This document shows, one piece after another, positions 1 to 64,000 of a DNA stretch of 64,000 bases. Every line of letters starts with the position of its first letter. Positions within the stretch are counted from its first letter, which is position 1. The position numbers and the translations under genes were made by a program. The notes under the pieces are model-generated. The model did not search any database. It was not told where the DNA came from and worked only from the letters and a program-made list of their open reading frames with translations. This stretch comes from Alphaproteobacteria bacterium UBA3773. Lineage in GTDB: Bacteria > Pseudomonadota > Alphaproteobacteria > RF32 > CAG-239. Location: the NCBI GenBank assembly GCA_002372275.1, contig DFFP01000013.1, positions 15,603 to 79,602 on the forward strand, read 5' to 3'.

Positions 1-873
1 TTAACAGCTGATTACGCCATCATTGAAATGGGAATGAGTGCACAAGGTGAAATCGAAAAACTTGTCAGTTACGTCAAACCCGATATTGCGCTTGTGACAA
101 ACGTGTTTCCGATGCATATCGAATTTTTAAAAACAATTGAAAACATTGCACGCGCCAAAGCTGAAATTTTCTCTGCCCTCTCATCAAATGGTATTGCCGT
201 GATCAACGCAGATACAAATTGCAGTGATATTTTAGAAAGCATTGCATCCGAGCATACAAATCATATCTTTTTGTTTGGTAAAAATCATTTACCGAATGTT
301 CCTTTTCAAACACAAGACCCCGGTGAAAACCATTTTTATAATGCGCTTGCCTGCCTTAAAACAATTGAGGCTTTAGGTCTTGATGTTCAAAAAGCCGCCA
401 CCTTTATCAAAGATTTCGGTCCTTTAGAAGGACGCGGCAAAAAACACCTTTTACATCTTTCAAAAGACGCCACATATACTTTAATCAACGACAGTTATTC
501 AGGTCAGCCCGAGGCAATGAAACTGGCTGTAAAAGCTCTTGATTTGATGCCGCATCATGGGCGCAAAATTGCGGTTCTCGGCAAAATGGCAGAACTCGGC
601 GATTTTTCAAAAGAAGCGCACCGACAAATCGGTGAAGTGGTTTCAAAAACAAACATTGATATTGTGATCGGTGTTTGTGAAGAGATGAAAGACATGCTCT
701 CCCTTTTGCCCCAAACCATCAAACAATACTATTTTGAAAGCAAAGACGGTCTCGCGCAATTTTTATTAAATGAACTCTTGCAAAATGATGATATTTTGCT
801 TATAAAAGGGGCAAGATATTCAAGCAAGCTCTATATGGTTGCGGATGAGCTGATTAAAAAAGGAACGTTATAA
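1..873 (+). CDS. Mur ligase family protein (MurF-like), C-terminal portion; 5' end outside window
   Basis: ORF 28..873 is in frame from position 1 with no upstream stop. The Mur ligase central and C-terminal domain pattern ends in LIKGAR..., like MurF/FolC-type ligases. Confidence 0.55.
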
Positions 874-874
874 A

Positions 875-1357
875 ATGAAATGTCCGTTTTGCGGGTTTGA
901 TGATACGATTGTAAAAGACTCTCGAAGTGATGATGATAACACCTCGATCAGGCGTCGCCGTGAGTGCCCTGAATGCGGTTCAAGGTTCACAACCTTTGAG
1001 CGTGTTCAGCTCAGAGAACTTATTGTTGTCAAAAAAAACGGTGAACGCGCCGTATTTGACAGAGATAAACTCTATCGCTCCATTTCAGTTGCTTGTAAAA
1101 AACGCCCGATTGCCCCTGAAAGAATTGATAAAATTATCAATTCAATTATTCGTCGATTTGAGAGCTCGGGTGAAGCAGAAGTTTCAACAATTTCAATCGG
1201 TGAAGCCGTGATGGAAAGTTTATCGCGTTTAGATAAAATCGCATATATTCGCTTTGCATCTGTCTATAAAGACTTCAAAGATGTTCAAGATTTTGAAGAT
1301 TTTGTTCACACAATTGATGAAATGGTTAAACCGATTATTCATGAAGGAAAAAATTAA
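875..1357 (+). CDS. nrdR: Transcriptional repressor NrdR
   Basis: N-terminal zinc ribbon MKCPFCG...[12 protein letters not shown] followed by an ATP-cone; 160 aa, typical NrdR length. Confidence 0.9.
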
Positions 1358-1358
1358 C

Positions 1359-1844
1359 ATGGCAAAATTCGTTTCAAAAAAAATCAGAAAAAAATCAAGT
1401 GCTCGTTTGGCAGCTGTTCAAGCCGTTTATATGGCAGCTTTCGGAGATCTTCCGATTGATGAAGTGATTGAAGATTTTATCACAGGCCAAGTCGGGCGTT
1501 ATGCCATTAAAGAAGAAATAAGCGGGCAAGAAGAACTTGTTGAAATTTCGCCGATTGATGCAACTTATTTTGAAACGCTCGTCAGAGGTGTTCACCAAAA
1601 CAAAGAAGCGCTTGAAAAATCACTTTCGCTTTTTTTGAAAGAAAGAATGGATTTTGAAAAGATGGACGGCGCAATGAAAGCTCTCTTGCTTTGCGCTGTA
1701 TATGAGCTGACATATACTTTAGATGTGGATACAAAAGTACTGATTCAAGAATATGTTGATTTGGCTTATGCTTTTTACAACAAAAACGAACCCAAAATGA
1801 TTAACGCCGTTTTAGATCAAATTTCACACCATATCAGAGGTTAA
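1359..1844 (+). CDS. nusB: Transcription antitermination factor NusB
   Basis: The internal ATG at 1359 (MAKFVSKKIRKKSSARLAAVQAVY...) gives a NusB-sized protein. The track ORF starting at 1254 overlaps the nrdR 3' end and is rejected. Confidence 0.85.
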   Translation: MAKFVSKKIRKKSSARLAAVQAVYMAAFGDLPIDEVIEDFITGQVGRYAIKEEISGQEELVEISPIDATYFETLVRGVHQNKEALEKSLSLFLKERMDFEKMDGAMKALLLCAVYELTYTLDVDTKVLIQEYVDLAYAFYNKNEPKMINAVLDQISHHIRG

Positions 1845-1848
1845 ATCG

Positions 1849-2379
1849 ATGAGCATACTTCCTTTAGTTGAATATCCGAATCCGCTTTTACACGAAAAAT
1901 CAAAACCGGTGACGCGTATCAATGATGATTTAAGAAAAACATTGGATGATATGCTCGAGACCATGTATGCCGACAGAGGTGTCGGCTTGGCTGCCCCGCA
2001 AGTCGGTTTATTAAAGCGTATGATTGTGATTGACGCCGAGCAGGAAGATGATGAAAACGGCAAACACATTCAAGGCAAGCCGATGTTTTTAATAAACCCT
2101 GAAATTATTGCCTCATCTGAAGAAACAATTGTTTTTTGCGAAGGATGTTTATCAGTGCCTGGGCAAAAGGCAGATGTTGTGCGCCATCAAAAAGTAACTG
2201 TCCGCTATCAAGATAAAGAAGGCAAACAAAAAACCATTGAAGCTGAAGATTATTTAGCCGTTATCCTGCAACACGAAATCGATCATTTAGACGGCATTTT
2301 ATATATCGACCATTTAAGCCGGCTAAAACGCAGTATGCTCCTCAAAAAGCTCCAAAAATCAAGAGAAAAAGAAGCCTAG
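1849..2379 (+). CDS. def: Peptide deformylase
   Basis: Conserved motifs GVGLAAPQ, EGCLS and QHEIDHLDG. Confidence 0.9.
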   Translation: MSILPLVEYPNPLLHEKSKPVTRINDDLRKTLDDMLETMYADRGVGLAAPQVGLLKRMIVIDAEQEDDENGKHIQGKPMFLINPEIIASSEETIVFCEGCLSVPGQKADVVRHQKVTVRYQDKEGKQKTIEAEDYLAVILQHEIDHLDGILYIDHLSRLKRSMLLKKLQKSREKEA

Positions 2380-2381
2380 TT

Positions 2382-3608
2382 TTATATTTGGAAAGATAGT
2401 TTTTCAAAAAACGCTTTGATTTCCTGATTTGAAATTGCTTCACAGGCTTCATTTAAAAAGGCTGAAGTCAATATTTTTTTAGCTTCATCTTCTGCTATAC
2501 CACGTGATTTTAAGTAAAAGAGCTGTTCTTCATCTAAAGCACCGCTTGTGGCACCGTGCGAGCATTTCACATCATCGGCATATATCTCTAAAGCAGGTTT
2601 AACATCCACTTTTGCGTCATCCGAGAGCAAAAGCGCACGATGTGTTTGGTGTCCGTTTGTTTGTACGGCACCTGGTTTAATTAAAATCTTTCCTTGAAAA
2701 ACACCGTGTGCATGGTCTCTCATCACACCTTTCACAATTTGATCAGAATTTGTGTGCGCCGACAAATGTTCGATATCCGTTGTTGTGTCGGCAAGTGTCT
2801 GACTACCTATCACATAAGCTCCGTTCACAAGTGCTGTTGCATTTTCTTGCTCTAACAAAACGTGCGTTTCGCACCGTGAAAGTTTGGAACCTGTTTGAAA
2901 GGCAAAACTATTGAAATGTCCGTTTTCTTTGACATGGACATGATTAAAACTGCTGTGCACGGCCGTCTTGCCGTCATTTTGCCATAAATAGTGCGTCAAT
3001 GTCGCATCAGGCGCAACAAAAATTTCATTGACCATATTGATAAAATAGGCTTCATCATTTCCTTGATAAAGTTCAAAAATTTCAGCCGTAACCCCTTTTT
3101 CTAAAATGATAAAGTTACGGATGTTATGAAAGCCTGCCGATTTTCCGTTATAAATGAGCGCAATCGGTTTTGCTGGCGTTTTAGAAATTCTTAAAAATAT
3201 CCCCTCTTGAACATACGCCGTATTGAGTGCCGCCAGCGGAAATTTATCCAAATCTATTTTATTTAAATATGGCGCTGTTTCATGATCTGCAAAAGCGTCT
3301 TCCAAACTCAAACATTCCGCACCTTCAATATAATGCAGATGATGGTGTAATGCCCCATCACAAAAGTGAATTTCATGCGCCTCAAAAGGTAAAAACTTTT
3401 TCTCGCAATCACAATGTGTATGATCATGGGCGTTTTTCGAAACTTTAAAATAATTTTCAGTCAAAACACTTTCAATCGGCGTATATTTAAAAGCTTCCGT
3501 TTTTAAATCCGTTAAATGCGCACATACTTCTCTTCCCTTTTGTTGAAAAGAAAATAAAGAAGGGACAGAGCTGTCTTGAAACTGAATGTGATCTGAAAAT
3601 TTTAACAT
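2382..3608 (-). CDS. sufD: Fe-S cluster assembly protein SufD
   Basis: 408-aa SufB/SufD-family protein lying downstream of sufC and overlapping it by 7 nt. Confidence 0.8.
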   Translation of the reverse strand: MLKFSDHIQFQDSSVPSLFSFQQKGREVCAHLTDLKTEAFKYTPIESVLTENYFKVSKNAHDHTHCDCEKKFLPFEAHEIHFCDGALHHHLHYIEGAECLSLEDAFADHETAPYLNKIDLDKFPLAALNTAYVQEGIFLRISKTPAKPIALIYNGKSAGFHNIRNFIILEKGVTAEIFELYQGNDEAYFINMVNEIFVAPDATLTHYLWQNDGKTAVHSSFNHVHVKENGHFNSFAFQTGSKLSRCETHVLLEQENATALVNGAYVIGSQTLADTTTDIEHLSAHTNSDQIVKGVMRDHAHGVFQGKILIKPGAVQTNGHQTHRALLLSDDAKVDVKPALEIYADDVKCSHGATSGALDEEQLFYLKSRGIAEDEAKKILTSAFLNEACEAISNQEIKAFFEKLSFQI

Positions 3609-4372
3609 TTTGCCTCGTTGATGAAATCAGTGTAACCTTTGGCCTCTAAGGTGAAGGCTAAAGTTTGATCGCCGGATTTGATGATTTTTCCGTCTGAAAA
3701 AACATGCACAAAATCAGGCTTCACATATTCAAACAAATCATCATGATGGGTAATAATCAAAAGAGATTTCTTTCCGTCAAGCAAGGCATTTATGCCTAAA
3801 AAAACGGTTTTTAGCGCATCAATATCAAGCCCCGAATCCGCCTCATCCAAAATCGCCAAATCCGGATTTAGAAGCGCCATTTGAAGTGTTTCCATACGTT
3901 TTTTTTCACCGCCTGAAAAGCCGACATTGATGGCACGTTTAAGCATTTCGGAACTGATATTTAATTTTGAAGCCTGCTTTCTGACCGTTTTCATAAATTC
4001 TGACATATCAAGCTCTTCAAGTCCTTGATATTTTCGCTTGGCATTCATAGCATATTTTAAGAACGTCATCATCGGAACACCCTCAATTTCAACCGGATAT
4101 TGCATCATTAAAAAGAGTCCCTCAAGTGCGCGCTCTTCTGTTTTGAGATCAAGTAAATTTTTGCCGTGAAACAAAATTTCGCCCGACGATACCACATACC
4201 CAGGTTTTCCGGTTAAAATATGCGAAAGTGTCGATTTTCCGGCACCGTTCGGCCCCATAATGGCGTGAACTTCCCCTTCATTAATGGTCAAATTTAGCCC
4301 TTTAATGATTTCTTTTCCCTCCACACCTGCATGCAGATTTTTGATTTCAAGTAATTCCTTTTTATATGTCAT
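3602..4372 (-). CDS. sufC: Fe-S cluster assembly ATPase SufC
   Basis: ABC ATPase with Walker A GPNGAGKST, signature FSGGEKKR and Walker B ILDEADSGLD. Confidence 0.9.
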   Translation of the reverse strand: MTYKKELLEIKNLHAGVEGKEIIKGLNLTINEGEVHAIMGPNGAGKSTLSHILTGKPGYVVSSGEILFHGKNLLDLKTEERALEGLFLMMQYPVEIEGVPMMTFLKYAMNAKRKYQGLEELDMSEFMKTVRKQASKLNISSEMLKRAINVGFSGGEKKRMETLQMALLNPDLAILDEADSGLDIDALKTVFLGINALLDGKKSLLIITHHDDLFEYVKPDFVHVFSDGKIIKSGDQTLAFTLEAKGYTDFINEAKC

Positions 4373-4417
4373 TATTTTTTCCTACTATATTCTCATCTCG
4401 ATAGATTTCCTACTGCA

Positions 4418-4444
4418 TTGTCATGCTGAACTTGTTTCAGCATC
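4418..4444. repeat. 27-bp hairpin-forming repeat, left copy of an inverted pair flanking the GIY-YIG gene
   Basis: ttgtcatgctgaacttgtttcagcatc. It contains an 8-bp stem (atgctgaa/ttcagcat). An 18-bp tandem duplication, aacttgtttcagcatctc, lies at 4429..4464. Confidence 0.7.
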
Positions 4445-4462
4445 TCAACTTGTTTCAGCATC

Positions 4463-4750
4463 TCATAAAATTTCATCATATAAATCTCTGAAACCATCAT
4501 TTGTTTTTTTGATTAAATTAATTTTCCAATCCCGATGCCAATTTTTAAGTTGCTTTTCTCTTTTAATCGCTTCATTGATGTCATTATATATTTCAAAATA
4601 AACCAATTTGCAAACATTATATTTTTTTGTAAAACCTTCATACAGTTTATTTTTATGTTCAAATATTCGTTTGATGAGATTTTTCGTAACTCCTATATAA
4701 AAAACATTATTGTTTTTATTTGTTAAAATATAGATATAGTATTGATTCAC
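4463..4750 (-). CDS. GIY-YIG (URI-domain) nuclease family protein, 95 aa
   Basis: YIYIL...FYIGVTKNL..R..EH motif. Inserted between sufC and sufB and bounded by inverted hairpin repeats. Confidence 0.8.
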   Translation of the reverse strand: MNQYYIYILTNKNNNVFYIGVTKNLIKRIFEHKNKLYEGFTKKYNVCKLVYFEIYNDINEAIKREKQLKNWHRDWKINLIKKTNDGFRDLYDEIL

Positions 4751-4766
4751 TTAATTTTGCCCCAGA

Positions 4767-4793
4767 GATCCTGAAACAAGTTCAGGATGACAA
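4767..4793. repeat. 27-bp hairpin-forming repeat, right copy (inverted) flanking the GIY-YIG gene
   Basis: gatcctgaaacaagttcaggatgacaa; its reverse complement matches the left copy at 25 of 27 positions. Confidence 0.7.
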
Positions 4794-4828
4794 ACTTGCT
4801 GATCTTCGATTCCGGAATTACATTTTTT

Positions 4829-5116
4829 TTATTTGTCATGCGTTTTTTCCCAATCATCTAAGCGCTTTTCAATTTTTTTCAGCTTTTCGGCTTTATAGCT
4901 TTCAACTTTATCTTTAATATCATAACAACATTTCAGTTGTTCAAGCATAATTTCGACATCAGCCGTTTCTTCAATCAATTCATCTACGTTATCTTTACCG
5001 CGATTAACATTTTTCAAAATTTCTTTGGTCAGTTCACTCATTTCTTCAATTACCTGAAGCATTTGAGGCGTTTTATGCCAAACGCGCAACGCTCTTTCAT
5101 AAATCGTTTCTTTCAT
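4829..5116 (-). CDS. MazG-like nucleotide pyrophosphohydrolase domain protein (95 aa)
   Basis: Small all-helical protein with paired acidic motifs (EEMSELTKE and EETADVE), as in the MazG/HisE fold. Its start codon overlaps the sufB stop. Confidence 0.5.
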   Translation of the reverse strand: MKETIYERALRVWHKTPQMLQVIEEMSELTKEILKNVNRGKDNVDELIEETADVEIMLEQLKCCYDIKDKVESYKAEKLKKIEKRLDDWEKTHDK

Positions 5117-6573
5117 TATCCGACACTTCCTTCTAAATTAATATTGATGAGTTTTGAGGCTTCAATGGCAAATTCCATCGGAAGTTTTTGCATCACCTCT
5201 TTACAAAAACCGTTGACAATCAATCCGACGGCATCTTCTTCTTTCATACCGCGTGATTTAAGATAAAAAAGCTGTTCTTCGCTGATTTTTGAGGTTGTGG
5301 CTTCATGTTCTAAAACCGCGCTCCGATTAGCATTTTCAATATAAGGTGTTGTATGTGAACCGCAAGTGGGACCAATAAGTAAACTGTCGCATTGAGAATA
5401 ATTTCGGGCATTTAAGGCTGATTTTGCAACTTTAACAAGCCCTCGATAAGTCTGGTCTGAATGACCGGCCGAAATACCTTTTGAAATAATTTTAGATGTG
5501 GTATGCGCACCGATATGGATCATTTTTGTGCCGGTATCAGCCTGTTGATAGTTATTTGTCAGAGCCACCGAATAAAATTCACCTGATGAATAATCCCCTT
5601 TTAACACGCATGACGGATATTTCCACGTCACGCTTGATCCTGTTTCAACCTGTGTCCAAGAAACTTTAGAGCGCAAACCTGCACAAAGTGCACGCTTGGT
5701 CACAAAATTATAGACCCCGCCCTTGCCGTCTTTATCCCCCGGATACCAGTTTTGAACGGTGGAATATTTTACCTCAGCATCATCTAAAACAACAATTTCC
5801 ACAATAGCGGCATGAAGCTGATTTTCATCCCGACGAGGCGCCGTGCAACCTTCTAAATATGAAACATAACTTCCTTCTTCGGCAATAATGAGTGTGCGCT
5901 CAAATTGACCGGTGTTTTGTGCGTTGATTCTGAAATAAGACGAAAGTTCCATCGGAGATTTTACGCCTTTGGGGATATACACAAATGAGCCGTCCGTAAA
6001 AACGGCCGAATTTAAACACGCAAAAAAATTATCCGTATACGGTACAACCGAGCCTAAATACTTTTGAACCAAATCAGGATGATTTTGGACTGCCTCTGAA
6101 ATCGAGCAGAAAATAATCCCTTTTTCAGCAAGTTTTGCCCGATATGTTGTGGCCACCGAAACACTGTCAAAAACTGCATCAACGGCCACAACACCTGCCA
6201 AAACTTCTTGTTCTTTTAAGGGGATTCCGAGTTTGTTATATGTATCCAAAAGCTCGGAAGAGACTTCATTTAAGCTGTTTGGTTTAACTTTTTGTTTCGG
6301 TGCGGCATAATAAAAAAGATCTTGATAATTGATTTTATCGTAACTGACCTTGGCCCATGTCGGCTCTTTCAATGTGAGCCAATGACGATAAGCCTTAAGG
6401 CGTCTTTCAAGAAGCCATTCAGGCTCATTTTTTTTGGCTGAAATCAGACGGATGATATCTTCTGACAAACCTTTCGGAACACTTTCAACCTCAATATCGG
6501 TTGTAAAGCCGTATTTGTATTTTTCGCCGCTTTCGTCGATGATATCAGGTTTTTGCGCCATTTTTTTTACCAT
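5116..6573 (-). CDS. sufB: Fe-S cluster assembly protein SufB
   Basis: 485-aa SufB-family protein, strongly conserved through the central and C-terminal regions. Confidence 0.9.
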
Positions 6574-6688
6574 TTATTTGTTTTATGCACACCATAAGCA
6601 TTTAAGCGCCAAAAATCAAGTATGTTTTTTGATTTGCCACGCATTTTTTAACGATTATTAAAACATTCAGGTTTTAATTTATGGACTA

Positions 6689-7627
6689 ATGTTAAGTGAT
6701 GCAAAAAAATATTTATCTTGCGCTGTATTTTGCCTTGCCTTAAACGGCTGTGCTTCATATCCGAACGGGTTTGAATCTTTCTATCGTTCGCTTTTAGGAA
6801 CGCCCGAAACAGTACAAGTCAATAAGGGGGACACACTTTATTCTATCGCCAAACGCTACGATATGACAATTGACGAGTTAATTGAACTCAACGGAATTGA
6901 CAGCCCGAACGACTTAAAAGTCGGGCAAATCTTAAAAACAACGTCAAATCGCTATTATATTGTCAAACGAGGAGATACCCTGGCCTCGATTGCCAGACGC
7001 CATCATACAAATTATAAGATTATTGCCTCAAAAAATAATTTAAAACCGCCATTTAACTTAAAAGTCGGTCAAAAGCTCACCATTGATGACACGCCATCAA
7101 AAGCATATACTTCAGCAAAACCTGTTTCTCAATCAAAAACAGCATCTAAAAAAGCATCTAAAAAAGCATCTAAAACAGTTTCTAAAAAAACAACTCAAAA
7201 AACAACTTCTAAAAAATCAACTCAAAAAACAACATTTGTTTCGACAACAAGAGGTAAAAAATTTATGTGGCCTGTTTCAGGCAAAATTATTTCAAATTTC
7301 GGCACACTCGGTAAAGGGCGTAAAAATGATGGTATCAATATTTCAGCTGCCAAAGGAACAACCGTTAAAGCAGGAGACGGCGGAACGGTTGCTTATGCCG
7401 GAAACGGCCTTAAAGGCTTCGGTAATTTAATTTTAATTAAACATAATGATGGCTACATCACCGCTTATGCCCACACCGATCAAATGTTTGTTAAAAAAGG
7501 TCAAAAAGTTTCAAGAGGGCAAAAAATTGCGACCGTCGGACAAACAGGCGGTGTCACGACCCCTCAACTTCACTTTGAAGTCAGAGCCGGCAAAAAAGCC
7601 GTTAATCCGAGAAAATATTTACCTTAA
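6689..7627 (+). CDS. LysM-domain M23 peptidase lipoprotein (NlpD-like)
   Basis: Lipobox LALNGC, two LysM repeats (DTLYSIAKRY..., DTLASIARRH...) and a C-terminal M23 LytM domain. A K/T/S-rich low-complexity linker is encoded by short tandem repeats. Confidence 0.8.
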   Translation: MLSDAKKYLSCAVFCLALNGCASYPNGFESFYRSLLGTPETVQVNKGDTLYSIAKRYDMTIDELIELNGIDSPNDLKVGQILKTTSNRYYIVKRGDTLASIARRHHTNYKIIASKNNLKPPFNLKVGQKLTIDDTPSKAYTSAKPVSQSKTASKKASKKASKTVSKKTTQKTTSKKSTQKTTFVSTTRGKKFMWPVSGKIISNFGTLGKGRKNDGINISAAKGTTVKAGDGGTVAYAGNGLKGFGNLILIKHNDGYITAYAHTDQMFVKKGQKVSRGQKIATVGQTGGVTTPQLHFEVRAGKKAVNPRKYLP

Positions 7628-7747
7628 AAAACAGTAATAATTAAGTCTTTTTTTCATGAAAAACAGTCAATAAATTGAAAATATCTGTTGCGACATTCTT
7701 TTTTTGTTGTATATTAGCGCAAGTCATAATTTTATGGGAGTAATCAG

Positions 7748-8107
7748 ATGTTGATTGGTAATGCACTTGCAGCAACAGAAAACGTTGCTGATGTAGCAGG
7801 AACATCAGTAGCGGCAAACATTATTCAAATTTTGCTTATCTTTTTGGTGTTTTATCTGCTTCTTATTCGTCCGCAACAAAAAAAGATGAAACAGCATGAA
7901 GCTGAATTAACCGCCATCAAAACAGGTGATCAGGTCATCACGGGCGGCGGTTTATATGCAACAGTCAAAGAGTGCCGTGATGATGAGTTAACACTTGAAT
8001 TATCGGAAGGACTGACTGTTAAGGCCAACCGCTGGACCATTCGCGAGGTTTTAAAAGCCAAAGAAAACTCCGCACCCGTTCAAAAAAATAAAAAGAAAAA
8101 GAAATAA
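7748..8107 (+). CDS. yajC: Preprotein translocase subunit YajC
   Basis: Single TM segment followed by RPQQKKMKQHEAEL..GDQV.T.GG; it lies upstream of secD. Confidence 0.8.
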   Translation: MLIGNALAATENVADVAGTSVAANIIQILLIFLVFYLLLIRPQQKKMKQHEAELTAIKTGDQVITGGGLYATVKECRDDELTLELSEGLTVKANRWTIREVLKAKENSAPVQKNKKKKK

Positions 8108-8117
8108 GGGGAACAAT

Positions 8118-9662
8118 ATGTATAAACTATCAAAAGAAAGAGTTATTGCCATACTGTCTATTTGTGCAGTCGGCTTTTTTCTTGCCATACCAAACTTTTT
8201 ACCAAAATCGGTTAAACTTCCATCATGGTGGCAAACAGTGAGTTTAGGCCTTGATTTGCAAGGCGGCTCAAACTTGTTGATGGAAGTTGATATGAAAGGT
8301 GTTGTGCGTGAGCGCATGGGACTGTTAGAAGACGCCGCCCGTCAAGCTTTGCGCGAACATCACATTCGTTATCAAAATTTAGCCTCCGGTGCAGACAGCG
8401 TAAAAGTCAAAATCGATAATTTCAATGCACGCACCCAAGCCATCACATATCTTAAAAAACTTGAAGATGGTTTAGAGGTCACAACCGATGAAAACGATGT
8501 GATTGAAATCAAATACTCTGAACCTGCGTTGAATATGTTAACACGCAAAGTTGTTGAGCAATCGATTGAAATTGTACGCAGACGTATTGATGAACTCGGC
8601 ACCAAAGAACCTGTCATTCAAAGCCAAGGAACAGACAGAATCGTTGTTCAACTCCCCGGTGTTCAAAACCCCGAAGAAGTTAAGGCATTGCTCGGCAAAA
8701 CAGCTAAAATGTCGTTTCACATGGTTGATGATCGCTCAACAGCAAGCGATGCAAAACGCGGAAAACTCAGCAACGCCTCTCGCGTTGTAAATAGCGTTGA
8801 AGGTGGTCAACTTGTAATTACCAGAAAGCCTGTTGTCGGCGGCGAAAACTTAACGGATGCCGGTGTTTCTTTCCAAGATGGCAGACCGGTTGTGACATTC
8901 AAATTTAACACCATAGGCGGTCGCAAATTCGGCGAAGCCACACAAAACAATATCGGAAGCAGATTAGCAATTGTTCTTGACAACGAAGTGATTTCTGCCC
9001 CCACCATTCAATCGGCAATTTTGGGCGGAAGTGGTGTGATTACCGGTAGTTTTAGTGCTGAAGAAGCCAATAATTTAGCTATGTTACTTCGTTCAGGTGC
9101 TTTGCCTGCGGAACTTTCTGTTTTGGAAGAACGCACGGTAGGTGCCGGTCTCGGTGCCGATTCCATCAAAAGCGGTGTCATTGCTTCAATTATCGGTTTA
9201 ATTGCCGTTGTGATTTTCATGATTGCGGCTTACGGCTTGTTTGGTATCTTCACAACAATGACCGTTTTTATCAACCTCTTTTTAATGCTTGGGGTTATGA
9301 GTGTGATTGGAACAACGTTAACGTTACCTGGTATTGCGGGTATTATTTTAACAATTGGTATGGCTGTTGATGCCAACGTGTTGATTTTTGAACGCATGCG
9401 TGAAGAAGTCAAGCTCGGTCGTTCAACGCGTGATGCCGCAGATGCCGGCTTTACGGAAGCTTGGACCACAATTGTGGATTCAAACTTAACAACACTTGTG
9501 GCAGCCCTTGTCCTCTTTTGGTTCGGAACAGGTCCTGTCAGAGGTTTTGCCGTTACACTTGCCATCGGTATTGCCACTTCCATGTTTACATCAGTGACGG
9601 TCACACGCCTGATTATTACATATTGGCTTAATCGTTACAAACCGACAAAATTACCAATTTAA
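8118..9662 (+). CDS. secD: Protein translocase subunit SecD
   Basis: 514 aa with a periplasmic domain and C-terminal six-TM SecD/SecF conserved motifs. Confidence 0.9.
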   Translation: MYKLSKERVIAILSICAVGFFLAIPNFLPKSVKLPSWWQTVSLGLDLQGGSNLLMEVDMKGVVRERMGLLEDAARQALREHHIRYQNLASGADSVKVKIDNFNARTQAITYLKKLEDGLEVTTDENDVIEIKYSEPALNMLTRKVVEQSIEIVRRRIDELGTKEPVIQSQGTDRIVVQLPGVQNPEEVKALLGKTAKMSFHMVDDRSTASDAKRGKLSNASRVVNSVEGGQLVITRKPVVGGENLTDAGVSFQDGRPVVTFKFNTIGGRKFGEATQNNIGSRLAIVLDNEVISAPTIQSAILGGSGVITGSFSAEEANNLAMLLRSGALPAELSVLEERTVGAGLGADSIKSGVIASIIGLIAVVIFMIAAYGLFGIFTTMTVFINLFLMLGVMSVIGTTLTLPGIAGIILTIGMAVDANVLIFERMREEVKLGRSTRDAADAGFTEAWTTIVDSNLTTLVAALVLFWFGTGPVRGFAVTLAIGIATSMFTSVTVTRLIITYWLNRYKPTKLPI

Positions 9663-9684
9663 CTTTTATCAAGGATAAAATAAG

Positions 9685-10626
9685 ATGAAAATATTCAGTT
9701 GGGTTACAAAAGATACAAATATCGACTTTTTAAAACCGCGTCGTTTGACCTATGCGCTTTCTGTTTTAATGGTTATCGCTTCATTTGCCTTAATGGCTTT
9801 TCACGGTTTTAATTACGGCATTGATTTTTCAGGCGGTGTTTTAATGGAAATTAAATCGGCTCAAAAAATCAATGTGGAACAAATTCGCCGTGATTTAGAG
9901 AGCGTCAAACTCGATGAACTGACCCTTCAAAGCGTCGGCGAAGAAGGAAACGAGCTTTTAATTCGCGCTCAAACCGACAACAACAAAGATGAAGAAAGCG
10001 AACGTTTAGCCGTTTCTGAAATTAAAAAGATTTTGGGTGACGGCTATGAATATCGCCGTGTTGAAACAGTTGGTCCGCAAGTCGGTTCCGAATTAAAACG
10101 TGCCGGTGTCCTTGCTTCACTCATTGCAATTTTAGCCATTTGTGCTTACATTTGGTTTCGCTTTGAATGGCAGTTTGCTTTGGGCGCATTACTCGGTTTG
10201 TTCCACGATGTGATTATCACGGTCGGTTGCTTATCGCTATTTAACTTTGATATCAGCTTAACAACCGTTGCTGCTGTTTTAACCTTGGCCGGTTATTCCA
10301 TCAATGACACGGTCGTGAACTATGACCGAATCAGAGAAAACCTCCGTAAATACAAAAAAATGTCTCAATATGATTTGATTAACAAAAGTATCAACGACAT
10401 TTTCTCTCGTACGATTTTAACGGGCTTGACGACCTTATGTGCGGCCGGTGCCTTATTTATCTTCGGCGGCGATGCTTTGCGCAGTTTTTCGTTTGTGATT
10501 TTCTTCGGCGTTGTCATCGGAACTTATTCTTCCATTTATGTTTCATCTGTGTTCTTAAATGTCTTTGATTTAAGAAAAACAGCTGAAGAACGTGCCAAAG
10601 ATGTTAATCCGTTCGGAAATGTTTAA
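9685..10626 (+). CDS. secF: Protein translocase subunit SecF
   Basis: 313-aa SecF lying next to secD. Confidence 0.9.
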   Translation: MKIFSWVTKDTNIDFLKPRRLTYALSVLMVIASFALMAFHGFNYGIDFSGGVLMEIKSAQKINVEQIRRDLESVKLDELTLQSVGEEGNELLIRAQTDNNKDEESERLAVSEIKKILGDGYEYRRVETVGPQVGSELKRAGVLASLIAILAICAYIWFRFEWQFALGALLGLFHDVIITVGCLSLFNFDISLTTVAAVLTLAGYSINDTVVNYDRIRENLRKYKKMSQYDLINKSINDIFSRTILTGLTTLCAAGALFIFGGDALRSFSFVIFFGVVIGTYSSIYVSSVFLNVFDLRKTAEERAKDVNPFGNV

Positions 10627-10647
10627 TTAAAACATAACCTTAAAAAA

Positions 10648-10670
10648 AGAGCCGAATGGCTCTTTTTTTT
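10648..10670 (+). terminator. Rho-independent terminator after secF
   Basis: Hairpin agagcc-gaat-ggctct followed by T8. Confidence 0.7.
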
Positions 10671-10787
10671 ATGCTTGATATTTTATCAATATTTTACTTA
10701 TATACAGAAAACACGAAACTTTACAAAATCTCAAAAAATAGATCCTGCGTAAATTTTGATATCAGTAAACATTAAATTAATAAAAAA

Positions 10788-11015
10788 CTAATCTTTATGT
10801 CGGAATGTGATACGACCTTTTGTTAAATCATAAGGTGTCATTTCGATATCCACCTTATCGCCGACCATCACACGAATGCGAAATTTACGCATTTTTCCGG
10901 CGGTCATCGCTAAAATTTCGACCCCGTTTTCAAGCTTAACCCGAAACATAGCATTCGGCAATTTTTCCGTCACAGTTCCGGTTAATTCTAACAATTCTTC
11001 TTTACTCATAAACAT
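10788..11015 (-). CDS. infA: Translation initiation factor IF-1
   Basis: S1-like fold sequence ...MFRVKLENG...GKMRK..IR...GDKV..E.TPYDL.KGRI..R. Confidence 0.85.
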
Positions 11016-11047
11016 TCTCTCTTGTTTTAATTTTAAGTTCTATACCC

Positions 11048-12694
11048 TTATTTTAGAGATTTTGCAATCTTTTTTTTCTCTATTGTCATAAATTTCAAAA
11101 TAAATGTTGTCCCTTGCCCTGTTTTACTTGAAACAGAAATTTTACCTTGATATTTATCGACCAACGATTTTACAATAGCCAAACCAAGACCTGTTCCGGT
11201 GCTGCGATTGCTACGCCCTTCTGAATAAAACGGTTCAAAAATATGCTTGATTTTGGAAGGTTTAATCCCGATTCCGGTATCTTTAATTTCAATCACAATC
11301 TTTTTGGCTTTTTCGTAAGCATTAAACGTTAACTCGCCACCTGAGGGCATAGCTTTAATTGCATTTTGGGCTAGGTTAAGCACAATCATCTTAAAATCTG
11401 ATTCATTGGCACTTATGGTGTATTTTTGGTTCCACAAACACCTCACCGCGATGCCGTTACGCTTTAATTCATAATCTAAAATTGAAACAACCTCTTCAAT
11501 ACTGCTGCATATTTCGATTATTTCATCGGTTTTGGTATCATAACGCGCTAATTTAAGCAACCTTTCCGGAATAGCCGCGCTTAAAACAACCTGTTCATAA
11601 ATCAAGTGAAGATAATGTTCTGCCTCACTTTGTGAAAGATTTTTTTGCGATGCCATCTCTTTCATGTTTTCCAAAATCATTCTGACTGACCCGAGATTAT
11701 TTTTCATCTCATGGGCCACAGAGGTAGCTAAAAACCCGAGTGAAGAAATTTTTTGCTGATGAGAAAAACGAATATCTTCACTTAAATCACGAATAGATTC
11801 AATAATCAGAAATTCGCCTTTTTTCATATTTTTCAAATAAAGCGGCGCCGCATTAACCGAAAGCGGTCTTCCTTTAATATTTTGAATAAGCGAAATGCTT
11901 TTAGAATTCTTTGCTTTAATCTCTTTTAAGGGACAATTAAACATCCCGTGTGGACACGGCATATCAAACCCGTATGCTTCAAAACATTTTTCGTTTAACG
12001 CAGAAAATTGCTCATGATAAGCTTTGTTTGAAAGAACAATTTTGTAATCTTTATCAATCACGCGGATACCGTCCGGAATTGCATCAATTAAAAGTTGCAA
12101 AAAATGCCTTGAATCTTTTAATTCTGCGATGTTATTTTCAATACTTGACATCATTTGATTAAAAGTTTCGGATAACGTATCAAATTCATCAACAACATAT
12201 TGTTTTTTCTCTTTTTCAATACGATGCGAATAATCGCCTTTTGAAATACGTTTGGCCGCATCAGATAATTTTTTGATAGGTATAATCACACACCTTTGCA
12301 AAACAAAACCCAGGCCGATAATGGATAATATTGAAAACAAAAAACTGACGCCGATAATTTTCATACCATCATAAAATGCTTGATGTTGCATATTAAAATT
12401 TTTTTGAATCTCAGCATTAATTGTACGTTCTTGTTTTAATTTTTCCTGCTTACTTGCAATATTATCATCCACCCCAACCGGCAAAGAAACATTCAGTTGC
12501 TTGAGTTTGCGCTGTAAAATAATGTTATCATACAAAAGGCTCATCACATATTGGTTACGCTTTGAAAGTGTATCGTGCGCTTCATTATATTTTCCGGCAT
12601 AGACAACCGTAAACATCACCATAAACAAAACGGACGTCACGACAAAAAGCGTAAAAACCGTATAAAAAATTTTTCTTTTTAAGCTTAAGTACAT
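11048..12694 (-). CDS. Sensor histidine kinase (membrane, HAMP/PAS-like, HisKA, HATPase_c)
   Basis: N-terminal TM segments, an H-box (ATSVAHEMKNNL) and N/G-boxes (NLAQNAIKAM, DTGIGI, GTGLGLAIV). Confidence 0.8.
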   Translation of the reverse strand: MYLSLKRKIFYTVFTLFVVTSVLFMVMFTVVYAGKYNEAHDTLSKRNQYVMSLLYDNIILQRKLKQLNVSLPVGVDDNIASKQEKLKQERTINAEIQKNFNMQHQAFYDGMKIIGVSFLFSILSIIGLGFVLQRCVIIPIKKLSDAAKRISKGDYSHRIEKEKKQYVVDEFDTLSETFNQMMSSIENNIAELKDSRHFLQLLIDAIPDGIRVIDKDYKIVLSNKAYHEQFSALNEKCFEAYGFDMPCPHGMFNCPLKEIKAKNSKSISLIQNIKGRPLSVNAAPLYLKNMKKGEFLIIESIRDLSEDIRFSHQQKISSLGFLATSVAHEMKNNLGSVRMILENMKEMASQKNLSQSEAEHYLHLIYEQVVLSAAIPERLLKLARYDTKTDEIIEICSSIEEVVSILDYELKRNGIAVRCLWNQKYTISANESDFKMIVLNLAQNAIKAMPSGGELTFNAYEKAKKIVIEIKDTGIGIKPSKIKHIFEPFYSEGRSNRSTGTGLGLAIVKSLVDKYQGKISVSSKTGQGTTFILKFMTIEKKKIAKSLK

Positions 12695-12706
12695 CGTTTT
12701 CCCTGC

Positions 12707-13600
12707 TTATTCATACTTTTCTTCCAATTGTGCTTCATCCATCAGATAAAGATGATAATACATAATGGTATAATCAATCAAGCCGGCATAATTTTTTAAG
12801 TTGCTGTCTGAAACCATTGCATAATCCATCCGAGGTCCAAACAGAGCATCACCGCGCCGACGCAAATTGGCTCGTGATTTTCTCAAAATATGGTAGTTGA
12901 CATTGGTATTGATTTTTAAGATATATTCACGAATAGAATCCTCTAATGTCGGGTAAATTTTATATCTGAAACCATCCCTGACATCTTCTAAGGGCTCTAA
13001 ACCATCATCGGTAAACCAAACTCTTTGTTTAAACAAATTATTTGCCTCTATGGCCACACGTGACGTTCCCCAATTGGTATGTACGGCGGCAGCTGCCACC
13101 ACAAGAGAAGGCGGCACAATATCAATCTGTTCTTTAAGGCGTGTCAACATCGTCATATAACGTCTACTATCCTTAAAAGGTGTAACAACTTCATATTTTT
13201 TGGCCAATTCATCGATATAATATCTGTCTGCTTCATCTAAATCTTTCGTTTCTTCCAAATCATACTCTAAAGCGTCAAGCATCTCACGTTCTTCAAGAAT
13301 TTCATCATTGACCTTCAAAATGAGCGGCACAATGATTTTCATAAAAATTCTGTTTCGCTCGGTGGTATCTTCCATTAAAGCAAAGTCTGAAGGAATGTTT
13401 TGTACAAAGATTCTGGGATATACGTTCCCCGGCGGATCAATATACTCATAATAAAGCAAATCCGAAAATATTTTTTGCAACTCTTTTGTGTTATAATCTT
13501 TCAGATAAATCCCTGTTTCATCAATCATATAATCCGGCTCGGCAGCTCGAAGCTGAAAAGAAACACAACATATCAATATCAAACAAAGTTTTTTGAGCAT
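12707..13600 (-). CDS. Bax-like / glucosaminidase-domain secreted protein
   Basis: Signal peptide plus a C-terminal glucosaminidase-like region (AAAAVHTNWGTS...). The family assignment is made from memory. Confidence 0.45.
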   Translation of the reverse strand: MLKKLCLILICCVSFQLRAAEPDYMIDETGIYLKDYNTKELQKIFSDLLYYEYIDPPGNVYPRIFVQNIPSDFALMEDTTERNRIFMKIIVPLILKVNDEILEEREMLDALEYDLEETKDLDEADRYYIDELAKKYEVVTPFKDSRRYMTMLTRLKEQIDIVPPSLVVAAAAVHTNWGTSRVAIEANNLFKQRVWFTDDGLEPLEDVRDGFRYKIYPTLEDSIREYILKINTNVNYHILRKSRANLRRRGDALFGPRMDYAMVSDSNLKNYAGLIDYTIMYYHLYLMDEAQLEEKYE

Positions 13601-13602
13601 GT

Positions 13603-14121
13603 TTATTCTCCTTTTTTGACGTCTTCAACAAACGGCAGATATTTTTTCAAAATTGATTGTACAATATTTTTTAAGGTTTCAGAAGCATGCACACATCCCT
13701 TACAATGACCTTCTAATTGGACAGATAAAACGCCGTTTTGAAAGTCTGTTACACTCAAATTTCCGCCATCTCGAATGAGAAAACCTCTGATTTGAGAGTC
13801 GATCAGAGCTTCAATGATTTTATGTTGCGCATTTTGAGAAAAAGTCATTTTTTCAAGATGATTAAAATCATAATCTGACAACTCTGCCATAATTTGCGAA
13901 GTCAAAAGTGCCCAATCGGCATTTTCTTCTTTTTCAACAAACAGCAAATTTTTCAACAATAAAACACGCTTTATTCCCATCAAATTTTGAATAATCTGTG
14001 TTAAATCTGCGCTGTTAAAATCAGAATCAGCGTACGATACATACATTTGCGGCTGTTCTTGCGTTTCAAAATAAAAATTCATTGCATTCGGATTATAAGT
14101 ATTTTCAGTTTCTATGAGCAT
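13603..14121 (-). CDS. NifU/Nfu-like Fe-S cluster scaffold domain protein
   Basis: C-terminal CxxC (GHCKGCVHAS) of the Nfu type. Confidence 0.55.
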   Translation of the reverse strand: MLIETENTYNPNAMNFYFETQEQPQMYVSYADSDFNSADLTQIIQNLMGIKRVLLLKNLLFVEKEENADWALLTSQIMAELSDYDFNHLEKMTFSQNAQHKIIEALIDSQIRGFLIRDGGNLSVTDFQNGVLSVQLEGHCKGCVHASETLKNIVQSILKKYLPFVEDVKKGE

Positions 14122-15049
14122 GATTTTTTATCACCTTTTTAAGAGCCTTTTCTGATTTAAGTGTCAAATACGCCAATTCAAGCAAATGATTGGGCGAAAA
14201 TGAAGAACCCGAATTGCCGTTTCGAATAATCAGCGGATCTAACACAACCCCCTTTTCAAGCGCTTGATAAACATCATCAAACAAAATATGATATTCCTGT
14301 TCAATGGCTTTTAAGAGCACATAACTTGTATATAAACGCCCTTGCGCTTTATAAAAGGCATCATCTGCTTTTCTGAATTTTTTGATTTCCATCGCCTCAT
14401 TTAATTCTTTTTCGGTGAAAATCAAATTATGCGCCACTGCATCCAAAACAATATTCGGATCGCTGAGCACATGACTTGGAACTTTGAGCAAAAATTGTTT
14501 TGCTTTGCGATATTGAGCCGTGGATGAGGGTTCGAGCTTAAAATCTTTTGTTTTGGAAAAAAGCCACACATCAAGAGGATACGACAAGAGTTCATCTGCT
14601 TTTTTCAAATTTTCATCTGTGGCTTGAAGTGCTATTTCATGAACAACATCTGATAAAGACAACATAATACCCGATTGAAAAGCCGGCATATTATCCAAAA
14701 TATAAGCCGGAAACACAAACGGCAGATTTGGCGTATACATATGCTTGTCAATTTCGCGGGTAATCAATCGAGACATTGTTTCAAAGACAGAATTTGTTGT
14801 TGTCTGATTTTTTTGTTCAAACTGAAGATTTTTATCAATTTTTTCGCAATATAAACTCCCAATGCCGTAATAAAGCACAATCAATGTCGGCACAATCACA
14901 ACAAGCGATTTCCATGATTTTTGAATATAAGCTGATATTTTTTTAATGTATGGTCCAAAATGGGCTTTGCACCACAAACCAAAATCTTTTAAATCGCGTC
15001 CCATCAGAAGTATATATATTTGAAGTTTATTTTTGAGTTCTTTTTTCAA
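14105..15049 (-). CDS. Hypothetical membrane-anchored protein
   Basis: Long ORF with one TM segment; no recognizable catalytic motif. Confidence 0.35.
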   Translation of the reverse strand: MKKELKNKLQIYILLMGRDLKDFGLWCKAHFGPYIKKISAYIQKSWKSLVVIVPTLIVLYYGIGSLYCEKIDKNLQFEQKNQTTTNSVFETMSRLITREIDKHMYTPNLPFVFPAYILDNMPAFQSGIMLSLSDVVHEIALQATDENLKKADELLSYPLDVWLFSKTKDFKLEPSSTAQYRKAKQFLLKVPSHVLSDPNIVLDAVAHNLIFTEKELNEAMEIKKFRKADDAFYKAQGRLYTSYVLLKAIEQEYHILFDDVYQALEKGVVLDPLIIRNGNSGSSFSPNHLLELAYLTLKSEKALKKVIKNHAHRN

Positions 15050-16623
15050 GATAAACCGCCTTTCTTTTTATGTATAATACCCTTGATTTGTGAAACAGAT
15101 ACAACCTTAAATGACACAACCAAAATCATATAGCCCGCAAGCCCTATTGTACCTAAAACCGCTAATGCTAAAAACCTGACGATAAAACCTTTTTGCCAAA
15201 TTTCAAAAGCATTAAATAAATCATTTGCGATAAACACAACTCCACCCGCAATCACAGAAGCAAACGTAATTTTCAAAATTTGATTTAAAAGCGAACGTGA
15301 AAAATGCCATAAATTTTTTTTATAAAGCCCATAAATATATTGAAAGAGCGAAACAAACGCAGCAATGGTTGTGGCGGTTGCAATCCCAACATGCCCGAAC
15401 GGCTTCATTAAAATCAGATTAAAAATCACATTGACAGCAAAAACGATTGCACTGTATTTGACAGGCGTTACCGTATCCCCTCTTGCAAAAAAATTCGGCA
15501 TTAAGGCTTTCACAACGACATAACAGGGCAAACCGACGGCATAAGCAATGAGAGCATATGCCGTTTTTAGGGTATCCGTTTCGCTAAAGCGACCATGCTC
15601 AAAAAGCACATTCACAATCGGCGCTGCCAAAACAATCATCAACACGGCAAACGGCAGCGAGAGCAGCACAGCATATAAAACGGCTTTGTCTTCTGTTTTT
15701 TGACTTTCTTCCAAATTGCCTGATTTTAACTGCTTTGATAACACAGGAAGTAAGGCCACACTGATGGCTGCCCCGACAACACCTAAAGGCAATTGTTGCA
15801 AACGATTGGCATAATAAAGCCACGAAATCGCTCCCGTTCCGACAAGCGAAACCAAAATAGTGTCCACAGCCATATTGATTTGATAGATCCCTGCCCCTAC
15901 AACCCCGGGTGCAATCCGTTTGAAAAGCGTTTTGATATCCGGATTTGAAAAAATCTTTACAAAATGTCGATGCGGCGAAATTTTCACATCAATTTTATGT
16001 AAGGCATATTTCAGCCAAAAAATTTCTAAAATTCCGGCAAGTGTCACGGCTATTGAAAATCCGTATGCCGGCATCGGCATAAAAGGCGCAATCAAAAAAG
16101 CCGATAAAACAAGAGATAAGTTCAAAATAATCGGGGCTGAGGCCGGCGCGGCAAATTTTTCAAACGATTGCAAAACACCTGCCTGAAAAGATACAACCGA
16201 AATAAACAATAAAAACGGAAATGTAATGCGACAAAGCGTTGTGGCCAGCTCGATTTTGCCCTCATCTCCGATAAAACCGGGAGCCAAAACTTGAACCACA
16301 TAAGGCATCAAAAGCTCAAAACAAATCACAAAAATCAACAACAAGAAACTTAAGAGCGAAATTGTTTCAGAAGCAAAAAAAATCGCTTTTTTCTTTCCGT
16401 CTGTAACAAGTTTTTGCGAAAACATCGGCACAAAAGCACTCGTAAAAGCCCCTTCGGCAAACAGACTACGAAACAGATTCGGCAACTTAAACGACACAAA
16501 AAACGCATCTGAGGCCAGCCCTGCCCCCAAAAAATTGGCTAAAACCACATCACGCACAAATCCCGTCAAACGGCTGAGCAGTGTAAATCCGCCAAAAGTG
16601 GCCACCGATTTAAATAAAGACAT
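15046..16623 (-). CDS. murJ: Lipid II flippase MurJ (MviN)
   Basis: 525-aa polytopic protein with the MurJ N-terminal signature ...FVRD...A..LG......DAFFVSFKLPNLFRSLFAEGAFTSAFVP. Confidence 0.85.
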   Translation of the reverse strand: MSLFKSVATFGGFTLLSRLTGFVRDVVLANFLGAGLASDAFFVSFKLPNLFRSLFAEGAFTSAFVPMFSQKLVTDGKKKAIFFASETISLLSFLLLIFVICFELLMPYVVQVLAPGFIGDEGKIELATTLCRITFPFLLFISVVSFQAGVLQSFEKFAAPASAPIILNLSLVLSAFLIAPFMPMPAYGFSIAVTLAGILEIFWLKYALHKIDVKISPHRHFVKIFSNPDIKTLFKRIAPGVVGAGIYQINMAVDTILVSLVGTGAISWLYYANRLQQLPLGVVGAAISVALLPVLSKQLKSGNLEESQKTEDKAVLYAVLLSLPFAVLMIVLAAPIVNVLFEHGRFSETDTLKTAYALIAYAVGLPCYVVVKALMPNFFARGDTVTPVKYSAIVFAVNVIFNLILMKPFGHVGIATATTIAAFVSLFQYIYGLYKKNLWHFSRSLLNQILKITFASVIAGGVVFIANDLFNAFEIWQKGFIVRFLALAVLGTIGLAGYMILVVSFKVVSVSQIKGIIHKKKGGLS

Positions 16624-16793
16624 ATCCTTTTTTTCTTTCCAAGTTCCAAAACAAATGATATACTAATCTACACGAAAAATCTTTTGATTGCATTTAAAAA
16701 AAAACTTTTGCACGATTAAAAAAATATATTGACAAAACTTTTTTTACATGTTATTTTTAGACAAAATGAATACGAAACATAGGAATCGAAAAG

Positions 16794-17006
16794 ATGAATA
16801 AGAAAGAAATTAGAGAAAAATATGGCATTGCGTCAGGTCAGAATCGTGAAGGAAAAACACCTTATAAGGTAGAAATGGTCGCGAAGGGATTTGATCTGGT
16901 TGCCAGCGGACATGATTATGCAGGTCCAACACCTCAAAATTTAAACAAGATGTTGGCTACTGAAAAAGCCATGAACCGTATGAATGATCGAGGTATGAGC
17001 TTATAA
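16794..17006 (+). CDS. Hypothetical small protein (70 aa)
   Basis: Good RBS (ggaatcgaaaag-ATG). Promoter-like TTGACA...TATTTT upstream and a terminator downstream. Confidence 0.3.
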   Translation: MNKKEIREKYGIASGQNREGKTPYKVEMVAKGFDLVASGHDYAGPTPQNLNKMLATEKAMNRMNDRGMSL

Positions 17007-17028
17007 TCAGTCGTGAATCGTTTTTGTT

Positions 17029-17069
17029 AACCGATTGCCTTCTCCCTGCAATCGGTTTTCTTTTTTTTT
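17029..17069. terminator. Bidirectional rho-independent terminator between the small ORF (+) and rbfA (-)
   Basis: Hairpin accgattgc...gcaatcggt followed by a T-run. Confidence 0.6.
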
Positions 17070-17129
17070 AAATAAAACTGCATTTCTGATCCTCAATTCT
17101 GGTTTGAAGTTGAGAATTTTATAAAGCAG

Positions 17130-17513
17130 CTAGTCTTTATGCAAATCTTGTGCCACTTGCGGATTTCTAAAAAGCTTTTCGATTTTATCCATTTCGGCAA
17201 AGCTGTCGTCCACTCTGAAATGAATTTCAGGCGTATAACGAAGCTGTAATTTGGCACCGATTTCTTTTCTGAAAACACCACTTTCGGCATTGAGCATTTC
17301 AAGCACAATGCCTAAATTTTTGCCGTTCAAGGTCATAATATAGGCATTTGCATACCTTAAATCGGGCGAAACACGAACCGAGGTAATGGTAATAAAAGCC
17401 TCTCTCAATTCTTTTGAGCGCATATCTCCTCTTTGAAGAACGCCCATAATGACTTTTTTGATTTCTTCTCCGACACGAAGTTGTCGTTGAGATGGTTCTT
17501 TATGTTCCGCCAT
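17130..17513 (-). CDS. rbfA: Ribosome-binding factor A
   Basis: RbfA family (RVGEEIKKVI...L..E..R), lying downstream of infB. Confidence 0.85.
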   Translation of the reverse strand: MAEHKEPSQRQLRVGEEIKKVIMGVLQRGDMRSKELREAFITITSVRVSPDLRYANAYIMTLNGKNLGIVLEMLNAESGVFRKEIGAKLQLRYTPEIHFRVDDSFAEMDKIEKLFRNPQVAQDLHKD

Positions 17514-17524
17514 TTCTTTTTCCT

Positions 17525-20032
17525 TTATAATTTTGCAGCTATTGTTTCAAGTTCATAACATTCAATCTGGTCACCTGTTTGAATGTCGTTATAGTTTTCA
17601 AAACTCATACCGCATTCATAGCTTTCTCTGACCTCTTTCACATCTTCTTTAAAGCGTTTGAGTTGTGCCATATTTCCGTCATGAATCACCACATTATCAC
17701 GAAGCAATCTGATTTTTGTGCCGCGTTTAACTAAACCTTCGGTAACCATACAACCGGCCACTTTACCGACGCCTGTGATGTTAAAGACATTACGAATTTC
17801 GGCATATCCCAAAATCTTTTCTTTAATTTCAGGCGAAAGCAAACCTTCCAAACCTTTCTTCACATCATCTACCACATCATAAATAATGGAATAGTATTTG
17901 ATATCAATATTGTCACGCTTGGCCATATCGCGTGCTTTTTGATTGGCACGAACATTAAAGCCGATAATAAATGCATCTGAAGCTTTGGCAAGTGTCACAT
18001 CCGATTCGGTAATCGGTCCGACGGCCGAATGCAGAATCTGAACCGAAACTTCATCATTTGAAAATTTCGTAATAGCGCCCTCAATAGCTTCAATAGATCC
18101 TTGAACATCTGCTTTGATAATAACGGCTAAATGCTTGGATTCGCCTGATTTGATTTTCTCAAGCATTTGTTCCATCGCCGATTTGGCAGATTTTACGAGC
18201 TTTGTTTCGCGCTCTTTTCTTAGTCTGTATGAAGTCACTTCACGGGCCTGATTTTCATCTGTGGCCACAACAAACTTATCACCGGCATCCGGAGTACCTT
18301 GAAGTCCGATCACCTCAACCGGTGTCGCCGGTCCTGCTTCATGAACGCGCCGCCCGTGTTCATTAAACATGGCCCGCACGTGGCCCCATTCTTTGCCGGC
18401 AATAATAATATCTCCGACTTTTAATGTGCCGTTTTGAACTAAAACTGTTGCCACACTTCCTCGACCCTTTTCCATTTTTGCTTCAATAACCGAACCTTCA
18501 CCTTTTCTGTTCGGGTTGGCTTTCAAATCTAAAATTTCTGCTTGAAGCAAAATGGCCTCAACAAGTTTGTCGATATTAATGCGTTTTTTGGCTGAAACTT
18601 CAGCGCATAAGCTTTCGCCACCCATTTCTTCGACAGCGATTCCGTGTTGCAAAAGCTCTGTTTTAACCCGCATCGGATCAGCCCCCGGTAAATCAATTTT
18701 ATTGATGGCGACCACAATCGGAACTTCGGCTGCTTGCGCGTGGCGAATTGCCTCCACCGTTTGCGGCATAATGCCGTCATTGGCAGCCACAACCAAAACC
18801 ACAATATCCGTCACTTTGGCACCTCTGGCGCGCATTTCGGAAAATGCTTCGTGTCCGGGGGTATCAATAAACGTAATTTTTTGTCCGCCTTCCACATCAA
18901 TTTGATATGCACCGATATGTTGCGTAATACCACCGGCTTCTTTAGCCACAACATTTGTTTCACGCAGAGCATCCAAAAGTGACGTTTTTCCGTGGTCAAC
19001 GTGTCCCATCACTGTCACAACAGGTGCACGTGGCAACAAATCTTCTTGAACGTCTTTTGGTCCAGTTAATCCTTCTTCCACATCACTGTCGGCCACACGT
19101 TTGAATTTATGCCCCATTTCTTCAACCACAATTTGTGCCGTATCGGCATCAATCGGTTGGTTAATGGTTGCCATCACACCAAGGCTCATCAGCTTTTTGA
19201 TGACTTCGGCACTTTTTTCGGCCATACGAGAAGCAAGTTCCTGAACCGTAATCACTTCCGGAATAATCACCTCTTTGATGATTTTTTCAGCTGCCGGAAC
19301 AGGAGCCTGAACAGGTTTAGGCTGTTTTTTCTTGAACCGCCTATGCGGCGCACCGAACCCGTAATCATCGTCTTCATCACCCTGCATATAAGAATTGATG
19401 TTGATTTTGTTATTACGGCGCGGAGATTCAAAACTGCGTCTTTGAATCTTTTTACGCTCTTGTTCAAACGTTTCTTCTTTGGTTAAAGGATGCGCACTTT
19501 GGGCAGATGATTTTTTATCTTTTTTATAGTCCGGTTCATCATCTTCATCATAATCATGAGATCTTTTATCTTTTTTATAACCTCTGTCCTCTTCTTGCGA
19601 TGAAGATTTTGAAGAAGCCGAAGCAAGAGACTTTTCTTGTTTTTTAAGTTTTTCTTCTTCTTTTCTTGCCTCTTCCTCTTTTTTCTTGTTTTCTGCTTCA
19701 ATTTGAGCGGCTAATTCTTCAGCTTCTTTTTTCTTGATCTCACTGATTTTTTTACGCTCTTCTTCTTTTGCTTCTTCAATCTGCTGACGCTTTGCTTCAT
19801 GTTCTTTGGCAGAAGCAATCAATTTTAATTTTTGTGCTGTTTCTTCATCAATTTCTTTTTTAGGTTCCGACGAACCATTCATTGAAATCGAACGTTTTTT
19901 ACGCACTTCTACTTGCACCAGCTTGCGCCCGCTATCTGTATTAACCTTAACCTGATTTTTTAGGGTTAAAGTCGGTTTCAAAGATAACGTTAATTTCGTT
20001 TTTTCTTCTGCCATGCTCTTATTTTTCTCCAA
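17525..20032 (-). CDS. infB: Translation initiation factor IF-2
   Basis: 835 aa with a K/E-rich N-terminus and a GTPase domain ([24 protein letters not shown]). Confidence 0.95.
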
Positions 20033-20033
20033 A

Positions 20034-20603
20034 TCAATTTTCTAAAAAGGTTTGATATCTTTTGATGTGTTTATAAACCGTATCTGCAATACCGCTTTTC
20101 AAAACAGCCGCATATACCGTATTTTCTGTTTGCAAAGCATTTGATATGTCATCACTGTCATATACTTCAAGCACTTCCATATCCCCTTTGCAAGCCTCAA
20201 TTTTTTGACGGCTGTCTTCTGCCGCATTGGTGGCCTCAATTAAAAAAGAAACTTTGCCTTGTTTTATCTCCGCTTTTACTTTTTCAAAACCGGTCACAAG
20301 TGCTCCGGCCTTTCGAGCTAAATTCATAGCCTCCAAACCTTTTTTATAGAGCAAATTTTCGACCATATTCGTTAAATCTTCGGGAATTTTCAAAAAAAGA
20401 TGTATCGATTTAATAAACAAATTTTTTTTCAAAGCTTCTTGTAAATTCTTTTTGCCGTTTGAAACATACAGACCCCGCCCGCCCAGTTTTTTATCAAAAT
20501 CCGGGACCAAACGGCTGTCAGGTGTTTTAACAAAGCGAAGGAGCTCTGAAGTCTCCTTCACCTCGCCTTTTAAAACACATTTTCGTTCTGTTTGTTTATC
20601 CAC
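20034..20603 (-). CDS. YlxR/DUF448-family RNA-binding protein
   Basis: Sits in the conserved slot between nusA and infB. Confidence 0.65.
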
Positions 20604-20622
20604 GGCACAGACCTTTTACGCT

Positions 20623-22158
20623 TTACTGTTCATCCTCTTCGTGATCATCTGTAAACCAGTGGGCACGTGCATCCATAATCACCTTGTTGGCATCAACAAG
20701 CGAGATAACGTTTTCGCCCAAAATTTCCACAAGTTCATCACCAGCAAGATCTGCCAAATCATCAATCGTTTTCACACCGGATTCTGCTAATTTTAGGAGC
20801 ATATCCTGATCGAGCCCGGAAATTGTTTTCAAACTCTCATCAAGACCTAAATCTTTACTCTTTTTTGCAAATTCGGCATTGCGTTTTTCAACAAATTCTT
20901 TTGCTCTGGATTGAAGTTCTTTGGCAATATCCTCATCAAAGCCTTCGATTTCTGCAAGTTCTTTCAAATCAACAAACGCAATTTCATCAACGGTTGTGAA
21001 ACCTTCGGCAATCAGAAGGTGACCAATCATATCATCAACGTCCAAAGCTTCCATAAAGCGGTTCAAACGGACTTTATTTTCATTCATGCGACGTTCTTGT
21101 TCTTCTGCTTCGGTTAAAACATCAATGTTCGCACCCAAAAGTTGTGAAGCTAACTTCACATTTTGACCACGTCTGCCGATGGCAATCGAAAATTGTTCTT
21201 CCGGAACAACAGCTTCCATACGGCCGTTTTCTTCATCTAAAACAACCTTCGTTACTTCAGCAGGTGCGAGTGCTGCAACCAAGTATTGTGCTCTGTCTTC
21301 GGAATAAGGCACAATATCAATTTTTTCGCCTTGCAGTTCGGTCACAACGGCTTGAACACGAATACCGCGCAAGCCAACGCATGCACCAACCGGATCAACC
21401 GTCACATCGTTTGTCTTAACGGCAATTTTAGCTTTTGAACCGGGGTCACGTGCCACACCCATAATTTCAACAATACCGTCATAAATTTCAGGAACTTCGG
21501 ATGTAAAGAGTTTTGCCATAAATTCAGGACACGTTCTTGATAAAAAGATTTGCGGACCGCGTGTTTCGCGTCTGACATCTAAAACATAAGCACGAATTCT
21601 GTCGCCGGCTTTGAATTTTTCTCTCGGGATTACTTCATCATGGCGTAAAACAGCTTCGGTTTTACCAATATCTACAATCACATTACCAAAATCAGCACGT
21701 TTGACGGTTCCGTTGACGATTGTGCCGATTTTTTCTTTATATTCTTCATACTGACGATTACGTTCCGATTCGCGAACTTTTTGAACAATAACTTGCTTCG
21801 CTGTTTGTGCTGCAATTCGGCCGAAATCAATCGGAGGCAACGTATCAATTAAAAAGTCTCCGACTTTAACATCTTTTTGAATTTTTTTCGCATCTTTCAA
21901 ATGAAGCTGTGCTGCCTCATTTTCGATTTCGGCGCCATCTTCAACAACTTCGCGATAACGTGAAAGTGTAATCGCGCCCGTTTTGCGGTCAATTGAAGCT
22001 CTGATATCGTGTTCTGCGCCATAGCGTGAACGTCCTGCTTTTTGAATAGCAATTTCCATTGCAACAAAAACATCTTCTTTATCAATGTTTTTTTCTCTCG
22101 AAACGGCATCGGCGACAAGGACGATTTCCGGTCTGGGCATATTTTCAGTATTTTCCAT
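20623..22158 (-). CDS. nusA: Transcription termination/antitermination factor NusA
   Basis: 511 aa with S1, KH and C-terminal acidic repeat domains. Confidence 0.95.
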   Translation of the reverse strand: MENTENMPRPEIVLVADAVSREKNIDKEDVFVAMEIAIQKAGRSRYGAEHDIRASIDRKTGAITLSRYREVVEDGAEIENEAAQLHLKDAKKIQKDVKVGDFLIDTLPPIDFGRIAAQTAKQVIVQKVRESERNRQYEEYKEKIGTIVNGTVKRADFGNVIVDIGKTEAVLRHDEVIPREKFKAGDRIRAYVLDVRRETRGPQIFLSRTCPEFMAKLFTSEVPEIYDGIVEIMGVARDPGSKAKIAVKTNDVTVDPVGACVGLRGIRVQAVVTELQGEKIDIVPYSEDRAQYLVAALAPAEVTKVVLDEENGRMEAVVPEEQFSIAIGRRGQNVKLASQLLGANIDVLTEAEEQERRMNENKVRLNRFMEALDVDDMIGHLLIAEGFTTVDEIAFVDLKELAEIEGFDEDIAKELQSRAKEFVEKRNAEFAKKSKDLGLDESLKTISGLDQDMLLKLAESGVKTIDDLADLAGDELVEILGENVISLVDANKVIMDARAHWFTDDHEEDEQ

Positions 22159-22179
22159 AAGTTACCTCTGTGTTTATTG

Positions 22180-22674
22180 TTAAAATGAGTTTTCGGTTTG
22201 ATATTGTTCTAAAAGTTCATCTGTTAAAACGATTTTTGCTTTTAAAATATTATCAAACGGCGTGATATATTCTTTTTCATCCATTAAAACATGGACATTA
22301 TGTTGCGGATCAATGGCTAACAATTTACCTTTAATGCGCTTACGTTCATCAACAGCTTCTTTTGTTTCAAGTTTCACTTCATTTCCTTGAAAACGAGCAA
22401 AGTGCTCAGGCTTTGTTAAGGGTCTGTCAATGCCGGGAGAACTGACTTCAAGCGTATATCGTTCTGAAATCGGATCTTTTTCATCTAAAATTTTAGAAAG
22501 TGCACGACTGACAACAGCACAATCATCCACATTTATTTCTCTTGAGCCGTCTTTTAAGTCAATCATAACCTGAAGTGTTTTGCGCACATTTCCCGTTAAA
22601 AGAACGCGAACGGTTTCATACCCCATAGAATCGAGTATCGGCTCAATGATTGACGTTAAATCGTTTTGCGACAT
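22180..22674 (-). CDS. rimP: Ribosome maturation factor RimP
   Basis: RimP family protein lying upstream of nusA. Confidence 0.85.
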   Translation of the reverse strand: MSQNDLTSIIEPILDSMGYETVRVLLTGNVRKTLQVMIDLKDGSREINVDDCAVVSRALSKILDEKDPISERYTLEVSSPGIDRPLTKPEHFARFQGNEVKLETKEAVDERKRIKGKLLAIDPQHNVHVLMDEKEYITPFDNILKAKIVLTDELLEQYQTENSF

Positions 22675-22823
22675 ACTTTGTTATCCTTAAAAAAATCAGC
22701 GGAGCTTTAACTTAAGCTCCACTGAAATAATATTTTTTATCGTTGTCAAGAGGTATAGCTTAAAAAAAAGCATATTGCAAGGTATTTTTTGATATTTTTT
22801 CAAAAAAATATATCCCGACACAA

Positions 22824-23789
22824 TTAAAACTCTCTTTTAATCTCTCGCTCAAACATACTTTTGATGGTTGTTTGAATATCTTGACCCTCGTACACAACCT
22901 GATAAAGCGCCTGGCAAATAGGCATATCTATATTTTCTTTATCGGCAATTGCTTTCACGGCTTTAAGTGTTGCCGGTCCTTCAGCTGTTTTAGATGATTG
23001 TTCGCCTTTAGCTAAGCGCTCGCCATACAAACGATTATGACTGTTTTGTGAAAACAGCGTTGCTTCATAATCACCCAAGTGTGCCAAGCCGTACGCTGAC
23101 ATCGGGTTGCCGCCAAAGTGTTTAATCAATCTTCCGACCTCAACAGGAGCCCTTGCCATCAATGCGCCTTTTAATCCATACCAGCCAAGTCCGTCTAAAA
23201 TACCGGCTGCAATGCCAATCACATTTTTGAGCGCAGCCCCGATTTCATTTCCAATCACATCATTACCGTAATAAAAACGAATAAGTTCACTTTGCATGAG
23301 GTTAATCCAATGTTTCTTTTCATTTTCTTCACGGCTGTCAATCACAGCACAGGACGGAACACCTTTCATATAATCCTGCACGTGTCCGGGGCCACCGAGG
23401 CAGGCAAAATGAACATCATCTTGGACAATTTCCTGGGCCATAATATCAACCGGAATTTGAGCACTCGGCTCTTCCAACCCTTTAATAGCAATTAAAAAAT
23501 GGTGCCCTCTTAAATCATAGGTATTCAGCTGTTTAGCCAGCTCTCTCAAATGTTGGCAACCGATTGAAATAATCACACTGTCATTTTTTAAAATTTCATT
23601 CAAATCAGGGGTTAAAAACATATTATCACGCAAACTCAAATAAGAATTTTTGCGCGTTTCTTTGAGTTCCAAAAAATTCGGTGAAGTCGGAATATCATAC
23701 AAAATGACTTTATCAACGACATATTTTGAAGCATACCAACCCAAAAATGTTCCCCATCTGCCGCATCCGATAACAGAAAGTTGTTTCAT
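22824..23789 (-). CDS. NAD(P)H-dependent glycerol-3-phosphate dehydrogenase-like protein
   Basis: N-terminal Rossmann GxGxxG (VIGCGRWGT) and a C-terminal GLAHLGD...S..SHNRLYGERLAKGE pattern resembling GpsA. Confidence 0.65.
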   Translation of the reverse strand: MKQLSVIGCGRWGTFLGWYASKYVVDKVILYDIPTSPNFLELKETRKNSYLSLRDNMFLTPDLNEILKNDSVIISIGCQHLRELAKQLNTYDLRGHHFLIAIKGLEEPSAQIPVDIMAQEIVQDDVHFACLGGPGHVQDYMKGVPSCAVIDSREENEKKHWINLMQSELIRFYYGNDVIGNEIGAALKNVIGIAAGILDGLGWYGLKGALMARAPVEVGRLIKHFGGNPMSAYGLAHLGDYEATLFSQNSHNRLYGERLAKGEQSSKTAEGPATLKAVKAIADKENIDMPICQALYQVVYEGQDIQTTIKSMFEREIKREF

Positions 23790-23884
23790 AACAAACTCCT
23801 TTTAAAAATTGAAATAGATGGGTTCAGGTTAAATCGTAAAACAGAACATTGCAAATATATAATGACAACAGTTCACAGATAAGT

Positions 23885-24262
23885 TTAAGCCTCTTCATCT
23901 GACATATTCATTTTTTTATGACGATGATAACCTAAAAGAACACGAATATAATCAAATTTTTTAAAAGCCTCATAGGCGACTTCTTCTTTTTCAACATCAA
24001 ACGTATAAAAAACCTGATTTGCAATCGATTCAATTGCCTGATCTATATCAGAAAAAGCTTTTTTGTAATCGTCATTATAAGAAAATGATTTAAACAGGCG
24101 AGATTTTTGTTCATGGTATGCAGCGATAATCTTTGCGGCTTCATCCGTCGCGTTCTGATAGCCTTTTTCTTCCAAATCGTGCACAATTTGTGTCGTTGTC
24201 TTATAAAAGCACTTATGTGCCAATATATTACGCTGTGAAAGATTATTACTGTTGATAATCAT
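23885..24262 (-). CDS. Hypothetical protein (125 aa)
   Basis: ORF only. Confidence 0.3.
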   Translation of the reverse strand: MIINSNNLSQRNILAHKCFYKTTTQIVHDLEEKGYQNATDEAAKIIAAYHEQKSRLFKSFSYNDDYKKAFSDIDQAIESIANQVFYTFDVEKEEVAYEAFKKFDYIRVLLGYHRHKKMNMSDEEA

Positions 24263-24382
24263 AGAACTGCACCTTACTTCTTCTCAAGGCGTTATTGTAT
24301 ATTTTGTTTTTTTAAAACGCAAGTACAAAAAACGCCCGGCAGATTTTGTATAAAGAAAAAACAAGAAAATTGACAATCAAAA

Positions 24383-24688
24383 TTATTCTAAGGTAATAAT
24401 TTTTGAAAAACCGACGACATCAAAAATTTGTTTAATCGAATCGTTTGCGTTGATGATTTTCATTTTGTTGTTATAGGAAGATACAATTTTTTGAATCTGT
24501 AAGAAAACGCGAAGTCCAACCGAAAAAATATAGTCTACATCTTTAAAATCAAAGACAAGTTCTTTTACATGTTCTAAATCGACATTTTTTGTTAAATCAT
24601 CCATCAGTTCCGGAGATGTATTCGGATCGAGAGACCCGTCTAATATAACCGTTAAGCGATCACCATCTTGTACTTTTTTGATTTCCAT
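24383..24688 (-). CDS. STAS-domain protein (anti-sigma factor antagonist-like)
   Basis: About 100 aa with an SpoIIAA-like pattern. Confidence 0.55.
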   Translation of the reverse strand: MEIKKVQDGDRLTVILDGSLDPNTSPELMDDLTKNVDLEHVKELVFDFKDVDYIFSVGLRVFLQIQKIVSSYNNKMKIINANDSIKQIFDVVGFSKIITLE

Positions 24689-24766
24689 TGTTTTTTCCTT
24701 CTTGGTACTTTAAGTTACGACCTGTAAAATATTTTTATTTTATTTTGACGCTTTCTTTCAAAAATT

Positions 24767-26020
24767 TCAAGCAGTTTTTTTATGTTTTTTCTTGATAATT
24801 TTCGGTTGACCCGTTCCGTTGACAACTTTTTCATCAACCACCACTTCCTCAACATCTTTTTCATCAGGAACAGAATACATCAAATCAAGCAAAATACCTT
24901 CCATAATCGCACGCAAACCTCTGGCTCCGGTTTGGCGCGCTATAGCCAAACGTGCAATTTCTTTTAATGCCTCATCTGTCAAGGTAAGCTTCACATCATC
25001 CATTTTAAATAGCGATGTATATTGCTTTAAAAGCGCATTTTTGGGCTCTGTCATCACACTGATTAAGGCTTTTTCATCTAAGTCATTTAATGTGGCAATT
25101 ACTGGAAGCCGTCCGATAATTTCAGGAATTAAGCCGAATTTTAACAAGTCTTCAGATTGAACATTTTTAATTGTCTGACCAATACCGGCGCTTTCTTTAG
25201 CGTTTATTTTAGCACCGAAGCCAATCGAATTACCTTCTTTACGGCGTTCAATAATTTTTTCAAGTCCGGCAAAAGCACCACCGCAGATAAATAAAATATT
25301 TTTCGTATTCACATGCAAAAATTCTTGCTGAGGATGCTTACGACCACCTTGCGGCGGAACATTGGCTATGGTTCCTTCGATAATTTTCAAAAGTGCCTGC
25401 TGAACCCCTTCACCCGACACATCACGTGTAATCGACGGACCATCTGTTTTGCGTGTAATTTTATCGATTTCATCAATATAAACAATGCCGCGTTCTGCTT
25501 TTTGAATATCATAATCTGCCGCTTGAACAAGTTTTAAAATGATATTTTCGACGTCTTCGCCGACATAACCTGCTTCGGTTAAGGTTGTTGCATCCGAAAT
25601 AGCAAACGGAACATCCAAAATTTTAGCAAGTGTTTCGGCAAGCAGTGTTTTACCCGAACCGGTCGGTCCGATAAGAATAACATTTGATTTTGCTATTTCA
25701 ACATCTTGTTGTTCATTTTGAGAATTCAGTCGTTTATAGTGATTATACACGGCAACGGAAAGAATTTTTTTAGCATCATCCTGCCCGATCACATATTGAT
25801 CCAAAAAAGATTTAATTTTAGAAGGCGAAGGCAACTCCCCTTCAAAAGGAGGAATATTTTGTTTATTTTCTTTTAGTTCATCAGCGACAATGTTAATACA
25901 TACATCAATACATTCATCGCAAATATAAACACCCCTGCCCGCAACCAGCTTTTTGACTTCATTCTGGCTTTTACCGCAAAAAGAACAATGCAATGTCGGT
26001 TCGTTTTCTTTACTGCTCAT
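24767..26020 (-). CDS. clpX: ATP-dependent Clp protease ATP-binding subunit ClpX
   Basis: Zinc finger CSFCGK...C, Walker A GPTGSGKT and the ClpP-binding loop. Confidence 0.95.
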
Positions 26021-26029
26021 AAAACACCC

Positions 26030-26659
26030 CTATTTTAATTCTTTTCTGTTTGTTATAATCTCATCAATAAGGCCGAATTTTTTAGCCTCTAAAGGCGTCA
26101 TAAAATTATCTCGATCCATCGCTTTTTCAATAACCTTAATTGATTGTCCCGTATTGGCGGCATATATTTCGTTTAAGCGTTTGCGCATATCCAAAATCAG
26201 TTTTGCCTGAATTTCGATATCTGCCGCCTGCCCTTTGGCTCCGCCTGAAGGCTGATGAATCATAATTTGTGAATTCGGAAGCGAAAAACGTTTTCCTTTA
26301 GCACCGCCGGCAAGCAAAAACGAGCCCATCGAACAAGCCTGGCCGATACACAGTGTCGAAACCTCAGGCGAGATATACTGCATTGTATCATACATAGCCA
26401 TTCCGGATGTAATCACTCCTCCGGGAGAATTGATATAAAGAAAGATATCTTTTTTCGGGTCTTCCGATTCTAAGAACAAAAGTTGGGCACAAACCAGCGA
26501 TGATACTTCATCGTTGACTTCGCCGGTTAAAAAGATAATGCGCTCTTTTAAGAGCCTTGAAAAAATATCAAATGAACGCTCACCTTTAGCTGTTTGTTCA
26601 ATCACCATCGGCACGAGCGTATTGTCATAAATTTCTAATGCGCTTTTTTCCATAACCAT
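26030..26659 (-). CDS. clpP: ATP-dependent Clp protease proteolytic subunit ClpP
   Basis: Contains the catalytic Ser motif GQACSMGS. Confidence 0.95.
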
Positions 26660-26736
26660 TCTCCGTAATTTTTTTTATTTTTAGCACATATTTAATCAAC
26701 AAATCGTAAATAAAAACAGGTAAATTTAAGATCTGT

Positions 26737-27543
26737 TTATTTCAGCCAATATTCAATTGTCGAAACAACACGCACCGTTTTATTGATTTGAGATGTTTCC
26801 GAAGCAGAGGGTGTTTGTTCGCGCGGTAAAATCGTAAACATACCTTGATTGGCATATTTAATGCGCCCGACTCTGCTGTTTGAACTTTGAGCAAACTGTT
26901 CAGCGGCTGCAATTGCATTTTTTGTTGCTTTTTCAAGCATTTCAGGTTTAATATCATTTAATTTTGTGAACAAATACGAAACAGGCGAACCATATTCTGA
27001 AGTAAAAATAATACCTTTTTTCACTAAATCGCCGGATTTGTTTAAAACATCTGCCACCAAATCAACATTTTCAGATTTGACAACAACTGTTTGATTTAAA
27101 ATAAAACGTATATTTCTTTCATTGCTTCCGTAAGGATTAGCGTTTAAGTCATTTGTTTCAAGTCTGCCTGTTGTAATTTCAGAATCCTTAAAACCGTTTT
27201 GATGTAAAAAATCTTTGATGATTTTTGTTTGTTCGGTAATTTTTCGTTCTGCCTCTGTCACATCATTTCCGGTGACGACATATTTCATTTCCCAAACAGC
27301 CAAATCCGCTTTCACATCCATTTCGCTCAAACCTTTAACCACAACGGTATTAAGATCCGTTTTGGCTTTATAATAAAAATACCCAGGAAAAAATCCTGCC
27401 AACACAACAGAAACGGCAAGCAAAATCGAGCAACTGCAAGCAAAATGTTTTGCTTTTTTATGAAAAGGTTTGCTATGAAAAGGCAATTTTTCAAAACGAG
27501 GATCACGAACATTTTTGTCATTTAAGTTTTCAATTTTAAGCAT
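26737..27543 (-). CDS. SIMPL/DUF541-like periplasmic protein
   Basis: N-terminal TM or signal segment and length consistent with BP26-like proteins; weak call. Confidence 0.4.
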   Translation of the reverse strand: MLKIENLNDKNVRDPRFEKLPFHSKPFHKKAKHFACSCSILLAVSVVLAGFFPGYFYYKAKTDLNTVVVKGLSEMDVKADLAVWEMKYVVTGNDVTEAERKITEQTKIIKDFLHQNGFKDSEITTGRLETNDLNANPYGSNERNIRFILNQTVVVKSENVDLVADVLNKSGDLVKKGIIFTSEYGSPVSYLFTKLNDIKPEMLEKATKNAIAAAEQFAQSSNSRVGRIKYANQGMFTILPREQTPSASETSQINKTVRVVSTIEYWLK

Positions 27544-27709
27544 TATTTATACTCCATTAAAAAAAATAATGCCTTCAAAGTATAATTTTAGATTAAAAGA
27601 GTCAAGTTTTTCAAACAAAATGATTTAAATCGGGGGAAAGGCATAAAGTTTTACTTGGCGTTTTTATTTTTTTTAAGTAGGTTAAAAGAAAAATAATAAA
27701 GGAAATCAT

Positions 27710-28633
27710 ATGAAAATCTCTGCAAAAAGCACTAAAACACCCACGACTTCTCATGAAGTCTTACAAAAAACAGTCTCAATTTGGCATAGTATTCAGGGTT
27801 TTATGTATTTTTTATATAAGCGTGTCCAAAATGACACGGTTTTACGTGTCGCATCATCTTTAAGTTACACATCTCTCATTGCTCTTGTGCCGGTACTGGC
27901 CATTGCACTTGCCGTTTTTTCGGCATTTCCGGTTTTTGCAGATGTTAGAGAGCAGGTTCAAAGCTTAATTATTTCAAATTTAATGCCTGATGCTGGTCAA
28001 GATATTGCGCTTTACTTTAACGAATTTATTCGAGCCACCGCAAAACTCACGACAATCGGCGTCGTCGGTATTGCCTTAACGGCGATTTTGCTTCTTTCAA
28101 CCATTGAAAACAGCTTCAATTTTATTTTTAAGGCAAGCAAAGCACGCCGCTGGACGACCAAAATCACCCTTTATTGGACTGTCATTACCCTAGGGCCTCT
28201 CTTAATCGGCACAGCGTTATCTTTAAGGGGGGTTGCCGCCTTTAATAATATGATGTCAGCCATTCCGACCGCGCAAGTTTGGATGGGTAAAATTTTGCCA
28301 TCCATCATTACCTTTTTGGCTCTTGTCGGTGCATACATTTTTATTCCAAATAAAAAAGTGGGGATTTTAAGTGCTTGTACCGGTGCATTAACCGCCCTTT
28401 TCCTTTTTTGGATTTTACGCTACGGATTTTCGCTGTTTATGCTTAAAAACAACACCTATAAAACGCTCTACGGTGCCGTTGCGGCTGTTCCGTTGACGCT
28501 TGTGTGGATGTATCTTTACTGGGCAGCTGTCATATTTGGAGCCGTTGTCACAGCCGCCTTGGATGAATATCGCGAGCTTGATCGCCGAAATTTGAACAAA
28601 ATTTTAGTCAAAGGTCAACCAAATCACAGATGA
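27710..28633 (+). CDS. YihY/BrkB family inner membrane protein
   Basis: Multi-TM protein with the N-terminal motif ...DT.LR.ASSLSYTSL.ALVP. Confidence 0.7.
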   Translation: MKISAKSTKTPTTSHEVLQKTVSIWHSIQGFMYFLYKRVQNDTVLRVASSLSYTSLIALVPVLAIALAVFSAFPVFADVREQVQSLIISNLMPDAGQDIALYFNEFIRATAKLTTIGVVGIALTAILLLSTIENSFNFIFKASKARRWTTKITLYWTVITLGPLLIGTALSLRGVAAFNNMMSAIPTAQVWMGKILPSIITFLALVGAYIFIPNKKVGILSACTGALTALFLFWILRYGFSLFMLKNNTYKTLYGAVAAVPLTLVWMYLYWAAVIFGAVVTAALDEYRELDRRNLNKILVKGQPNHR

Positions 28634-28718
28634 TCTGTGAAAAATTTAAAAAAGTTCTTGCATTAAGAACAAAAATAGAACATAAAGGACTTAACATTAA
28701 CTTGATTGGAAAAAACAC

Positions 28719-29747
28719 ATGGAAAAAGATAAAGCACTTGAAGCAGCTTTGAGCCAAATTGAACGTGCCTTCGGAAAAGGTTCGATTATGCGCCTCGGCC
28801 AAGATACAAAAATTGATATTGAAGCCATTTCAACCGGATCACTTGGAATTGATATTGCCCTTGGCATCGGCGGACTTCCCAAAGGCCGTATCGTTGAAAT
28901 CTACGGTCCGGAAAGTTCCGGTAAAACCACACTTGCCTTAAGCGTTATTGCTCAAAGTCAAAAAAAGGGAGGCACTTGCGCGTTTATTGATGCCGAGCAT
29001 GCCCTTGACCCCTCTTATGCCAAAAGAATCGGTGTTAATGTTGAAAACCTTCTTATTTCGCAACCCGATACCGGTGAACAGGCTTTAGAAATTGCCGATA
29101 CACTTGTCAGATCCGGGGCTATTGATGTGTTGGTCGTTGACTCGGTCGCCGCTCTTGTCCCGAAGGCAGAGCTTGAGGGAGAAATGGGCGATTCGCATAT
29201 GGGACTTCAGGCGCGTCTGATGAGCCAAGCTCTTCGCAAATTAACCTCAACCATTGCCCGTTCCAACACACTTGTAATTTTCATCAACCAAATTCGTATG
29301 AAAATCGGCATTATGTTCGGCAACCCTGAAACGACGACCGGCGGAAATGCATTAAAGTTTTATGCTTCCGTTCGTATGGATATTCGCCGAATCGGTGCGA
29401 TTAAAGATAAAGAAGATGTGATTGGCAACCAAACACGCATCAAAATTGTTAAAAACAAGGTTGCACCACCGTTTAAGACCGTTGATTTTGACATCATGTA
29501 TGGCGAAGGTATTTCCAAAACCGGCGAACTGATTGATTTAGGCGTCAAGGCTAACATTATTGAAAAAGCCGGTGCCTGGTTCTCATACAATGGTGAAAAA
29601 ATCGGTCAAGGCAGAGAAAACGCCAAAACATATTTAAAAGAGCATCCTGAAATTGCAGACGAAATCGAAAACAAAATCAGGGCTGATGCCGGTCATTTAA
29701 CAACCGAGATGATTGGTGATGACAATATGCCTGAAATGGATGAATAA
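28719..29747 (+). CDS. recA: Recombinase RecA
   Basis: Walker [10 protein letters not shown] and highly conserved RecA core sequence. Confidence 0.97.
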
Positions 29748-29768
29748 TTTGATGAAATCAAGCAAAAA

Positions 29769-29797
29769 AGAGAACCTTTATCGGTTCTCTTTTTTTT
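29769..29797 (+). terminator. Rho-independent terminator after recA
   Basis: Hairpin agagaacc-tttatc-ggttctct followed by T7. Confidence 0.75.
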
Positions 29798-29826
29798 GTA
29801 TTCAAACCAAATTCAGACAAAAAATA

Positions 29827-29855
29827 TTGACTTCTACAAGATTTTTAACTATAAT
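29827..29855 (+). promoter_or_regulatory. Perfect-consensus sigma70-type promoter (TTGACT-17 nt-TATAAT)
   Basis: -35 TTGACT at 29827..29832, 17-nt spacer, -10 TATAAT at 29850..29855. Confidence 0.6.
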
Positions 29856-29861
29856 TTAGAC

Positions 29862-29924
29862 ATAAATTTAAGTTTTATGAATGTATTGTGTGGAATGAAT
29901 ATTATTTCATTTGTGTCTTTTTTT
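29862..29924 (+). ncRNA. Candidate ~60-nt small RNA or leader/attenuator
   Basis: Predicted start about 7 nt after the -10. A long-range stem (gacataaat / atttgtgtc) is followed by T7 at 29918..29924. Confidence 0.25.
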
Positions 29925-29972
29925 CAGGGTGAAAGACTTTAACGCAATACGTGTACCCATTGTTTTTTACCT

Positions 29973-30227
29973 ATGAAAACAAACACTAATGTACAAAACG
30001 TAGAAGAAGTTATCGCTATTCTCAAATCTTGTTACGATGGACAAACGTCCAAAGATGAGGTGAGAGAGAGTCTTTCCAGCGTGAGCGAATCTTTGTATAA
30101 CGACACCTTCTGGAAGTTGTATTACACAAGAAACGGCTATGAAAGCTTTAGAAGCTCGCACGGATATGACTACTACGATGGTTTGTTGAGTATTCTCAAA
30201 GAAACATCAAGGTATTATAACAAATAA
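29973..30227 (+). CDS. Hypothetical small protein (84 aa)
   Basis: ORF sitting between the promoter/terminator-like elements and a strong downstream terminator. Confidence 0.3.
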   Translation: MKTNTNVQNVEEVIAILKSCYDGQTSKDEVRESLSSVSESLYNDTFWKLYYTRNGYESFRSSHGYDYYDGLLSILKETSRYYNK

Positions 30228-30236
30228 TCTGCGTTT

Positions 30237-30277
30237 GAAAGAAGCAACTCTTTTTTAAGTGTTGCTTCTTTTTTTTA
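30237..30277. terminator. Bidirectional terminator between the convergent genes
   Basis: Hairpin agaagcaac...gttgcttct with T-runs on both sides. Confidence 0.7.
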
Positions 30278-31504
30278 TTTGATCATTTTTTGAGCCTCAG
30301 ATTGAAGTTCTGTAAGGCTCATTTTAAAATCAGATTTAATCCACATATCTTTTAAGCGACCTAAAACTTCTTTAATTGGTGAACAATCTGTCATTCCAAG
30401 GTCTATTAAATCTTTTCCATGAAGCGGAAACGAGGGAATCTGCATTTTATCAATTCGGTTAAAAAGGTCTTGAAGCTGATCTGAAAATTTATTTTGTTCA
30501 ACAAAAGAGACTAAAATTTTGTCTTTTACGAATTCAGAACCATGTAAAAACAAAACTTTTTGAAGATATGAAAAATCTTGTACTTTATTATTATCAAAAG
30601 AAAAACGTGCCAAATCAACCAAACGTAATTTTTGAACTTTTGTCAGTTTGAAACGTGTTGCGATGGAATCAGCTAAATTTTTATCAGGCCCAAACAACAC
30701 AAAAAGCCGCCGCACAATATCCGGTTTTTGATGATTTAAAACAATCAACTCGTCCAAAAATTGAAGTTTATTTGCATAAATATCATGCGGTAAAACAAAA
30801 TCCAAAATATCATTCTGGCGCATGAGTTCAATGGTTTTACCTGCGTTAGGCGTCGTTAAAATCTTAAAAAATTCTTCTCTGATCTTTTCTGTGGTCAATG
30901 TTTTTAAAAGTTCTCTATTCTCAACACAAGCTTGTAAAGAACGCTTATCCGGCTCGGTTTTGGAAAAAGTGGAATAAAATCTGAAAAAACGCAAAATACG
31001 TATCGGTTGTTCAATAATTTTTTCGTTTGGATTGTCAATAAAACGTACAATACCGTCTTTTAAATCATTGATACCGTTATAATAATCAAAAACATTGCCA
31101 TGTTCATCAGCATAAACGGCGTTTATGGTCAAATCACGTTGAGAAGCATCAGCATTCCAATCATCCGTAAACGATAAATCAGAATCCGTCAATTTATTTT
31201 GCACCTTTTTATGAAGTGATGAAACTTCCAAAACCTTATTATTGATAATCACACCTGTTCTGGCAAATTTGAACCCGAGGCTGACAGTTTTGAGCCCGTT
31301 TTCATTACAAGCCTCTAACAATTCGTCGGTTGATAAATCTGTTGCCAAATCAATTTCAAAACCTTTAAGCCCGGCCAGTGCATCACGCACGGCCCCACCC
31401 ACAAAACGCAAGGCACCGCCGTAGTCTTCAACGGCGCGAAATAATTTTAAGATAGACTGATCATCAATAATACGCGTGATGTCCAAATAGTTCGGTATCA
31501 TCAT
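30275..31504 (-). CDS. CCA tRNA nucleotidyltransferase / poly(A) polymerase family protein
   Basis: Pol-beta-like head domain GGAVRD...EIDLATD. Confidence 0.75.
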   Translation of the reverse strand: MMIPNYLDITRIIDDQSILKLFRAVEDYGGALRFVGGAVRDALAGLKGFEIDLATDLSTDELLEACNENGLKTVSLGFKFARTGVIINNKVLEVSSLHKKVQNKLTDSDLSFTDDWNADASQRDLTINAVYADEHGNVFDYYNGINDLKDGIVRFIDNPNEKIIEQPIRILRFFRFYSTFSKTEPDKRSLQACVENRELLKTLTTEKIREEFFKILTTPNAGKTIELMRQNDILDFVLPHDIYANKLQFLDELIVLNHQKPDIVRRLFVLFGPDKNLADSIATRFKLTKVQKLRLVDLARFSFDNNKVQDFSYLQKVLFLHGSEFVKDKILVSFVEQNKFSDQLQDLFNRIDKMQIPSFPLHGKDLIDLGMTDCSPIKEVLGRLKDMWIKSDFKMSLTELQSEAQKMIK

Positions 31505-31598
31505 TTTTTTATGCCTTTAATGACTAAAATCTTTGCTTTCTTTTAACATTTATTTTTTATAATGCAATTCAAATTTTTGATATATCAGAGGAAAAAAT

Positions 31599-32105
31599 AT
31601 GAAAAAAATACTGTTTACGGGATTACTCTTACTTGCCAGCAACGCAGCCGCCGTTGAAGTGCCGCAACTCATTGGAGATTATAACGATTGGTCAGCCTAC
31701 ACTTTTAAAGAAGGTAAAAATACCGTTTGTTATATTGCCTCAACCCCAAAACGTGACGAAGGAAACTATACCAAACGCGGCGACATATATGCTGTTGTCA
31801 CACATCGTCCTGCTGATAAAAGTTTTGATGTGGTAAATTTTGTTGCCGGATATTATTTAAAAGAGCATGCTAAATTTACCGTTAAAATCGGAAAAGAAAC
31901 TTTTCAAAATTTTTATACGGATCATGATAAAGCATGGACTTTTAATGATGAAGAAGATCAAAAGCTCGTTAAAGCCATGTTTCGCGGCGAACGTATGATT
32001 GTTGAAGGAACATCAAACCGCGGCACCGAAACAAAAGACACTTATTCTTTAAAAGGATTTGCCAAAGCCTACAAAGCTATTAACGCGAAATGTGGTAAAA
32101 AATAA
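31599..32105 (+). CDS. ialB: Invasion-associated locus B (IalB) family protein
   Basis: Signal peptide plus the conserved IalB domain; 168 aa. Confidence 0.75.
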   Translation: MKKILFTGLLLLASNAAAVEVPQLIGDYNDWSAYTFKEGKNTVCYIASTPKRDEGNYTKRGDIYAVVTHRPADKSFDVVNFVAGYYLKEHAKFTVKIGKETFQNFYTDHDKAWTFNDEEDQKLVKAMFRGERMIVEGTSNRGTETKDTYSLKGFAKAYKAINAKCGKK

Positions 32106-33163
32106 TGCAAAGCGAAATTATCGGTTTATCTAAAGAAGAACTCTTAAATATGATCACCGAAATGGGTGAAAAGCCTTTTCGTGCCAAACAGATTTGGCAG
32201 TGGATCTATTTTAAGGGCGCTTTAAGTTTTGATGAAATGACAGACTTATCAAAACCCTTTAGAGAAAAGCTGAAAGAACGTTTTAAGATTTCAAGACCTA
32301 AAATCATCAAAGAGCAAACTTCAAATGATAAAACCCATAAATGGCTTGTTGAATTTGAAGATGGCGAACGTGTCGAAATGGTTTATATTCCGGAAATTGA
32401 CAGAGGCGCTGTATGTATTTCGACGCAAGTCGGCTGCGCCATGGGGTGCAAATTTTGCCACACAGGTACTCAAAAACTTACTCGAAATTTGACTGCCGGT
32501 GAAATTGTCGCACAATTTATGCTTGCAAGAGATACTTATCATGAATGGCCTAGTCCGACAAGCGAAACACGTTTTCTTTCAAATATTGTCGTTATGGGTA
32601 TGGGCGAACCTTTGCAAAATGTCGACAACCTCATCAAAGCACTTCAGATATTATCTGACGGCGACGGCATTGCTATTTCAAAAAGACGGATCACCGTATC
32701 AACCTGCGGTATTGTACCTCAAATTAATTACGTTTTGGAAGAAACAGGCGTTAGACTCGCTATTTCGCTTCACGGCTCAAACAACGAAATCAGAAGCAAA
32801 CTTATGCCGATTAATAAAGTATATCCGATCGAAAAAATTATGGAAGCTTGCCAAAAATATCAATCTAAAGATGGCAGCCGATATGTGACATTTGAATATC
32901 TGATGATTGATGGGGTTAACGATCATCTTGAAAATGCAAAGGAACTTATCAAAATCTTAAAATCATATCATATTCGTGCCGGATTTAATTTAATTGCATT
33001 TAATCCATGGCCAGGATGTGAATTTAAGCCAAGCCCTCAACATCAAATCGAAGCCTTTGCTAAAATACTATCGAGCGCCGGGTTTGCCTGCCCCGTTCGC
33101 CTTGCCAGAGGTCAAGATATTTCGGCCGCATGCGGTCAACTTAAATCCGAAAACAAAAAATAA
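32105..33163 (+). CDS. rlmN: 23S rRNA/tRNA m2A methyltransferase RlmN (radical SAM)
   Basis: Radical SAM motif CAMGCKFC and a conserved C-terminal Cys. Confidence 0.9.
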   Translation: MQSEIIGLSKEELLNMITEMGEKPFRAKQIWQWIYFKGALSFDEMTDLSKPFREKLKERFKISRPKIIKEQTSNDKTHKWLVEFEDGERVEMVYIPEIDRGAVCISTQVGCAMGCKFCHTGTQKLTRNLTAGEIVAQFMLARDTYHEWPSPTSETRFLSNIVVMGMGEPLQNVDNLIKALQILSDGDGIAISKRRITVSTCGIVPQINYVLEETGVRLAISLHGSNNEIRSKLMPINKVYPIEKIMEACQKYQSKDGSRYVTFEYLMIDGVNDHLENAKELIKILKSYHIRAGFNLIAFNPWPGCEFKPSPQHQIEAFAKILSSAGFACPVRLARGQDISAACGQLKSENKK

Positions 33164-33253
33164 TTTTTGTTTTGAAATTATTTTATCAAATTATTTGACA
33201 AATCTTTTTTTTTCGTGCTATTTATACTTTATCAAAAACTTTGGAGAATTTAT

Positions 33254-33775
33254 ATGCTCGGACGTTATACTTATACTCTAGGGACATTAACACCAGGAGA
33301 AGAAATTATTCTGGTCGGCAGATTGCATTATTTTGCACTCATCATCCCGTTTACTTTAACTGCTTTAACATTTATTGTAGGTTTTGCAGGCTTAATGGTT
33401 ACATTCGGCGAAAACTACACGACCTATGGTACACTTGGAGTTGTTTTTGTCTGGCTTTGTTTTTTGGCGCTGTTGATTTGTACGATTACTTCTTGGTTTA
33501 AACGAAACCTCATCGAATTTGTTTGTACAAATAAACGTGTTGTTAAAAGAACAGGCATTATTAATGTCACCACAGAAGAGTTAAATCGTGAAAGAATCGA
33601 GTCTGTTGAAATCAGGCAAAGTATTTTCGGTCGTCTTTTCAACTATGGTGATATTCTTTTTTCCGGAACGGGAACTTCTAAGATCGTTTTTAACTTTCTT
33701 AATCAACCGAAATTAATGAAACAAATCATCGACTCGGTGATTTCAACTCCGAAATCCGATGATAATCCTGGATAA
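33254..33775 (+). CDS. Membrane protein with a bacterial PH (YdbS-like) domain
   Basis: RBS GGAGA followed by an ATG at 33254; two TM helices then a PH-like region. Confidence 0.5.
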   Translation: MLGRYTYTLGTLTPGEEIILVGRLHYFALIIPFTLTALTFIVGFAGLMVTFGENYTTYGTLGVVFVWLCFLALLICTITSWFKRNLIEFVCTNKRVVKRTGIINVTTEELNRERIESVEIRQSIFGRLFNYGDILFSGTGTSKIVFNFLNQPKLMKQIIDSVISTPKSDDNPG

Positions 33776-33796
33776 TCAGTCTTATAAACATTAAAA

Positions 33797-33822
33797 AAAC
33801 CTCCTGATCGGAGGTTTTTTTT
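33797..33822. terminator. Bidirectional rho-independent terminator
   Basis: Hairpin aacctcc-tgatc-ggaggtt followed by T9. Confidence 0.75.
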
Positions 33823-33835
33823 AATTTTATTCGCA

Positions 33836-34429
33836 CTATTTTGCTTTTGCTTTCAAATCTTTAATTAAATCATCTACACCGTTCGGAGCTTGTTTGATAA
33901 AGGCGGTGTATTCATTACGTGCCGTAATGGCAAGTGAAACATTTTCAATAATGATATCGACAATTTTAAATGTTTTATTTTGTTCTTTGACACGCCACAC
34001 AACCTTCGCCGGAGCTCCTTCTTTCATTTGAACAGATGTATTTACAAAAATCTGCCCCTCGGAATTTGAAGGTGTTGTCCCTTCAAAATCAAAATGTTTA
34101 CCCTTAAATTCATCAAAACGCTTGGACCATGTTTTGACATTAAACTCGCGATAAACCTCAAGGAAGTCGGCACGCTGTTTTTCATCAGCCGTTTTCCAAT
34201 AACGTCCCAAGACAAATTTTCCGATATAATCTAAATCGAGATATTCATTAAACAGCTTTTCAAATCTTTCATTTTTTTGTGCTTGTGACACATCAGCATT
34301 GATAATTTCTTCAATACCTTCAGTTGTTACTTTTTTAACAAAATTTTCTGCCTTTCCGGCATCTAAAGCATGAGCTTCAAACGAAAAAGTTAAAAGAGCA
34401 GCGGTTAAAAGTGAAATTATTTTTTTCAT
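33836..34429 (-). CDS. mlaC: MlaC/Ttg2D-family phospholipid-binding periplasmic protein
   Basis: Signal peptide plus the toluene-tolerance Ttg2D-like pattern; adjacent to mlaA. Confidence 0.7.
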   Translation of the reverse strand: MKKIISLLTAALLTFSFEAHALDAGKAENFVKKVTTEGIEEIINADVSQAQKNERFEKLFNEYLDLDYIGKFVLGRYWKTADEKQRADFLEVYREFNVKTWSKRFDEFKGKHFDFEGTTPSNSEGQIFVNTSVQMKEGAPAKVVWRVKEQNKTFKIVDIIIENVSLAITARNEYTAFIKQAPNGVDDLIKDLKAKAK

Positions 34430-34451
34430 TATAGTCTCCGTTCAATTTAAG

Positions 34452-35228
34452 TTATTCTTCGTCCATGTCTTCAAAGTCAAAATCATAGCTTTTAGGAGCC
34501 GATTCATCTTTTTGAGCACACAGACTTTCAAATTTTGTTCTGTTTTGTAAGAATGCCGATTTTACGGTTTGATAAAAATCAACCGAGCTTTCTTCCAAAC
34601 CGTCCAAAAGCTCCATATTTTCAGCACGTAAATTAATATATTTCAAACCTGTTCCACCATAAGCAGCCACTTGCCCCCATGTTTCATCTTGTTTATCATA
34701 TAAAGCCAAATACATCGGGTCTGCAAATGCATCTACCCCTTGCCCGACAAGGGATCTGGGCGTTGCAGGTCCTAAAATCGGCATAACGATAAACGGCCCG
34801 TCCGGCATACAATATAAAGACATCGTTGCATCAAAAGTATTTTTGGCCTTTGAAATTCCCCACCCTGAGGCCACATCAAACGTACCAAGCAGCCCAAGCG
34901 TGCTATTTATGGCAAAACGGGCAACCGAAACACCGCTTTTTTTCATGCGACCTTGCAATAAATTGTTGACAGCCGATGCCGGTTCTTCCAGGTTTGCAAA
35001 AAAGTTCGTCACACGATTCCGCATGCTTTTTGTTGTCACAACTTTATAGCCTTTGGCCACCGGCTTTAAAACAGCTTTATCGACCTGATAGTTAAAATTA
35101 AACATCGCTCGGTTATAAACCTCCAATTTTGAAGGTTCATCACTCACATTCATTTTGGTTCCGTTCGGATTTGTGGTGCAGGCACAAAGCAAACCGCTCA
35201 ACAAGAAAATATAAAACTTATTATTCAT
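34452..35228 (-). CDS. mlaA: MlaA/VacJ family outer-membrane lipoprotein
   Basis: Start MNNKFYIFLLSGLLCAC (lipobox) and the VacJ conserved core; the track ORF's N-terminal extension is rejected. Confidence 0.8.
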   Translation of the reverse strand: MNNKFYIFLLSGLLCACTTNPNGTKMNVSDEPSKLEVYNRAMFNFNYQVDKAVLKPVAKGYKVVTTKSMRNRVTNFFANLEEPASAVNNLLQGRMKKSGVSVARFAINSTLGLLGTFDVASGWGISKAKNTFDATMSLYCMPDGPFIVMPILGPATPRSLVGQGVDAFADPMYLALYDKQDETWGQVAAYGGTGLKYINLRAENMELLDGLEESSVDFYQTVKSAFLQNRTKFESLCAQKDESAPKSYDFDFEDMDEE

Positions 35229-35396
35229 TTTTTGTTCCGTTACTGTTTTATTTTTACTTGAATATATCATTATTTAACGTTCAATCAAGACAAATTGTTC
35301 ATTTATGTTACAATTCGGAAATTTTTTGTGTTTTGAAATGAACTCAAAAATAACATACTATCCTTTCCAGTTTGAACTTTAACAAAGGAATATAAA

Positions 35397-36557
35397 ATGA
35401 CAAATCAACCTTCCAAATCCATCGGTCTTTTTGATTGTGCAACTTCTCAAAAAGTCATCGGACAGGAAAAATTTTTAGATTCATTTAGAACAGTATTAAA
35501 CCATGGTGGTTATTGCCAAGGTCCTGAAACAAAAGAACTTGATAATAAATTAGCTGCCTATGCCGGCACAAAATATTGTTCAACATGCGGTTCAGGTACA
35601 GACGCATTAACTCTTGCTTTAATGGCTTGGGGAGTGAAAGAAGGCGATGCCGTGTTTGTCTCGTCGTTTACATTTGTTGCCTCAGCCGAAGCCCCTGTTT
35701 TGCTTGGTGCAACACCTGTTTTCGTTGATTCAAAACCGGATACATACAATATGGATCCCGAAGATTTGAAACGTGCCATTGAAATGGTTAAAAACGAAGG
35801 AAAATTAAACTTAAAAGCTGTTATTCCGGTTGATATTTTCGGAAGTCCGTGTGAATACGACGAAATCATCAAAATTGCCCACGAAAACGGCATGAAAGTT
35901 CTTTCAGATTCATGTCAGAGTTTCGGCTCTGTATATAAAGGTCATCATGCCGGCTCAAACGGCGATATGGCCGCCACTTCATTTTATCCGACAAAACCGC
36001 TCGGCGGTTATGGTGACGGCGGTGCCGTATTTACCAACAGCGAAGAAGAAAACGCACTTGTTCAATCATGTCGTGTTCATGGTATGAGCCCTGAAGATCA
36101 CTATGATAACGTTCGTTTAGGCATGACAGGTCGTATGAATTCGTTCCAAGGTGCTGTGCTTCTTAATAAAATGACAATTTTGGATGATGAACTTCAAAAA
36201 CGTTATGAAGTTGCCAAACGTTATGACAACGAACTCAGTTCATATTATGGCAAACAACGCATTTTAGATGGATGCCGTTCAGCATATGCTTTGTATACCA
36301 TTAACTGCGAACATCGCGATGAATTAATGGCTTATTTAAGAGAGCGCGGTATCGGTTGCGGTGCATATTATCCGAGACCTGTCAATACACAAACAGCTTA
36401 TGCGAAGTGGAATATCAGAAGCTTGCCTGTTTGCGAAAAACTCTCTAAAACAGTTTTAAGCATTCCGATGACACCGTATTTGACAAATGATGAACTTTCT
36501 TACATCATTGAAACGATGAATGAGTTTGCTTCAAATAAAATGTCTAAAGCTGCTTAA
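35397..36557 (+). CDS. DegT/DnrJ/EryC1/StrS family PLP-dependent aminotransferase
   Basis: Fold-type I aminotransferase pattern with the conserved Lys region (FYPTKPLGGYGDGG). Confidence 0.85.
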   Translation: MTNQPSKSIGLFDCATSQKVIGQEKFLDSFRTVLNHGGYCQGPETKELDNKLAAYAGTKYCSTCGSGTDALTLALMAWGVKEGDAVFVSSFTFVASAEAPVLLGATPVFVDSKPDTYNMDPEDLKRAIEMVKNEGKLNLKAVIPVDIFGSPCEYDEIIKIAHENGMKVLSDSCQSFGSVYKGHHAGSNGDMAATSFYPTKPLGGYGDGGAVFTNSEEENALVQSCRVHGMSPEDHYDNVRLGMTGRMNSFQGAVLLNKMTILDDELQKRYEVAKRYDNELSSYYGKQRILDGCRSAYALYTINCEHRDELMAYLRERGIGCGAYYPRPVNTQTAYAKWNIRSLPVCEKLSKTVLSIPMTPYLTNDELSYIIETMNEFASNKMSKAA

Positions 36558-36581
36558 ATCATTGAAAATTTGATAAAAAAA

Positions 36582-36609
36582 GTCCCTACTTTCAGTGGGG
36601 ATTTTTTTT
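36582..36609 (+). terminator. Rho-independent terminator after the DegT gene
   Basis: Hairpin tccctact-ttc-agtgggga followed by T8. Confidence 0.6.
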
Positions 36610-36688
36610 AGACAATAATAAAAAAAACATTTGACAATTTAGACAAATTATTTTATTCTATGGTCAGGTAAATATTTGGAGAATCCCC

Positions 36689-39600
36689 ATGGCAAATGAA
36701 CAAATGAGAAAATTTAACAGTAAAAATTTAGAAGAATATTTGGAAAACGCCGAAAATATTTTTAAGCACGGTTCGTCAGATGAGTTTGCAACCTCGCATG
36801 AACGCGCATTAGAGTATTTAGACGACTTTAATAACGGAAAATTAGATATTGATTTTGATGCAATTGATTCCATGGAGCGTTTTATTGAATATTTTGTCGG
36901 CGGATATAAAGTTGACAACCAAATGATGGCGCTTTACGATAAAGCTATGAAAAGATTAGAAGAATTGCGCAATGCGGCCAAACAGCAACAGCTTGAAGCA
37001 GAAAAGTCGGATTCTCAAGAAGAACTTCAAGCTCAAGAAGATAAAAAACAGCAAGAAAATGCAATTAAGGAAAATACTGAAGAGGTTGAAGTTGCCGATT
37101 TAACAAAGCTTTCAAATGAAAATCCTGAAGATCGCGCTAAAGTTGCACAAGTTCTCGAAGATCATCAAAAAGACTTTCCACTTGTTTATCAAAGTTTCGA
37201 AGAAATTTATCAAGATATTATCAAGGCCTATAAAACAGGCGAAGAAATTGATACACTTAACGATAAAATTCAAACAAAAGCTGACGCCGAAGCAGCACAG
37301 TTCGTGAAAAAAATTGTTGAAGAAAACACAGGCCATCAAGTTCCGACAATCAAAAAAACTTTGGTTATTGAAGACACTCATACTGATCAAGGTATTGATG
37401 ATAAGAAAATCAAAGATGTTGCCGAGCGCATTATAAATAACATAAAAGATACAAATAATCCTAAAGACGGCCGTCTTGATACCATTCAAAAAGAACTTTC
37501 AAGCTTAAATGGCGCTGAAATCGGTGCTCTTTATACCGAAATTGAAGGTAGAGATATTTCAACGAAGATTAAAGATAGATTGAAAACACAGTTATCTTAT
37601 CATTTAACAGAGAAGTTTTTAATCAAAAAAGAAGATCAAAAGCATACTTTTGAAGTTAGAGAAGATGTTGTTAATGCACTGTCTAATGAAGACGCAGCCG
37701 GTTATGTGACAGCTTTAGATATCGTGATGCAAAAGTCATATGATCAAAAGCGCCTTGATGACCTTTATGCCGCATTAAAACGCCGGGCAGAAGAGAAAGA
37801 ACAAACAAAAGTTTTAGATGATCTTTTAGGTCGTATTCGCAGTTTAAATTCGAATGCCAATGAAATCTTTTTAAATAGAGTTCGAATTGAAGCTTTACAT
37901 TCAATGAACAAAATTACGGATGCTGAAAGAACAGAGGCTTTACAAGATTCTCAAAAAGCAGCTCTATTGGTTGCCAATCACGAGTTAGAGCTTTCAGAAA
38001 ATCCGGCTGATCTTCAAACATATCGTGATTTTGTTTTTGATAAGTTGTTTGAAAATAAACAAACAAGAGATCTTGTACCACCGAAATATTTAGCCGCTAA
38101 ATATCTTGAATATGCTCAAAGAGCTGCCACAGAGCAGGATGTACAAAAAGTTCAAGAATATCAACAAAAGTGGCACGCTGTTGCAACCAGAATCCAAGAA
38201 TTAACGGATATGTTCGCCCGTGATGGACACCTGTCAAGGGATTTATATTTTGCTGATATCACCAACATAGCCGATATTTACGATGGATATATGGCCATGT
38301 TTGCCGCTGTTAAACCGGATTTAGAAGCTATGCTTCAAAATCCTCAAACAAAAGAAAGAGCAGAAGCAGATTTAAAGAAAATTGAAACATGCACTCAAAT
38401 TTTAGATGAACGAATCAAAGAATACGATGACGAATGGAATTTGACTCATTTACAAGAAACAGATGCTTTAGATGTTAATTCACGTATTGCCAAGATTCAA
38501 GATCAAATAAAAGACATTAAAGTCGATTCTGAAACCCTTAAACTTGCAAGTAATCTCAAATTCTTGGATGAAAACGGTAATATTGAACCTCAATTTATTG
38601 ATGAAAATGGTAACCAAACAGATGTATATTCCGAAGGTGCTAGGATTATTGAAGGAAGTAAACTTGATCAGCTCATCTATCTTTCCAAACAAGAAGTCAT
38701 TTCTAAAAATGCCGGTTCATCAGAAGAAATTACACCGGAATTTTTACAAAAAGAGCTTTCGGAAACTTTGGCCTCTTCTTTATATGCCATTCATGTTTCT
38801 GATCAAGTATCTAAAGGCGCTATAGAAAAAATTGATCAATTTACCAATAAAGATCATTTTGAAAAATTTAAAAATGATTTAGCGGACACTTCTCATCCGA
38901 TGAAGATCAGTCATCGAGGTTTTGAAGCCGGCAGATTTTCACTTGTTAATCGCTTGGATGCATATCGATCAAGGCTTACTCAAAAAATCGGACGCAATGC
39001 TCTGACAAATCGCGATGCGCATGCTGAAATGATTAAAAGAAAAGCCATGCAACTTGGTATGGCGCTTGGTGTGTCAACGGCCATCGGGCTTGTTTCCCTC
39101 GGAACAAACAAGGTTGTCGGTGCCGGTCTTGGTTGCGCACTGGGTGTAACGCTTTCAATTAAACAAATCCATAATTGGCGCAAACAACAAAAGGCCGAAG
39201 GAAAGCCTGCCGGTTTGAAAGAAATGTTTCATGATCGAAGACTTCGTCAAACAGTTGAAACGACAGCTTTAGCCGGTTGTGCCTTTGGCTTTTTAGCAAC
39301 AGGCAACCCTGATGTGGCCTTAGTTTTAGGAGGAGCCGCAATGGCAGTCGGATCAGTCAATGGCGCCATCTCTGATTATCAAGATGCCCAAAAAATGGGG
39401 ATGGGCAAAGGCTGGGCTGCCCTTTATGGCGCACTAGCGCCTATTATAACTGTCGGAGGAGGTCTTTTAGGCTCACAAGTTGTTGCACCGGGTATTGCAA
39501 ACTATGTTAACGAGCATTTTCCGAATAATACGATTTTCCAGCATAATGAGATCGTAGCTGGTGAAACGAAATCTATCAAAGTTGGAGAACGGACAACTAT

Positions 39601-41176
39601 AGATCAAGAAGCATTAGAAGCTGATTCTTCGCGTTATAACCAGCAATATGATATTGCCGGACGTCTTCATAACGGAATGACTCATGATCAGTATATGCAA
39701 GCCGTTGAAGAGTATAACCTCTCCCATCCGGATGCACCGATTACGCATCCTGATAATTTGTTACAACACGCATATAATGCAGAAAATGTTTATGGTCAGG
39801 GCTGGGCATCTGATCATGGTGTATCAATGACAGATATTAAAACATTGAGTCATTTAATTAATCCGGATGGTTCTATAAATCCTGATGCTGTCCAAGTATA
39901 TGAAAATGGTCAATTTATAAATCATGCCGGTTTAGAAAATTTTGTGGGAAAAGTATCTGATCCCAATATTGAACAAAGAGCTGATTTATATCCGACAAAA
40001 GATCCGCATTCAACCTATTCTGATATGAATCAACCGACAAAAACCGAAGCCATATACCGTGAAGTAACACCCATTGATCGTGTACCAGTGGCAAATCAAG
40101 GTCCTTTAATTATGGCAACTTTTGGCATATTAGATAGAGCCAAACAAAAATTAAGAAATACCAAAGAACGCATCGGCGCTTTGGCGGATATAGTTCTACG
40201 TCGCAAAAAAGACAAGCCTCGTCCCGGACCTCAACCGGTTATTGTTAATCCCCCACACGAGGATGACAATAAGAAGAAAAAGACTTATGTGACACCTGTC
40301 GTGACACAAATTGAAAAAGAACCGGTACATATTCTTCCCTCATCCCCGGCACCTCAACCTACTCCGGTCAAAGAAGATCCGAAACAGGCTCCAACGCCGA
40401 AACCTGAGCCATGGAAAGATAAATTATTGATTGATGAATATAAAATCGTCTATGGTATCGAACCGAAAGTTACTGCTTCTGAAGGTGAAAAGAGCCCTGC
40501 CGAGTTGTACTATGATCGTATTGAAAGTGAGCGTAAAGTTGAAGCTCCTGATTTATCCATGACCGACTATCTTTTAGCTCGTCGTGAAAAATTGGATAAA
40601 CTTGTTGCAACGATTGAAACTCAAGCAAACAATGCTTCTTTTGATCCGACAAAATGTAGAGCCGACTATATGACACGCAAAATAAAAGATCAAAGAGCCG
40701 GTGCAGAAATTGTTGCCAAATCGCGTCAAAGTCTGCAACAAAGTAATTTAACACATGAAAATTACAATCAAAAAGTTACTTTGACTCATTTCTTGAAATA
40801 TATGGAATATTATATTAAAGGGTCTGATGTTGTTGCTGATGGCTCTCGCGATATGACCTTAAATCCCGAGTTAAAACGTGATAATCGCGTAATTCACACA
40901 TATGATATCAATAAAATTTTGCTTGAAGGAAAAGATCCGAGTAGTGATGACAGTAAATTAACTGGCGATGCTCACATCACCTTTGGTGATATCAGAAGAA
41001 TCCATAACGAACGTACACGCGATGAAAAAATCGATGGTATCCATCCACCATTGACAAACGAAGTTGTCGCCAATTTTGCTAATCGCTTGGCAAAACTTGA
41101 TGAGGACAAAGCTAAAAATAACAGTCAGAGCGCTCAAGTTTCTGCTGGCAAAAAAAAAAGATACACGGGCCGATGA
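36689..41176 (+). CDS. Giant modular protein, N-terminal 1,495-aa segment (frame broken at an A10 tract)
   Basis: No signal peptide. Acidic coiled-coil-rich N-terminal ~800 aa, a Gly-rich hydrophobic region (~39040..39500), then the first ~180-aa C-terminal module. It terminates 16 nt after A10 at 41150..41159. Confidence 0.7.
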   Translation: MANEQMRKFNSKNLEEYLENAENIFKHGSSDEFATSHERALEYLDDFNNGKLDIDFDAIDSMERFIEYFVGGYKVDNQMMALYDKAMKRLEELRNAAKQQQLEAEKSDSQEELQAQEDKKQQENAIKENTEEVEVADLTKLSNENPEDRAKVAQVLEDHQKDFPLVYQSFEEIYQDIIKAYKTGEEIDTLNDKIQTKADAEAAQFVKKIVEENTGHQVPTIKKTLVIEDTHTDQGIDDKKIKDVAERIINNIKDTNNPKDGRLDTIQKELSSLNGAEIGALYTEIEGRDISTKIKDRLKTQLSYHLTEKFLIKKEDQKHTFEVREDVVNALSNEDAAGYVTALDIVMQKSYDQKRLDDLYAALKRRAEEKEQTKVLDDLLGRIRSLNSNANEIFLNRVRIEALHSMNKITDAERTEALQDSQKAALLVANHELELSENPADLQTYRDFVFDKLFENKQTRDLVPPKYLAAKYLEYAQRAATEQDVQKVQEYQQKWHAVATRIQELTDMFARDGHLSRDLYFADITNIADIYDGYMAMFAAVKPDLEAMLQNPQTKERAEADLKKIETCTQILDERIKEYDDEWNLTHLQETDALDVNSRIAKIQDQIKDIKVDSETLKLASNLKFLDENGNIEPQFIDENGNQTDVYSEGARIIEGSKLDQLIYLSKQEVISKNAGSSEEITPEFLQKELSETLASSLYAIHVSDQVSKGAIEKIDQFTNKDHFEKFKNDLADTSHPMKISHRGFEAGRFSLVNRLDAYRSRLTQKIGRNALTNRDAHAEMIKRKAMQLGMALGVSTAIGLVSLGTNKVVGAGLGCALGVTLSIKQIHNWRKQQKAEGKPAGLKEMFHDRRLRQTVETTALAGCAFGFLATGNPDVALVLGGAAMAVGSVNGAISDYQDAQKMGMGKGWAALYGALAPIITVGGGLLGSQVVAPGIANYVNEHFPNNTIFQHNEIVAGETKSIKVGERTTIDQEALEADSSRYNQQYDIAGRLHNGMTHDQYMQAVEEYNLSHPDAPITHPDNLLQHAYNAENVYGQGWASDHGVSMTDIKTLSHLINPDGSINPDAVQVYENGQFINHAGLENFVGKVSDPNIEQRADLYPTKDPHSTYSDMNQPTKTEAIYREVTPIDRVPVANQGPLIMATFGILDRAKQKLRNTKERIGALADIVLRRKKDKPRPGPQPVIVNPPHEDDNKKKKTYVTPVVTQIEKEPVHILPSSPAPQPTPVKEDPKQAPTPKPEPWKDKLLIDEYKIVYGIEPKVTASEGEKSPAELYYDRIESERKVEAPDLSMTDYLLARREKLDKLVATIETQANNASFDPTKCRADYMTRKIKDQRAGAEIVAKSRQSLQQSNLTHENYNQKVTLTHFLKYMEYYIKGSDVVADGSRDMTLNPELKRDNRVIHTYDINKILLEGKDPSSDDSKLTGDAHITFGDIRRIHNERTRDEKIDGIHPPLTNEVVANFANRLAKLDEDKAKNNSQSAQVSAGKKKRYTGR

Positions 41177-43565
41177 TACAACAAGGCAGAGGGCTGTAAA
41201 TCCCCCTGCCCCGAAACCTCAATCTCGAGGGGAAAAAGGCCTTACGGGTATAGCACCTGTTGAAAAACATGCTAAGCCTGAAGAACGTCGCGAACCCGTG
41301 ACACCTCCCGCACCGGTTCAAAAACCTAAAGAGGAAACAAGAGAAGCTCCAAAACCCGAGCCAACTGTTGTTGAAACAAGAGAAGCACCGAAACCTGAGA
41401 CAACTGTTGTTGAAACAAGAGAAGCACCGAAACCTGAGCCAAAAGTTGTTGAAACAAGAGAAGCACCGAAACTCGAGCCGAAAGTTGTTGAAACAAAAGA
41501 AGCGCCGAAACCTGAGCCTGTTTCAGAAACTCAGCTGTTCATTGACGAATATAAAACCGTCTACGGCGTCGAACCGAATTTCAAAGCGCCTAAAGGTGAA
41601 AAAAGCCCGGCAGAGTTGTACTATGATCGTGTTGAAAGTGAGCATCAACTTGAGGCTCCGAAACAATCGATGAGAGATTATCTGCTGGCTCGCCGCAAAG
41701 CATTGAATGACATCATCAAGGGTAATCCTCAATATGGTCAAACAAATGCTGAAATTATTGCAGCCGCTCGTCAAAGTTTGCTTCAGAGCAATTTAACAAC
41801 GGAAAATTATAACAATCGCCTGACTTTGTCTCACTTTACACGCTATATGACACTTTTCATTCATAGCGATGAAATTTTGGCTGACGGCTCACGCGATATG
41901 ACCTTAAATCCCGAGTTAAAACGTGATAATCGCGTAATTCACACATACGATATCAACAAGATTTTGTTTGAAGGAACGGATCCGAGAAGTGATGACAGTA
42001 AATTAACCGGCGATGCTCACATCACCTACGATGACATCAGAAGACTCCAAAATGAGCGCACACCTGAAGAAATAGAAAATGATTTTCATATTTCTCTGAC
42101 AAATGATGTTGTTGCAAATTTTGCCGAACGCTTTAAAGAACTTGATAAAGCTAAAGAAATTCAAGAAGCTGAACTCAAAGCAAAAGAAAAAGAAAAAGAA
42201 AAAGAAAAAGCTGAGACCGTGACACCTCCGATGCCGGTTCAAAAGCCTGAACCGAAAGAGAAAGAAGCTCCAAAACCCGAGCCGACCATTGTTGAAACAA
42301 AAAAAGCGCCGAAACCTCAATCTCAAGAAGAAAAAGGTCTCACCGGCGCGGCACCTATAACGGAATATGTCAAACCCGAGGAACACCATGAACCTGTTCA
42401 AAGCGTTCAAGATGAAAATAAATCTCTTCAAAATGAACCTTGGAACAATCCGTTATTGCTTCAAGAGTACGAAATCGTTTATGGTATTACGCCAAAAGTC
42501 ACTGCTTTAGAAGGTGAAAAGAGTCCTGCCGAATTGTACTATAAACGCGTTGCCAAAGAACGTTCTTTAGAAGGCTCACATCAATCAATCACGGATTATC
42601 TTTTAAGACGCCGTAAGAGATTGGATGAAATGGTTCAACTTTTAAAGCATCAACCAAACAATGCGACCTTTGACCCGAAAATCATGCTCGAGGATTACAG
42701 CGATCACTTAACGGGGCGCAAATCAGGTGGCAGAGCCGGTTCTGAGATTGTCACAAAAACGCGTCAAAGCCTTATGCAAAGTAATTTAACACCTGAAAAT
42801 TATGTCAAGCGTCTTACTTTGACACACTTTTTAAGATACATGAAACATTTTATTGAAGGTAATGAATTATTTTCTGACGGCTCACGTGATATGAGTTTGA
42901 ACCCAAGCTTAAAACGTAACTCAAATCACATATCGACTCATGATGTGAATGATGCCATTTTAAGCGGCAAAATTGAAAGAGCGCCAAAACGAGTAACAAA
43001 TGTAGTCATACATCGGCCCAAAAAAGAGCCTTGGAAAAATCCGTTATTGATGGAAGAATACAGAATCGTTTATGGTGTCGCTCCGAAAGCTGATTTAGAA
43101 CACTTAAAAGCTTACTGTAAACGTGTCATCAAAGAGCATCATAAAGAAGGCTTACACCGCTCAATGACAGAATATCTTTTAAGACGCCTCAGAAGGTTAG
43201 ACAGACTTGTAAAAGAAGTCAAAACGCAACCTAATAATGCTACTTTTGACCCTCAAGTAATGATCCAAGATTACAGCGATCACTTAACAGGTAAAAAAGC
43301 AGGCGGCCGAGCCGGTTCTGAAATTGTCATGAAAGCTCGCCAAAGCCTCATGCAAAGTAATCTGGCACCTGAAAATTACGTCAAGCGCTTTACTTTGACA
43401 CACTTTTTGAAGTACATAAAACACTTCATTGAAGGTAATGAGTTGGCCTCTGACAGCACGCGCAATATGAGTTTGAACCCTGACTTAAAACGTCGTTCAA
43501 ACACTATTCAAACACGTGATCTCAACGAAATCATTTTAGCGGAAAAATCTTCAAAAAGTAAATAA
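41064..43565 (+). CDS. Giant modular protein, C-terminal 833-aa segment (would be fused to the upstream ORF if A10 were A9)
   Basis: Overlaps the upstream ORF by 113 nt in another frame. Contains PKPEP/ETREAPKPEP linker repeats and three further ~180-aa modules homologous to module 1. Confidence 0.7.
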   Translation: MSPILLIAWQNLMRTKLKITVRALKFLLAKKKDTRADDTTRQRAVNPPAPKPQSRGEKGLTGIAPVEKHAKPEERREPVTPPAPVQKPKEETREAPKPEPTVVETREAPKPETTVVETREAPKPEPKVVETREAPKLEPKVVETKEAPKPEPVSETQLFIDEYKTVYGVEPNFKAPKGEKSPAELYYDRVESEHQLEAPKQSMRDYLLARRKALNDIIKGNPQYGQTNAEIIAAARQSLLQSNLTTENYNNRLTLSHFTRYMTLFIHSDEILADGSRDMTLNPELKRDNRVIHTYDINKILFEGTDPRSDDSKLTGDAHITYDDIRRLQNERTPEEIENDFHISLTNDVVANFAERFKELDKAKEIQEAELKAKEKEKEKEKAETVTPPMPVQKPEPKEKEAPKPEPTIVETKKAPKPQSQEEKGLTGAAPITEYVKPEEHHEPVQSVQDENKSLQNEPWNNPLLLQEYEIVYGITPKVTALEGEKSPAELYYKRVAKERSLEGSHQSITDYLLRRRKRLDEMVQLLKHQPNNATFDPKIMLEDYSDHLTGRKSGGRAGSEIVTKTRQSLMQSNLTPENYVKRLTLTHFLRYMKHFIEGNELFSDGSRDMSLNPSLKRNSNHISTHDVNDAILSGKIERAPKRVTNVVIHRPKKEPWKNPLLMEEYRIVYGVAPKADLEHLKAYCKRVIKEHHKEGLHRSMTEYLLRRLRRLDRLVKEVKTQPNNATFDPQVMIQDYSDHLTGKKAGGRAGSEIVMKARQSLMQSNLAPENYVKRFTLTHFLKYIKHFIEGNELASDSTRNMSLNPDLKRRSNTIQTRDLNEIILAEKSSKSK
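41150..41159 (+). repeat. Poly(A)10 homopolymeric tract at the frameshift site
   Basis: Ten consecutive A's. Deleting one A (or inserting two) joins the two ORFs into a single reading frame of about 2,290 codons. Confidence 0.9.
41338..41519 (+). repeat. 39-bp tandem repeat, about 4.7 copies (encodes ETREAPKPEP(T/K)VV)
   Basis: The unit agagaagcaccgaaacctgagccaaaagttgttgaaaca is repeated in tandem with minor variation. Confidence 0.85.
42181..42210 (+). repeat. (GAAAAA)n hexanucleotide tract encoding (KE)n
   Basis: gaaaaagaaaaagaaaaagaaaaag lying inside the coding sequence. Confidence 0.8.
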
Positions 43566-43579
43566 GTTAAAATGAATAA

Positions 43580-43608
43580 AAAAACCTCTCAAATGAGAGG
43601 TTTTTTTT
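43580..43608 (+). terminator. Rho-independent terminator after the giant gene
   Basis: Hairpin acctctc-aaatg-agaggt followed by T8. Confidence 0.75.
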
Positions 43609-43625
43609 ATATGATGCCGAAAAAA

Positions 43626-43841
43626 TTATTTTTCTTTTTCAATAGCGGTTGATGCAGAAAATAATTCATCATAAATAAGCCAAAGGGCAGACAATCCGAC
43701 CAATACATAAACAATTCGGGTTAAAATACTTAAATTCCCAAAAAGCAAAGCGACCAAATCAAGATTAAAAGCCCCGACGAGTCCCCAGTTCAAACCGCCG
43801 ATAATCACGAGCCAAAGTGCAATTTTACTTAAGTAATGCAT
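43626..43841 (-). CDS. DUF378 small membrane protein
   Basis: Two TM helices with the ...GGLNWGLVG.F..DLVA..FG pattern. Confidence 0.6.
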   Translation of the reverse strand: MHYLSKIALWLVIIGGLNWGLVGAFNLDLVALLFGNLSILTRIVYVLVGLSALWLIYDELFSASTAIEKEK

Positions 43842-43907
43842 ATTTGTTTCTCCTCAATGTTGATTTTACAAAACGGATATATATTCCCCTTGTCTGTTTT
43901 CAAGTGT

Positions 43908-44579
43908 TTATTTTTTTTCAATCAGTTGAATCATCGCTTTAATCATATTATCGGCGCCCTCGCAAACTTCTTTAATTGAATGCGCAAGCATATAGGCAGG
44001 TGTTGTCACAACCTTATTTTCTTCATCCACACAGACCTCGGTTGTGTTTTTTTCTTCTGCGACAGCACCTGTGCGAACAATTGCCGCCTCAACGTTTTTA
44101 TCATTTCCGATTGTAACATGAACGCCTTTAGAGCCAAGCACTTTAGCAATTAAAACAGGTGCGATACACATGGCCCCTATCACCACACCTTTATCATAAC
44201 TTTGAATAATGGCCTTTCTGACACCGAAATCAACATCACATTCAATGCCTGATAAACTAAAATCGCACCAATTTGTCACAGCGCCCAACCCACCCGGAAA
44301 AACAATACCGTCAAAATCAGAGGGATTATAATCTTTTAAGTCAAGAATATTTCCCCTGGCAATTCTGGCCGATTCCACCAAAACATTGCGTTCCTCATTC
44401 ATTTTTTGACCTGTCAAGTGGTTAATCACAACAGCTTGTTTGATATTGGGTGCAAAACATTGATACGTTGCCCCTAAACAATCAATTGAGAGCATGGCGC
44501 AGGTTGCCTCATGTATTTCGCTCCCGTCTGCACGCCCACAACCTGAAAGCACAATTGCAAATTTCGGATTTTTTTTCAT
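43908..44579 (-). CDS. DJ-1/PfpI-superfamily protein (ElbB-like glyoxalase)
   Basis: Class I glutamine-amidotransferase-like fold with Cys in GAMCIAP. Confidence 0.7.
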   Translation of the reverse strand: MKKNPKFAIVLSGCGRADGSEIHEATCAMLSIDCLGATYQCFAPNIKQAVVINHLTGQKMNEERNVLVESARIARGNILDLKDYNPSDFDGIVFPGGLGAVTNWCDFSLSGIECDVDFGVRKAIIQSYDKGVVIGAMCIAPVLIAKVLGSKGVHVTIGNDKNVEAAIVRTGAVAEEKNTTEVCVDEENKVVTTPAYMLAHSIKEVCEGADNMIKAMIQLIEKK

Positions 44580-44664
44580 GATGTTGTTCCTTTCAATTTC
44601 AGTTGATTTATCCTATATCCGAGATATAATACTGTCAATTTTAATTTAAACGGAACGATTACAA

Positions 44665-45927
44665 ATGAAACATCAAATAACAACCTTAAAAAACGGATTA
44701 AAAATTATAACAAGCCCTCGCCCCGAAATTGAAACCGTCTCACTCGGAATTTGGGTAAACACGGGCTCGGCATATGAAACGATGGATGTCAACGGCGTTT
44801 CACACTTTGTGGAACATATGGTTTTTAAGGGAACGCAAAAAAGAAATGCGCTTCAAATTTCTGAAGATATTGAAAACGTCGGCGGACACACAAACGCTTA
44901 TACTTCGCGCGAATTTACGGCCTTTTATGCCAAAATGCTCAAATCCGATATAGAACTTGCCATAGATGTGATTGCCGATTTTGTTGCAGCACCGACATTT
45001 GATGAAAATGAAATGAAAAAAGAAAAAGAAGTTGTCATTCAAGAAATCAAGCAAAGCATCGACACTCCTGATGATGCTATTTTTGATCTTTTTGAAGCCG
45101 ACGCTTTTAAAAATCTTCCGATCGGACGCACCATTTTGGGCCCTGAAGAAACAGTCCGTTCATTTACCCCAGATGTTTTGCGCTCTTATATGAAAACACA
45201 TTACAGCGCAAACAACATGGTTGTCACAGCCGTCGGTAATTTGGAACACGATACATTTGTGAAAATGGTTGAAGAAAGACTGGGAACTTATCAAGAAAAA
45301 GCTTCTTTTCATATTGAGCCGCAAGACTATGTCGGCGGATTTACATCTGAAAATCGCCCGATTGAACAAACACATATGCTTCTGGGGTTTAAGGGGTTTG
45401 AATATAAAAATCCGCTCTATTATCCGGCGTCTGTCTTTTCTGCCATATTCGGCGGCGGAATGTCTTCGCGCCTGTTTCAAGAAATCAGAGAAAAAAGAGG
45501 TCTTGTTTACACTGTTTACAGTTTCACAAATTCGCACACATCAGGCGGCTTGTTTGGTATATATGCCGGCACAACAGCCGATGAGTTAAATGAACTTGTT
45601 CCTGTTGTTGCAGATGAAATTAAAAAAGTCGTCAATGAAAAAGTCTTAAGTGAAGAATTAAAACGTGCTAAAATGCAACTCAAGGCGAGCATGCTCATGG
45701 CACTCGAGAGTTCTTCTTCCACTGCCGAAGTAATGGCTCGTCAATATCTTATTCACGGGCGCATCATTGACACAGATGAAATTACAAAAAATATTGAATC
45801 TGTTACAGCTGATGATATTCAAAAAGTGGCGCAAACTATTTTTACCACCACACCGACATATACGCTTTTAGGTAACCTCAAAAATTATCCCTCTTATGAA
45901 AAATTAAAGAATTTGTTGAAGTTTTAA
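44665..45927 (+). CDS. M16 family zinc peptidase (pitrilysin-like)
   Basis: Inverted zinc motif HFVEHMVFKGT. Confidence 0.85.
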   Translation: MKHQITTLKNGLKIITSPRPEIETVSLGIWVNTGSAYETMDVNGVSHFVEHMVFKGTQKRNALQISEDIENVGGHTNAYTSREFTAFYAKMLKSDIELAIDVIADFVAAPTFDENEMKKEKEVVIQEIKQSIDTPDDAIFDLFEADAFKNLPIGRTILGPEETVRSFTPDVLRSYMKTHYSANNMVVTAVGNLEHDTFVKMVEERLGTYQEKASFHIEPQDYVGGFTSENRPIEQTHMLLGFKGFEYKNPLYYPASVFSAIFGGGMSSRLFQEIREKRGLVYTVYSFTNSHTSGGLFGIYAGTTADELNELVPVVADEIKKVVNEKVLSEELKRAKMQLKASMLMALESSSSTAEVMARQYLIHGRIIDTDEITKNIESVTADDIQKVAQTIFTTTPTYTLLGNLKNYPSYEKLKNLLKF

Positions 45928-45967
45928 GTGTATTTGTTAACATAAGAAAATACTCAAGGAGACTCAC

Positions 45968-47035
45968 ATGTCACGCGCGGAAGATATTTTTCAAAAACTG
46001 ATTTATTTTGGCGAAGATGCTTTAGATGAATTTATTGCCGAGCGGCAAACGGAAGAACTTTTTTTAGATTTTAAAGAAGCTGTTTCAGACGGCAAAAAGT
46101 TTAAAACACTTTATAAAGATGACAGACGCAATCTCGCCAAAGCAATTTCCGGATTCGGAAATTCGGAAGGCGGCGTTGTGGTATGGGGTGTTTCCTGCGC
46201 ACGTGACAAAGAAATCGGCGATGTTGCAAAAGCCAAAGTCAAGGTCAAAAATGTTCATCGTTTTTTAAGTTGGCTTGAAAATGCTATTTCAGGATGCACT
46301 ATTCCGAGTCACAACAAAGTTCGAAATCATATCATCAGTGTTGATGAAAACGGCGACGGATATGTGGCAACATATATTCCGAAATCTGATATTACCCCTC
46401 TCATGACCACGACTTCAAGCACCATATATATTCGCTCGGGCTCAAATAATGTGCCGGCTCCCTATGCGGTTATTGCCGGCATGTTCGGTAAGCGCCCGCA
46501 GCCGAATATTGATCTTTTGTTTGAAGATAAAACCTTAGAAATCATCGAAAATGTTGATGAAGATATTCTTTATCCGAAAACGATTGATAATCCGCCCGAT
46601 AAATATGTCAAAATCAGCTTTTCAATTATTGCTGACAATCAAAGCGACGCTATTGCCAAAGAGCTTTATTTTTCGGCAAATACATCAGAGACCGGCAGCG
46701 AATATAATAAAGTCCGCTTTTTGGGATATAACCAAATGGATTCGATTTCAAGTATTTCAGGACACTTTAATCTCATCACAAAACCGGAGCTTCGACTTCC
46801 GCCACGCGGAAAATTAAAGTTTACAACGGTGCAAATTATTTTATCCCCGTTTGCTGAAAGTGATTTTTGCTTTAATGGTGTGATAGGAGCTGAAAACGCA
46901 ATGCCGCGCGATTTCAGATTTTATTTATCCAAAAACGACCTGCGCTCATTTGTGGCTAAAGCACTCAAAAGCGAGGATGAAAGCCATATTTTACTTGCTG
47001 AATTTTTCTCTGACTTTTTAAGGGGAAACAATTAA
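45968..47035 (+). CDS. AlbA_2 / Schlafen-like putative DNA-binding domain protein
   Basis: N-terminal E...LDFKEAV....[19 protein letters not shown] pattern typical of the divergent AAA-4/AlbA_2 domain. The C-terminal ~220 aa has no recognizable domain. Confidence 0.55.
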
Positions 47036-47036
47036 A

Positions 47037-47489
47037 ATGATGAAACGCGTTGAAATCTATACAGACGGTGCTTGTTCCGGAAACCCGGGAATCGGTGGTT
47101 GGGGGTGTATTTTGCGCTATAAAGAAAACGAAAAAGAACTCTCGGGCGGAGAACTTCAAACAACCAACAATCGTATGGAGCTCACCGCCGTTATTGAAGC
47201 CTTAAAAGCCTTAAAAACAAGCTGTAACGTCACGCTTTATACCGATAGCAAATATGTAATGGACGGCATTACCGAATGGCTTTCAGAATGGAAGAAAAAC
47301 GGCTGGAAAACCAAAAGCAAAAAAAATGAAGTCAAAAACATTGACCTTTGGCAAATGCTTGATGAGTTGAAATCAAAGCATGAAATTCGTTTTGTTTGGG
47401 TCAAAGGCCATAACGGGGACGAAGGCAACGAAAGAGTTGATGCTTTAGCCAGATCGGAAGTCATAAAATTAAAAGCACAAGAAAAGTAA
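47037..47489 (+). CDS. rnhA: Ribonuclease HI
   Basis: [15 protein letters not shown] and a conserved C-terminal DE..N.R.D.LA. Confidence 0.9.
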
Positions 47490-47574
47490 TCGTCTTTTTG
47501 AATTTTTTTGAGCTCATTTTAATAACTCTTTAACATATCTTTTTATATCTTTCGGTATATATCCATTTCAGAGC

Positions 47575-47603
47575 TTGACCTTTGATTAAAAATCACATAA
47601 TAT
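47575..47603 (+). promoter_or_regulatory. Sigma70-like promoter upstream of the pilin-like gene
   Basis: TTGACC, 17-nt spacer, TAATAT. Downstream direct repeats tcttc(c)aacgtta lie at 47641..47679. Confidence 0.4.
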
Positions 47604-47700
47604 GGGTTCAGATACTTTGAAACAGGTATTTATGAGGTAGTCTTCCAACGTTACTTTAGATTATCTCTTCAACGTTAACTTTTTTGATATCAAAAGGAAT

Positions 47701-48306
47701 ATGAAAATGAATAACATCAATGAAAAAGGTCGTTCAATGGTTGAAATGCTTGGCGTTTTGGCAATTATCGGTGTTTTGTCTGCCGGTGGTTTGGCTGGTT
47801 ACTCCAAAGCTATGTTCAAACATAAAATGAACACGACAATTGACCAAATCACAATGATTGTCACAAACATCCGTACACTTTACGGCACACAAGGCAATTA
47901 TGCCGGTTTGGACAATGGTATGGCTATTAAAGCCGGTATTATCCCGAATGCTATGTATACAGCCAATTCAGCAGGCACATACGCTTCAAATGCTTCTTTA
48001 GTCAATCCGTTTAAAGGTGGCGCAACAATTGCAACAGCTGAAGCAAAATCAGGTTTAGCAGATACAGCTTTTATAGTGACATACTCAAACTTGCCGTCTG
48101 AAGCATGCGTCCAAATCGCAACTTCTGACTTCGGTACAGGCGCAGGTTCCGGCTTTATCGGCTCAGGTGCTAAGAATACAGATGGCGCTACTGTAACCAC
48201 AATGGTTGGTGAAGGTAATGAAGGTAAACCGTTGGATTTAGCCACAGCTATTGCAAATTGTAATGGTGCCGGTACGGTTAACTCTGTTGCTTTGAAATTC
48301 TATTAA
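47701..48306 (+). CDS. Prepilin-type N-terminal cleavage/methylation domain protein (type IV pilin/pseudopilin-like)
   Basis: Leader MKMNNINEKG|RSMVEMLGVLAIIGVLSAGGLAGY: Gly at -1, Glu at +5 and a hydrophobic helix. The body is Gly/Ala/Thr-rich. Confidence 0.55.
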   Translation: MKMNNINEKGRSMVEMLGVLAIIGVLSAGGLAGYSKAMFKHKMNTTIDQITMIVTNIRTLYGTQGNYAGLDNGMAIKAGIIPNAMYTANSAGTYASNASLVNPFKGGATIATAEAKSGLADTAFIVTYSNLPSEACVQIATSDFGTGAGSGFIGSGAKNTDGATVTTMVGEGNEGKPLDLATAIANCNGAGTVNSVALKFY

Positions 48307-48325
48307 TATATAGAAAAGCTAAAAA

Positions 48326-48350
48326 AGCCGTCCTTCGGGGCGGTTTTTTT
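48326..48350. terminator. Bidirectional terminator between the pilin-like gene and nfo
   Basis: GC-rich hairpin ccgtcc-ttc-gggcgg followed by T9. Confidence 0.65.
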
Positions 48351-48354
48351 TTGT

Positions 48355-49188
48355 TTAATCATTAAAATTAGCGCGCAAAAACTCGATTTCGCTTGCCCAG
48401 CCTTTTAAATCATTTGGCGTTTCTAAAACAAAGGGTAAATGTTTCAATAAGGGGTGATTGACAAACTTAATCAGCGCCTCAGCCCCAAGACTTCCCTCAC
48501 CTATTTTTTCGTGTCTGTCTTTATGCGAGGCAAAAGGCGTTTTACTGTCGTTTAAATGGATGGCTTTGAGTTTTTCAAGCCCAATGATGTTATCAAATTT
48601 TTCTAAAACCCCGTCTAAATCTTCTTTAATATCATAACCTGCCGAATAAACGTGGCAGGTATCCATACAAACCCCGATTTTGTCTTGGCATTCAACACGC
48701 CCCATAATCTCTTTTAATTCTTCAAAGGTGGAACCGACTTCAGAGCCTTTGCCGGACATTGTCTCCAAAAGAACCATCGTTGATTGTTTGGGTGTTAACA
48801 CCTTATTTAAAAGCGTTGAAATCATCTCAATGGCAACATCTGTACCCTGCCCGACATGTGACCCGGGGTGAAAGTTATAATAATTAAAAGGCACATATTC
48901 CATACGCTTTAAGTCATCATTGAACACAAGCTCTGCAAATTCGCGTGTTTTTAAATTATCCGAACACGGATTTAAGGTATACGGCGCATGCGCCACAATG
49001 GGTGCAAAATGATTTTGATTTGAAATCTCTAAAAATTTTTGAACATCTGGTGCGTTAATATCTTTAGCCTTTCCGCCTTGCGGATTACGTGTAAAAAATT
49101 GAAATGTATCGGCTTTGATAAAAAGAGCGTCTTTTCCCATTTTTTCAAAGCCTTTAGAACTTGAAAGGTGTGCACCGATATGAAGCAT
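48355..49188 (-). CDS. nfo: Endonuclease IV (AP endonuclease family 2)
   Basis: TIM-barrel Nfo pattern (MLHIGAHLS..., HAPYTLN, ...CMDTCHV..GYD). Confidence 0.85.
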
Positions 49189-49304
49189 AGAAATTCCTTA
49201 TATAAAAATTTATAATGAGCCTATAACAAAAAATTTTCAAAGAAAAGCAAAAAAAGACTTGCACAGAAAAAAATAATGTTGTATGAAGTGAGCGTTACAA
49301 CAAT

Positions 49305-49381
49305 CGGATTGTAGTTCAGCCTGGTAGAACGCTTCGTTCGGGTCGAAGAGGTCGCTGGTTCGAATCCAGTCAATCCGACCA
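49305..49381 (+). tRNA. tRNA-Pro (anticodon CGG)
   Basis: Cloverleaf: acceptor CGGATTG/CAATCCG, D-stem GTTC/GAAC, anticodon stem CTTCG/CGAAG with loop TTCGGGT, T-arm GCTGG-TTCGAAT-CCAGT, encoded CCA. Confidence 0.9.
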
Positions 49382-49399
49382 ATATAGATAACAATTAGG

Positions 49400-49429
49400 A
49401 AACGGATACTTTTGAGTGTCCGTTTTTTT
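49400..49429 (+). terminator. Terminator-like hairpin after the tRNA
   Basis: aacgga...tccgtt followed by T7. Confidence 0.5.
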
Positions 49430-49550
49430 GTTGCCTATTAGAAAAGTATTGTCGTTAAAGTAATTTCACGATATTAAAAATTTTATGACCATGAGGTCAC
49501 TTTTGAGGAATTTTTTCGTAAAAACGCTCTTTAAATATAAATTTGAAACT

Positions 49551-49586
49551 TGACCACGTGGACACTTTTCACGCGCCACGTGGTCG
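49551..49586. promoter_or_regulatory. Pair of inverted GACCACGTGG motifs (candidate operator)
   Basis: tgaccacgtggacac at 49551..49565 and cgccacgtggtcg at 49574..49586. The palindromic core CCACGTGG recurs at the cassette boundary. Confidence 0.35.
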
Positions 49587-49702
49587 TAACGCATTGATTT
49601 TATTTAATTGTCATAAAAATCTATGCTGTTTTCCGCAATCTTAAGAGTGGTGGGGTATACTGAGGATACTGACAACGTGCTTTTTATTATTAAAAATCAA
49701 CA

Positions 49703-49722
49703 ACATATACTGTCCACGTGGT
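49703..49722. repeat. Left 20-bp terminal inverted repeat of the defence cassette
   Basis: acatatactgtccacgtggt. Confidence 0.75.
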
Positions 49723-49791
49723 AATAAAACTTGACTTTTATATTTTTTCAAGCGTTATTGTAGTAAGTGTCTATACAGAAAGGAGAACAAC

Positions 49792-49977
49792 ATGACTCAA
49801 GCCGAAAAACTCGTTAAAATTATCATGCCGGATTTGTTAAGATATTTAAAATTAAAAGAACGTGGTCTTGTATGTCAAAATCGCGTTTTGCAACGAATTC
49901 CGTTAGATCAAAGGGAGAAAAAAGAGGAAGAATTTGAAGAATTCAGCGAGGAAGCTAATAAAATCTTAAATAAGTAA
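49792..49977 (+). CDS. Small hypothetical protein (61 aa), first gene of the cassette
   Basis: Strong RBS (aaaggagaacaac-ATG); basic N-terminal half and acidic C-terminus; possible regulator. Confidence 0.35.
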   Translation: MTQAEKLVKIIMPDLLRYLKLKERGLVCQNRVLQRIPLDQREKKEEEFEEFSEEANKILNK

Positions 49978-50036
49978 AATTTTTATTGCTATAATTTTTA
50001 ATTCAGCCTATACTCTTTTCTGACCTAGGATACAAA

Positions 50037-50972
50037 ATGAATAACGCATTAATTTTAAATGAAGACTATTTAGAGTTTCATGCAAAGCCCGTTTTAAAGT
50101 GGGCTGGCGGCAAAGGTATGCTTTTACCACAAATCACAGAGCATTTACCTACAAAGTTAAAATTTGGTGCAATAAAGCGTTATATTGAACCGTTTGTCGG
50201 CGGTGGTGCTGTTTTCTTTGAACTGACAAACAACTATAATTTTGAAGATGCGTATCTGTTTGATGTTAATCCTGAACTAGTTATACTCTATAATGTGATT
50301 AAAAATAACGTTGAAGATTTGATATCTGAGTTGTCCGTTTTACAGCAAGCTTATAATGATGCATCGGATAAAACGGCATTCTACTATTCTATTCGTGATG
50401 AGTATAATCATTTTGATAAAAATGTGGATGCAAATAAATATACAACTGATTTTATTAGGCGCGCAGCTTTAACAGTTTGTTTGAACCGAACCTGTTTTAA
50501 TGGTTTGTTTAGGGTTAATTCAAAGGGACTGTTTAACGTTCCTGTCGGAAAGTACAAGAATCCGCGGATTTTAGATGAAAGTAATTTAAGAGAAGTTTCA
50601 AAAGCTCTGCAGTGCGCAACAATACTGCAAACGGATTTTGCTTCTGCTTTAGACTATGTAAACTCTGATGCCTTTGTTTATTATGACCCACCGTATCGAC
50701 CGATTAACGCCAGTTCGTTTAATTCTTATGCTGTTGGCGATTTTGATGATGATGAACAAAGACGTTTAAAAGATGTTTTCGCTAAGGCAAATGAGTTAGG
50801 CGCTTTGCAGATGCTCAGCAATTCTGACCCGACCAACTACAATCCTAAAGACATGTTCTTTGATAGTTTATATCGTGATTATACAATTCACAGAATTTGG
50901 GCAAAAAGAATGATTAATGCTGATCCGAATGGTCGCGATGGTGTAAGGGAACTTTTAATTACGAACTATTGA
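50037..50972 (+). CDS. Dam-family (alpha-class) N6-adenine DNA methyltransferase
   Basis: N-terminal AdoMet motif LKWAGGKG and the catalytic YYDPPY later in the sequence, which is the order seen in Dam/M.DpnII-like enzymes. Confidence 0.85.
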   Translation: MNNALILNEDYLEFHAKPVLKWAGGKGMLLPQITEHLPTKLKFGAIKRYIEPFVGGGAVFFELTNNYNFEDAYLFDVNPELVILYNVIKNNVEDLISELSVLQQAYNDASDKTAFYYSIRDEYNHFDKNVDANKYTTDFIRRAALTVCLNRTCFNGLFRVNSKGLFNVPVGKYKNPRILDESNLREVSKALQCATILQTDFASALDYVNSDAFVYYDPPYRPINASSFNSYAVGDFDDDEQRRLKDVFAKANELGALQMLSNSDPTNYNPKDMFFDSLYRDYTIHRIWAKRMINADPNGRDGVRELLITNY

Positions 50973-50974
50973 GA

Positions 50975-51760
50975 ATGAAAGAGATTTATAATTTATATTG
51001 TGCCGATTGTATTAAAAAATTAAAAGATTTCCCTGAAAACACTTTTGATATGATTTTTGCTGACCCGCCTTATATGCTTTCTAATGGTGGTATTAGTTGT
51101 CAAAACGGACGTGTTGTTTCCGTTAATAAAGGTGATTGGGATGAAAGCAAAGGTTTCAAAGAAGATTTTAAATTTCACAAGAAATGGTTGTCAGCCTGTA
51201 AGCGCGTTTTGAAACCAAATGGAACTTTATGGGTATCCGGAACCTATCACAGCATTTTTCAATGTGGTTTTGCTATGCAGTTACTGGGGTATCATATTCT
51301 AAATGATATTTCTTGGTTTAAGCCTAATGCCAGCCCGAATATGTCTTGTCGTTATTTCACAGCAAGTCATGAAACGTTGATTTGGGCCAGAAAAGATAAG
51401 AAATCGCGGCACTATTTTAATTATGATGCGATGAAAGACGGGGATTTTCCGAAAGATTTTATTAAAAAACCTCACTCGCAAATGAGAAGTGTTTGGTCTA
51501 TCGGAACACCTACACCGAGTGAAAAACAATTTGGGAAGCACCCGACCCAAAAGCCTTTGGAGTTGTTGGAACGAATCATTCTCGCTTCAACAAAGGAAAA
51601 TGACCTGATTTTGGATCCGTTTATGGGAAGTGGCACAACCGGAGTAGCCGCTATGAAATTAGGTCGACAATTTATCGGAATCGAAAAGAATCCGGAATTT
51701 ATCGTGCTGGCGGATAAAAGGATTTTTGATGCGTATCAACATAAGGAGAATAAAGAATGA
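50975..51760 (+). CDS. Beta-class N6A/N4C DNA methyltransferase (M.DpnA/M.MboIC-like)
   Basis: Catalytic DPPY near the N-terminus (MIFADPPYM) and AdoMet motif ILDPFMGSGTTG near the C-terminus. An ATG at 50975 is preferred over the TTG at 50969. Confidence 0.85.
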   Translation: MKEIYNLYCADCIKKLKDFPENTFDMIFADPPYMLSNGGISCQNGRVVSVNKGDWDESKGFKEDFKFHKKWLSACKRVLKPNGTLWVSGTYHSIFQCGFAMQLLGYHILNDISWFKPNASPNMSCRYFTASHETLIWARKDKKSRHYFNYDAMKDGDFPKDFIKKPHSQMRSVWSIGTPTPSEKQFGKHPTQKPLELLERIILASTKENDLILDPFMGSGTTGVAAMKLGRQFIGIEKNPEFIVLADKRIFDAYQHKENKE

Positions 51761-52299
51761 AAGAAAATGGTATAGGTGGTGCAAACACCAAGACAGGTTT
51801 GGTCTTTGAAGGAAAAACAGATTTGCAAACATTTTTATGTGGGCAAAAGGGATACTCATGCCAAACTAATAATTCAGGTTGGGTAGATGTCTTTTATAAC
51901 AAAGAACAAGTTGCTTCTATTTTTAAGAAAACAGCACTATATCGTTTTCTCGACAGTAGAAAGGTTGATTGGAAATCTATATTATCCAAAAAACTTTTGC
52001 CAGACGATTCTATTTATGTCGTCTGCAATAATACCTTTTTTGTTATAGAATGTAAATTTCAGAAAGTTGCAGGTTCTGTTGATGAAAAACTACAAACATG
52101 TGATTTTAAGAAAAAACAATATAAAAAGTTGTTGGCTCAACTTAATATGGAAGTAGAATATATATACTTATTGAGTGAGTGGTTTAAACAAAAACAATAT
52201 AAAGATGTTTTGGAGTATATTATTTCTGTTGGATGCTCTTATTACTTTGAATACATTCCGTTGAGCAAGTTTGGTTTACCTGTTCCTGAAAAAATATGA
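51757..52299 (+). CDS. Putative type II restriction endonuclease (PD-(D/E)xK)
   Basis: 180 aa with PDD...(15 aa)...IECK, matching the PD-(D/E)xK signature. Its ATG overlaps the MTase stop (ATGA). Specificity unknown. Confidence 0.5.
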   Translation: MKENGIGGANTKTGLVFEGKTDLQTFLCGQKGYSCQTNNSGWVDVFYNKEQVASIFKKTALYRFLDSRKVDWKSILSKKLLPDDSIYVVCNNTFFVIECKFQKVAGSVDEKLQTCDFKKKQYKKLLAQLNMEVEYIYLLSEWFKQKQYKDVLEYIISVGCSYYFEYIPLSKFGLPVPEKI

Positions 52300-52312
52300 A
52301 AGGAAAATTTAT

Positions 52313-53368
52313 ATGACAAAAGAATATAATTACAAGTTAACGAGTTATAATGCGAGTTTTAGCTTAAAAGAGTATACAGAAAGATATGCTGAAAAAAGTA
52401 TCTCTGATGAGGAAAATGTGCTCAAAATAGGTCGTTTCTTTGCACCAGCTTTTCAAAGAAATGCTGTTTGGACTGATAAAGCTAAAAGTAAGCTAATCGA
52501 AACTTTTTTAATTAAGTTACCTGTTCCTCCTGTTTTTTTATACAAAAATAGAAATGCTCAACATGAAATTATTGATGGTTATCAGAGAATTAAAACAATA
52601 TATGATTTTATGAAAAATAAGCTAAGGTTGGTAGGTTTAGATAGCTGTTACAACAAAAAAATCTTTGATGATTTATCAGAAATAGAAAAAGCTGACTTTG
52701 AAACAAAGATGTTAAATTGTGTTATCATAGAAAATATTGATGAAACAAGTGATAGAGATGCTTTATATGAAATTTTTGCGCGCCTAAATTCTGGGGGAAC
52801 AAATTTAAATAATATGGAGATTAGAAGAGCGATAGGTTGGGGCAGATTATTATTTGACATAGAAGAATTTAATAAAACTAGAGAATGGAAACTTTTATGG
52901 GGAGAAAAAACAGCAAATCGTTATGAGGATATAGAATTAATTTTAAGAATTCTGGCATTATCTGAAGTAGTATTTGATAAAGGAATGAGGGAATTTTTAA
53001 ATAATTATCTTGAAGACAATAAATATGCAGATAAGCGTGAAAAGTTAAATCTTCTGAAGAACTCCATTTTACTAATTTTAGAAAATTATAAATCTAATAA
53101 GCCTTTTCACAGCGAAAAAGGAACAAGAGTAAATTTTGCTCTTGCTGATTCTATTTTACCTGTGATAATGAATCATCCCGAAATTTCCAACATTTCTCAA
53201 AAACTTCATAAATTACTGGATAGAGATTTTGATAACTATTATAGTAGCGAGCTAGAAAAGGAACTTTGTAAAAATTTCCAAAGTATTTGTTTTAAAGGGC
53301 AAGGTTCTATATCGAAAAAAGCTGTTTGTGAACGTAGAAATATCGCTGAAAAGATTTTATTGTCATGA
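52313..53368 (+). CDS. DUF262 (ParB-like, DGQHR-motif) domain protein
   Basis: Conserved FQR...DGYQRI motif (the DGxQR of DUF262/GmrSD N-terminal domains). An RBS aagga immediately follows the REase stop, and the ATG at 52313 is preferred over the TTG at 52271. Confidence 0.7.
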   Translation: MTKEYNYKLTSYNASFSLKEYTERYAEKSISDEENVLKIGRFFAPAFQRNAVWTDKAKSKLIETFLIKLPVPPVFLYKNRNAQHEIIDGYQRIKTIYDFMKNKLRLVGLDSCYNKKIFDDLSEIEKADFETKMLNCVIIENIDETSDRDALYEIFARLNSGGTNLNNMEIRRAIGWGRLLFDIEEFNKTREWKLLWGEKTANRYEDIELILRILALSEVVFDKGMREFLNNYLEDNKYADKREKLNLLKNSILLILENYKSNKPFHSEKGTRVNFALADSILPVIMNHPEISNISQKLHKLLDRDFDNYYSSELEKELCKNFQSICFKGQGSISKKAVCERRNIAEKILLS

Positions 53369-53886
53369 TAGTATATCTAAAACAGACGGAAAAACTTTTT
53401 CTTTCTCTTAACGAGGAATATAAAAATTCAAAAGCTGCAGGTGTGTTGACAGTTGTAACTCCTACGGCATTTGTTTCTTTTTTAATTATTCGTCTATCGT
53501 GCGAATTCGAATATTATGTACATGACATTGTAATTAAAAAGTGGAAATCTGAAACAACTTCAACAAAATTACATAATTTTCTACAAAATAAAATAAAAAT
53601 TCGTTCCTCTAAAAGAGAGCAATTACGTAATAATTTAAAAGAATATTTTGTAGATATTGATAATATTGATATTTTGTTTACTGATGACAAAGGGAAAAAT
53701 TACTATGATAAGATATTTGGAAAGAAAAAGGATGAGACAGGAGAGAATAATATAAGAGACCAAATAGCACATTTGTTAAGTTTACAGTTTTCTCTGTTGC
53801 CTCAATGGGATGAAATGTATGATTATATCCAAATTTGTGATAATGCCTTACAAAATATTGAAGCGAATTTGGATTTTAAGATGTAA
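53365..53886 (+). CDS. HEPN-like protein (Rx4H motif), possibly of the MAE_28990/MAE_18760-like family
   Basis: The start overlaps the DUF262 stop (ATGA). All-helical, with a C-terminal ...NNIRDQIAHLL (R-x4-H) motif. The family assignment is made from memory. Confidence 0.45.
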   Translation: MIVYLKQTEKLFLSLNEEYKNSKAAGVLTVVTPTAFVSFLIIRLSCEFEYYVHDIVIKKWKSETTSTKLHNFLQNKIKIRSSKREQLRNNLKEYFVDIDNIDILFTDDKGKNYYDKIFGKKKDETGENNIRDQIAHLLSLQFSLLPQWDEMYDYIQICDNALQNIEANLDFKM

Positions 53887-53899
53887 AAATAATCTTAAG

Positions 53900-53919
53900 A
53901 CCATGTGGACAGTATATGT
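53900..53919. repeat. Right 20-bp terminal inverted repeat of the defence cassette
   Basis: accatgtggacagtatatgt; its reverse complement acatatactgtccacatggt matches the left repeat at 19 of 20 positions. Confidence 0.75.
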
Positions 53920-54082
53920 CATTGTTTTTGAAATAAAAAAAGTACGTGGCTGGTATCTTCAGTTTGGGTGTTCACAATGGTTGCGAAACTGCGACCAAGT
54001 GGTATAACTAATTGAAATAGAATAATTTTTTAACCGTCAAAAAATGGTATCTTTTTCCTGATTTAGGGGTAGTTTGCACGAC

Positions 54083-54126
54083 CAAGACACAAAGACCGCC
54101 TTTATGGCGGTTTTTTTTGTGTCTTG
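54083..54126. terminator. Long bidirectional terminator hairpin
   Basis: caagacacaaag-accgcc-tttat-ggcggt-tttttttt-gtgtcttg (nested stems). Confidence 0.7.
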
Positions 54127-54139
54127 AATGCGAAAGCGT

Positions 54140-54156
54140 GGGGTTCGAACCAGCGA
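54140..54156 (-). other. Decayed tRNA T-arm-like fragment (13-nt identity to tRNA-Pro, inverted orientation)
   Basis: The minus-strand sequence tcgctggttcgaa is identical to positions 49350..49362 of the tRNA-Pro gene. The flanks do not fold as a full tRNA. Confidence 0.4.
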
Positions 54157-54248
54157 GAAGCTGTTCGACAAGAAGGATAAGGCACACGAGGTGTGCCGGT
54201 GCCGTTAGGCATATCCGACGCAGCGACGCAGATTTTTTTGATAAAAAA

Positions 54249-54270
54249 ATCAAGTCAATCCAGTCATAAG
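54249..54270 (+). repeat. Direct repeat copy 1 (atcaagtcaatccagtcataag), weakly resembling the tRNA-Pro 3' end
   Basis: About 19 of 21 positions identical to copy 2 at 55572..55592. Shares agtcaatcc with the tRNA 3' strand. Confidence 0.5.
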
Positions 54271-54379
54271 GCCAACACAAGAAAATCCTGCCCTTTTGAC
54301 TTAACAGAACTTATTTCTCTTGATTTTTGACAAAAATAGTATAAAATATTGATTAGTTAAAGATGGATTAGAGGCGAAA

Positions 54380-55426
54380 ATGAACTGCGACGATTTTGAA
54401 GCTTTGAGTTGTTTGTGTAAGATAACTGCATCTGCTGAAACTGGTTTGGTTAGATTTGAAGCACAGAGAGGATATGAAGTTACTGTGGCTGAATTAATCA
54501 AAAAAAATCAGCTTGAAAATTTATCTACGAAAGCATGGCATAATTTTTGGGAGGAATATATGCCAACTATTCAAGTACGTAGAAAATTAAGAGAACAGAA
54601 AATCAATGATTTTAAAAATAAGTCTTCGGAAAATATCGCTCAGCTTTCGTTAAAAGAAAGAATTGATTATCTTGAAGCCATATTTCATAAATATCAAACA
54701 AAGGGTGAAATGTCTGATATTTGCTCTAAAAATAAGGATAAATTAATGACGCTGCTTTATGGCATCAAATTGCCGAAGGATTTTTGGAAAAGTGAGGATC
54801 AACAAGCCGATCGCTTTGTTTCATTGGTTGCTCATAATAAAAAAATTACCGATAATATGAAAAATTGGCACAATATCAGTATAGAAGATAAAAAAGAAAC
54901 AATAAAAGAAACGGTAAAGATTATTGGATATGTATATGGTGCTCCTTTGGAAGTCGGATTTTATACTTCGGAGGAATATCGGAAAAAAGAGAATCTTGAT
55001 GAAAATGCACCGGTATTCGGAGCATATCATCAAGAAGGAAAATTATTTTTTAATACCGATCGTTTAGAAAATAGCGATAACTATATGGGAGTATCTGTTG
55101 TATTTCATGAATTTACACATAAACGGCAAAAAGAAACAAAGTTTGAAGACCCGTTGATAAACAGATTATTTGCTTGTAGAGTATATAACGCTGTTGGTTA
55201 TGAAAGGATAAATGTAGATACTTCCTCTCCGGAATACGGCGATATATATTCGTTAATGCCAACTGAAGTACACGCGTATGCTATGCAAAAATATGTTGAA
55301 GATGAGATTACAAATAAAACCGGAATAGAAAAGACTCAAGCTCAAGAAACAAAAGATGTAAGGCAAGTGCATGATAAATCTTTTGCTGTGGCTGCAATAG
55401 CATTGCAACATTCAAATCGAAGATAA
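54380..55426 (+). CDS. HExxH zinc-metallopeptidase-like protein (348 aa)
   Basis: Motif VVFHEFTHKRQ in the C-terminal third; flanked by ~21-bp direct repeats. Confidence 0.45.
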   Translation: MNCDDFEALSCLCKITASAETGLVRFEAQRGYEVTVAELIKKNQLENLSTKAWHNFWEEYMPTIQVRRKLREQKINDFKNKSSENIAQLSLKERIDYLEAIFHKYQTKGEMSDICSKNKDKLMTLLYGIKLPKDFWKSEDQQADRFVSLVAHNKKITDNMKNWHNISIEDKKETIKETVKIIGYVYGAPLEVGFYTSEEYRKKENLDENAPVFGAYHQEGKLFFNTDRLENSDNYMGVSVVFHEFTHKRQKETKFEDPLINRLFACRVYNAVGYERINVDTSSPEYGDIYSLMPTEVHAYAMQKYVEDEITNKTGIEKTQAQETKDVRQVHDKSFAVAAIALQHSNRR

Positions 55427-55571
55427 CAACCACATTCTCAATGAAGAACCATACGACGAAAGCCGAAGGTATCTTTAGCTTGCTCCGAACGACTCTTGTC
55501 TATCCGTCTTTTCGTCAAGCTTTGGGTTCGTTTTTCACCGCATGGAGCAGGTAGTTTATACATTTGCTATT

Positions 55572-55592
55572 ATCAAGTCAATCCGGTCAAAG
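55572..55592 (+). repeat. Direct repeat copy 2 (atcaagtcaatccggtcaaag)
   Basis: See copy 1. Confidence 0.5.
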
Positions 55593-55670
55593 ATAAATAT
55601 AAAATTCATTTTACAATCATTTTTTTATCAATATAATATCTAAAAAAATCAACTCTGAGGCATTGATAAA

Positions 55671-56477
55671 ATGTTTGAAATCATTGAAGACGGTGTTTTA
55701 CTTGATCAAAACGTGCAAATCGGAAATTATGTCACCATCAAAAAAGGTGCTAAAATCGGTAAAAACACAATTATCAGCGATTATACATATATCGATTCAA
55801 ATGTTGTTATCGGTGAAAACAATTATATCGGCACAGGTGTCATCATCAAAGGAAACGTTCAAATCGGTGATAATAATCATATTCTTGATCAAACAATCAT
55901 CGGCCTTCCTTCCAAACATATCGGTTATCATTTTTATAAAGGACGCGTTTTAATCGGAGACAATAACTTTATCGGTAATGCTTGTGCAATTGATTGCGGT
56001 AACAATCACTTATCTTGCAAACATCCTGAATTATTGCCATATTTAAGCGTCGATTTGCCGCAAAATACAGATTATGAAGATGCCACAATTATCGGTAATC
56101 GCTGTTATATTTTAAACAATGTCACCATTCATCACAACTGCCGCATCGGGCTCGGAAATCTTAAAAACAGCTCAAGCGAATATGACACCGTGATATGCAC
56201 CGGTTGCTGTTTGAACGGATTTGTTTCACTGCGAAAAGGTTGTGAACTCGGTAGCGGAACATATATAAGAGAATATGCATCAATCGGCGAAGGAGCATAT
56301 ACATCTATGATGACGCATGTTGTCAAAGATGTTCCGCCTTTTGCATTTATTCGAAATAATCAATTTGTCGGCGATTTTGAAAGATTAATTCAAAAATTTA
56401 AAATCTCAAAAAATGAAATCATAAAACTTCGAAATGAATTTGAAAACAAAAGAAGTCAAAAATTAAAATGTTATTAA
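55671..56477 (+). CDS. LpxA-like hexapeptide-repeat acyltransferase (left-handed beta-helix)
   Basis: Multiple [LIV]-G-x-x-x-x hexapeptide repeats and a C-terminal ...VVKDVPPFAF...G... helical domain, like the LpxA DVPPY region. Confidence 0.65.
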   Translation: MFEIIEDGVLLDQNVQIGNYVTIKKGAKIGKNTIISDYTYIDSNVVIGENNYIGTGVIIKGNVQIGDNNHILDQTIIGLPSKHIGYHFYKGRVLIGDNNFIGNACAIDCGNNHLSCKHPELLPYLSVDLPQNTDYEDATIIGNRCYILNNVTIHHNCRIGLGNLKNSSSEYDTVICTGCCLNGFVSLRKGCELGSGTYIREYASIGEGAYTSMMTHVVKDVPPFAFIRNNQFVGDFERLIQKFKISKNEIIKLRNEFENKRSQKLKCY

Positions 56478-56498
56478 CTTTGCCAATATAAGGAAACT

Positions 56499-57662
56499 TT
56501 GATGCTCGAAAGAAACACATTTCTATTTAAAATTTATCATTTTTTTTGGCGATTTAAGCCGCTTGAAGTCTTAATGATTGTGTATTTTTATCATGTCACG
56601 AAATCATATACATTTGCCGCCGCCGTTTTTGCCATTTTTAATATTTGCTATGCATTAGCAAAAATCCCATGCGGACTTATTTCAGATAAAATCGGCAGAA
56701 AACCTGTATTAATTATCTCTAATTTTTTCTTAACCGCCGCTTTTCTTTGTTTGGGGTTCGCCGGACAATTTGAAATAAAATATCTCTTGTACCTTTTTTC
56801 TATATTTTGGGCCTTAAGTGAGGCTATGGCTGTCGGGACCGTTGATGCTCTGATTTATGAAACGTCACAAAGTTTAGGACAATCTGATAAATTTTATTTA
56901 ATATATTCAAAATCAATGTTCTTTTCTCAAGCCGGATGCGCTTTCGGTTCTTTTTGGGCCATGATTGTCACATATGCTTTCCCATTGCAGTTTGTAGCTT
57001 GGCTTTCTGTTTTTCCCCCAGCTATGCAGTTGATTATTTCTTATTTTTTTGTAGAACCGAACATCAAAAAAGAAAAAACTTCTTTATCGCTCAAAGATAC
57101 GTTATCTGCATTAAAACAATTTAAATACAACAAAAATCTTTTGTTTTATGCTATCACAGATATTCATTTCAGCGCCCTCGGCGATATTTCGCATCGTTTA
57201 GAAAGTGCTTATTTCAAGCTATTTGCAAGCGATTGGATTATCAGTTTTGCACGAACGCTCAAACACCTTTGCGGTATGGCCGGATGTGTTTTCGTCACGC
57301 ATTTACGCCGATTTTCAAAAGCGCATGTCTATTTCGGCTCCATTATCTCAAATGTTTTTGTTCGTACACTTGCCCTTATTTTCAACAATATTTGCACCCC
57401 GTTTATCCACGCTTTCATTAACTTTTTTTACACAACCGCCTTAACAACACAAACAGAAATTATGCAAGAAAAATACTTGCCTCAATATCGTGCAACATCG
57501 CAGTCGCTTATCCAATTTATCAAAGGTATATACATGGCTCTTTTGATATTTTTTCTCGGTATTTTTGCAGATTTTTACGGTATATATTTTGCGATGATCG
57601 CACTTTTAATCTTAAGATTAATTGGTTTTGTTTTGGTATATTCATTTCGAAAATTCGCTTAG
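56499..57662 (+). CDS. MFS-type transporter
   Basis: About 12 TM segments with the loop 2-3 motif SDKIGRKPVL. Confidence 0.7.
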   Translation: MMLERNTFLFKIYHFFWRFKPLEVLMIVYFYHVTKSYTFAAAVFAIFNICYALAKIPCGLISDKIGRKPVLIISNFFLTAAFLCLGFAGQFEIKYLLYLFSIFWALSEAMAVGTVDALIYETSQSLGQSDKFYLIYSKSMFFSQAGCAFGSFWAMIVTYAFPLQFVAWLSVFPPAMQLIISYFFVEPNIKKEKTSLSLKDTLSALKQFKYNKNLLFYAITDIHFSALGDISHRLESAYFKLFASDWIISFARTLKHLCGMAGCVFVTHLRRFSKAHVYFGSIISNVFVRTLALIFNNICTPFIHAFINFFYTTALTTQTEIMQEKYLPQYRATSQSLIQFIKGIYMALLIFFLGIFADFYGIYFAMIALLILRLIGFVLVYSFRKFA

Positions 57663-57763
57663 CACTCATCTCATAACAGAAAAAAATACTTGACAAAATT
57701 TTAACATGCGTTATGATGTACGAACTTTAGTAAACTTTATTAACTTATAAATTCTCTACAATT

Positions 57764-58456
57764 ATGACACTATTTGCTATTATCGTTACAGTCGGTGTGA
57801 TATATGCCGCCTGTATGTATGACCCCGAATTGTTATGGGTTATCGGAGTTGCCTGTGTGGCGCAGTTTATTCGCAATTTGTTAAAGACAGAACCTGAATT
57901 AAGCCAAAAGCAGACCCAGGATCGATTAGTCTACAACGACTTTTTTAAAGGTATGAGGTATTCGCCTTGGTCTAAGTATTTCAGTATTAATGAAGCCAAA
58001 GAAAAGCTTCAACAAACGACAAATGAAATGGTTATTAAGGCACTCTACCATGAAATTTTAGATGACCTTGAAATTGAAGATGATAAAACATATTGCAATA
58101 ATATGCACTATGTTCTCATCGAAATCAGGCAAGAAATTGCAAACAGACAAATTGAAGCTTATCGCCACGGCAAGCCAAAAGGTGACACCAACTATGCCCA
58201 AAACTATGCAGCTTCGCTCGGCGTTTCGCTCACATCTTCTGAGTTAACTGATGAAGAAGCTCTCAAAAATGCCGGACAGTGTTCAACTGCTGATTTGGTC
58301 TACGTGATCTTAGATGTGCCGGAGCAAATTAGCAACACTACAGCTGAGCTGACAACCGGACGCGAGGAAGAAATGGAAGGTTATTACCACAACAACTTGC
58401 GCAAGATTGAATATCTTCTCCGCCTTGAGCTGGCAAAGCGTTTTCTTGAATCGTAA
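57764..58456 (+). CDS. Hypothetical membrane-anchored protein (230 aa)
   Basis: N-terminal TM hairpin; no recognizable motifs. Confidence 0.3.
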   Translation: MTLFAIIVTVGVIYAACMYDPELLWVIGVACVAQFIRNLLKTEPELSQKQTQDRLVYNDFFKGMRYSPWSKYFSINEAKEKLQQTTNEMVIKALYHEILDDLEIEDDKTYCNNMHYVLIEIRQEIANRQIEAYRHGKPKGDTNYAQNYAASLGVSLTSSELTDEEALKNAGQCSTADLVYVILDVPEQISNTTAELTTGREEEMEGYYHNNLRKIEYLLRLELAKRFLES

Positions 58457-58504
58457 GATTGATTTGGTTTTACAATCTATCAAGCATTTGCTTATCAGGT
58501 AAAA

Positions 58505-58532
58505 AAGAGGCACTTTCTGCCTCTTTTTTTTG
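58505..58532. terminator. Bidirectional rho-independent terminator
   Basis: Hairpin agaggca-ctttc-tgcctct followed by T9. Confidence 0.75.
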
Positions 58533-58536
58533 CTTT

Positions 58537-59190
58537 TTAACAAACGCGTCTTGAGTTTCGTGTAATGTCTTCTGCTTTCTGATTATTTTCCAAAACTTTC
58601 GGGATACATTCAAAAATTTCATTGATCGGATTGTGATACATTTCATCGGTTGAGGCCGTATGAATATTCGGAAAATATCCGAAATTGATATAGCATAACA
58701 TTTTACGCATCATTTGATTGGGCGAACAAACAAGGTGCAATTCTTGAAAATGATGTTTCTTAAATAATTCACAAGAAACGTAGCATTCATCCGTTGAATT
58801 ATAAACACCCTTTTCACCCATGATTTCCGAATTGGCATCATCTGCATAAATATTTTCACTTTTTACCCCTTTGGAAATCAAATAATTTTTTCCGGCAGAA
58901 GATAAAGAACACAAATCCGCCTTGCCGTTTTCCTGATGTCTTGATCCCGGTACATAAAAATATACTTCTTTGCTGCCTTTAAGTTCATGATATATTTTAA
59001 TTCCCAGATCAAGCCTTGCCTGAAATTCACTCCCCGGAAACTGTCCATCCTTTAAGGGATGTTGCGCGGCAACTTCGATAAGAACATTTTGACCGTTTTT
59101 CTTGGCCTCTTTCATGTTTTGTAAAGCCGTTTGATATTTTTCAAGCCACAATAAGTGAAGCGGTGAACGTGTATTTTGTGAATCTGTCAT
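58537..59190 (-). CDS. Hypothetical protein (possibly DUF218/YdcF-like)
   Basis: Weak resemblance only. Confidence 0.3.
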   Translation of the reverse strand: MTDSQNTRSPLHLLWLEKYQTALQNMKEAKKNGQNVLIEVAAQHPLKDGQFPGSEFQARLDLGIKIYHELKGSKEVYFYVPGSRHQENGKADLCSLSSAGKNYLISKGVKSENIYADDANSEIMGEKGVYNSTDECYVSCELFKKHHFQELHLVCSPNQMMRKMLCYINFGYFPNIHTASTDEMYHNPINEIFECIPKVLENNQKAEDITRNSRRVC

Positions 59191-59216
59191 TTTATAAGCC
59201 TTTCAAATATAAATTT

Positions 59217-60038
59217 TTAAAGATTTTGATAAGCGAAATTGCTGACATCATTAATTTCTTTATCAGAAACATTATATTCACTCATCATTTTTAAAAGATG
59301 TTCGGCATAGCCGTTTTCTTTAAATATCTCTTTTGTTTTAACATAATTTAAATCAAAAATCCATGCCAAAACAAATAAAATTCTATCAGAAAATGAAATC
59401 ACACTTTGAGATACAACAGGTCGGCTTGCAAAAAACTGCTCTTTTACTTCTTGAGATAAACCGGCCTCTAATGCCTCTTTGGAAAGTAATTTAAAAAATA
59501 TATCTTTGCGTAACCTGTCTTTTTCTTTAATATCTTTGAGAAGTGCCATTTTATCGGCATCACGGACAAGATAGAGTATCTTTTCACAATCTTGTGCATA
59601 CGGGCTTTTTTGCGCCTCTTCCCACAAAGCTGTTTTTTTTACTTGATCTATCATTTTACCATGATAACGAACGGCAAGTAAAATACGAATATCGTTATAT
59701 AAAGGATTGTGTTTCAGCTTTTCATAGCCGATTAAACCATGATCATACTGATTTAATATCATCGGATTTTTTTCTAAATCAGGTGTATGATACCTCATCA
59801 CCGCCTCTTCAAATCTGCCGACATCGTGAAACAAAAGAGCTTTTTGTGCAATATTTTTAAAATCATCGGATTGAAATTTTAGCTCCGGCGTTTGATATAA
59901 AATATGCTTACCGTAGTGTAATACACAAATCGAGTGCCGAAACTTGTGATTGATCGATTCCATAAAAAATGAATCTTTGACAAGTTGAGATGCCGCCTCC
60001 AAGTAGTATTTTTTAAATTCTATAAAATTTTCTCTCAT
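59217..60038 (-). CDS. HD-domain phosphohydrolase family protein
   Basis: H...HD signature (HSICVLHYG ... LLFHDVGR). Confidence 0.6.
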   Translation of the reverse strand: MRENFIEFKKYYLEAASQLVKDSFFMESINHKFRHSICVLHYGKHILYQTPELKFQSDDFKNIAQKALLFHDVGRFEEAVMRYHTPDLEKNPMILNQYDHGLIGYEKLKHNPLYNDIRILLAVRYHGKMIDQVKKTALWEEAQKSPYAQDCEKILYLVRDADKMALLKDIKEKDRLRKDIFFKLLSKEALEAGLSQEVKEQFFASRPVVSQSVISFSDRILFVLAWIFDLNYVKTKEIFKENGYAEHLLKMMSEYNVSDKEINDVSNFAYQNL

Positions 60039-60156
60039 TTTTGATCCACATTCAATTAAATTCTATTGTTAATCGTATTCATTTTTGTTAACTTATATTG
60101 TATATTATTGATTTATATCCGCTTGTACAAGATAAAAAAAATTATAGGTATATAAA

Positions 60157-60945
60157 ATGAGAAAATTCGGATTTAAATTATTTTCTTCCAATTTACAAAC
60201 AGCCCCTGATTTAATTGATGAATGTGCGGATTTTGCTGCTACACATGACGATATTTTTGTTGAGCTGATGGTGATTCCAAACACTCAAAAAGATGATTTA
60301 CTCAAGATAAAATCAAAACTTTCAAACTGCGAAGTCAGAATACATGCGCCCCATAGCACCATGGGATTTGATGCCGGCAACAAAGATTTAAGAAAGCAAA
60401 ATCAAAAAATGTTTGCTTTATCTCAATGGGCAGCCGATATTTTTCAATCTCAAACAATTGTGGTGCACGCCGGATGCGGGCACAATAAAGAAAATATTGA
60501 AGAAACAACCAAACAATTTTTGTTGTTTCACGATCCGCGCATTGTTATTGAAAATTTACCGCGTTTTGATTCAGACGGAGAACTTTTGCACGGCAATACA
60601 TTAGAGGAAATTAAATTTATCATGAATGAAACAAAATGCGGCTTTTGCTTTGATTTTTCACATGCTATTTGTGCCGCTTTAAGCTTCAATATCGATATTG
60701 AAAAACAACTTAAAGGATTTTTTGAGCTAAACCCGAGTGTTTATCATATGTGTGATGGGGATATCAACAAGGCAGAAGATGCTCATCTGCATTTTGGCGC
60801 AGGAAATTACAATCTGAAACATTTTTTAAATGATTACACAAATGGTAACGCTTATATTACCATGGAAACAGGAGAAGGCGTTTTGCACCATAATCATTTA
60901 TGGATTCAGGATTATCATTATTTGAAATCTTTACAAAAAGCATAA
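60157..60945 (+). CDS. Sugar phosphate isomerase/epimerase (xylose-isomerase-like TIM barrel)
   Basis: VVHAG...ENLP...H...DF.H... pattern typical of AP_endonuc_2/TIM-barrel isomerases. Confidence 0.6.
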   Translation: MRKFGFKLFSSNLQTAPDLIDECADFAATHDDIFVELMVIPNTQKDDLLKIKSKLSNCEVRIHAPHSTMGFDAGNKDLRKQNQKMFALSQWAADIFQSQTIVVHAGCGHNKENIEETTKQFLLFHDPRIVIENLPRFDSDGELLHGNTLEEIKFIMNETKCGFCFDFSHAICAALSFNIDIEKQLKGFFELNPSVYHMCDGDINKAEDAHLHFGAGNYNLKHFLNDYTNGNAYITMETGEGVLHHNHLWIQDYHYLKSLQKA

Positions 60946-61000
60946 AATATTCTTGATCCAAATTTAAAATATGCTATACTGATAAAGACAACCAAATTAA

Positions 61001-61825
61001 ATGTGTCCTCTCATGTTGGCAAGTGAGATTCAAGGACGAATGCCGAAATTAAATAATATCATTATTATGCAAAACAATTTTAACAAGGTTTTCCGAAGCG
61101 AAGACGGAACAGTATTCACAAAGCTGACCAGTAAAGAAATTGAAGGTTTCAAAGGTAACTACATCACTGTCATTGACAATCAGCCGATTGCCGTTGTTGA
61201 TGGAAAAGAAGTTCCTATACCTTCCGTTCTGTTCAACGAAATAGGTGTTGCCTACTTCTTTGTTAATTTTTATCAGCATGGTCTGAAAATGGCAAAGAAA
61301 CACGGTATCTACTACGGCGTAAAGCAAGAACCTATTCGTGTATGGAAGAACATTCAGCCGGGCGAGCCCATCGTAACCGTGATTGACGGTTATATTGAGC
61401 ACGAAATTCCATCTTTGGATGAGAATAGCGTTGCCGCCCAAAACGTTGTAAAAAACGAGTTCTACGCCATGCCGAAATCCGTCCTGGCACAGAAGTATCG
61501 TTTTGAGCGTAGCGAATTCGACTACGATCTTTACATACCCAAAAGTGATGTCGTATCACAATGGGTATATTCAGATGTGAATGTGTTTGGTATTCTTTGG
61601 GGAGTCTTTGAGTTTCTGACAACCCCAATGATTAATATCAGCAACAAGAATGACTGTTATGGTTGTAACTACGTGGTATGGTGGGGAAACGACGGAAGGC
61701 TGGCCAGTTACAAGGTGGTCGGTTATTTCCGCGCCTGTGGAACACTCTTCTACGAACAGCCAATGTCGCTGCCCGTCGCAGCCGAAGAAGCAACATTCGA
61801 ACCGCCCAAAGTGCTGACCCACTAA
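61001..61825 (+). CDS. Hypothetical protein encoded by anomalously GC-rich DNA
   Basis: Windows inside this ORF run about 45-60% GC, against ~32-37% in the flanking DNA. The true start may be an internal Met (about 61067). A CYGC...ACG motif sits near the C-terminus. Confidence 0.45.
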   Translation: MCPLMLASEIQGRMPKLNNIIIMQNNFNKVFRSEDGTVFTKLTSKEIEGFKGNYITVIDNQPIAVVDGKEVPIPSVLFNEIGVAYFFVNFYQHGLKMAKKHGIYYGVKQEPIRVWKNIQPGEPIVTVIDGYIEHEIPSLDENSVAAQNVVKNEFYAMPKSVLAQKYRFERSEFDYDLYIPKSDVVSQWVYSDVNVFGILWGVFEFLTTPMINISNKNDCYGCNYVVWWGNDGRLASYKVVGYFRACGTLFYEQPMSLPVAAEEATFEPPKVLTH

Positions 61826-61845
61826 TTAGTGCTTCAGGGCAAACA

Positions 61846-61884
61846 AAAACAGCAAGGAAAATTTTTTCCTTGCTGTTTTGTTTA
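61846..61884 (+). terminator. Rho-independent terminator
   Basis: Hairpin cagcaaggaaaa-tttttt-ccttgctg followed by a T-run. Confidence 0.75.
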
Positions 61885-61990
61885 TCAAATCATCTGTAAC
61901 GCATAAATGTAAAACTCCCCAAAAGAGCTTGATATTACCCTCATTATTTTGTATAAATGTAGCAAAGAAATTATCAAAGGAGTTTTTTAA

Positions 61991-62425
61991 ATGAGCACAT
62001 ACTATATTGTTTCCGGTGGTTTTGACCCTATTCATGAGGGGCATATTGAAATGATTAAACAATCGGCAGCAGCCTCAGACGGCGTCATTGTTTTAGCCAA
62101 TTCCGATGAATGGCTTTGCCGTAAAAAAGGAAAAAATTTCTATAACATTAAAACACGTAAAGCAATTTTAGAAAACTTAAAAGGCGTGATTGATGTGCTT
62201 GAATTTGATGACAGCGACAACTCTGCCTCAGACGGTATAAAAAAAGCACGCGCCAAATACCCTGATGACACACTTGTTTTTGCAAACGGCGGCGACAGAG
62301 GAAAAGACAATATTCCGGAAACTAAAACTTGCCAAGAATGCAACGTTTCTCTTGCTTTTGGTGTCGGCGGTGATAATAAAGCCAATTCTTCCTCGTGGAT
62401 CTTAAAAAAGTGGGAAGATCAATGA
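61991..62425 (+). CDS. Cytidylyl/adenylyltransferase-like nucleotidyltransferase (TagD/RfaE-domain-II-like)
   Basis: N-terminal GGFDPIHEGH (the (H/T)xGH motif). Confidence 0.75.
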   Translation: MSTYYIVSGGFDPIHEGHIEMIKQSAAASDGVIVLANSDEWLCRKKGKNFYNIKTRKAILENLKGVIDVLEFDDSDNSASDGIKKARAKYPDDTLVFANGGDRGKDNIPETKTCQECNVSLAFGVGGDNKANSSSWILKKWEDQ

Positions 62426-63600
62426 GTTTTCTTTATAAAGAAGAAAAAACATATAAACACAAAATTTATAAAATTTGCGGTCTGAAATTCAGTTTTCAGC
62501 GTCCAAGATACAAGAGGCAATCAAAACTTTTTGATGCGGTTGATCCGAAAACAATTCAAAAAAACGGCTTTAGCGTTGTTGCTGATTTTAAAAATCACAG
62601 CGGGGAAACACAAAATGCACTTGATATGCTCAAAATTTTCAAGGAATTTGGGATTGCCTGTGAAGCTGTTGATATTAAAAAACCGACTTCTGCCCCGAAG
62701 TATTACACCAAAATTGCCGTTTCGACTTCGGAATATTTCAAACACAAAAATTATAACAATGTTTCTCTTCTGGTGTGGGAGTTTGAAAGCGGAATGTTAG
62801 AGGCGCGTCCTTATGCTTTTGAAAATATTCAAACAGTTTTAACAACATCTACTTTTTGCTACAACTATTTCAAAAAAATTATCCCTGCCGGTGTTAAATT
62901 GGTGCATATCCCCTACCCGTTTGATTTTGCATCTATCCCTTCAAAAATCAATGAACAAACACGCGCCAAATACGGCATCAAACCTGATGATTTTGTTTGT
63001 TTTTTTAATTTTGCTTATTCGTCATCTTATCACCGCAAAAATCCGGAAGCCGTTTTGAAAGCATTTGCTTTAGCCTTAAAAGGCCAAGACAATGCCAAAC
63101 TTTTTATCAAAACGTCAAACAGCCAAAAGAACAAATATCGCGAGCGTTTTTTTGAAAAAATAAAAGAATACGGCCTACAAGACCAAATCATTATTGAAGA
63201 AAACAGCTTAAATCGAAGTGATATGATGGATGTCATCAATACCTCAGATGTATATTTATCGCTTCACAGAGGTGAAGGCGTCGGGCTTGGAATGTTAGAG
63301 GCCATGGCAATGGGGAAACCCGTTATTGCAACCAATTACAGCGGTAACACAGATTTTGTTAAAGAAGGCGTCGCGTTTCCGGTTTCATATAAGCTTGTCA
63401 CCCCAAAAGAAAATGATTTAAAAGTTTACAATCATGTTTTGCTTTGGGCCGAACCGAATATCAAAGAGGCTTCAGAGATTTTACTTAAACTTTATCAAAA
63501 TCCTGAACTCAAGCAAAATGTCGGGCAAAAAGCAAAAGAATTTATCAAAAAAGAATTTGATCATAAAAAGATCATCAAAATTTTGAGAGAAATGTTATGA
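62422..63600 (+). CDS. GT4 (family 1 fold) glycosyltransferase
   Basis: C-terminal EGVGLGMLEAMAMGKPVIATNYSGNTDFV motif. The ATG at 62422 overlaps the upstream stop (ATGA) and is preferred over the GTG at 62395. Confidence 0.8.
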   Translation: MSFLYKEEKTYKHKIYKICGLKFSFQRPRYKRQSKLFDAVDPKTIQKNGFSVVADFKNHSGETQNALDMLKIFKEFGIACEAVDIKKPTSAPKYYTKIAVSTSEYFKHKNYNNVSLLVWEFESGMLEARPYAFENIQTVLTTSTFCYNYFKKIIPAGVKLVHIPYPFDFASIPSKINEQTRAKYGIKPDDFVCFFNFAYSSSYHRKNPEAVLKAFALALKGQDNAKLFIKTSNSQKNKYRERFFEKIKEYGLQDQIIIEENSLNRSDMMDVINTSDVYLSLHRGEGVGLGMLEAMAMGKPVIATNYSGNTDFVKEGVAFPVSYKLVTPKENDLKVYNHVLLWAEPNIKEASEILLKLYQNPELKQNVGQKAKEFIKKEFDHKKIIKILREML

Positions 63601-64000
63601 ATAAAAAACGTGTTGTTTTTGATGTAGGTATATTGTCACAAGCAATTACAGGTGATGGAAGCGGAATTTTTTATACTGCTCTTAATCTTTTTGAACAATT
63701 TATTAAAAATGAAAATATTGATGTTGTTTTATATTCTTCACAAGGGCATGTTTGTTCCATTCAAAAATACTTACAAAAGCTTTTTGATAAAAAATTTGAA
63801 TGTCTTGGAGTCGACAAACTTGAAGATCTTTTATTTGAACTGAAACTCAAAAGAAGAAATTACAAGGCAAAACATCAGCATATTCGTCATTTGTTTTTTG
63901 ATATATATGCTATTTTTGTTAAAATTGCTCGACAATTAAGAGATTTGTTACATCCCCTTTCAACACCTGTGATTGACGGAGATATATATTTTTCAACAAA
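63597..64000 (+). CDS. Probable second glycosyltransferase, N-terminal part (3' end outside window)
   Basis: The ATG overlaps the upstream stop (ATGA), and the reading frame stays open to the window end. The ORF track omits it because no stop codon falls inside the window. Confidence 0.45.
   Translation, partial: MNKKRVVFDVGILSQAITGDGSGIFYTALNLFEQFIKNENIDVVLYSSQGHVCSIQKYLQKLFDKKFECLGVDKLEDLLFELKLKRRNYKAKHQHIRHLFFDIYAIFVKIARQLRDLLHPLSTPVIDGDIYFST

Follow-up and report, generated by a model that had tools for sequence, protein, structure and literature searches.

Large serine integrases can normally do without long arm sequences and create no repeats of 6-19 bp. IMEX elements (CTXphi, gonococcal genetic island) integrate at dif by host XerCD and have no recombinase of their own. 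Alternative restriction cassettes, DpnII and DpnI of Streptococcus pneumoniae, were reportedly described by Lacks et al. in Cell in 1986.

CIMEs have been defined (PMC6323972), and tandem, degenerate elements integrated at tRNA genes have been reported (bioRxiv 10.1101/2020.12.28.424599). Islands at ssrA lie in tandem with a ~540-aa serine recombinase by attL, and the integrase-less ones have been suggested to be possible cis-mobilizable elements (PMC3146451). As for defence genes, DUF262 plus HEPN is the architecture of the validated PD-T4-2 (PMC10952713, PMC9519451), and ParB/DUF262-HEPN-methylase operons were described in 2013 (PMC3710099).

We examined a locus in a window of 64 kb, which is the whole stretch of DNA analyzed. 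Boundaries were set by comparison with ~25 related metagenomic loci (L numbers below); the comparison sequences are all metagenomic contigs, L011 being a gapped scaffold. On sequence comparison, 49382-54084 (4.7 kb) is a mobile islet, and a pair of inverted-repeat arms lies inside its ends. It is likely a member of a small, CIME-like family of non-autonomous integrative islets in uncultured gut Alphaproteobacteria. Its target and ends are as follows.

49305-49381, + strand: tRNA-Pro(CGG) (ARAGORN; Rfam tRNA, 64 bits)
49382-49655, + strand: LEFTEND, the non-coding left end, conserved at 83-97% identity in 13 related loci
about 49657-49727, + strand: left arm, tip at 49703-49722 (nhmmer survey and arm alignment)
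about 53895-53965, - strand: right arm, tip at 53900-53919 (nhmmer survey and arm alignment)
53964-54084, + strand: RIGHTEND, conserved non-coding right end (...AAAATGGTATCTTTTTCCTGATTTAGGGGTAGTTTGCACGACCA), 71-97% identical in related loci

The islet begins directly after the CCA of tRNA-Pro(CGG), and its right terminus, ...GCACGACCA, repeats the end of the tRNA over a short stretch in the same orientation. Junction comparison across loci places the left junction, or attL core, at the tRNA 3′ terminus CCGACCA (49375-49381) and the right junction at the terminal CGACCA of RIGHTEND (54079-54084), the part that directly repeats the tRNA 3′ terminus. Left junctions read ...CCGACCA followed by ATAT..., and right junctions read ...GTGTGC(C/A)CGACCA followed by variable sequence. 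Family islets are bounded by this 6-8-bp direct repeat, C(C)GACCA, which is just 6 bp (CGACCA) at the window islet proper, and their conserved non-coding ends span about 340 nt on the left and about 190 nt on the right. A terminator-like hairpin close behind the tRNA opens LEFTEND, and in 13 loci LEFTEND immediately follows either tRNA-Pro itself or a copy of the tRNA-Pro 3′ end. Insertion is immediately 3′ of the CCA of tRNA-Pro, whichever the isoacceptor (islets lie behind UGG, GGG and CGG), or of displaced copies of that end.

A sister islet of 5,470 bp is found at five loci behind three tRNA-Pro isoacceptors, 99.3-99.4% identical in L029, L032, L033 and L034 and 98.7-98.8% in L030. These loci share no similarity in the 3-kb left or 2-kb right flanks, and their tRNA-Pro genes are 72-84% identical, except that L029 and L032 have the same tRNA. 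Because a near-identical islet stands at five loci, behind three isoacceptors and between unrelated flanks, the islet family is site-specifically mobile. On the left, L034 and the window share the order nfo-tRNA-Pro(CGG), with just 64% identity in nfo DNA; the islet sequence of L034 is 94% identical to that of the window, and the match ends exactly at 54084. In L003, 49375-54260 of the window recurs at 95% identity, in other surroundings. The sequence-only reading, made without database searches, had taken the locus for something other than an ordinary resident R-M locus, and the sister islets at different tRNA-Pro genes bear this out. Its proposal of a mobilisable, hitchhiking cassette stands as far as mobility is concerned, but the repeats that it took for termini are not termini.

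No integrase, recombinase or transposase was found, as first noticed, when ~40 ORFs of the window were scanned with Pfam, and gene tables of related loci list a recombinase in no family member. Neither a circular or excised islet junction nor an empty tRNA-Pro site was found; look-ups with flanking proteins gave the occupied locus only, and the sole match in the genome collection stops at the tRNA. A large serine recombinase ORF runs through the tRNA-end repeat in L003 and L008. In L010, the gene of a 541-aa serine recombinase overlaps tRNA-Leu, and a DUF262-HEPN pair follows it. The large serine recombinase of L003 and L008 is a candidate helper, linked to the islet by adjacency on two contigs.

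The repeats first noticed are real. The 20-mer ACATATACTGTCCACGTGGT at 49703-49722 (+ strand) has an inverted copy at 53900-53919, matching at 19 of 20 positions, and this pair is the sole match in the 64-kb window when as many as 3 mismatches are allowed; 100 shuffled sequences contained no match at all. Six co-directional ORFs are bracketed exactly, as claimed. The right tip begins 13 nt past the HEPN stop codon, which ends at 53886 (14 nt by the earlier count), and tRNA-Pro(CGG), placed at about 320 bp, ends 321 nt upstream of the left 20-mer. The 20-mer is not common intergenic sequence, since 5 of its 6 metagenome matches are in related islets and the other falls by chance within a coding sequence. 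It is part of a longer repeat, being the inner, cargo-facing and best-conserved tip of arms that are ~65-69 nt long and 77% complementary with small indels. The left arm contains two direct ATACTGNCNACGTG boxes ~41 nt apart with an A/T-rich spacer between them. All matches of CCAYRTGG and of strict GWCC-N4-GGWC in the 64-kb window fall in the islet ends, and LEFTEND has boxes of the latter type at 49487, 49552 and 49574.

Both arms are found in 9 loci with two different cargos between them, and in 7 loci other than the window the cargo between the same two arms is a different one. The inverted repeats are the innermost parts of the conserved ends, marking the boundary between conserved end sequence and exchangeable cargo; they are not the points at which the element is cut and joined. 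Between the arms of the window are the following.

49727-49791, + strand: conserved promoter-like leader bordering the left arm on its inner side, with TTGACT at 49731-49736 (promoter predicted)
49792-49977, + strand: 61-aa leader ORF, the operon's first gene in every R-M-bearing islet
50037-50972, + strand: M1, Dam-family (DpnM-like) N6-adenine DNA methyltransferase (PF02086, 2e-61; TIGR00571, 5e-83)
50975-51760, + strand: M2, beta-class (DpnA-like) N6/N4 DNA methyltransferase (PF01555, 2e-63)
51757-52299, + strand: 180-aa PD-(D/E)XK nuclease (PF20472)
52313-53368, + strand: DUF262 (ParB/GmrS-N-like; GmrSD_N) protein (PF03235, 2e-26), related to NsnA and PD-T4-2_A
53365-53886, + strand: 173-aa HEPN-fold protein with an invariant R131-x4-H136 motif

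The 61-aa leader ORF is always upstream of M1-M2-REase and has 57 homologues. Its exact sequence is carried by 44 contigs and a 98% variant by 49; the ORF has no match in Pfam, NCBIfam, PADLOC or PHROG. M1 and M2 have 95-97% and 98-99% amino acid identity, respectively, to those of DpnII-bearing sister islets. DpnII and the 180-aa enzyme alternate downstream of methyltransferases that are 97-99% identical, the DpnII-family enzyme proper (PF04556) being present in sister islets. The 180-aa protein is a putative restriction enzyme that would substitute for DpnII in the window version of the islet, and both its restriction activity and the GATC specificity of the R-M core are predicted.

The DUF262 protein matches PADLOC profiles NsnA at 2e-49 and PD-T4-2_A at 8e-35, and phrog_2598 at 3e-57, and is without a DUF1524 nuclease domain. 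The 173-aa protein, whose family comprises about 5-8 known sequences, has no family match, including to the PD-T4-2_B and PF18735 profiles; it is the putative partner of the DUF262 protein and would act as an RNase effector, and the pair is predicted to protect against phages. The pair is found alone elsewhere (the match covers 52293-53886), and in L020-L022 the R-M genes occur without the other modules, with similarity from 49980. The accessory slot of sister islets holds AriA/OLD-like, AbiU/AIPR, HATPase_c_3 and pEK499_p136 HEPN proteins. Thus, we read the six genes not as a single system but as three separable modules (leader ORF, DpnII-type R-M core and accessory slot), and the cargo is two known kinds of anti-phage system. 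The sequence-only reading had called R-M plus DUF262/HEPN no textbook system, which overstated its novelty, since PD-T4-2 and the operons of 2013 precede it.

The arms could be transcriptional operators unrelated to mobility, the islet still being a tRNA-Pro island. The arm with its promoter would then be a regulatory module, the regulator would be the 61-aa protein or a host factor, and the second copy would either be left over from an old inverted duplication or serve as a looping operator. The left tip stops 8 nt upstream of TTGACT, although a consensus promoter scan did not list the leader promoter, and the arm-plus-leader unit is conserved ahead of unrelated cargo in L014, L015, L016 and L018. 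Palindromes such as the GWCC-N4-GGWC boxes are typical of dimeric regulators. In addition, the arm duplication must be old because L-type and R-type arms differ consistently across loci, yet both keep the 20-bp tip. On the other hand, no promoter lies inside the right arm in the window, L026 or L029, yet the right arm is the more widespread; arm and promoter are present without the 61-aa ORF in L015 and L016; and additional boxes lie in LEFTEND and RIGHTEND, far from any promoter. We consider that operators serving transcription only are possible but rather unlikely.

Downstream of the islet, two further units lie in tandem.

54085-54266, + strand: MODULE, a separate ~180-nt unit with a terminator at 54091-54115 and two hairpins with compensatory changes
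54267-55589, + strand: second small islet, with an orphan 348-aa ORF at 54380-55426

MODULE, which has no Rfam family, ends at 54248-54266 in 19 nt that copy the tRNA 3′ end in degenerate form; the corresponding copy is 19/19 in L026, L029 and L037. Another tRNA-Pro-integrating element has probably left MODULE behind as its right arm (attR). The second islet closes with a third copy of the tRNA 3′ end (55571-55589), 17/19 to that at 54248-54266. These tandem remnants with a degenerate tRNA-end copy, together with the lack of a recombinase, might suggest that the whole locus is a decayed, immobile remnant of a larger ICE or prophage whose recombinase was lost and whose ends are functionless scars, degenerate elements beside tRNAs being common (bioRxiv 10.1101/2020.12.28.424599). 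However, several unrelated sites hold the recombinase-less form at 99.3-99.4% identity, with the same length and the same ends, and a 94% identical islet resides in a host in which nfo is just 64% identical. Independent decay would not repeat the same precise boundaries, which makes this explanation improbable.

Were the 20-bp repeats the terminal inverted repeats of a MITE- or transposon-like cassette, the 4.2-kb unit between them would be what moves. A real, window-unique repeat that brackets six genes exactly, the same arms around different cargo in 7 other loci and the highest conservation at the cargo-facing tips speak for it. But the repeats first read as precisely terminal are not so: identity extends from the tRNA CCA to ...CGACCA at 54084, so that independently located copies match for 321 nt past the left 20-mer and 165 nt past the right one, and the sequence outside the arms is conserved and non-coding, 274 nt of it on the left and 122 nt on the right. 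No target-site duplication was found around the arms and no transposase, the flanks outside the two arms show no significant similarity, and a metagenome scan gave neither an arm-to-arm solo element nor copies away from tRNA-Pro. The same genes also occur in part without the end repeats, as L004 keeps all six genes without the left arm, L026 has the same leader ORF and methyltransferases without it, and the right arm is absent from L031, L036 and L037, each of the five loci being short of one arm or both. Neither arm is needed for islet persistence, because several family members lack one. Boundary mapping from these alignments has already largely refuted the terminal-repeat model, which we regard as very improbable.

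The arms as recombination sites of an invertible segment, by which the operon would flip as a phase-variation switch, deserve hardly any credence: a gene block flanked by an inverted repeat has the matching anatomy, and in L014, L015, L016 and L018 an R-type arm has leader and promoter inside and points the opposite way, as expected of the right junction after a crossover in the 20-bp tip, but none of 13 distinct two-arm or left-arm loci is flipped, inversion would switch no expression since the promoter lies inside the segment, the cargo of L014 and L015 is different rather than a flipped copy, L015 has no LEFTEND or left arm, and no invertase is nearby.

For the non-autonomous islet that we favor, movement would be by a site-specific recombinase supplied in trans, a candidate being the large serine recombinase of L003 and L008 by the following tRNA-end repeat. 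Arms and GWCC-N4-GGWC boxes in both ends may be binding sites of a dimeric protein, which could act in recombination, in control of the promoter abutting the left arm, or in both. In the R-M core, DpnII would have been exchanged for an isospecific 180-aa PD-(D/E)XK enzyme, with GATC as the presumed site. In the PD-T4-2-like pair, sensing would fall to the DUF262 NTPase and the role of RNase effector to the HEPN protein, and the two would probably back up restriction as a second layer that works by abortive infection. Inter-islet homologous recombination, anchored in the conserved M1-M2 genes and in the right arm/RIGHTEND, probably gives rise to the cargo variants.

Compared with known systems, the accessory pair resembles two precedents, PD-T4-2 (Vassallo et al. 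2022) and the ParB/DUF262-HEPN operons (Anantharaman et al. 2013), in having a DUF262 gene followed by a small Rx4H HEPN gene, often with adjoining DNA methylase genes (PMC10952713, PMC9519451, PMC3710099). It differs in that the HEPN protein matches neither PF18735 nor PD-T4-2_B, and the DUF262 protein scores higher with Menshen NsnA than with PD-T4-2_A. The S. pneumoniae DpnII/DpnI locus shares the order of Dam-type M1, DpnA-like M2 and restriction enzyme, and the use of one locus for alternative cassettes between conserved flanks. Unlike DpnII, however, the window islet has the unrelated 180-aa PF20472 enzyme, and it adds the 61-aa leader ORF, the accessory defence slot and tRNA-Pro integration.

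As an integrated element, the islet resembles MITEs and TIR transposons in an imperfect 20-65 bp inverted repeat around a DNA segment, but its repeats are sub-terminal with the best-conserved tips inward, and it has no target duplication, transposase or dispersed copies. The likeness to IMEX elements is conceptual only (no encoded recombinase, the cell supplying one), the target being the tRNA-Pro 3′ end rather than dif; we know of no host recombinase with tRNA-Pro 3′-end specificity. In the Dehalococcoides ssrA islands and staphylococcal SCC and pseudo-SCC (CcrB-type large serine recombinases), too, islands follow a tRNA-like gene in tandem, direct repeats of the 3′ end of that gene mark them, and a ~540-aa serine recombinase is on the reverse strand beside attL, as in L010 and L003. 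Here, the targets are tRNA-Pro and tRNA-Leu instead of ssrA or orfX, the islet repeat is 6-8 bp instead of about 20 bp, and the serine recombinase is linked by adjacency. With CIMEs, the islet shares attL/attR-like direct target repeats and no integration or transfer genes (PMC6323972), and other elements share its site in tandem with it, one of them recombinase-bearing. CIMEs are usually regarded as deletion derivatives of a specific adjacent ICE, whereas for the islet family no parent element is known to us; the islet is a compact form with long conserved ends and sub-terminal arms, kept nearly unchanged over three isoacceptor genes.

The defense genes belong to an islet that occupies 49382-54084 of the window and directly follows a tRNA-Pro(CGG) gene, whose last base (49381) is separated from the left inverted repeat by 321 nt. 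Six co-directional ORFs were confirmed between the repeat arms. The last stop codon is close to the right repeat, as had been noted from the sequence, at a distance of 13 nt rather than 14 nt. The parts of the islet and its downstream neighbors are as follows.

49375-49381, CCGACCA, tRNA terminus and left copy of a direct repeat
49382-49655, LEFTEND, conserved non-coding left end
49659-49727, left arm, with the 20-mer 49703-49722
ORF1, 61-aa leader ORF
ORF2 (M1), Dam-family MTase (PF02086, 2e-61; TIGR00571, 5e-83)
ORF3 (M2), beta-class N6/N4 MTase (PF01555, 2e-63)
ORF5, protein with a GmrSD_N/DUF262 domain and no DUF1524 (PADLOC NsnA, 2.2e-49, and PD-T4-2_A, 7.9e-35; PF03235, 2e-26)
53895-53963, right arm, with the 20-mer 53900-53919
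53964-54084, RIGHTEND, conserved non-coding right end
54079-54084, CGACCA, right copy of the direct repeat
54085-54266, MODULE
54267-55589, second small islet

The order of parts is constant in a feature map of 18 loci. LEFTEND (274 nt) and the left arm follow tRNA-Pro or a copy of its 3′ end; next come the leader with ORF1, then M1, M2, the restriction enzyme, and the accessory gene; the right arm and RIGHTEND (122 nt), which terminates in ...GTGTGC(C/A)CGACCA, close the islet. The left junction is invariably ...CCGACCA/ATAT..., and at the right junction ...CGACCA is followed by unrelated sequence. One related contig, L003, matches the window at 95% identity over 49375-54260 in a different context, with no tRNA on its left side, just a 13-nt copy of a tRNA-Pro 3′ end, and with a serine recombinase gene on its right side.

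A sister islet of 5,470 bp, counted from the first base past the tRNA through RIGHTEND, reaches 99.3-99.4% identity in four loci (L029, L032, L033, and L034) and 98.7-98.8% in a fifth (L030), while their flanks, compared over 3 kb on the left and 2 kb on the right, have no similarity. The adjoining tRNA-Pro genes are 72-84% identical, those of L029 and L032 being identical, and represent the UGG, GGG, and CGG isoacceptors. The left context in L034 is nfo-tRNA-Pro(CGG), as in the window; identity to the window is 64% for the DNA of nfo and 94% for islet sequence, with the match ending exactly at 54084. Mapping of junctions and identity across loci thus sets the window islet at 49382-54084, edged by a direct repeat of the tRNA terminus that is 6-8 bp long (7-8 bp in the sister loci). 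At 43684, beside a small ORF on the reverse strand, the tRNA end has an approximate match, which was put down to chance.

The islet ends are therefore precisely mapped, and the islet has inserted behind tRNA-Pro and spread recently between unrelated sites and hosts. A recombinase-less unit of 4.7-5.5 kb has landed behind three tRNA-Pro genes, in hosts that share only about 64% identity in their core genes; it is a precisely delimited case of defense-gene travel in uncultured gut bacteria. The sequence-only reading had proposed a hitch-hiking, mobilizable cassette without its own recombinase, and this part stands, as the same unit is found behind tRNA-Pro UGG, GGG, and CGG without flank similarity. 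Its two other parts, that the repeats are the termini and that the gene combination is unprecedented, do not.

The two 20-bp inverted copies were found where they had been placed, matching at 19 of 20 positions. With up to three mismatches allowed, the 64-kb window contains no further copy, and 100 shuffles gave no match at all. The repeat is thus real, but its length was understated at 20 bp, since the arms reach about 65-69 nt with 77% complementarity and each 20-mer is the inner, best-conserved tip of its arm. The arms are the innermost parts of the conserved ends of the islet. Past them, the two ends are not significantly similar: alignment scores between LEFTEND and RIGHTEND as inverted copies are at or near the shuffled-control range.

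Nine loci (the window, L003, L029, L030, L032-L035, and L038) have both arms and carry two different cargos among them. The arm pair is not a constant family feature, as loci missing arms in the 18-locus map rule this out. L004 keeps all six genes and lacks 181 bp including the left arm, between two 9-bp AAACTTGAC repeats; in L026, unrelated sequence takes the place of the left arm; L023 has a degenerate right arm only; the right arm is absent in L036 and L037, and both are absent in L031. In L014, L015, L016, and L018, a single R-type arm has the leader on its inner side and drives leftward cargo. The 181-bp indel (window 49545-49734 versus L004 215-240) holds three CCACGTGG boxes besides the left arm and is edged by the AAACTTGAC repeats; the segment starts with CCACGTGGACACT and ends with ACTGTCCACGTGG, a 12/13 inverted match.

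An alignment of 20 arms reveals consistent differences between L-type and R-type arms, indicating that the arm duplication is old. Four blocks are kept in both types: ACTGAGGATAC, a CxACGTG box, an A/T-rich spacer, and the tip ACATATACTGTCCACRTGGT. Because every match in the window to CCAYRTGG and to strict GWCC-N4-GGWC falls within the non-coding ends of the islet, the boxes point to an array of putative binding sites for a dimeric protein. This protein could be a recombination factor. It could also be a transcription regulator, as the left tip stops 8 nt before a conserved TTGACT; the conserved leader did not stand out as a promoter in a scan with the sigma-70 consensus. In one further contig, L017, the 20-mer sits inside an 876-aa ORF and was set aside as a chance match.

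A MITE or a transposon with terminal inverted repeats would have the repeats at the very ends of the moving unit, a target duplication, and dispersed copies or a cognate transposase. In copies from unrelated sites, identity spans from the tRNA CCA to ...CGACCA, passing the 20-mers by 321 nt and 165 nt, so the repeats are not the termini. There is no target-site duplication outside the repeats, be it for arms of 20 nt or of about 65 nt. In the window the 20-mer occurs only at the islet, and its metagenome matches are tRNA-Pro islets with one chance exception, in disagreement with MITE-like dispersal. No integrase, recombinase, or transposase was found among about 40 window ORFs scanned against Pfam, in line with the earlier remark that no integrase or transposase is visible; these ORFs are housekeeping genes (including SufBD, SecDF, MurJ, ClpX, and RecA) or have no assigned role. 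Invertible DNA between the arms, which should occur in both orientations, is improbable, as no locus has an inverted gene block and the flipped state appears in none of 13 distinct loci with a left arm.

No member of the islet family encodes a recombinase, and integrase and transfer genes are absent from the gene content of 15 loci and from the Pfam scans. Exact-protein look-ups for an empty site (nfo, a 348-aa ORF, pilin, and hexapeptide transferase) returned the occupied locus only, or nothing, and one scan of the genome collection with the tRNA 3′ end as pattern returned a single MAG contig stopping at the tRNA. Neither an empty site nor a circular junction was recovered. Viral contigs matched neither the 20-mer nor the RIGHTEND pattern, and the islet was unmatched in plasmid and phage collections.

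We propose that a recombinase acting in trans would move the islet, with the arms and boxes as putative cis-acting protein-binding sites. The sole helper candidates are the adjacent serine recombinase elements, whose link to the islet is weak. An excised circle or a tandem junction would read RIGHTEND...CGACCA joined to ATATAGATAACAATT. In the circle, the right arm, RIGHTEND, CGACCA, LEFTEND, and the left arm would be contiguous, forming a non-coding stretch of about 525 bp capped by the 65-bp inverted repeats with their best-conserved tips outermost. A bolder reading, which we hold to be rather improbable, is that this stretch is a recombinase-less integration platform, on which the GWCC-N4-GGWC boxes recruit a host or helper recombinase to the CCGACCA of any tRNA-Pro and the arm tips set the exchange points of defense cargo. 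The logic would resemble that of IMEX elements and integron platforms, but with a tRNA as the target, and if true it would make a new class of hitch-hiking vehicle for defense genes. Should the conserved ends and arms turn out to be where a recombinase supplied in trans acts in cis, the islet family would offer a tractable model of hitch-hiking integration at tRNA genes.

Downstream of the islet, MODULE contains a terminator, two hairpins, and, over 19 nt, a degenerate copy of the tRNA 3′ end; in L026, L029, and L037 this copy matches at 19/19. The hairpins have compensatory base changes across 11 copies at 7 of 15 predicted pairs, and a conserved GACGGGAGTA loop. An Rfam search over 49200-54500 matched the tRNA only, not MODULE. 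MODULE is found on either side of tRNA-Pro islets, and its tRNA-end copy is that of the local tRNA; other copies of MODULE include the following.

L003, 240-431 and 5134-5320
L023, 6396-6591
L026, 8097-8276
L029, 12062-12269
L037, 11094-11258

In L003 and L008, a large serine recombinase ORF comes directly after the tRNA-end copy of MODULE, reading through it. Dehalococcoides ssrA islands have been described with this layout (PMC3146451). MODULE could be a structured RNA or a recombination arm of a serine-recombinase element; we read it as probably the surviving right arm of such elements.

The second small islet contains an orphan 348-aa ORF with no Pfam match, in a single-member protein cluster, and is closed by a third tRNA-end copy. 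It is flanked by ATCAAGTCAATCCRGTCA copies of the tRNA end, 17/19 mutually identical; these longer degenerate copies lie at 54248-54266 and 55571-55589. With the islet, MODULE, and the second islet in succession, the tRNA-Pro locus is a tandem array. Such arrays are known from CIME accretion (PMC6323972), and tRNA islands with degenerate elements are also known (bioRxiv 10.1101/2020.12.28.424599).

Upstream of the tRNA, two very large ORFs lie in 36689-43565, one of 1495 aa with no Pfam match and one of 833 aa with a MOV-10 helical-domain match only. At 45968-47489, a 355-aa Schlafen/AlbA_2-domain protein is followed at once by a 150-aa ORF (its annotation in the related contig L002 is RNase H). 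This may be another defense-like pair, lying about 2 kb before the tRNA.

The islet cargo begins with ORF1, which has no family match yet is a real, conserved gene. ORF1 look-ups gave 15 further loci with ORF1-M1-M2 followed by one of two restriction enzymes: a 298-aa DpnII-family enzyme (PF04556) in nine (L026, L029, L030, L032-L035, L037, and L038), and a 179/180-aa PF20472 enzyme in the other six (L023-L025, L031, and L036 among them). The PF20472 enzyme had been found in L003 and L004 by an earlier look-up. The DpnII copies at L026 5190-6086 and L029 8966-9862 were compared with window 51757-52299; the methylase pair before them is 97-99% identical in amino acids. In three other loci, L020-L022, the R-M genes occur without the DUF262-HEPN pair, and similarity begins at 49980, just past ORF1.

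M1 and M2 of the window are 95-97% and 98-99% identical in amino acids to those paired with DpnII, and the enzymes are swapped exactly at the M2 stop codon. From this near-identity and swap point, we infer that the R-M core is of DpnII type (GATC) and that the 180-aa enzyme is probably an isospecific replacement for DpnII. The Dam-family M1 and DpnA-like beta-class M2 of a DpnII-type Type II system are both present in the window, but the PF04556 enzyme is not; the window enzyme belongs to PF20472 and has no DpnII match. One methylase pair would then serve two unrelated restriction enzymes. PF20472 has over 6000 members, with about 70% identity across phyla, and may represent GATC restriction enzymes that have gone unrecognised as a family.

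At L023 10664-11371 (also in L024 and L025), a gene of the DpnI family (PF06044), whose members perform methyl-directed GmATC cleavage, lies just outside an islet that itself carries Dam-type methylases. With both acting on GATC the two should clash, which would mean that one has another specificity or is inactive.

The slot after the restriction enzyme is variable. In other loci it holds HATPase_c_3, an AriA/OLD/GajA-like ATPase, AbiU/AIPR, a pEK499_p136 HEPN, or unannotated proteins; the cargo is modular, not one system. Homologous recombination would exchange the cargo, with its anchors in M1-M2 and in the right arm and RIGHTEND. A fixed R-M core with a hypervariable slot is a ready place to seek new defense genes, the contents so far being HEPN, OLD/AriA-like, AbiU, HATPase, and DUF262-HEPN genes plus two proteins without annotation. 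L015 3287-5830 has a right arm, leader, and RIGHTEND but no LEFTEND, with two APH-family kinase genes reading towards tRNA-Pro(UGG); with such cargo, the putative platform would not be limited to defense genes.

In diverged relatives the DUF262-HEPN pair occurs alone, with similarity to the window limited to 52293-53886. In L010, the pair is preceded by a tRNA-Leu gene and by the gene for a 541-aa large serine recombinase, the 3′ end of which runs into the tRNA. The stretch L010 2920-6647 holds tRNA-Leu(CAA), the recombinase on the reverse strand, a 62-aa ORF, and the pair (HEPN at 63% amino acid identity), and looks like an autonomous tRNA-integrating element with the same defense pair. The order of DUF262-HEPN before MTases in L011 is unreliable, as this scaffold has a run of N in between.

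The view that R-M with DUF262/HEPN is not a textbook system overstates its novelty in the light of earlier work: the validated PD-T4-2 system pairs DUF262 with HEPN (PMC10952713, PMC9519451), and ParB/DUF262-HEPN operons adjoining methylase genes were catalogued in 2013 (PMC3710099). The gene combination is thus already known, whereas the HEPN family of the window was not known before. ORF5, with GmrSD_N at residues 39-173, matches PD-T4-2 component A. Component B (PF18735/PD-T4-2_B HEPN) is unmatched, even at E ≤ 10 for five family members, although the window partner has a HEPN fold and an Rx4H motif. By analogy, the pair would be PD-T4-2-like in its working, without membership by profile. 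Menshen comprises NsnA, the NsnB ABC-ATPase, and the NsnC inPIN-effector protein (PMC12065111); the islet matches the NsnA profile but has no ATPase gene and no NsnC-like gene. GmrSD and BrxU Type IV systems have a DUF1524 (GmrSD_C) HNH-type nuclease partner, whereas the window has GmrSD_N only, with a HEPN neighbor. Sequence searches of solved structures with the nuclease, DUF262, and HEPN proteins gave nothing useful. Defense would be layered, with restriction at GATC first and then the DUF262 NTPase as a sensor releasing the HEPN RNase. The analogy here is with PD-T4-2 and with NsnA, for which a sensor role has been proposed (PMC12065111).

As a whole, the element is a CIME-like tRNA islet. 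Like tRNA-integrated islands and CIMEs, it has a tRNA 3′ end with a far direct repeat, occupies varied sites with unrelated flanks, and lacks integrase and transfer genes. What it usefully adds to these known elements are its particulars: an orphan family of HEPN proteins, DpnII-type methylases that are followed by an alternative restriction enzyme, and an accessory slot of hypervariable content.

Follow-up and report, generated by a model that had tools for sequence, protein, structure and literature searches.

Genes A and B of the window (the whole 64,000-nt stretch of contig DFFP01000013.1 analysed here) probably make up an autonomous two-gene anti-phage module with the architecture of PD-T4-2, in which a ParB/DUF262 NTPase, whose helical half would bind DNA, serves as sensor or switch and a small HEPN-type RNase as effector, a reading to which we assign a probability of roughly 75%. 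The pair is regarded as autonomous because it and the restriction-modification (R-M) cassette are each found without the other. Positions of the genes, motifs and flanking elements are collected in Table 1.

Table 1. Features of the gene pair and its surroundings (positions in the window)
Feature	Position (nt)	Strand	Basis
tRNA-Pro(CGG) adjoining the cassette island	49305..49381	+	context
Dam-type N6-adenine DNA methyltransferase, 311 aa, first cassette gene	50037..50972	+	MethyltransfD12 2.3e-61; TIGR00571 dam 5.5e-83
Second DNA methyltransferase, N6_N4 class, DpnA position	50969..51760	+	Pfam N6_N4_Mtase 2e-63; PADLOC MTase_II 6.8e-101
180-aa PD-(D/E)XK protein, presumed restriction endonuclease	51757..52299	+	PDDEXK_11 8.8e-06, 26 bits (cutoff 23.7)
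Gene A, DUF262/ParB-like, 351 aa	52313..53368	+	ORF; Pfam GmrSD_N, PADLOC, phrog_2598
QRxxxW, gene A, Q48-W53	52454-52471	+	DUF262 motif
DGYQR, gene A, residues 88-92	52574-52588	+	DUF262 motif
FxxxN, gene A, F155-N159	52775-52789	+	DUF262 motif
ATGA stop/start overlap of genes A and B	53365..53368	+	gene B ATG over gene A TGA
Gene B, all-helical, putative divergent HEPN-like protein, 173 aa	53365..53886	+	ORF, AF2 model, Rx4H
Glu49, gene B	53509-53511	+	conserved residue
RDQIAH (R131-x4-H136), gene B residues 131-136	53755-53772	+	conserved motif
First strong intrinsic-terminator-like hairpin past gene B	54091..54115	+	terminator scan

Gene A consists of a DUF262/ParB-like NTPase domain followed by a helical, ParBDB-like C-terminal half, and an AAGGA Shine-Dalgarno sequence lies 8 nt upstream of its ATG. 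The Pfam GmrSD_N/DUF262 profile matches residues 39-173 at 2.2e-26, and all three DUF262 motifs, as defined in PMC12065111, are each unchanged across 14 homologues; this bears out the preliminary description, made from the letters alone, of a protein with a DUF262/ParB-like DGYQR signature. That description had also noted the lack of the usual DUF1524/HNH half, and a Pfam scan likewise found no such domain in gene A, gene B or their neighbours. The AlphaFold2 (AF2) model of gene A has a pLDDT of 84, and its top Foldseek matches are pNOB8 ParB-N, BrxU, CTP-bound ParB, KorB, Noc and sulfiredoxin. Identity to enterobacterial and Pseudomonas relatives is ~30%.

Two explanations would make gene A a leftover of a larger system. 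The first, that it is a truncated GmrSD pseudogene, is rejected because the protein is full length, conserved and of low dN/dS: homologues of 348-377 aa align with it end to end, phrog_2598 (352 positions) covers residues 5-350 at 2.7e-57, and both genes of the pair evolve under purifying selection, with pairwise dN/dS values of 0.07-0.42. The second is that the pair is a decayed Menshen (NsnABC) or GmrSD remnant which has lost its ATPase and effector or its HNH half, and the best PADLOC match of gene A is indeed NsnA (2.2e-49, profile positions 67-378 of 385), ahead of PD-T4-2_A (7.9e-35, positions 55-325 of 363). However, this ranking does not discriminate, because NsnA also outscores PD-T4-2_A in relatives whose partners are bona fide HEPN proteins. 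The two-gene layout is moreover conserved with both ORFs intact, and neither an ATPase nor a DUF1524 gene is found nearby. We thus consider a remnant extremely improbable, and for Menshen the absence of NsnB and NsnC effectively refutes it.

Gene B is far harder to place by sequence. Searches with the Pfam, PADLOC, NCBIfam and PHROGs HMMs gave nothing credible (for Pfam, no match at E<=1 for gene B and none at E<=10 for its relatives), its sequence profile had 0 matches at E<=10 in the PDB, and 1.84 billion cluster representatives, searched exhaustively with a profile, yielded 3 clusters only, all of them close relatives. By these searches gene B belongs to a tiny sequence family of its own, to which no more distant members could be added. 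What the family keeps is the Rx4H motif: R131 and H136 are unchanged in 8/8 members at identities down to 38%. A lone motif of this kind could arise by chance, at a rough estimate of ~0.1 expected per protein of 173 residues, and the motif in gene B counts as significant because both residues are invariant across the family. The AF2 model is all-helical (pLDDT 79, pTM 0.79), although it was built on 5 sequences and pLDDT falls to ~63 near the motif. ORF coordinates, model and ATGA junction together confirm the earlier picture of a next gene of 173 aa, all-helical and carrying RDQIAH, whose start overlaps the DUF262 stop. HEPN proteins also head the structure search, in keeping with the HEPN reading of the preliminary description, though Foldseek against the PDB is non-significant: its best HEPN match is 1jog (E=4.6, TM 0.35-0.41). 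The nearest solved folds are the HEPN toxins of HepT/MNT systems (8xdj, 7ae2, 5yep).

Further evidence comes from the partners of distant DUF262 homologues. In 80 genomes of many phyla carrying a DUF262 homologue with ~30% identity to gene A (the search was seeded by 10 sequences), about 65 of the 80 loci have a 155-182-aa gene (roughly 168 aa) immediately 3', with R[NH]xxxH near residue 130 and gaps of mostly -4 to +15 nt to the DUF262 gene. The four partners that were scanned with Pfam matched either PF18735 HEPN_RiboL-PSP (1e-17, 3e-05, 1.4e-13) or PF18737 MAE_28990 (7.6e-18). An HMM of the syntenic partners aligns colinearly with the gene B family, matching the Glu and the Rx4H of one to those of the other, and gives 8-17 bits for 7/8 family members, against 7 of 4008 shuffled sequences at >=8 bits; gene B itself reaches 10.2 bits and its relatives up to 16.8, against 2/4008 shuffles at >=10 bits. 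The reverse profile search showed a 12-fold enrichment over shuffles at >=3 bits, and the spacing from Glu to Arg is 82-85 residues in the gene B family against a median of 84 in the partners. An hhalign comparison of the family with 65 diverse syntenic partners gave E=1e-3 with 22% probability over 43 columns; against PF18735, represented by a shallow alignment of 26 sequences, the 8-sequence family gave no significant result. The missing match of gene B to PADLOC PD-T4-2_B is uninformative, because bona fide PF18735 partners, including that of the E. coli plasmid relative, are not matched either. Synteny, colinear profile alignment and residue spacing thus argue for gene B as a divergent HEPN protein with a predicted RNase role. 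With the Rx4H conserved and gene A full length, they also favour the architecture that had been proposed, in which HEPN would stand in place of HNH.

The faintness of the HEPN signal in sequence and in Foldseek could also mean that gene B has no catalytic role and works as a helical adaptor or regulator, and that the DUF262 protein is the effector, acting for example as a ParB-like nickase or by hydrolysing or depleting NTPs on foreign DNA. Gene A does have a weak match to PADLOC REase_II (4.5e-09), and comparative genomics has called ParB-fold proteins nucleases (PMC3710099). This explanation seems to us unlikely.

The ATGA junction points to translational coupling of genes A and B, and a 4-nt overlap recurs in loci L007, L008, L010, L011 and L013. 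The two genes are kept together at every homologous locus that has both. Such an overlap is also toxin-antitoxin (TA)-like, and a HEPN toxin with a DUF262 antitoxin could serve mainly as an addiction module that stabilises the R-M island; the HepT/MNT toxins are the closest solved folds, the island is mobile and lies next to a tRNA, and recombinases occur in related loci. Many abortive-infection systems are TA-like, so this explanation is compatible with the anti-phage module. As the main role of the pair we nevertheless judge addiction quite improbable, since the E. coli relative PD-T4-2 guards its native strain against T4.

The pair is co-oriented with the R-M cassette and begins 13 nt past the stop codon of the presumed restriction endonuclease (REase) gene. 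Upstream, the N6_N4 methyltransferase (MTase) gene shares 4-nt overlaps with each of its neighbours, and the terminator scan reported no terminator-like site in 50212-54090. Homology to loci L002/L003 spans 49375-54260. Both MTases of a DpnII-type cassette are present, whereas the REase slot holds the 180-aa PDDEXK_11 protein and not a PF04556 protein, so that this REase does not belong to the DpnII family; the 180-aa gene always follows both MTases, and in L013 a DpnII gene stands there instead. The earlier statement that the pair is fused to the R-M operon thus stands physically at this locus, but the two modules are separable elsewhere: in L010, L011 and L015 the pair occurs without R-M, and no MTase lies next to it, while the cassette also occurs with the slot of the pair empty or filled by an AIPR gene. 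Pair and cassette are therefore separable and modular. The locus makes a clean case of modularity, since the 3' slot of a single R-M cassette can be filled by DUF262-HEPN or by AIPR or be left empty, and the swap of the REase between MTases of 71-77% identity adds the modularity of the cassette itself.

These separations bear on whether the R-M system includes the pair as an obligate functional arm, which would read the methylation, presumably of GATC type by analogy with DpnII, of the co-encoded MTases and fire the RNase on wrongly methylated DNA. Within the subclade, three gene orders (M-M-R180-pair, M-M-DpnII-pair and pair-M-M) link the pair to the same two MTases, Dam + N6_N4 (71-88% identity), and PD-lambda-5, a 'ParB/HEPN, methyltransferase' system, offers a precedent. 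Against this, both modules occur apart, and an N6_N4-type MTase lies within <=4 kb of only 5/80 distant pairs and a Dam-type MTase of 0/80. An obligate R-M subunit is hence rejected on the occurrence of both modules apart, and we hold this explanation to be very improbable. A functional coupling within this gut-alphaproteobacterial subclade is a speculative thought to which we give little weight: there the ParB-like protein may read methylation written by the co-travelling Dam + N6_N4 MTases, with DNA in the wrong state setting off the RNase. If true, such coupling would provide an RNA-targeting 'restriction' arm beside or replacing the DNA endonuclease, and the 173-aa protein would represent a HEPN clade that had not been catalogued before and is specialised for MTase coupling.

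For the autonomous module we infer a sensor role of the DUF262 protein, RNase activity of its partner, a trigger, an abortive outcome and any cooperation with R-M, as follows. The module lies at the 3' end of a DpnII-like R-M cassette, in its variable cargo slot, on an island adjacent to tRNA-Pro. The DUF262 protein would bind DNA and NTP through the pocket formed by QRxxxW, DGxQR and FxxxN, and an encounter with phage DNA would cause an NTP-dependent conformational change in it, perhaps cued by hypermodified DNA resistant to the type II enzyme. This change would release or activate the HEPN partner, whose Rx4H site, which dimerisation probably completes, would cut tRNA or mRNA, and the cleavage would block phage production, possibly with loss of the cell too.

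Among known systems, the type IV enzymes GmrSD, BrxU and SspE share the DUF262 NTPase domain with DGxQR, and BrxU, which complements the methylation-based system BREX (PMC10952713), is among the top structural matches of gene A. They differ in their DUF1524/HNH DNase domain, in place of which the present pair has a separate, putatively RNA-targeting protein as effector. NsnA of Menshen (NsnABC), for which a sensor role has been proposed (PMC12065111), is the same two-domain protein of ParB-DUF262 + ParBDB; however, its companions, the ABC ATPase NsnB and the inPIN-nuclease effector NsnC, are absent here and a HEPN protein is the partner. Pfam and PADLOC found no ATPase in the window operon, where gene B is followed by the terminator. 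PD-lambda-5, which has been read as a compact 'RM+Abi' system (PMC9519451), likewise joins ParB-like and HEPN functions with a DNA MTase, and the window Dam MTase matches PADLOC PD-Lambda-5_B at 1.2e-11. In contrast to its ParB/HEPN fusion protein, the window has two genes and a separate REase, and PADLOC PD-Lambda-5_A matched neither gene A nor gene B.

The preliminary description held that such a pairing is only loosely described, which is wrong: PD-T4-2 has been validated (PMC9519451), and operons of ParB, HEPN and methylase genes have been known since 2013, when Anantharaman et al. catalogued them with the RiboL-PSP-HEPN and MAE_28990 families (PMC3710099). Those operons likewise place a HEPN gene with ParB-fold and DNA methylase genes, but they are computational predictions, and neither Pfam family matches the window HEPN by HMM. 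In a P2-like phage, DUF262 and a MAE_28990 HEPN lie next to a cytosine MTase.

The closest system is PD-T4-2 of E. coli ECOR65 (Vassallo et al. 2022), described as 'DUF262, HEPN' with a length of 1540 bp and validated against T4; its subunit 2B matches PF18735 in HHpred at 97.8%, and deletion of the system from ECOR65 restored T4 plaquing (PMC9519451, Tables S1-S3 for the description). As judged via the PADLOC PD-T4-2_A profile and the E. coli plasmid relative CP057779.1 (same layout, Rx4H at 145), the likeness covers two genes in ~1.55 kb, a DUF262 protein of ~350-360 aa without DUF1524 and, in the related pairs examined, a small HEPN protein (~165-180 aa) directly 3' with Rx4H near residue 130. 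The differences are that gene B lies outside the PF18735/PF18737 HMMs in a separate tiny family, that the window pair sits behind an R-M cassette, and that the anti-phage phenotype is known from the E. coli system alone. In this PD-T4-2-like system the effector subunit is thus overlooked by the Pfam, PADLOC and NCBIfam HMM libraries, and finders requiring a recognisable HEPN subunit would probably miss the locus or mis-file it, because its DUF262 subunit scores best as Menshen NsnA. So divergent a pair could, in turn, help to find co-varying residues at the sensor-effector interface of PD-T4-2. The pair is hence no new system category; it is probably a divergent copy of PD-T4-2, the two-gene system already validated in E. 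coli.

The DUF262/ParB-like gene (gene A, 351 aa) and the putative HEPN gene (gene B, 173 aa) close a packed row of five co-oriented genes that opens with an R-M cassette of a Dam-type MTase, an N6_N4-class MTase and a 180-aa PD-(D/E)XK protein, the presumed REase. The cassette genes are joined by 4-nt overlaps, the start codon of gene A lies 13 nt past the REase stop and is preceded by an AAGGA Shine-Dalgarno 8 nt upstream, and gene B starts within the stop codon of gene A (ATGA), an overlap that the preliminary description had read correctly. Moreover, a terminator scan found no terminator-like site from 50212, 175 nt into the Dam gene, to the strong hairpin downstream of gene B. With this spacing, co-orientation and the lack of a terminator-like site in between, the pair is physically tightly linked to the R-M genes in the window.

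Features of the locus (window positions unless a related locus is named)
Feature	Position	Strand	Remark
Schlafen/AlbA_2 protein, 355 aa	45968-47035		domain match 3e-10
RNase H gene	47037-47489		adjoins preceding gene
tRNA-Pro(CGG)	49305-49381		adjoins island carrying cassette and pair
Island segment	49375-54260		94-95% identical to L002/L003
CCACGTGG palindromes	about 49554, 49571, 49713		grouped
Inverted repeat, 69 nt	49659-49727 / 53895-53963		imperfect (77%)
61-aa ORF	49792-49977		upstream of Dam gene
Dam-type MTase	50037-50972	+	first of row
N6_N4-class MTase	50969-51760	+	second of row
PD-(D/E)XK (PDDEXK_11) protein, 180 aa	51757-52299	+	third of row
Gene A	52313-53368	+	fourth of row
Gene B	53365-53886	+	fifth of row
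Hairpin	54091-54115		strong
HEFTH protein, 348 aa	54380-55426		just beyond island
REase and DUF262 genes, L002	3600-5154		frames overlap
DpnII-family enzyme, L013	4092-4988		298 aa
AIPR (PF10592), L104	5575-7257		560 aa
HEPN partner, L101 (CP057779.1)	3440-3982		PF18735
HEPN partner, L018	6110-6616		PF18735

Gene A matches Pfam GmrSD_N over residues 39-173 (2.2e-26), with DGYQR at residues 88-92, and the same scan gave no DUF1524 match, in agreement with the earlier reading of a DUF262 protein lacking that domain. The motifs QRxxxW, DGxQR and FxxxN reported for DUF262 (PMC12065111) correspond to Q48/R49/W53, D88/G89/Q91/R92 and F155/N159, all invariant in the homologue alignment. A truncated GmrSD, for which the preliminary description had allowed, is ruled out: PHROGs family 2598 (352 positions) matches residues 5-350, homologues with as little as 24% identity span 348-449 aa (mostly 348-377 aa) and can be aligned as far as the C-terminus, and comparison with five relatives gives pairwise dN/dS values of 0.07-0.17. 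Rather than half of a GmrSD, gene A encodes an entire DUF262 protein of the NsnA/PD-T4-2A type; PADLOC models matched it as NsnA (2.2e-49) and PD-T4-2_A (7.9e-35). Its AlphaFold2 model (pLDDT 84), whose best solved matches are pNOB8 ParB-N, BrxU, CTP-bound ParB, KorB, Noc and sulfiredoxin, predicts a nucleotide-binding ParB/Srx fold and, after it, a helical half.

At the level of profile matches, the family assignment was borne out for gene A but not for gene B, which had no credible match in Pfam, PADLOC, NCBIfam, PHROGs or PDB sequences. Its own family is tiny: a word-indexed search gave five clusters at 90% identity, and a search of 1.84 billion proteins gave only three representatives at 50% identity. 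R131 and H136, which bound the RDQIAH motif (residues 131-136) pointed out earlier, are invariant in this family down to 38% identity, where they form part of the conserved motif N-[IL]-R-[DN]-Q-[IL]-A-H, and pairwise dN/dS is 0.07-0.42. The AF2 model, built from 5 sequences, is all-helical as had been proposed (pLDDT 79, pTM 0.79); Foldseek against PDB gave no significant match, the two top TM-scores were the HEPN entries 1jog and 2hsb, and the modelled fold alone is suggestive of HEPN, not decisive.

Synteny provides the strongest argument for gene B as a HEPN protein. At every locus with a gene B relative, the gene immediately before it is a gene A relative, in most cases with the 4-nt overlap seen in the window, the sole exception being a short contig that ends at the upstream gene. 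With the DUF262 alignment as query, a scan of a single genome for each species yielded 80 loci, distributed over Proteobacteria, Bacteroidota, Chloroflexota, Acidobacteriota, Verrucomicrobiota, Planctomycetota and others. At ∼65 of these a DUF262 ORF of ∼360 aa is followed, mostly with a spacing of -4 to +15 nt, by a 155-182-aa ORF whose R[NH]xxxH lies near residue 130. In the Pfam scan, such partners matched PF18735 HEPN_RiboL-PSP in Pseudomonas (L018, 1e-17), on the E. coli IncF plasmid CP057779.1 (1.4e-13) and, below gathering score, at L020 (3e-05), and PF18737 HEPN_MAE_28990 in the P2-like phage P24B2 (7.6e-18). An HMM made from 65 syntenic downstream proteins aligned colinearly with the gene B family, pairing its conserved helix-2 Glu with E49 and RNxFAH with R[DN]QIAH; the window protein scored 10.2 bits and its relatives up to 16.8 bits, whereas shuffled controls reached at least 10 bits in 2 and 16.8 bits in 0 of 4008 cases. 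In the reverse search, 23 of 65 partners scored at least 3 bits compared with 115 of 3900 shuffles, while hhalign between the two families gave E=1e-3 at a probability of only 22%. The Glu-to-Arg spacing is 82-85 in the gene B family and has a median of 84 in the partners, and the tail beyond the His is 37 residues compared with 30-41. Over the same genome pairs, gene B (36-75% identity) evolves faster than gene A (60-82%). An orphan by sequence, gene B is placed among HEPN proteins by several weak lines that converge, and we consider it probably (roughly 0.8) a fast-evolving offshoot of RiboL-PSP/MAE_28990-type HEPN partners.

The preliminary description had regarded the pair as fused to the R-M operon; this holds for the tight arrangement in the window, but the two modules are separable and evolutionarily modular. 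The window order of two MTases, 180-aa REase and pair recurs in related loci L001-L006, L008 carries the pair ahead of two MTases, and L010, L011 and L015 carry it without R-M genes. Conversely, the cassette, with a REase >90% identical, is followed by a 560-aa AIPR gene in the slot of the pair in L104 and L106-L108, and the slot is empty in L109 and L110. Among 80 distant pairs, an N6_N4-type MTase lies within 4 kb in 5 and a Dam type in 0. The pattern matches that of defence genes nested within other such systems (bioRxiv 10.1101/2024.01.29.577857), and the 3′ end of this cassette acts as a site where Abi-type cargo is exchanged. There is a small chance of functional coupling to the MTases, because the same MTase pair recurs beside the DUF262-HEPN pair in this subclade. 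The REase is itself exchanged in L013, an Alphaproteobacteria MAG, for a DpnII-family enzyme between similar flanks (MTases 71-77% identical, same pair). In L002, otherwise 94% identical, the REase is called as 161 aa and the DUF262 gene as 368 aa, which suggests an indel at their junction.

The island in L002 and L003 is directly followed by a serine recombinase gene, which is missing from the window copy. The arms of the inverted repeat flank a block of six genes that begins with the 61-aa ORF and ends with the HEPN gene; the repeat is kept in L002 and L003, with its left arm deleted in L004. The 61-aa ORF is 98% conserved in L002-L004 and missing from other cassette versions; it had no family match and shows no obvious resemblance to HTH controller proteins. 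A few kb upstream, the Schlafen/AlbA_2 protein may be another defence-associated gene, and the HEFTH (HExxH, metalloprotease-like) protein is an orphan in Pfam, PADLOC, NCBIfam and PHROGs.

The DUF262 domain of GmrSD, BrxU and SspE couples DNA-feature sensing and NTP hydrolysis to switching on an effector (PMC10952713; PMC12065111), and dimers are the typical active form of HEPN RNases (bioRxiv 10.64898/2026.02.22.705581). From these analogies we propose a module in which gene A would sense DNA features and turn on the effector by NTP hydrolysis, and gene B would be the RNase. The sequences themselves establish domain identity, motif conservation, pairing, selection and modularity, and trigger, RNase activity, target and outcome are inferred. 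The pair would then form a second, RNA-targeting defence line behind the type II R-M, possibly against hypermodified phages such as the T-even phages blocked by PD-T4-2.

The gene pair is genuine and its earlier interpretation was essentially right, but its novelty was overstated: the pairing had been called only loosely described, and Vassallo et al. list PD-T4-2 of E. coli ECOR65 as ‘DUF262, HEPN’, a validated two-gene system of 1540 bp, in which 2A is PF03235 and HHpred assigned 2B to PF18735 (97.8%) and PF18737 (96.9%) (PMC9519451 Tables S1-S3). Deletion of PD-T4-2 in the native strain restored T4 plaquing (PMC9519451); our literature search found no mechanistic study of it. The window pair is not GmrSD, because DUF1524 is missing, and not Menshen (NsnABC), because NsnB and NsnC are missing. 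The ranking of NsnA over PD-T4-2_A in PADLOC is not discriminating, because relatives with bona fide HEPN partners rank alike; for the L101 and L018 partners, clear PF18735 members, PADLOC-DB v2 gave no credible match and none to PD-T4-2_B. Automated callers may hence overlook or mis-file DUF262-HEPN pairs, whose A subunits score higher as NsnA. Anantharaman et al. had noted RiboL-PSP-HEPN ‘in operon with ParB’ in 2013 (PMC3710099), and PD-lambda-5, ‘ParB/HEPN, methyltransferase’, was termed a compact RM+Abi system (PMC9519451). Because PD-T4-2, ParB-HEPN operons and PD-lambda-5 are already described, the window pair is a divergent representative of a familiar type of system, one already validated in E. 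coli as PD-T4-2.
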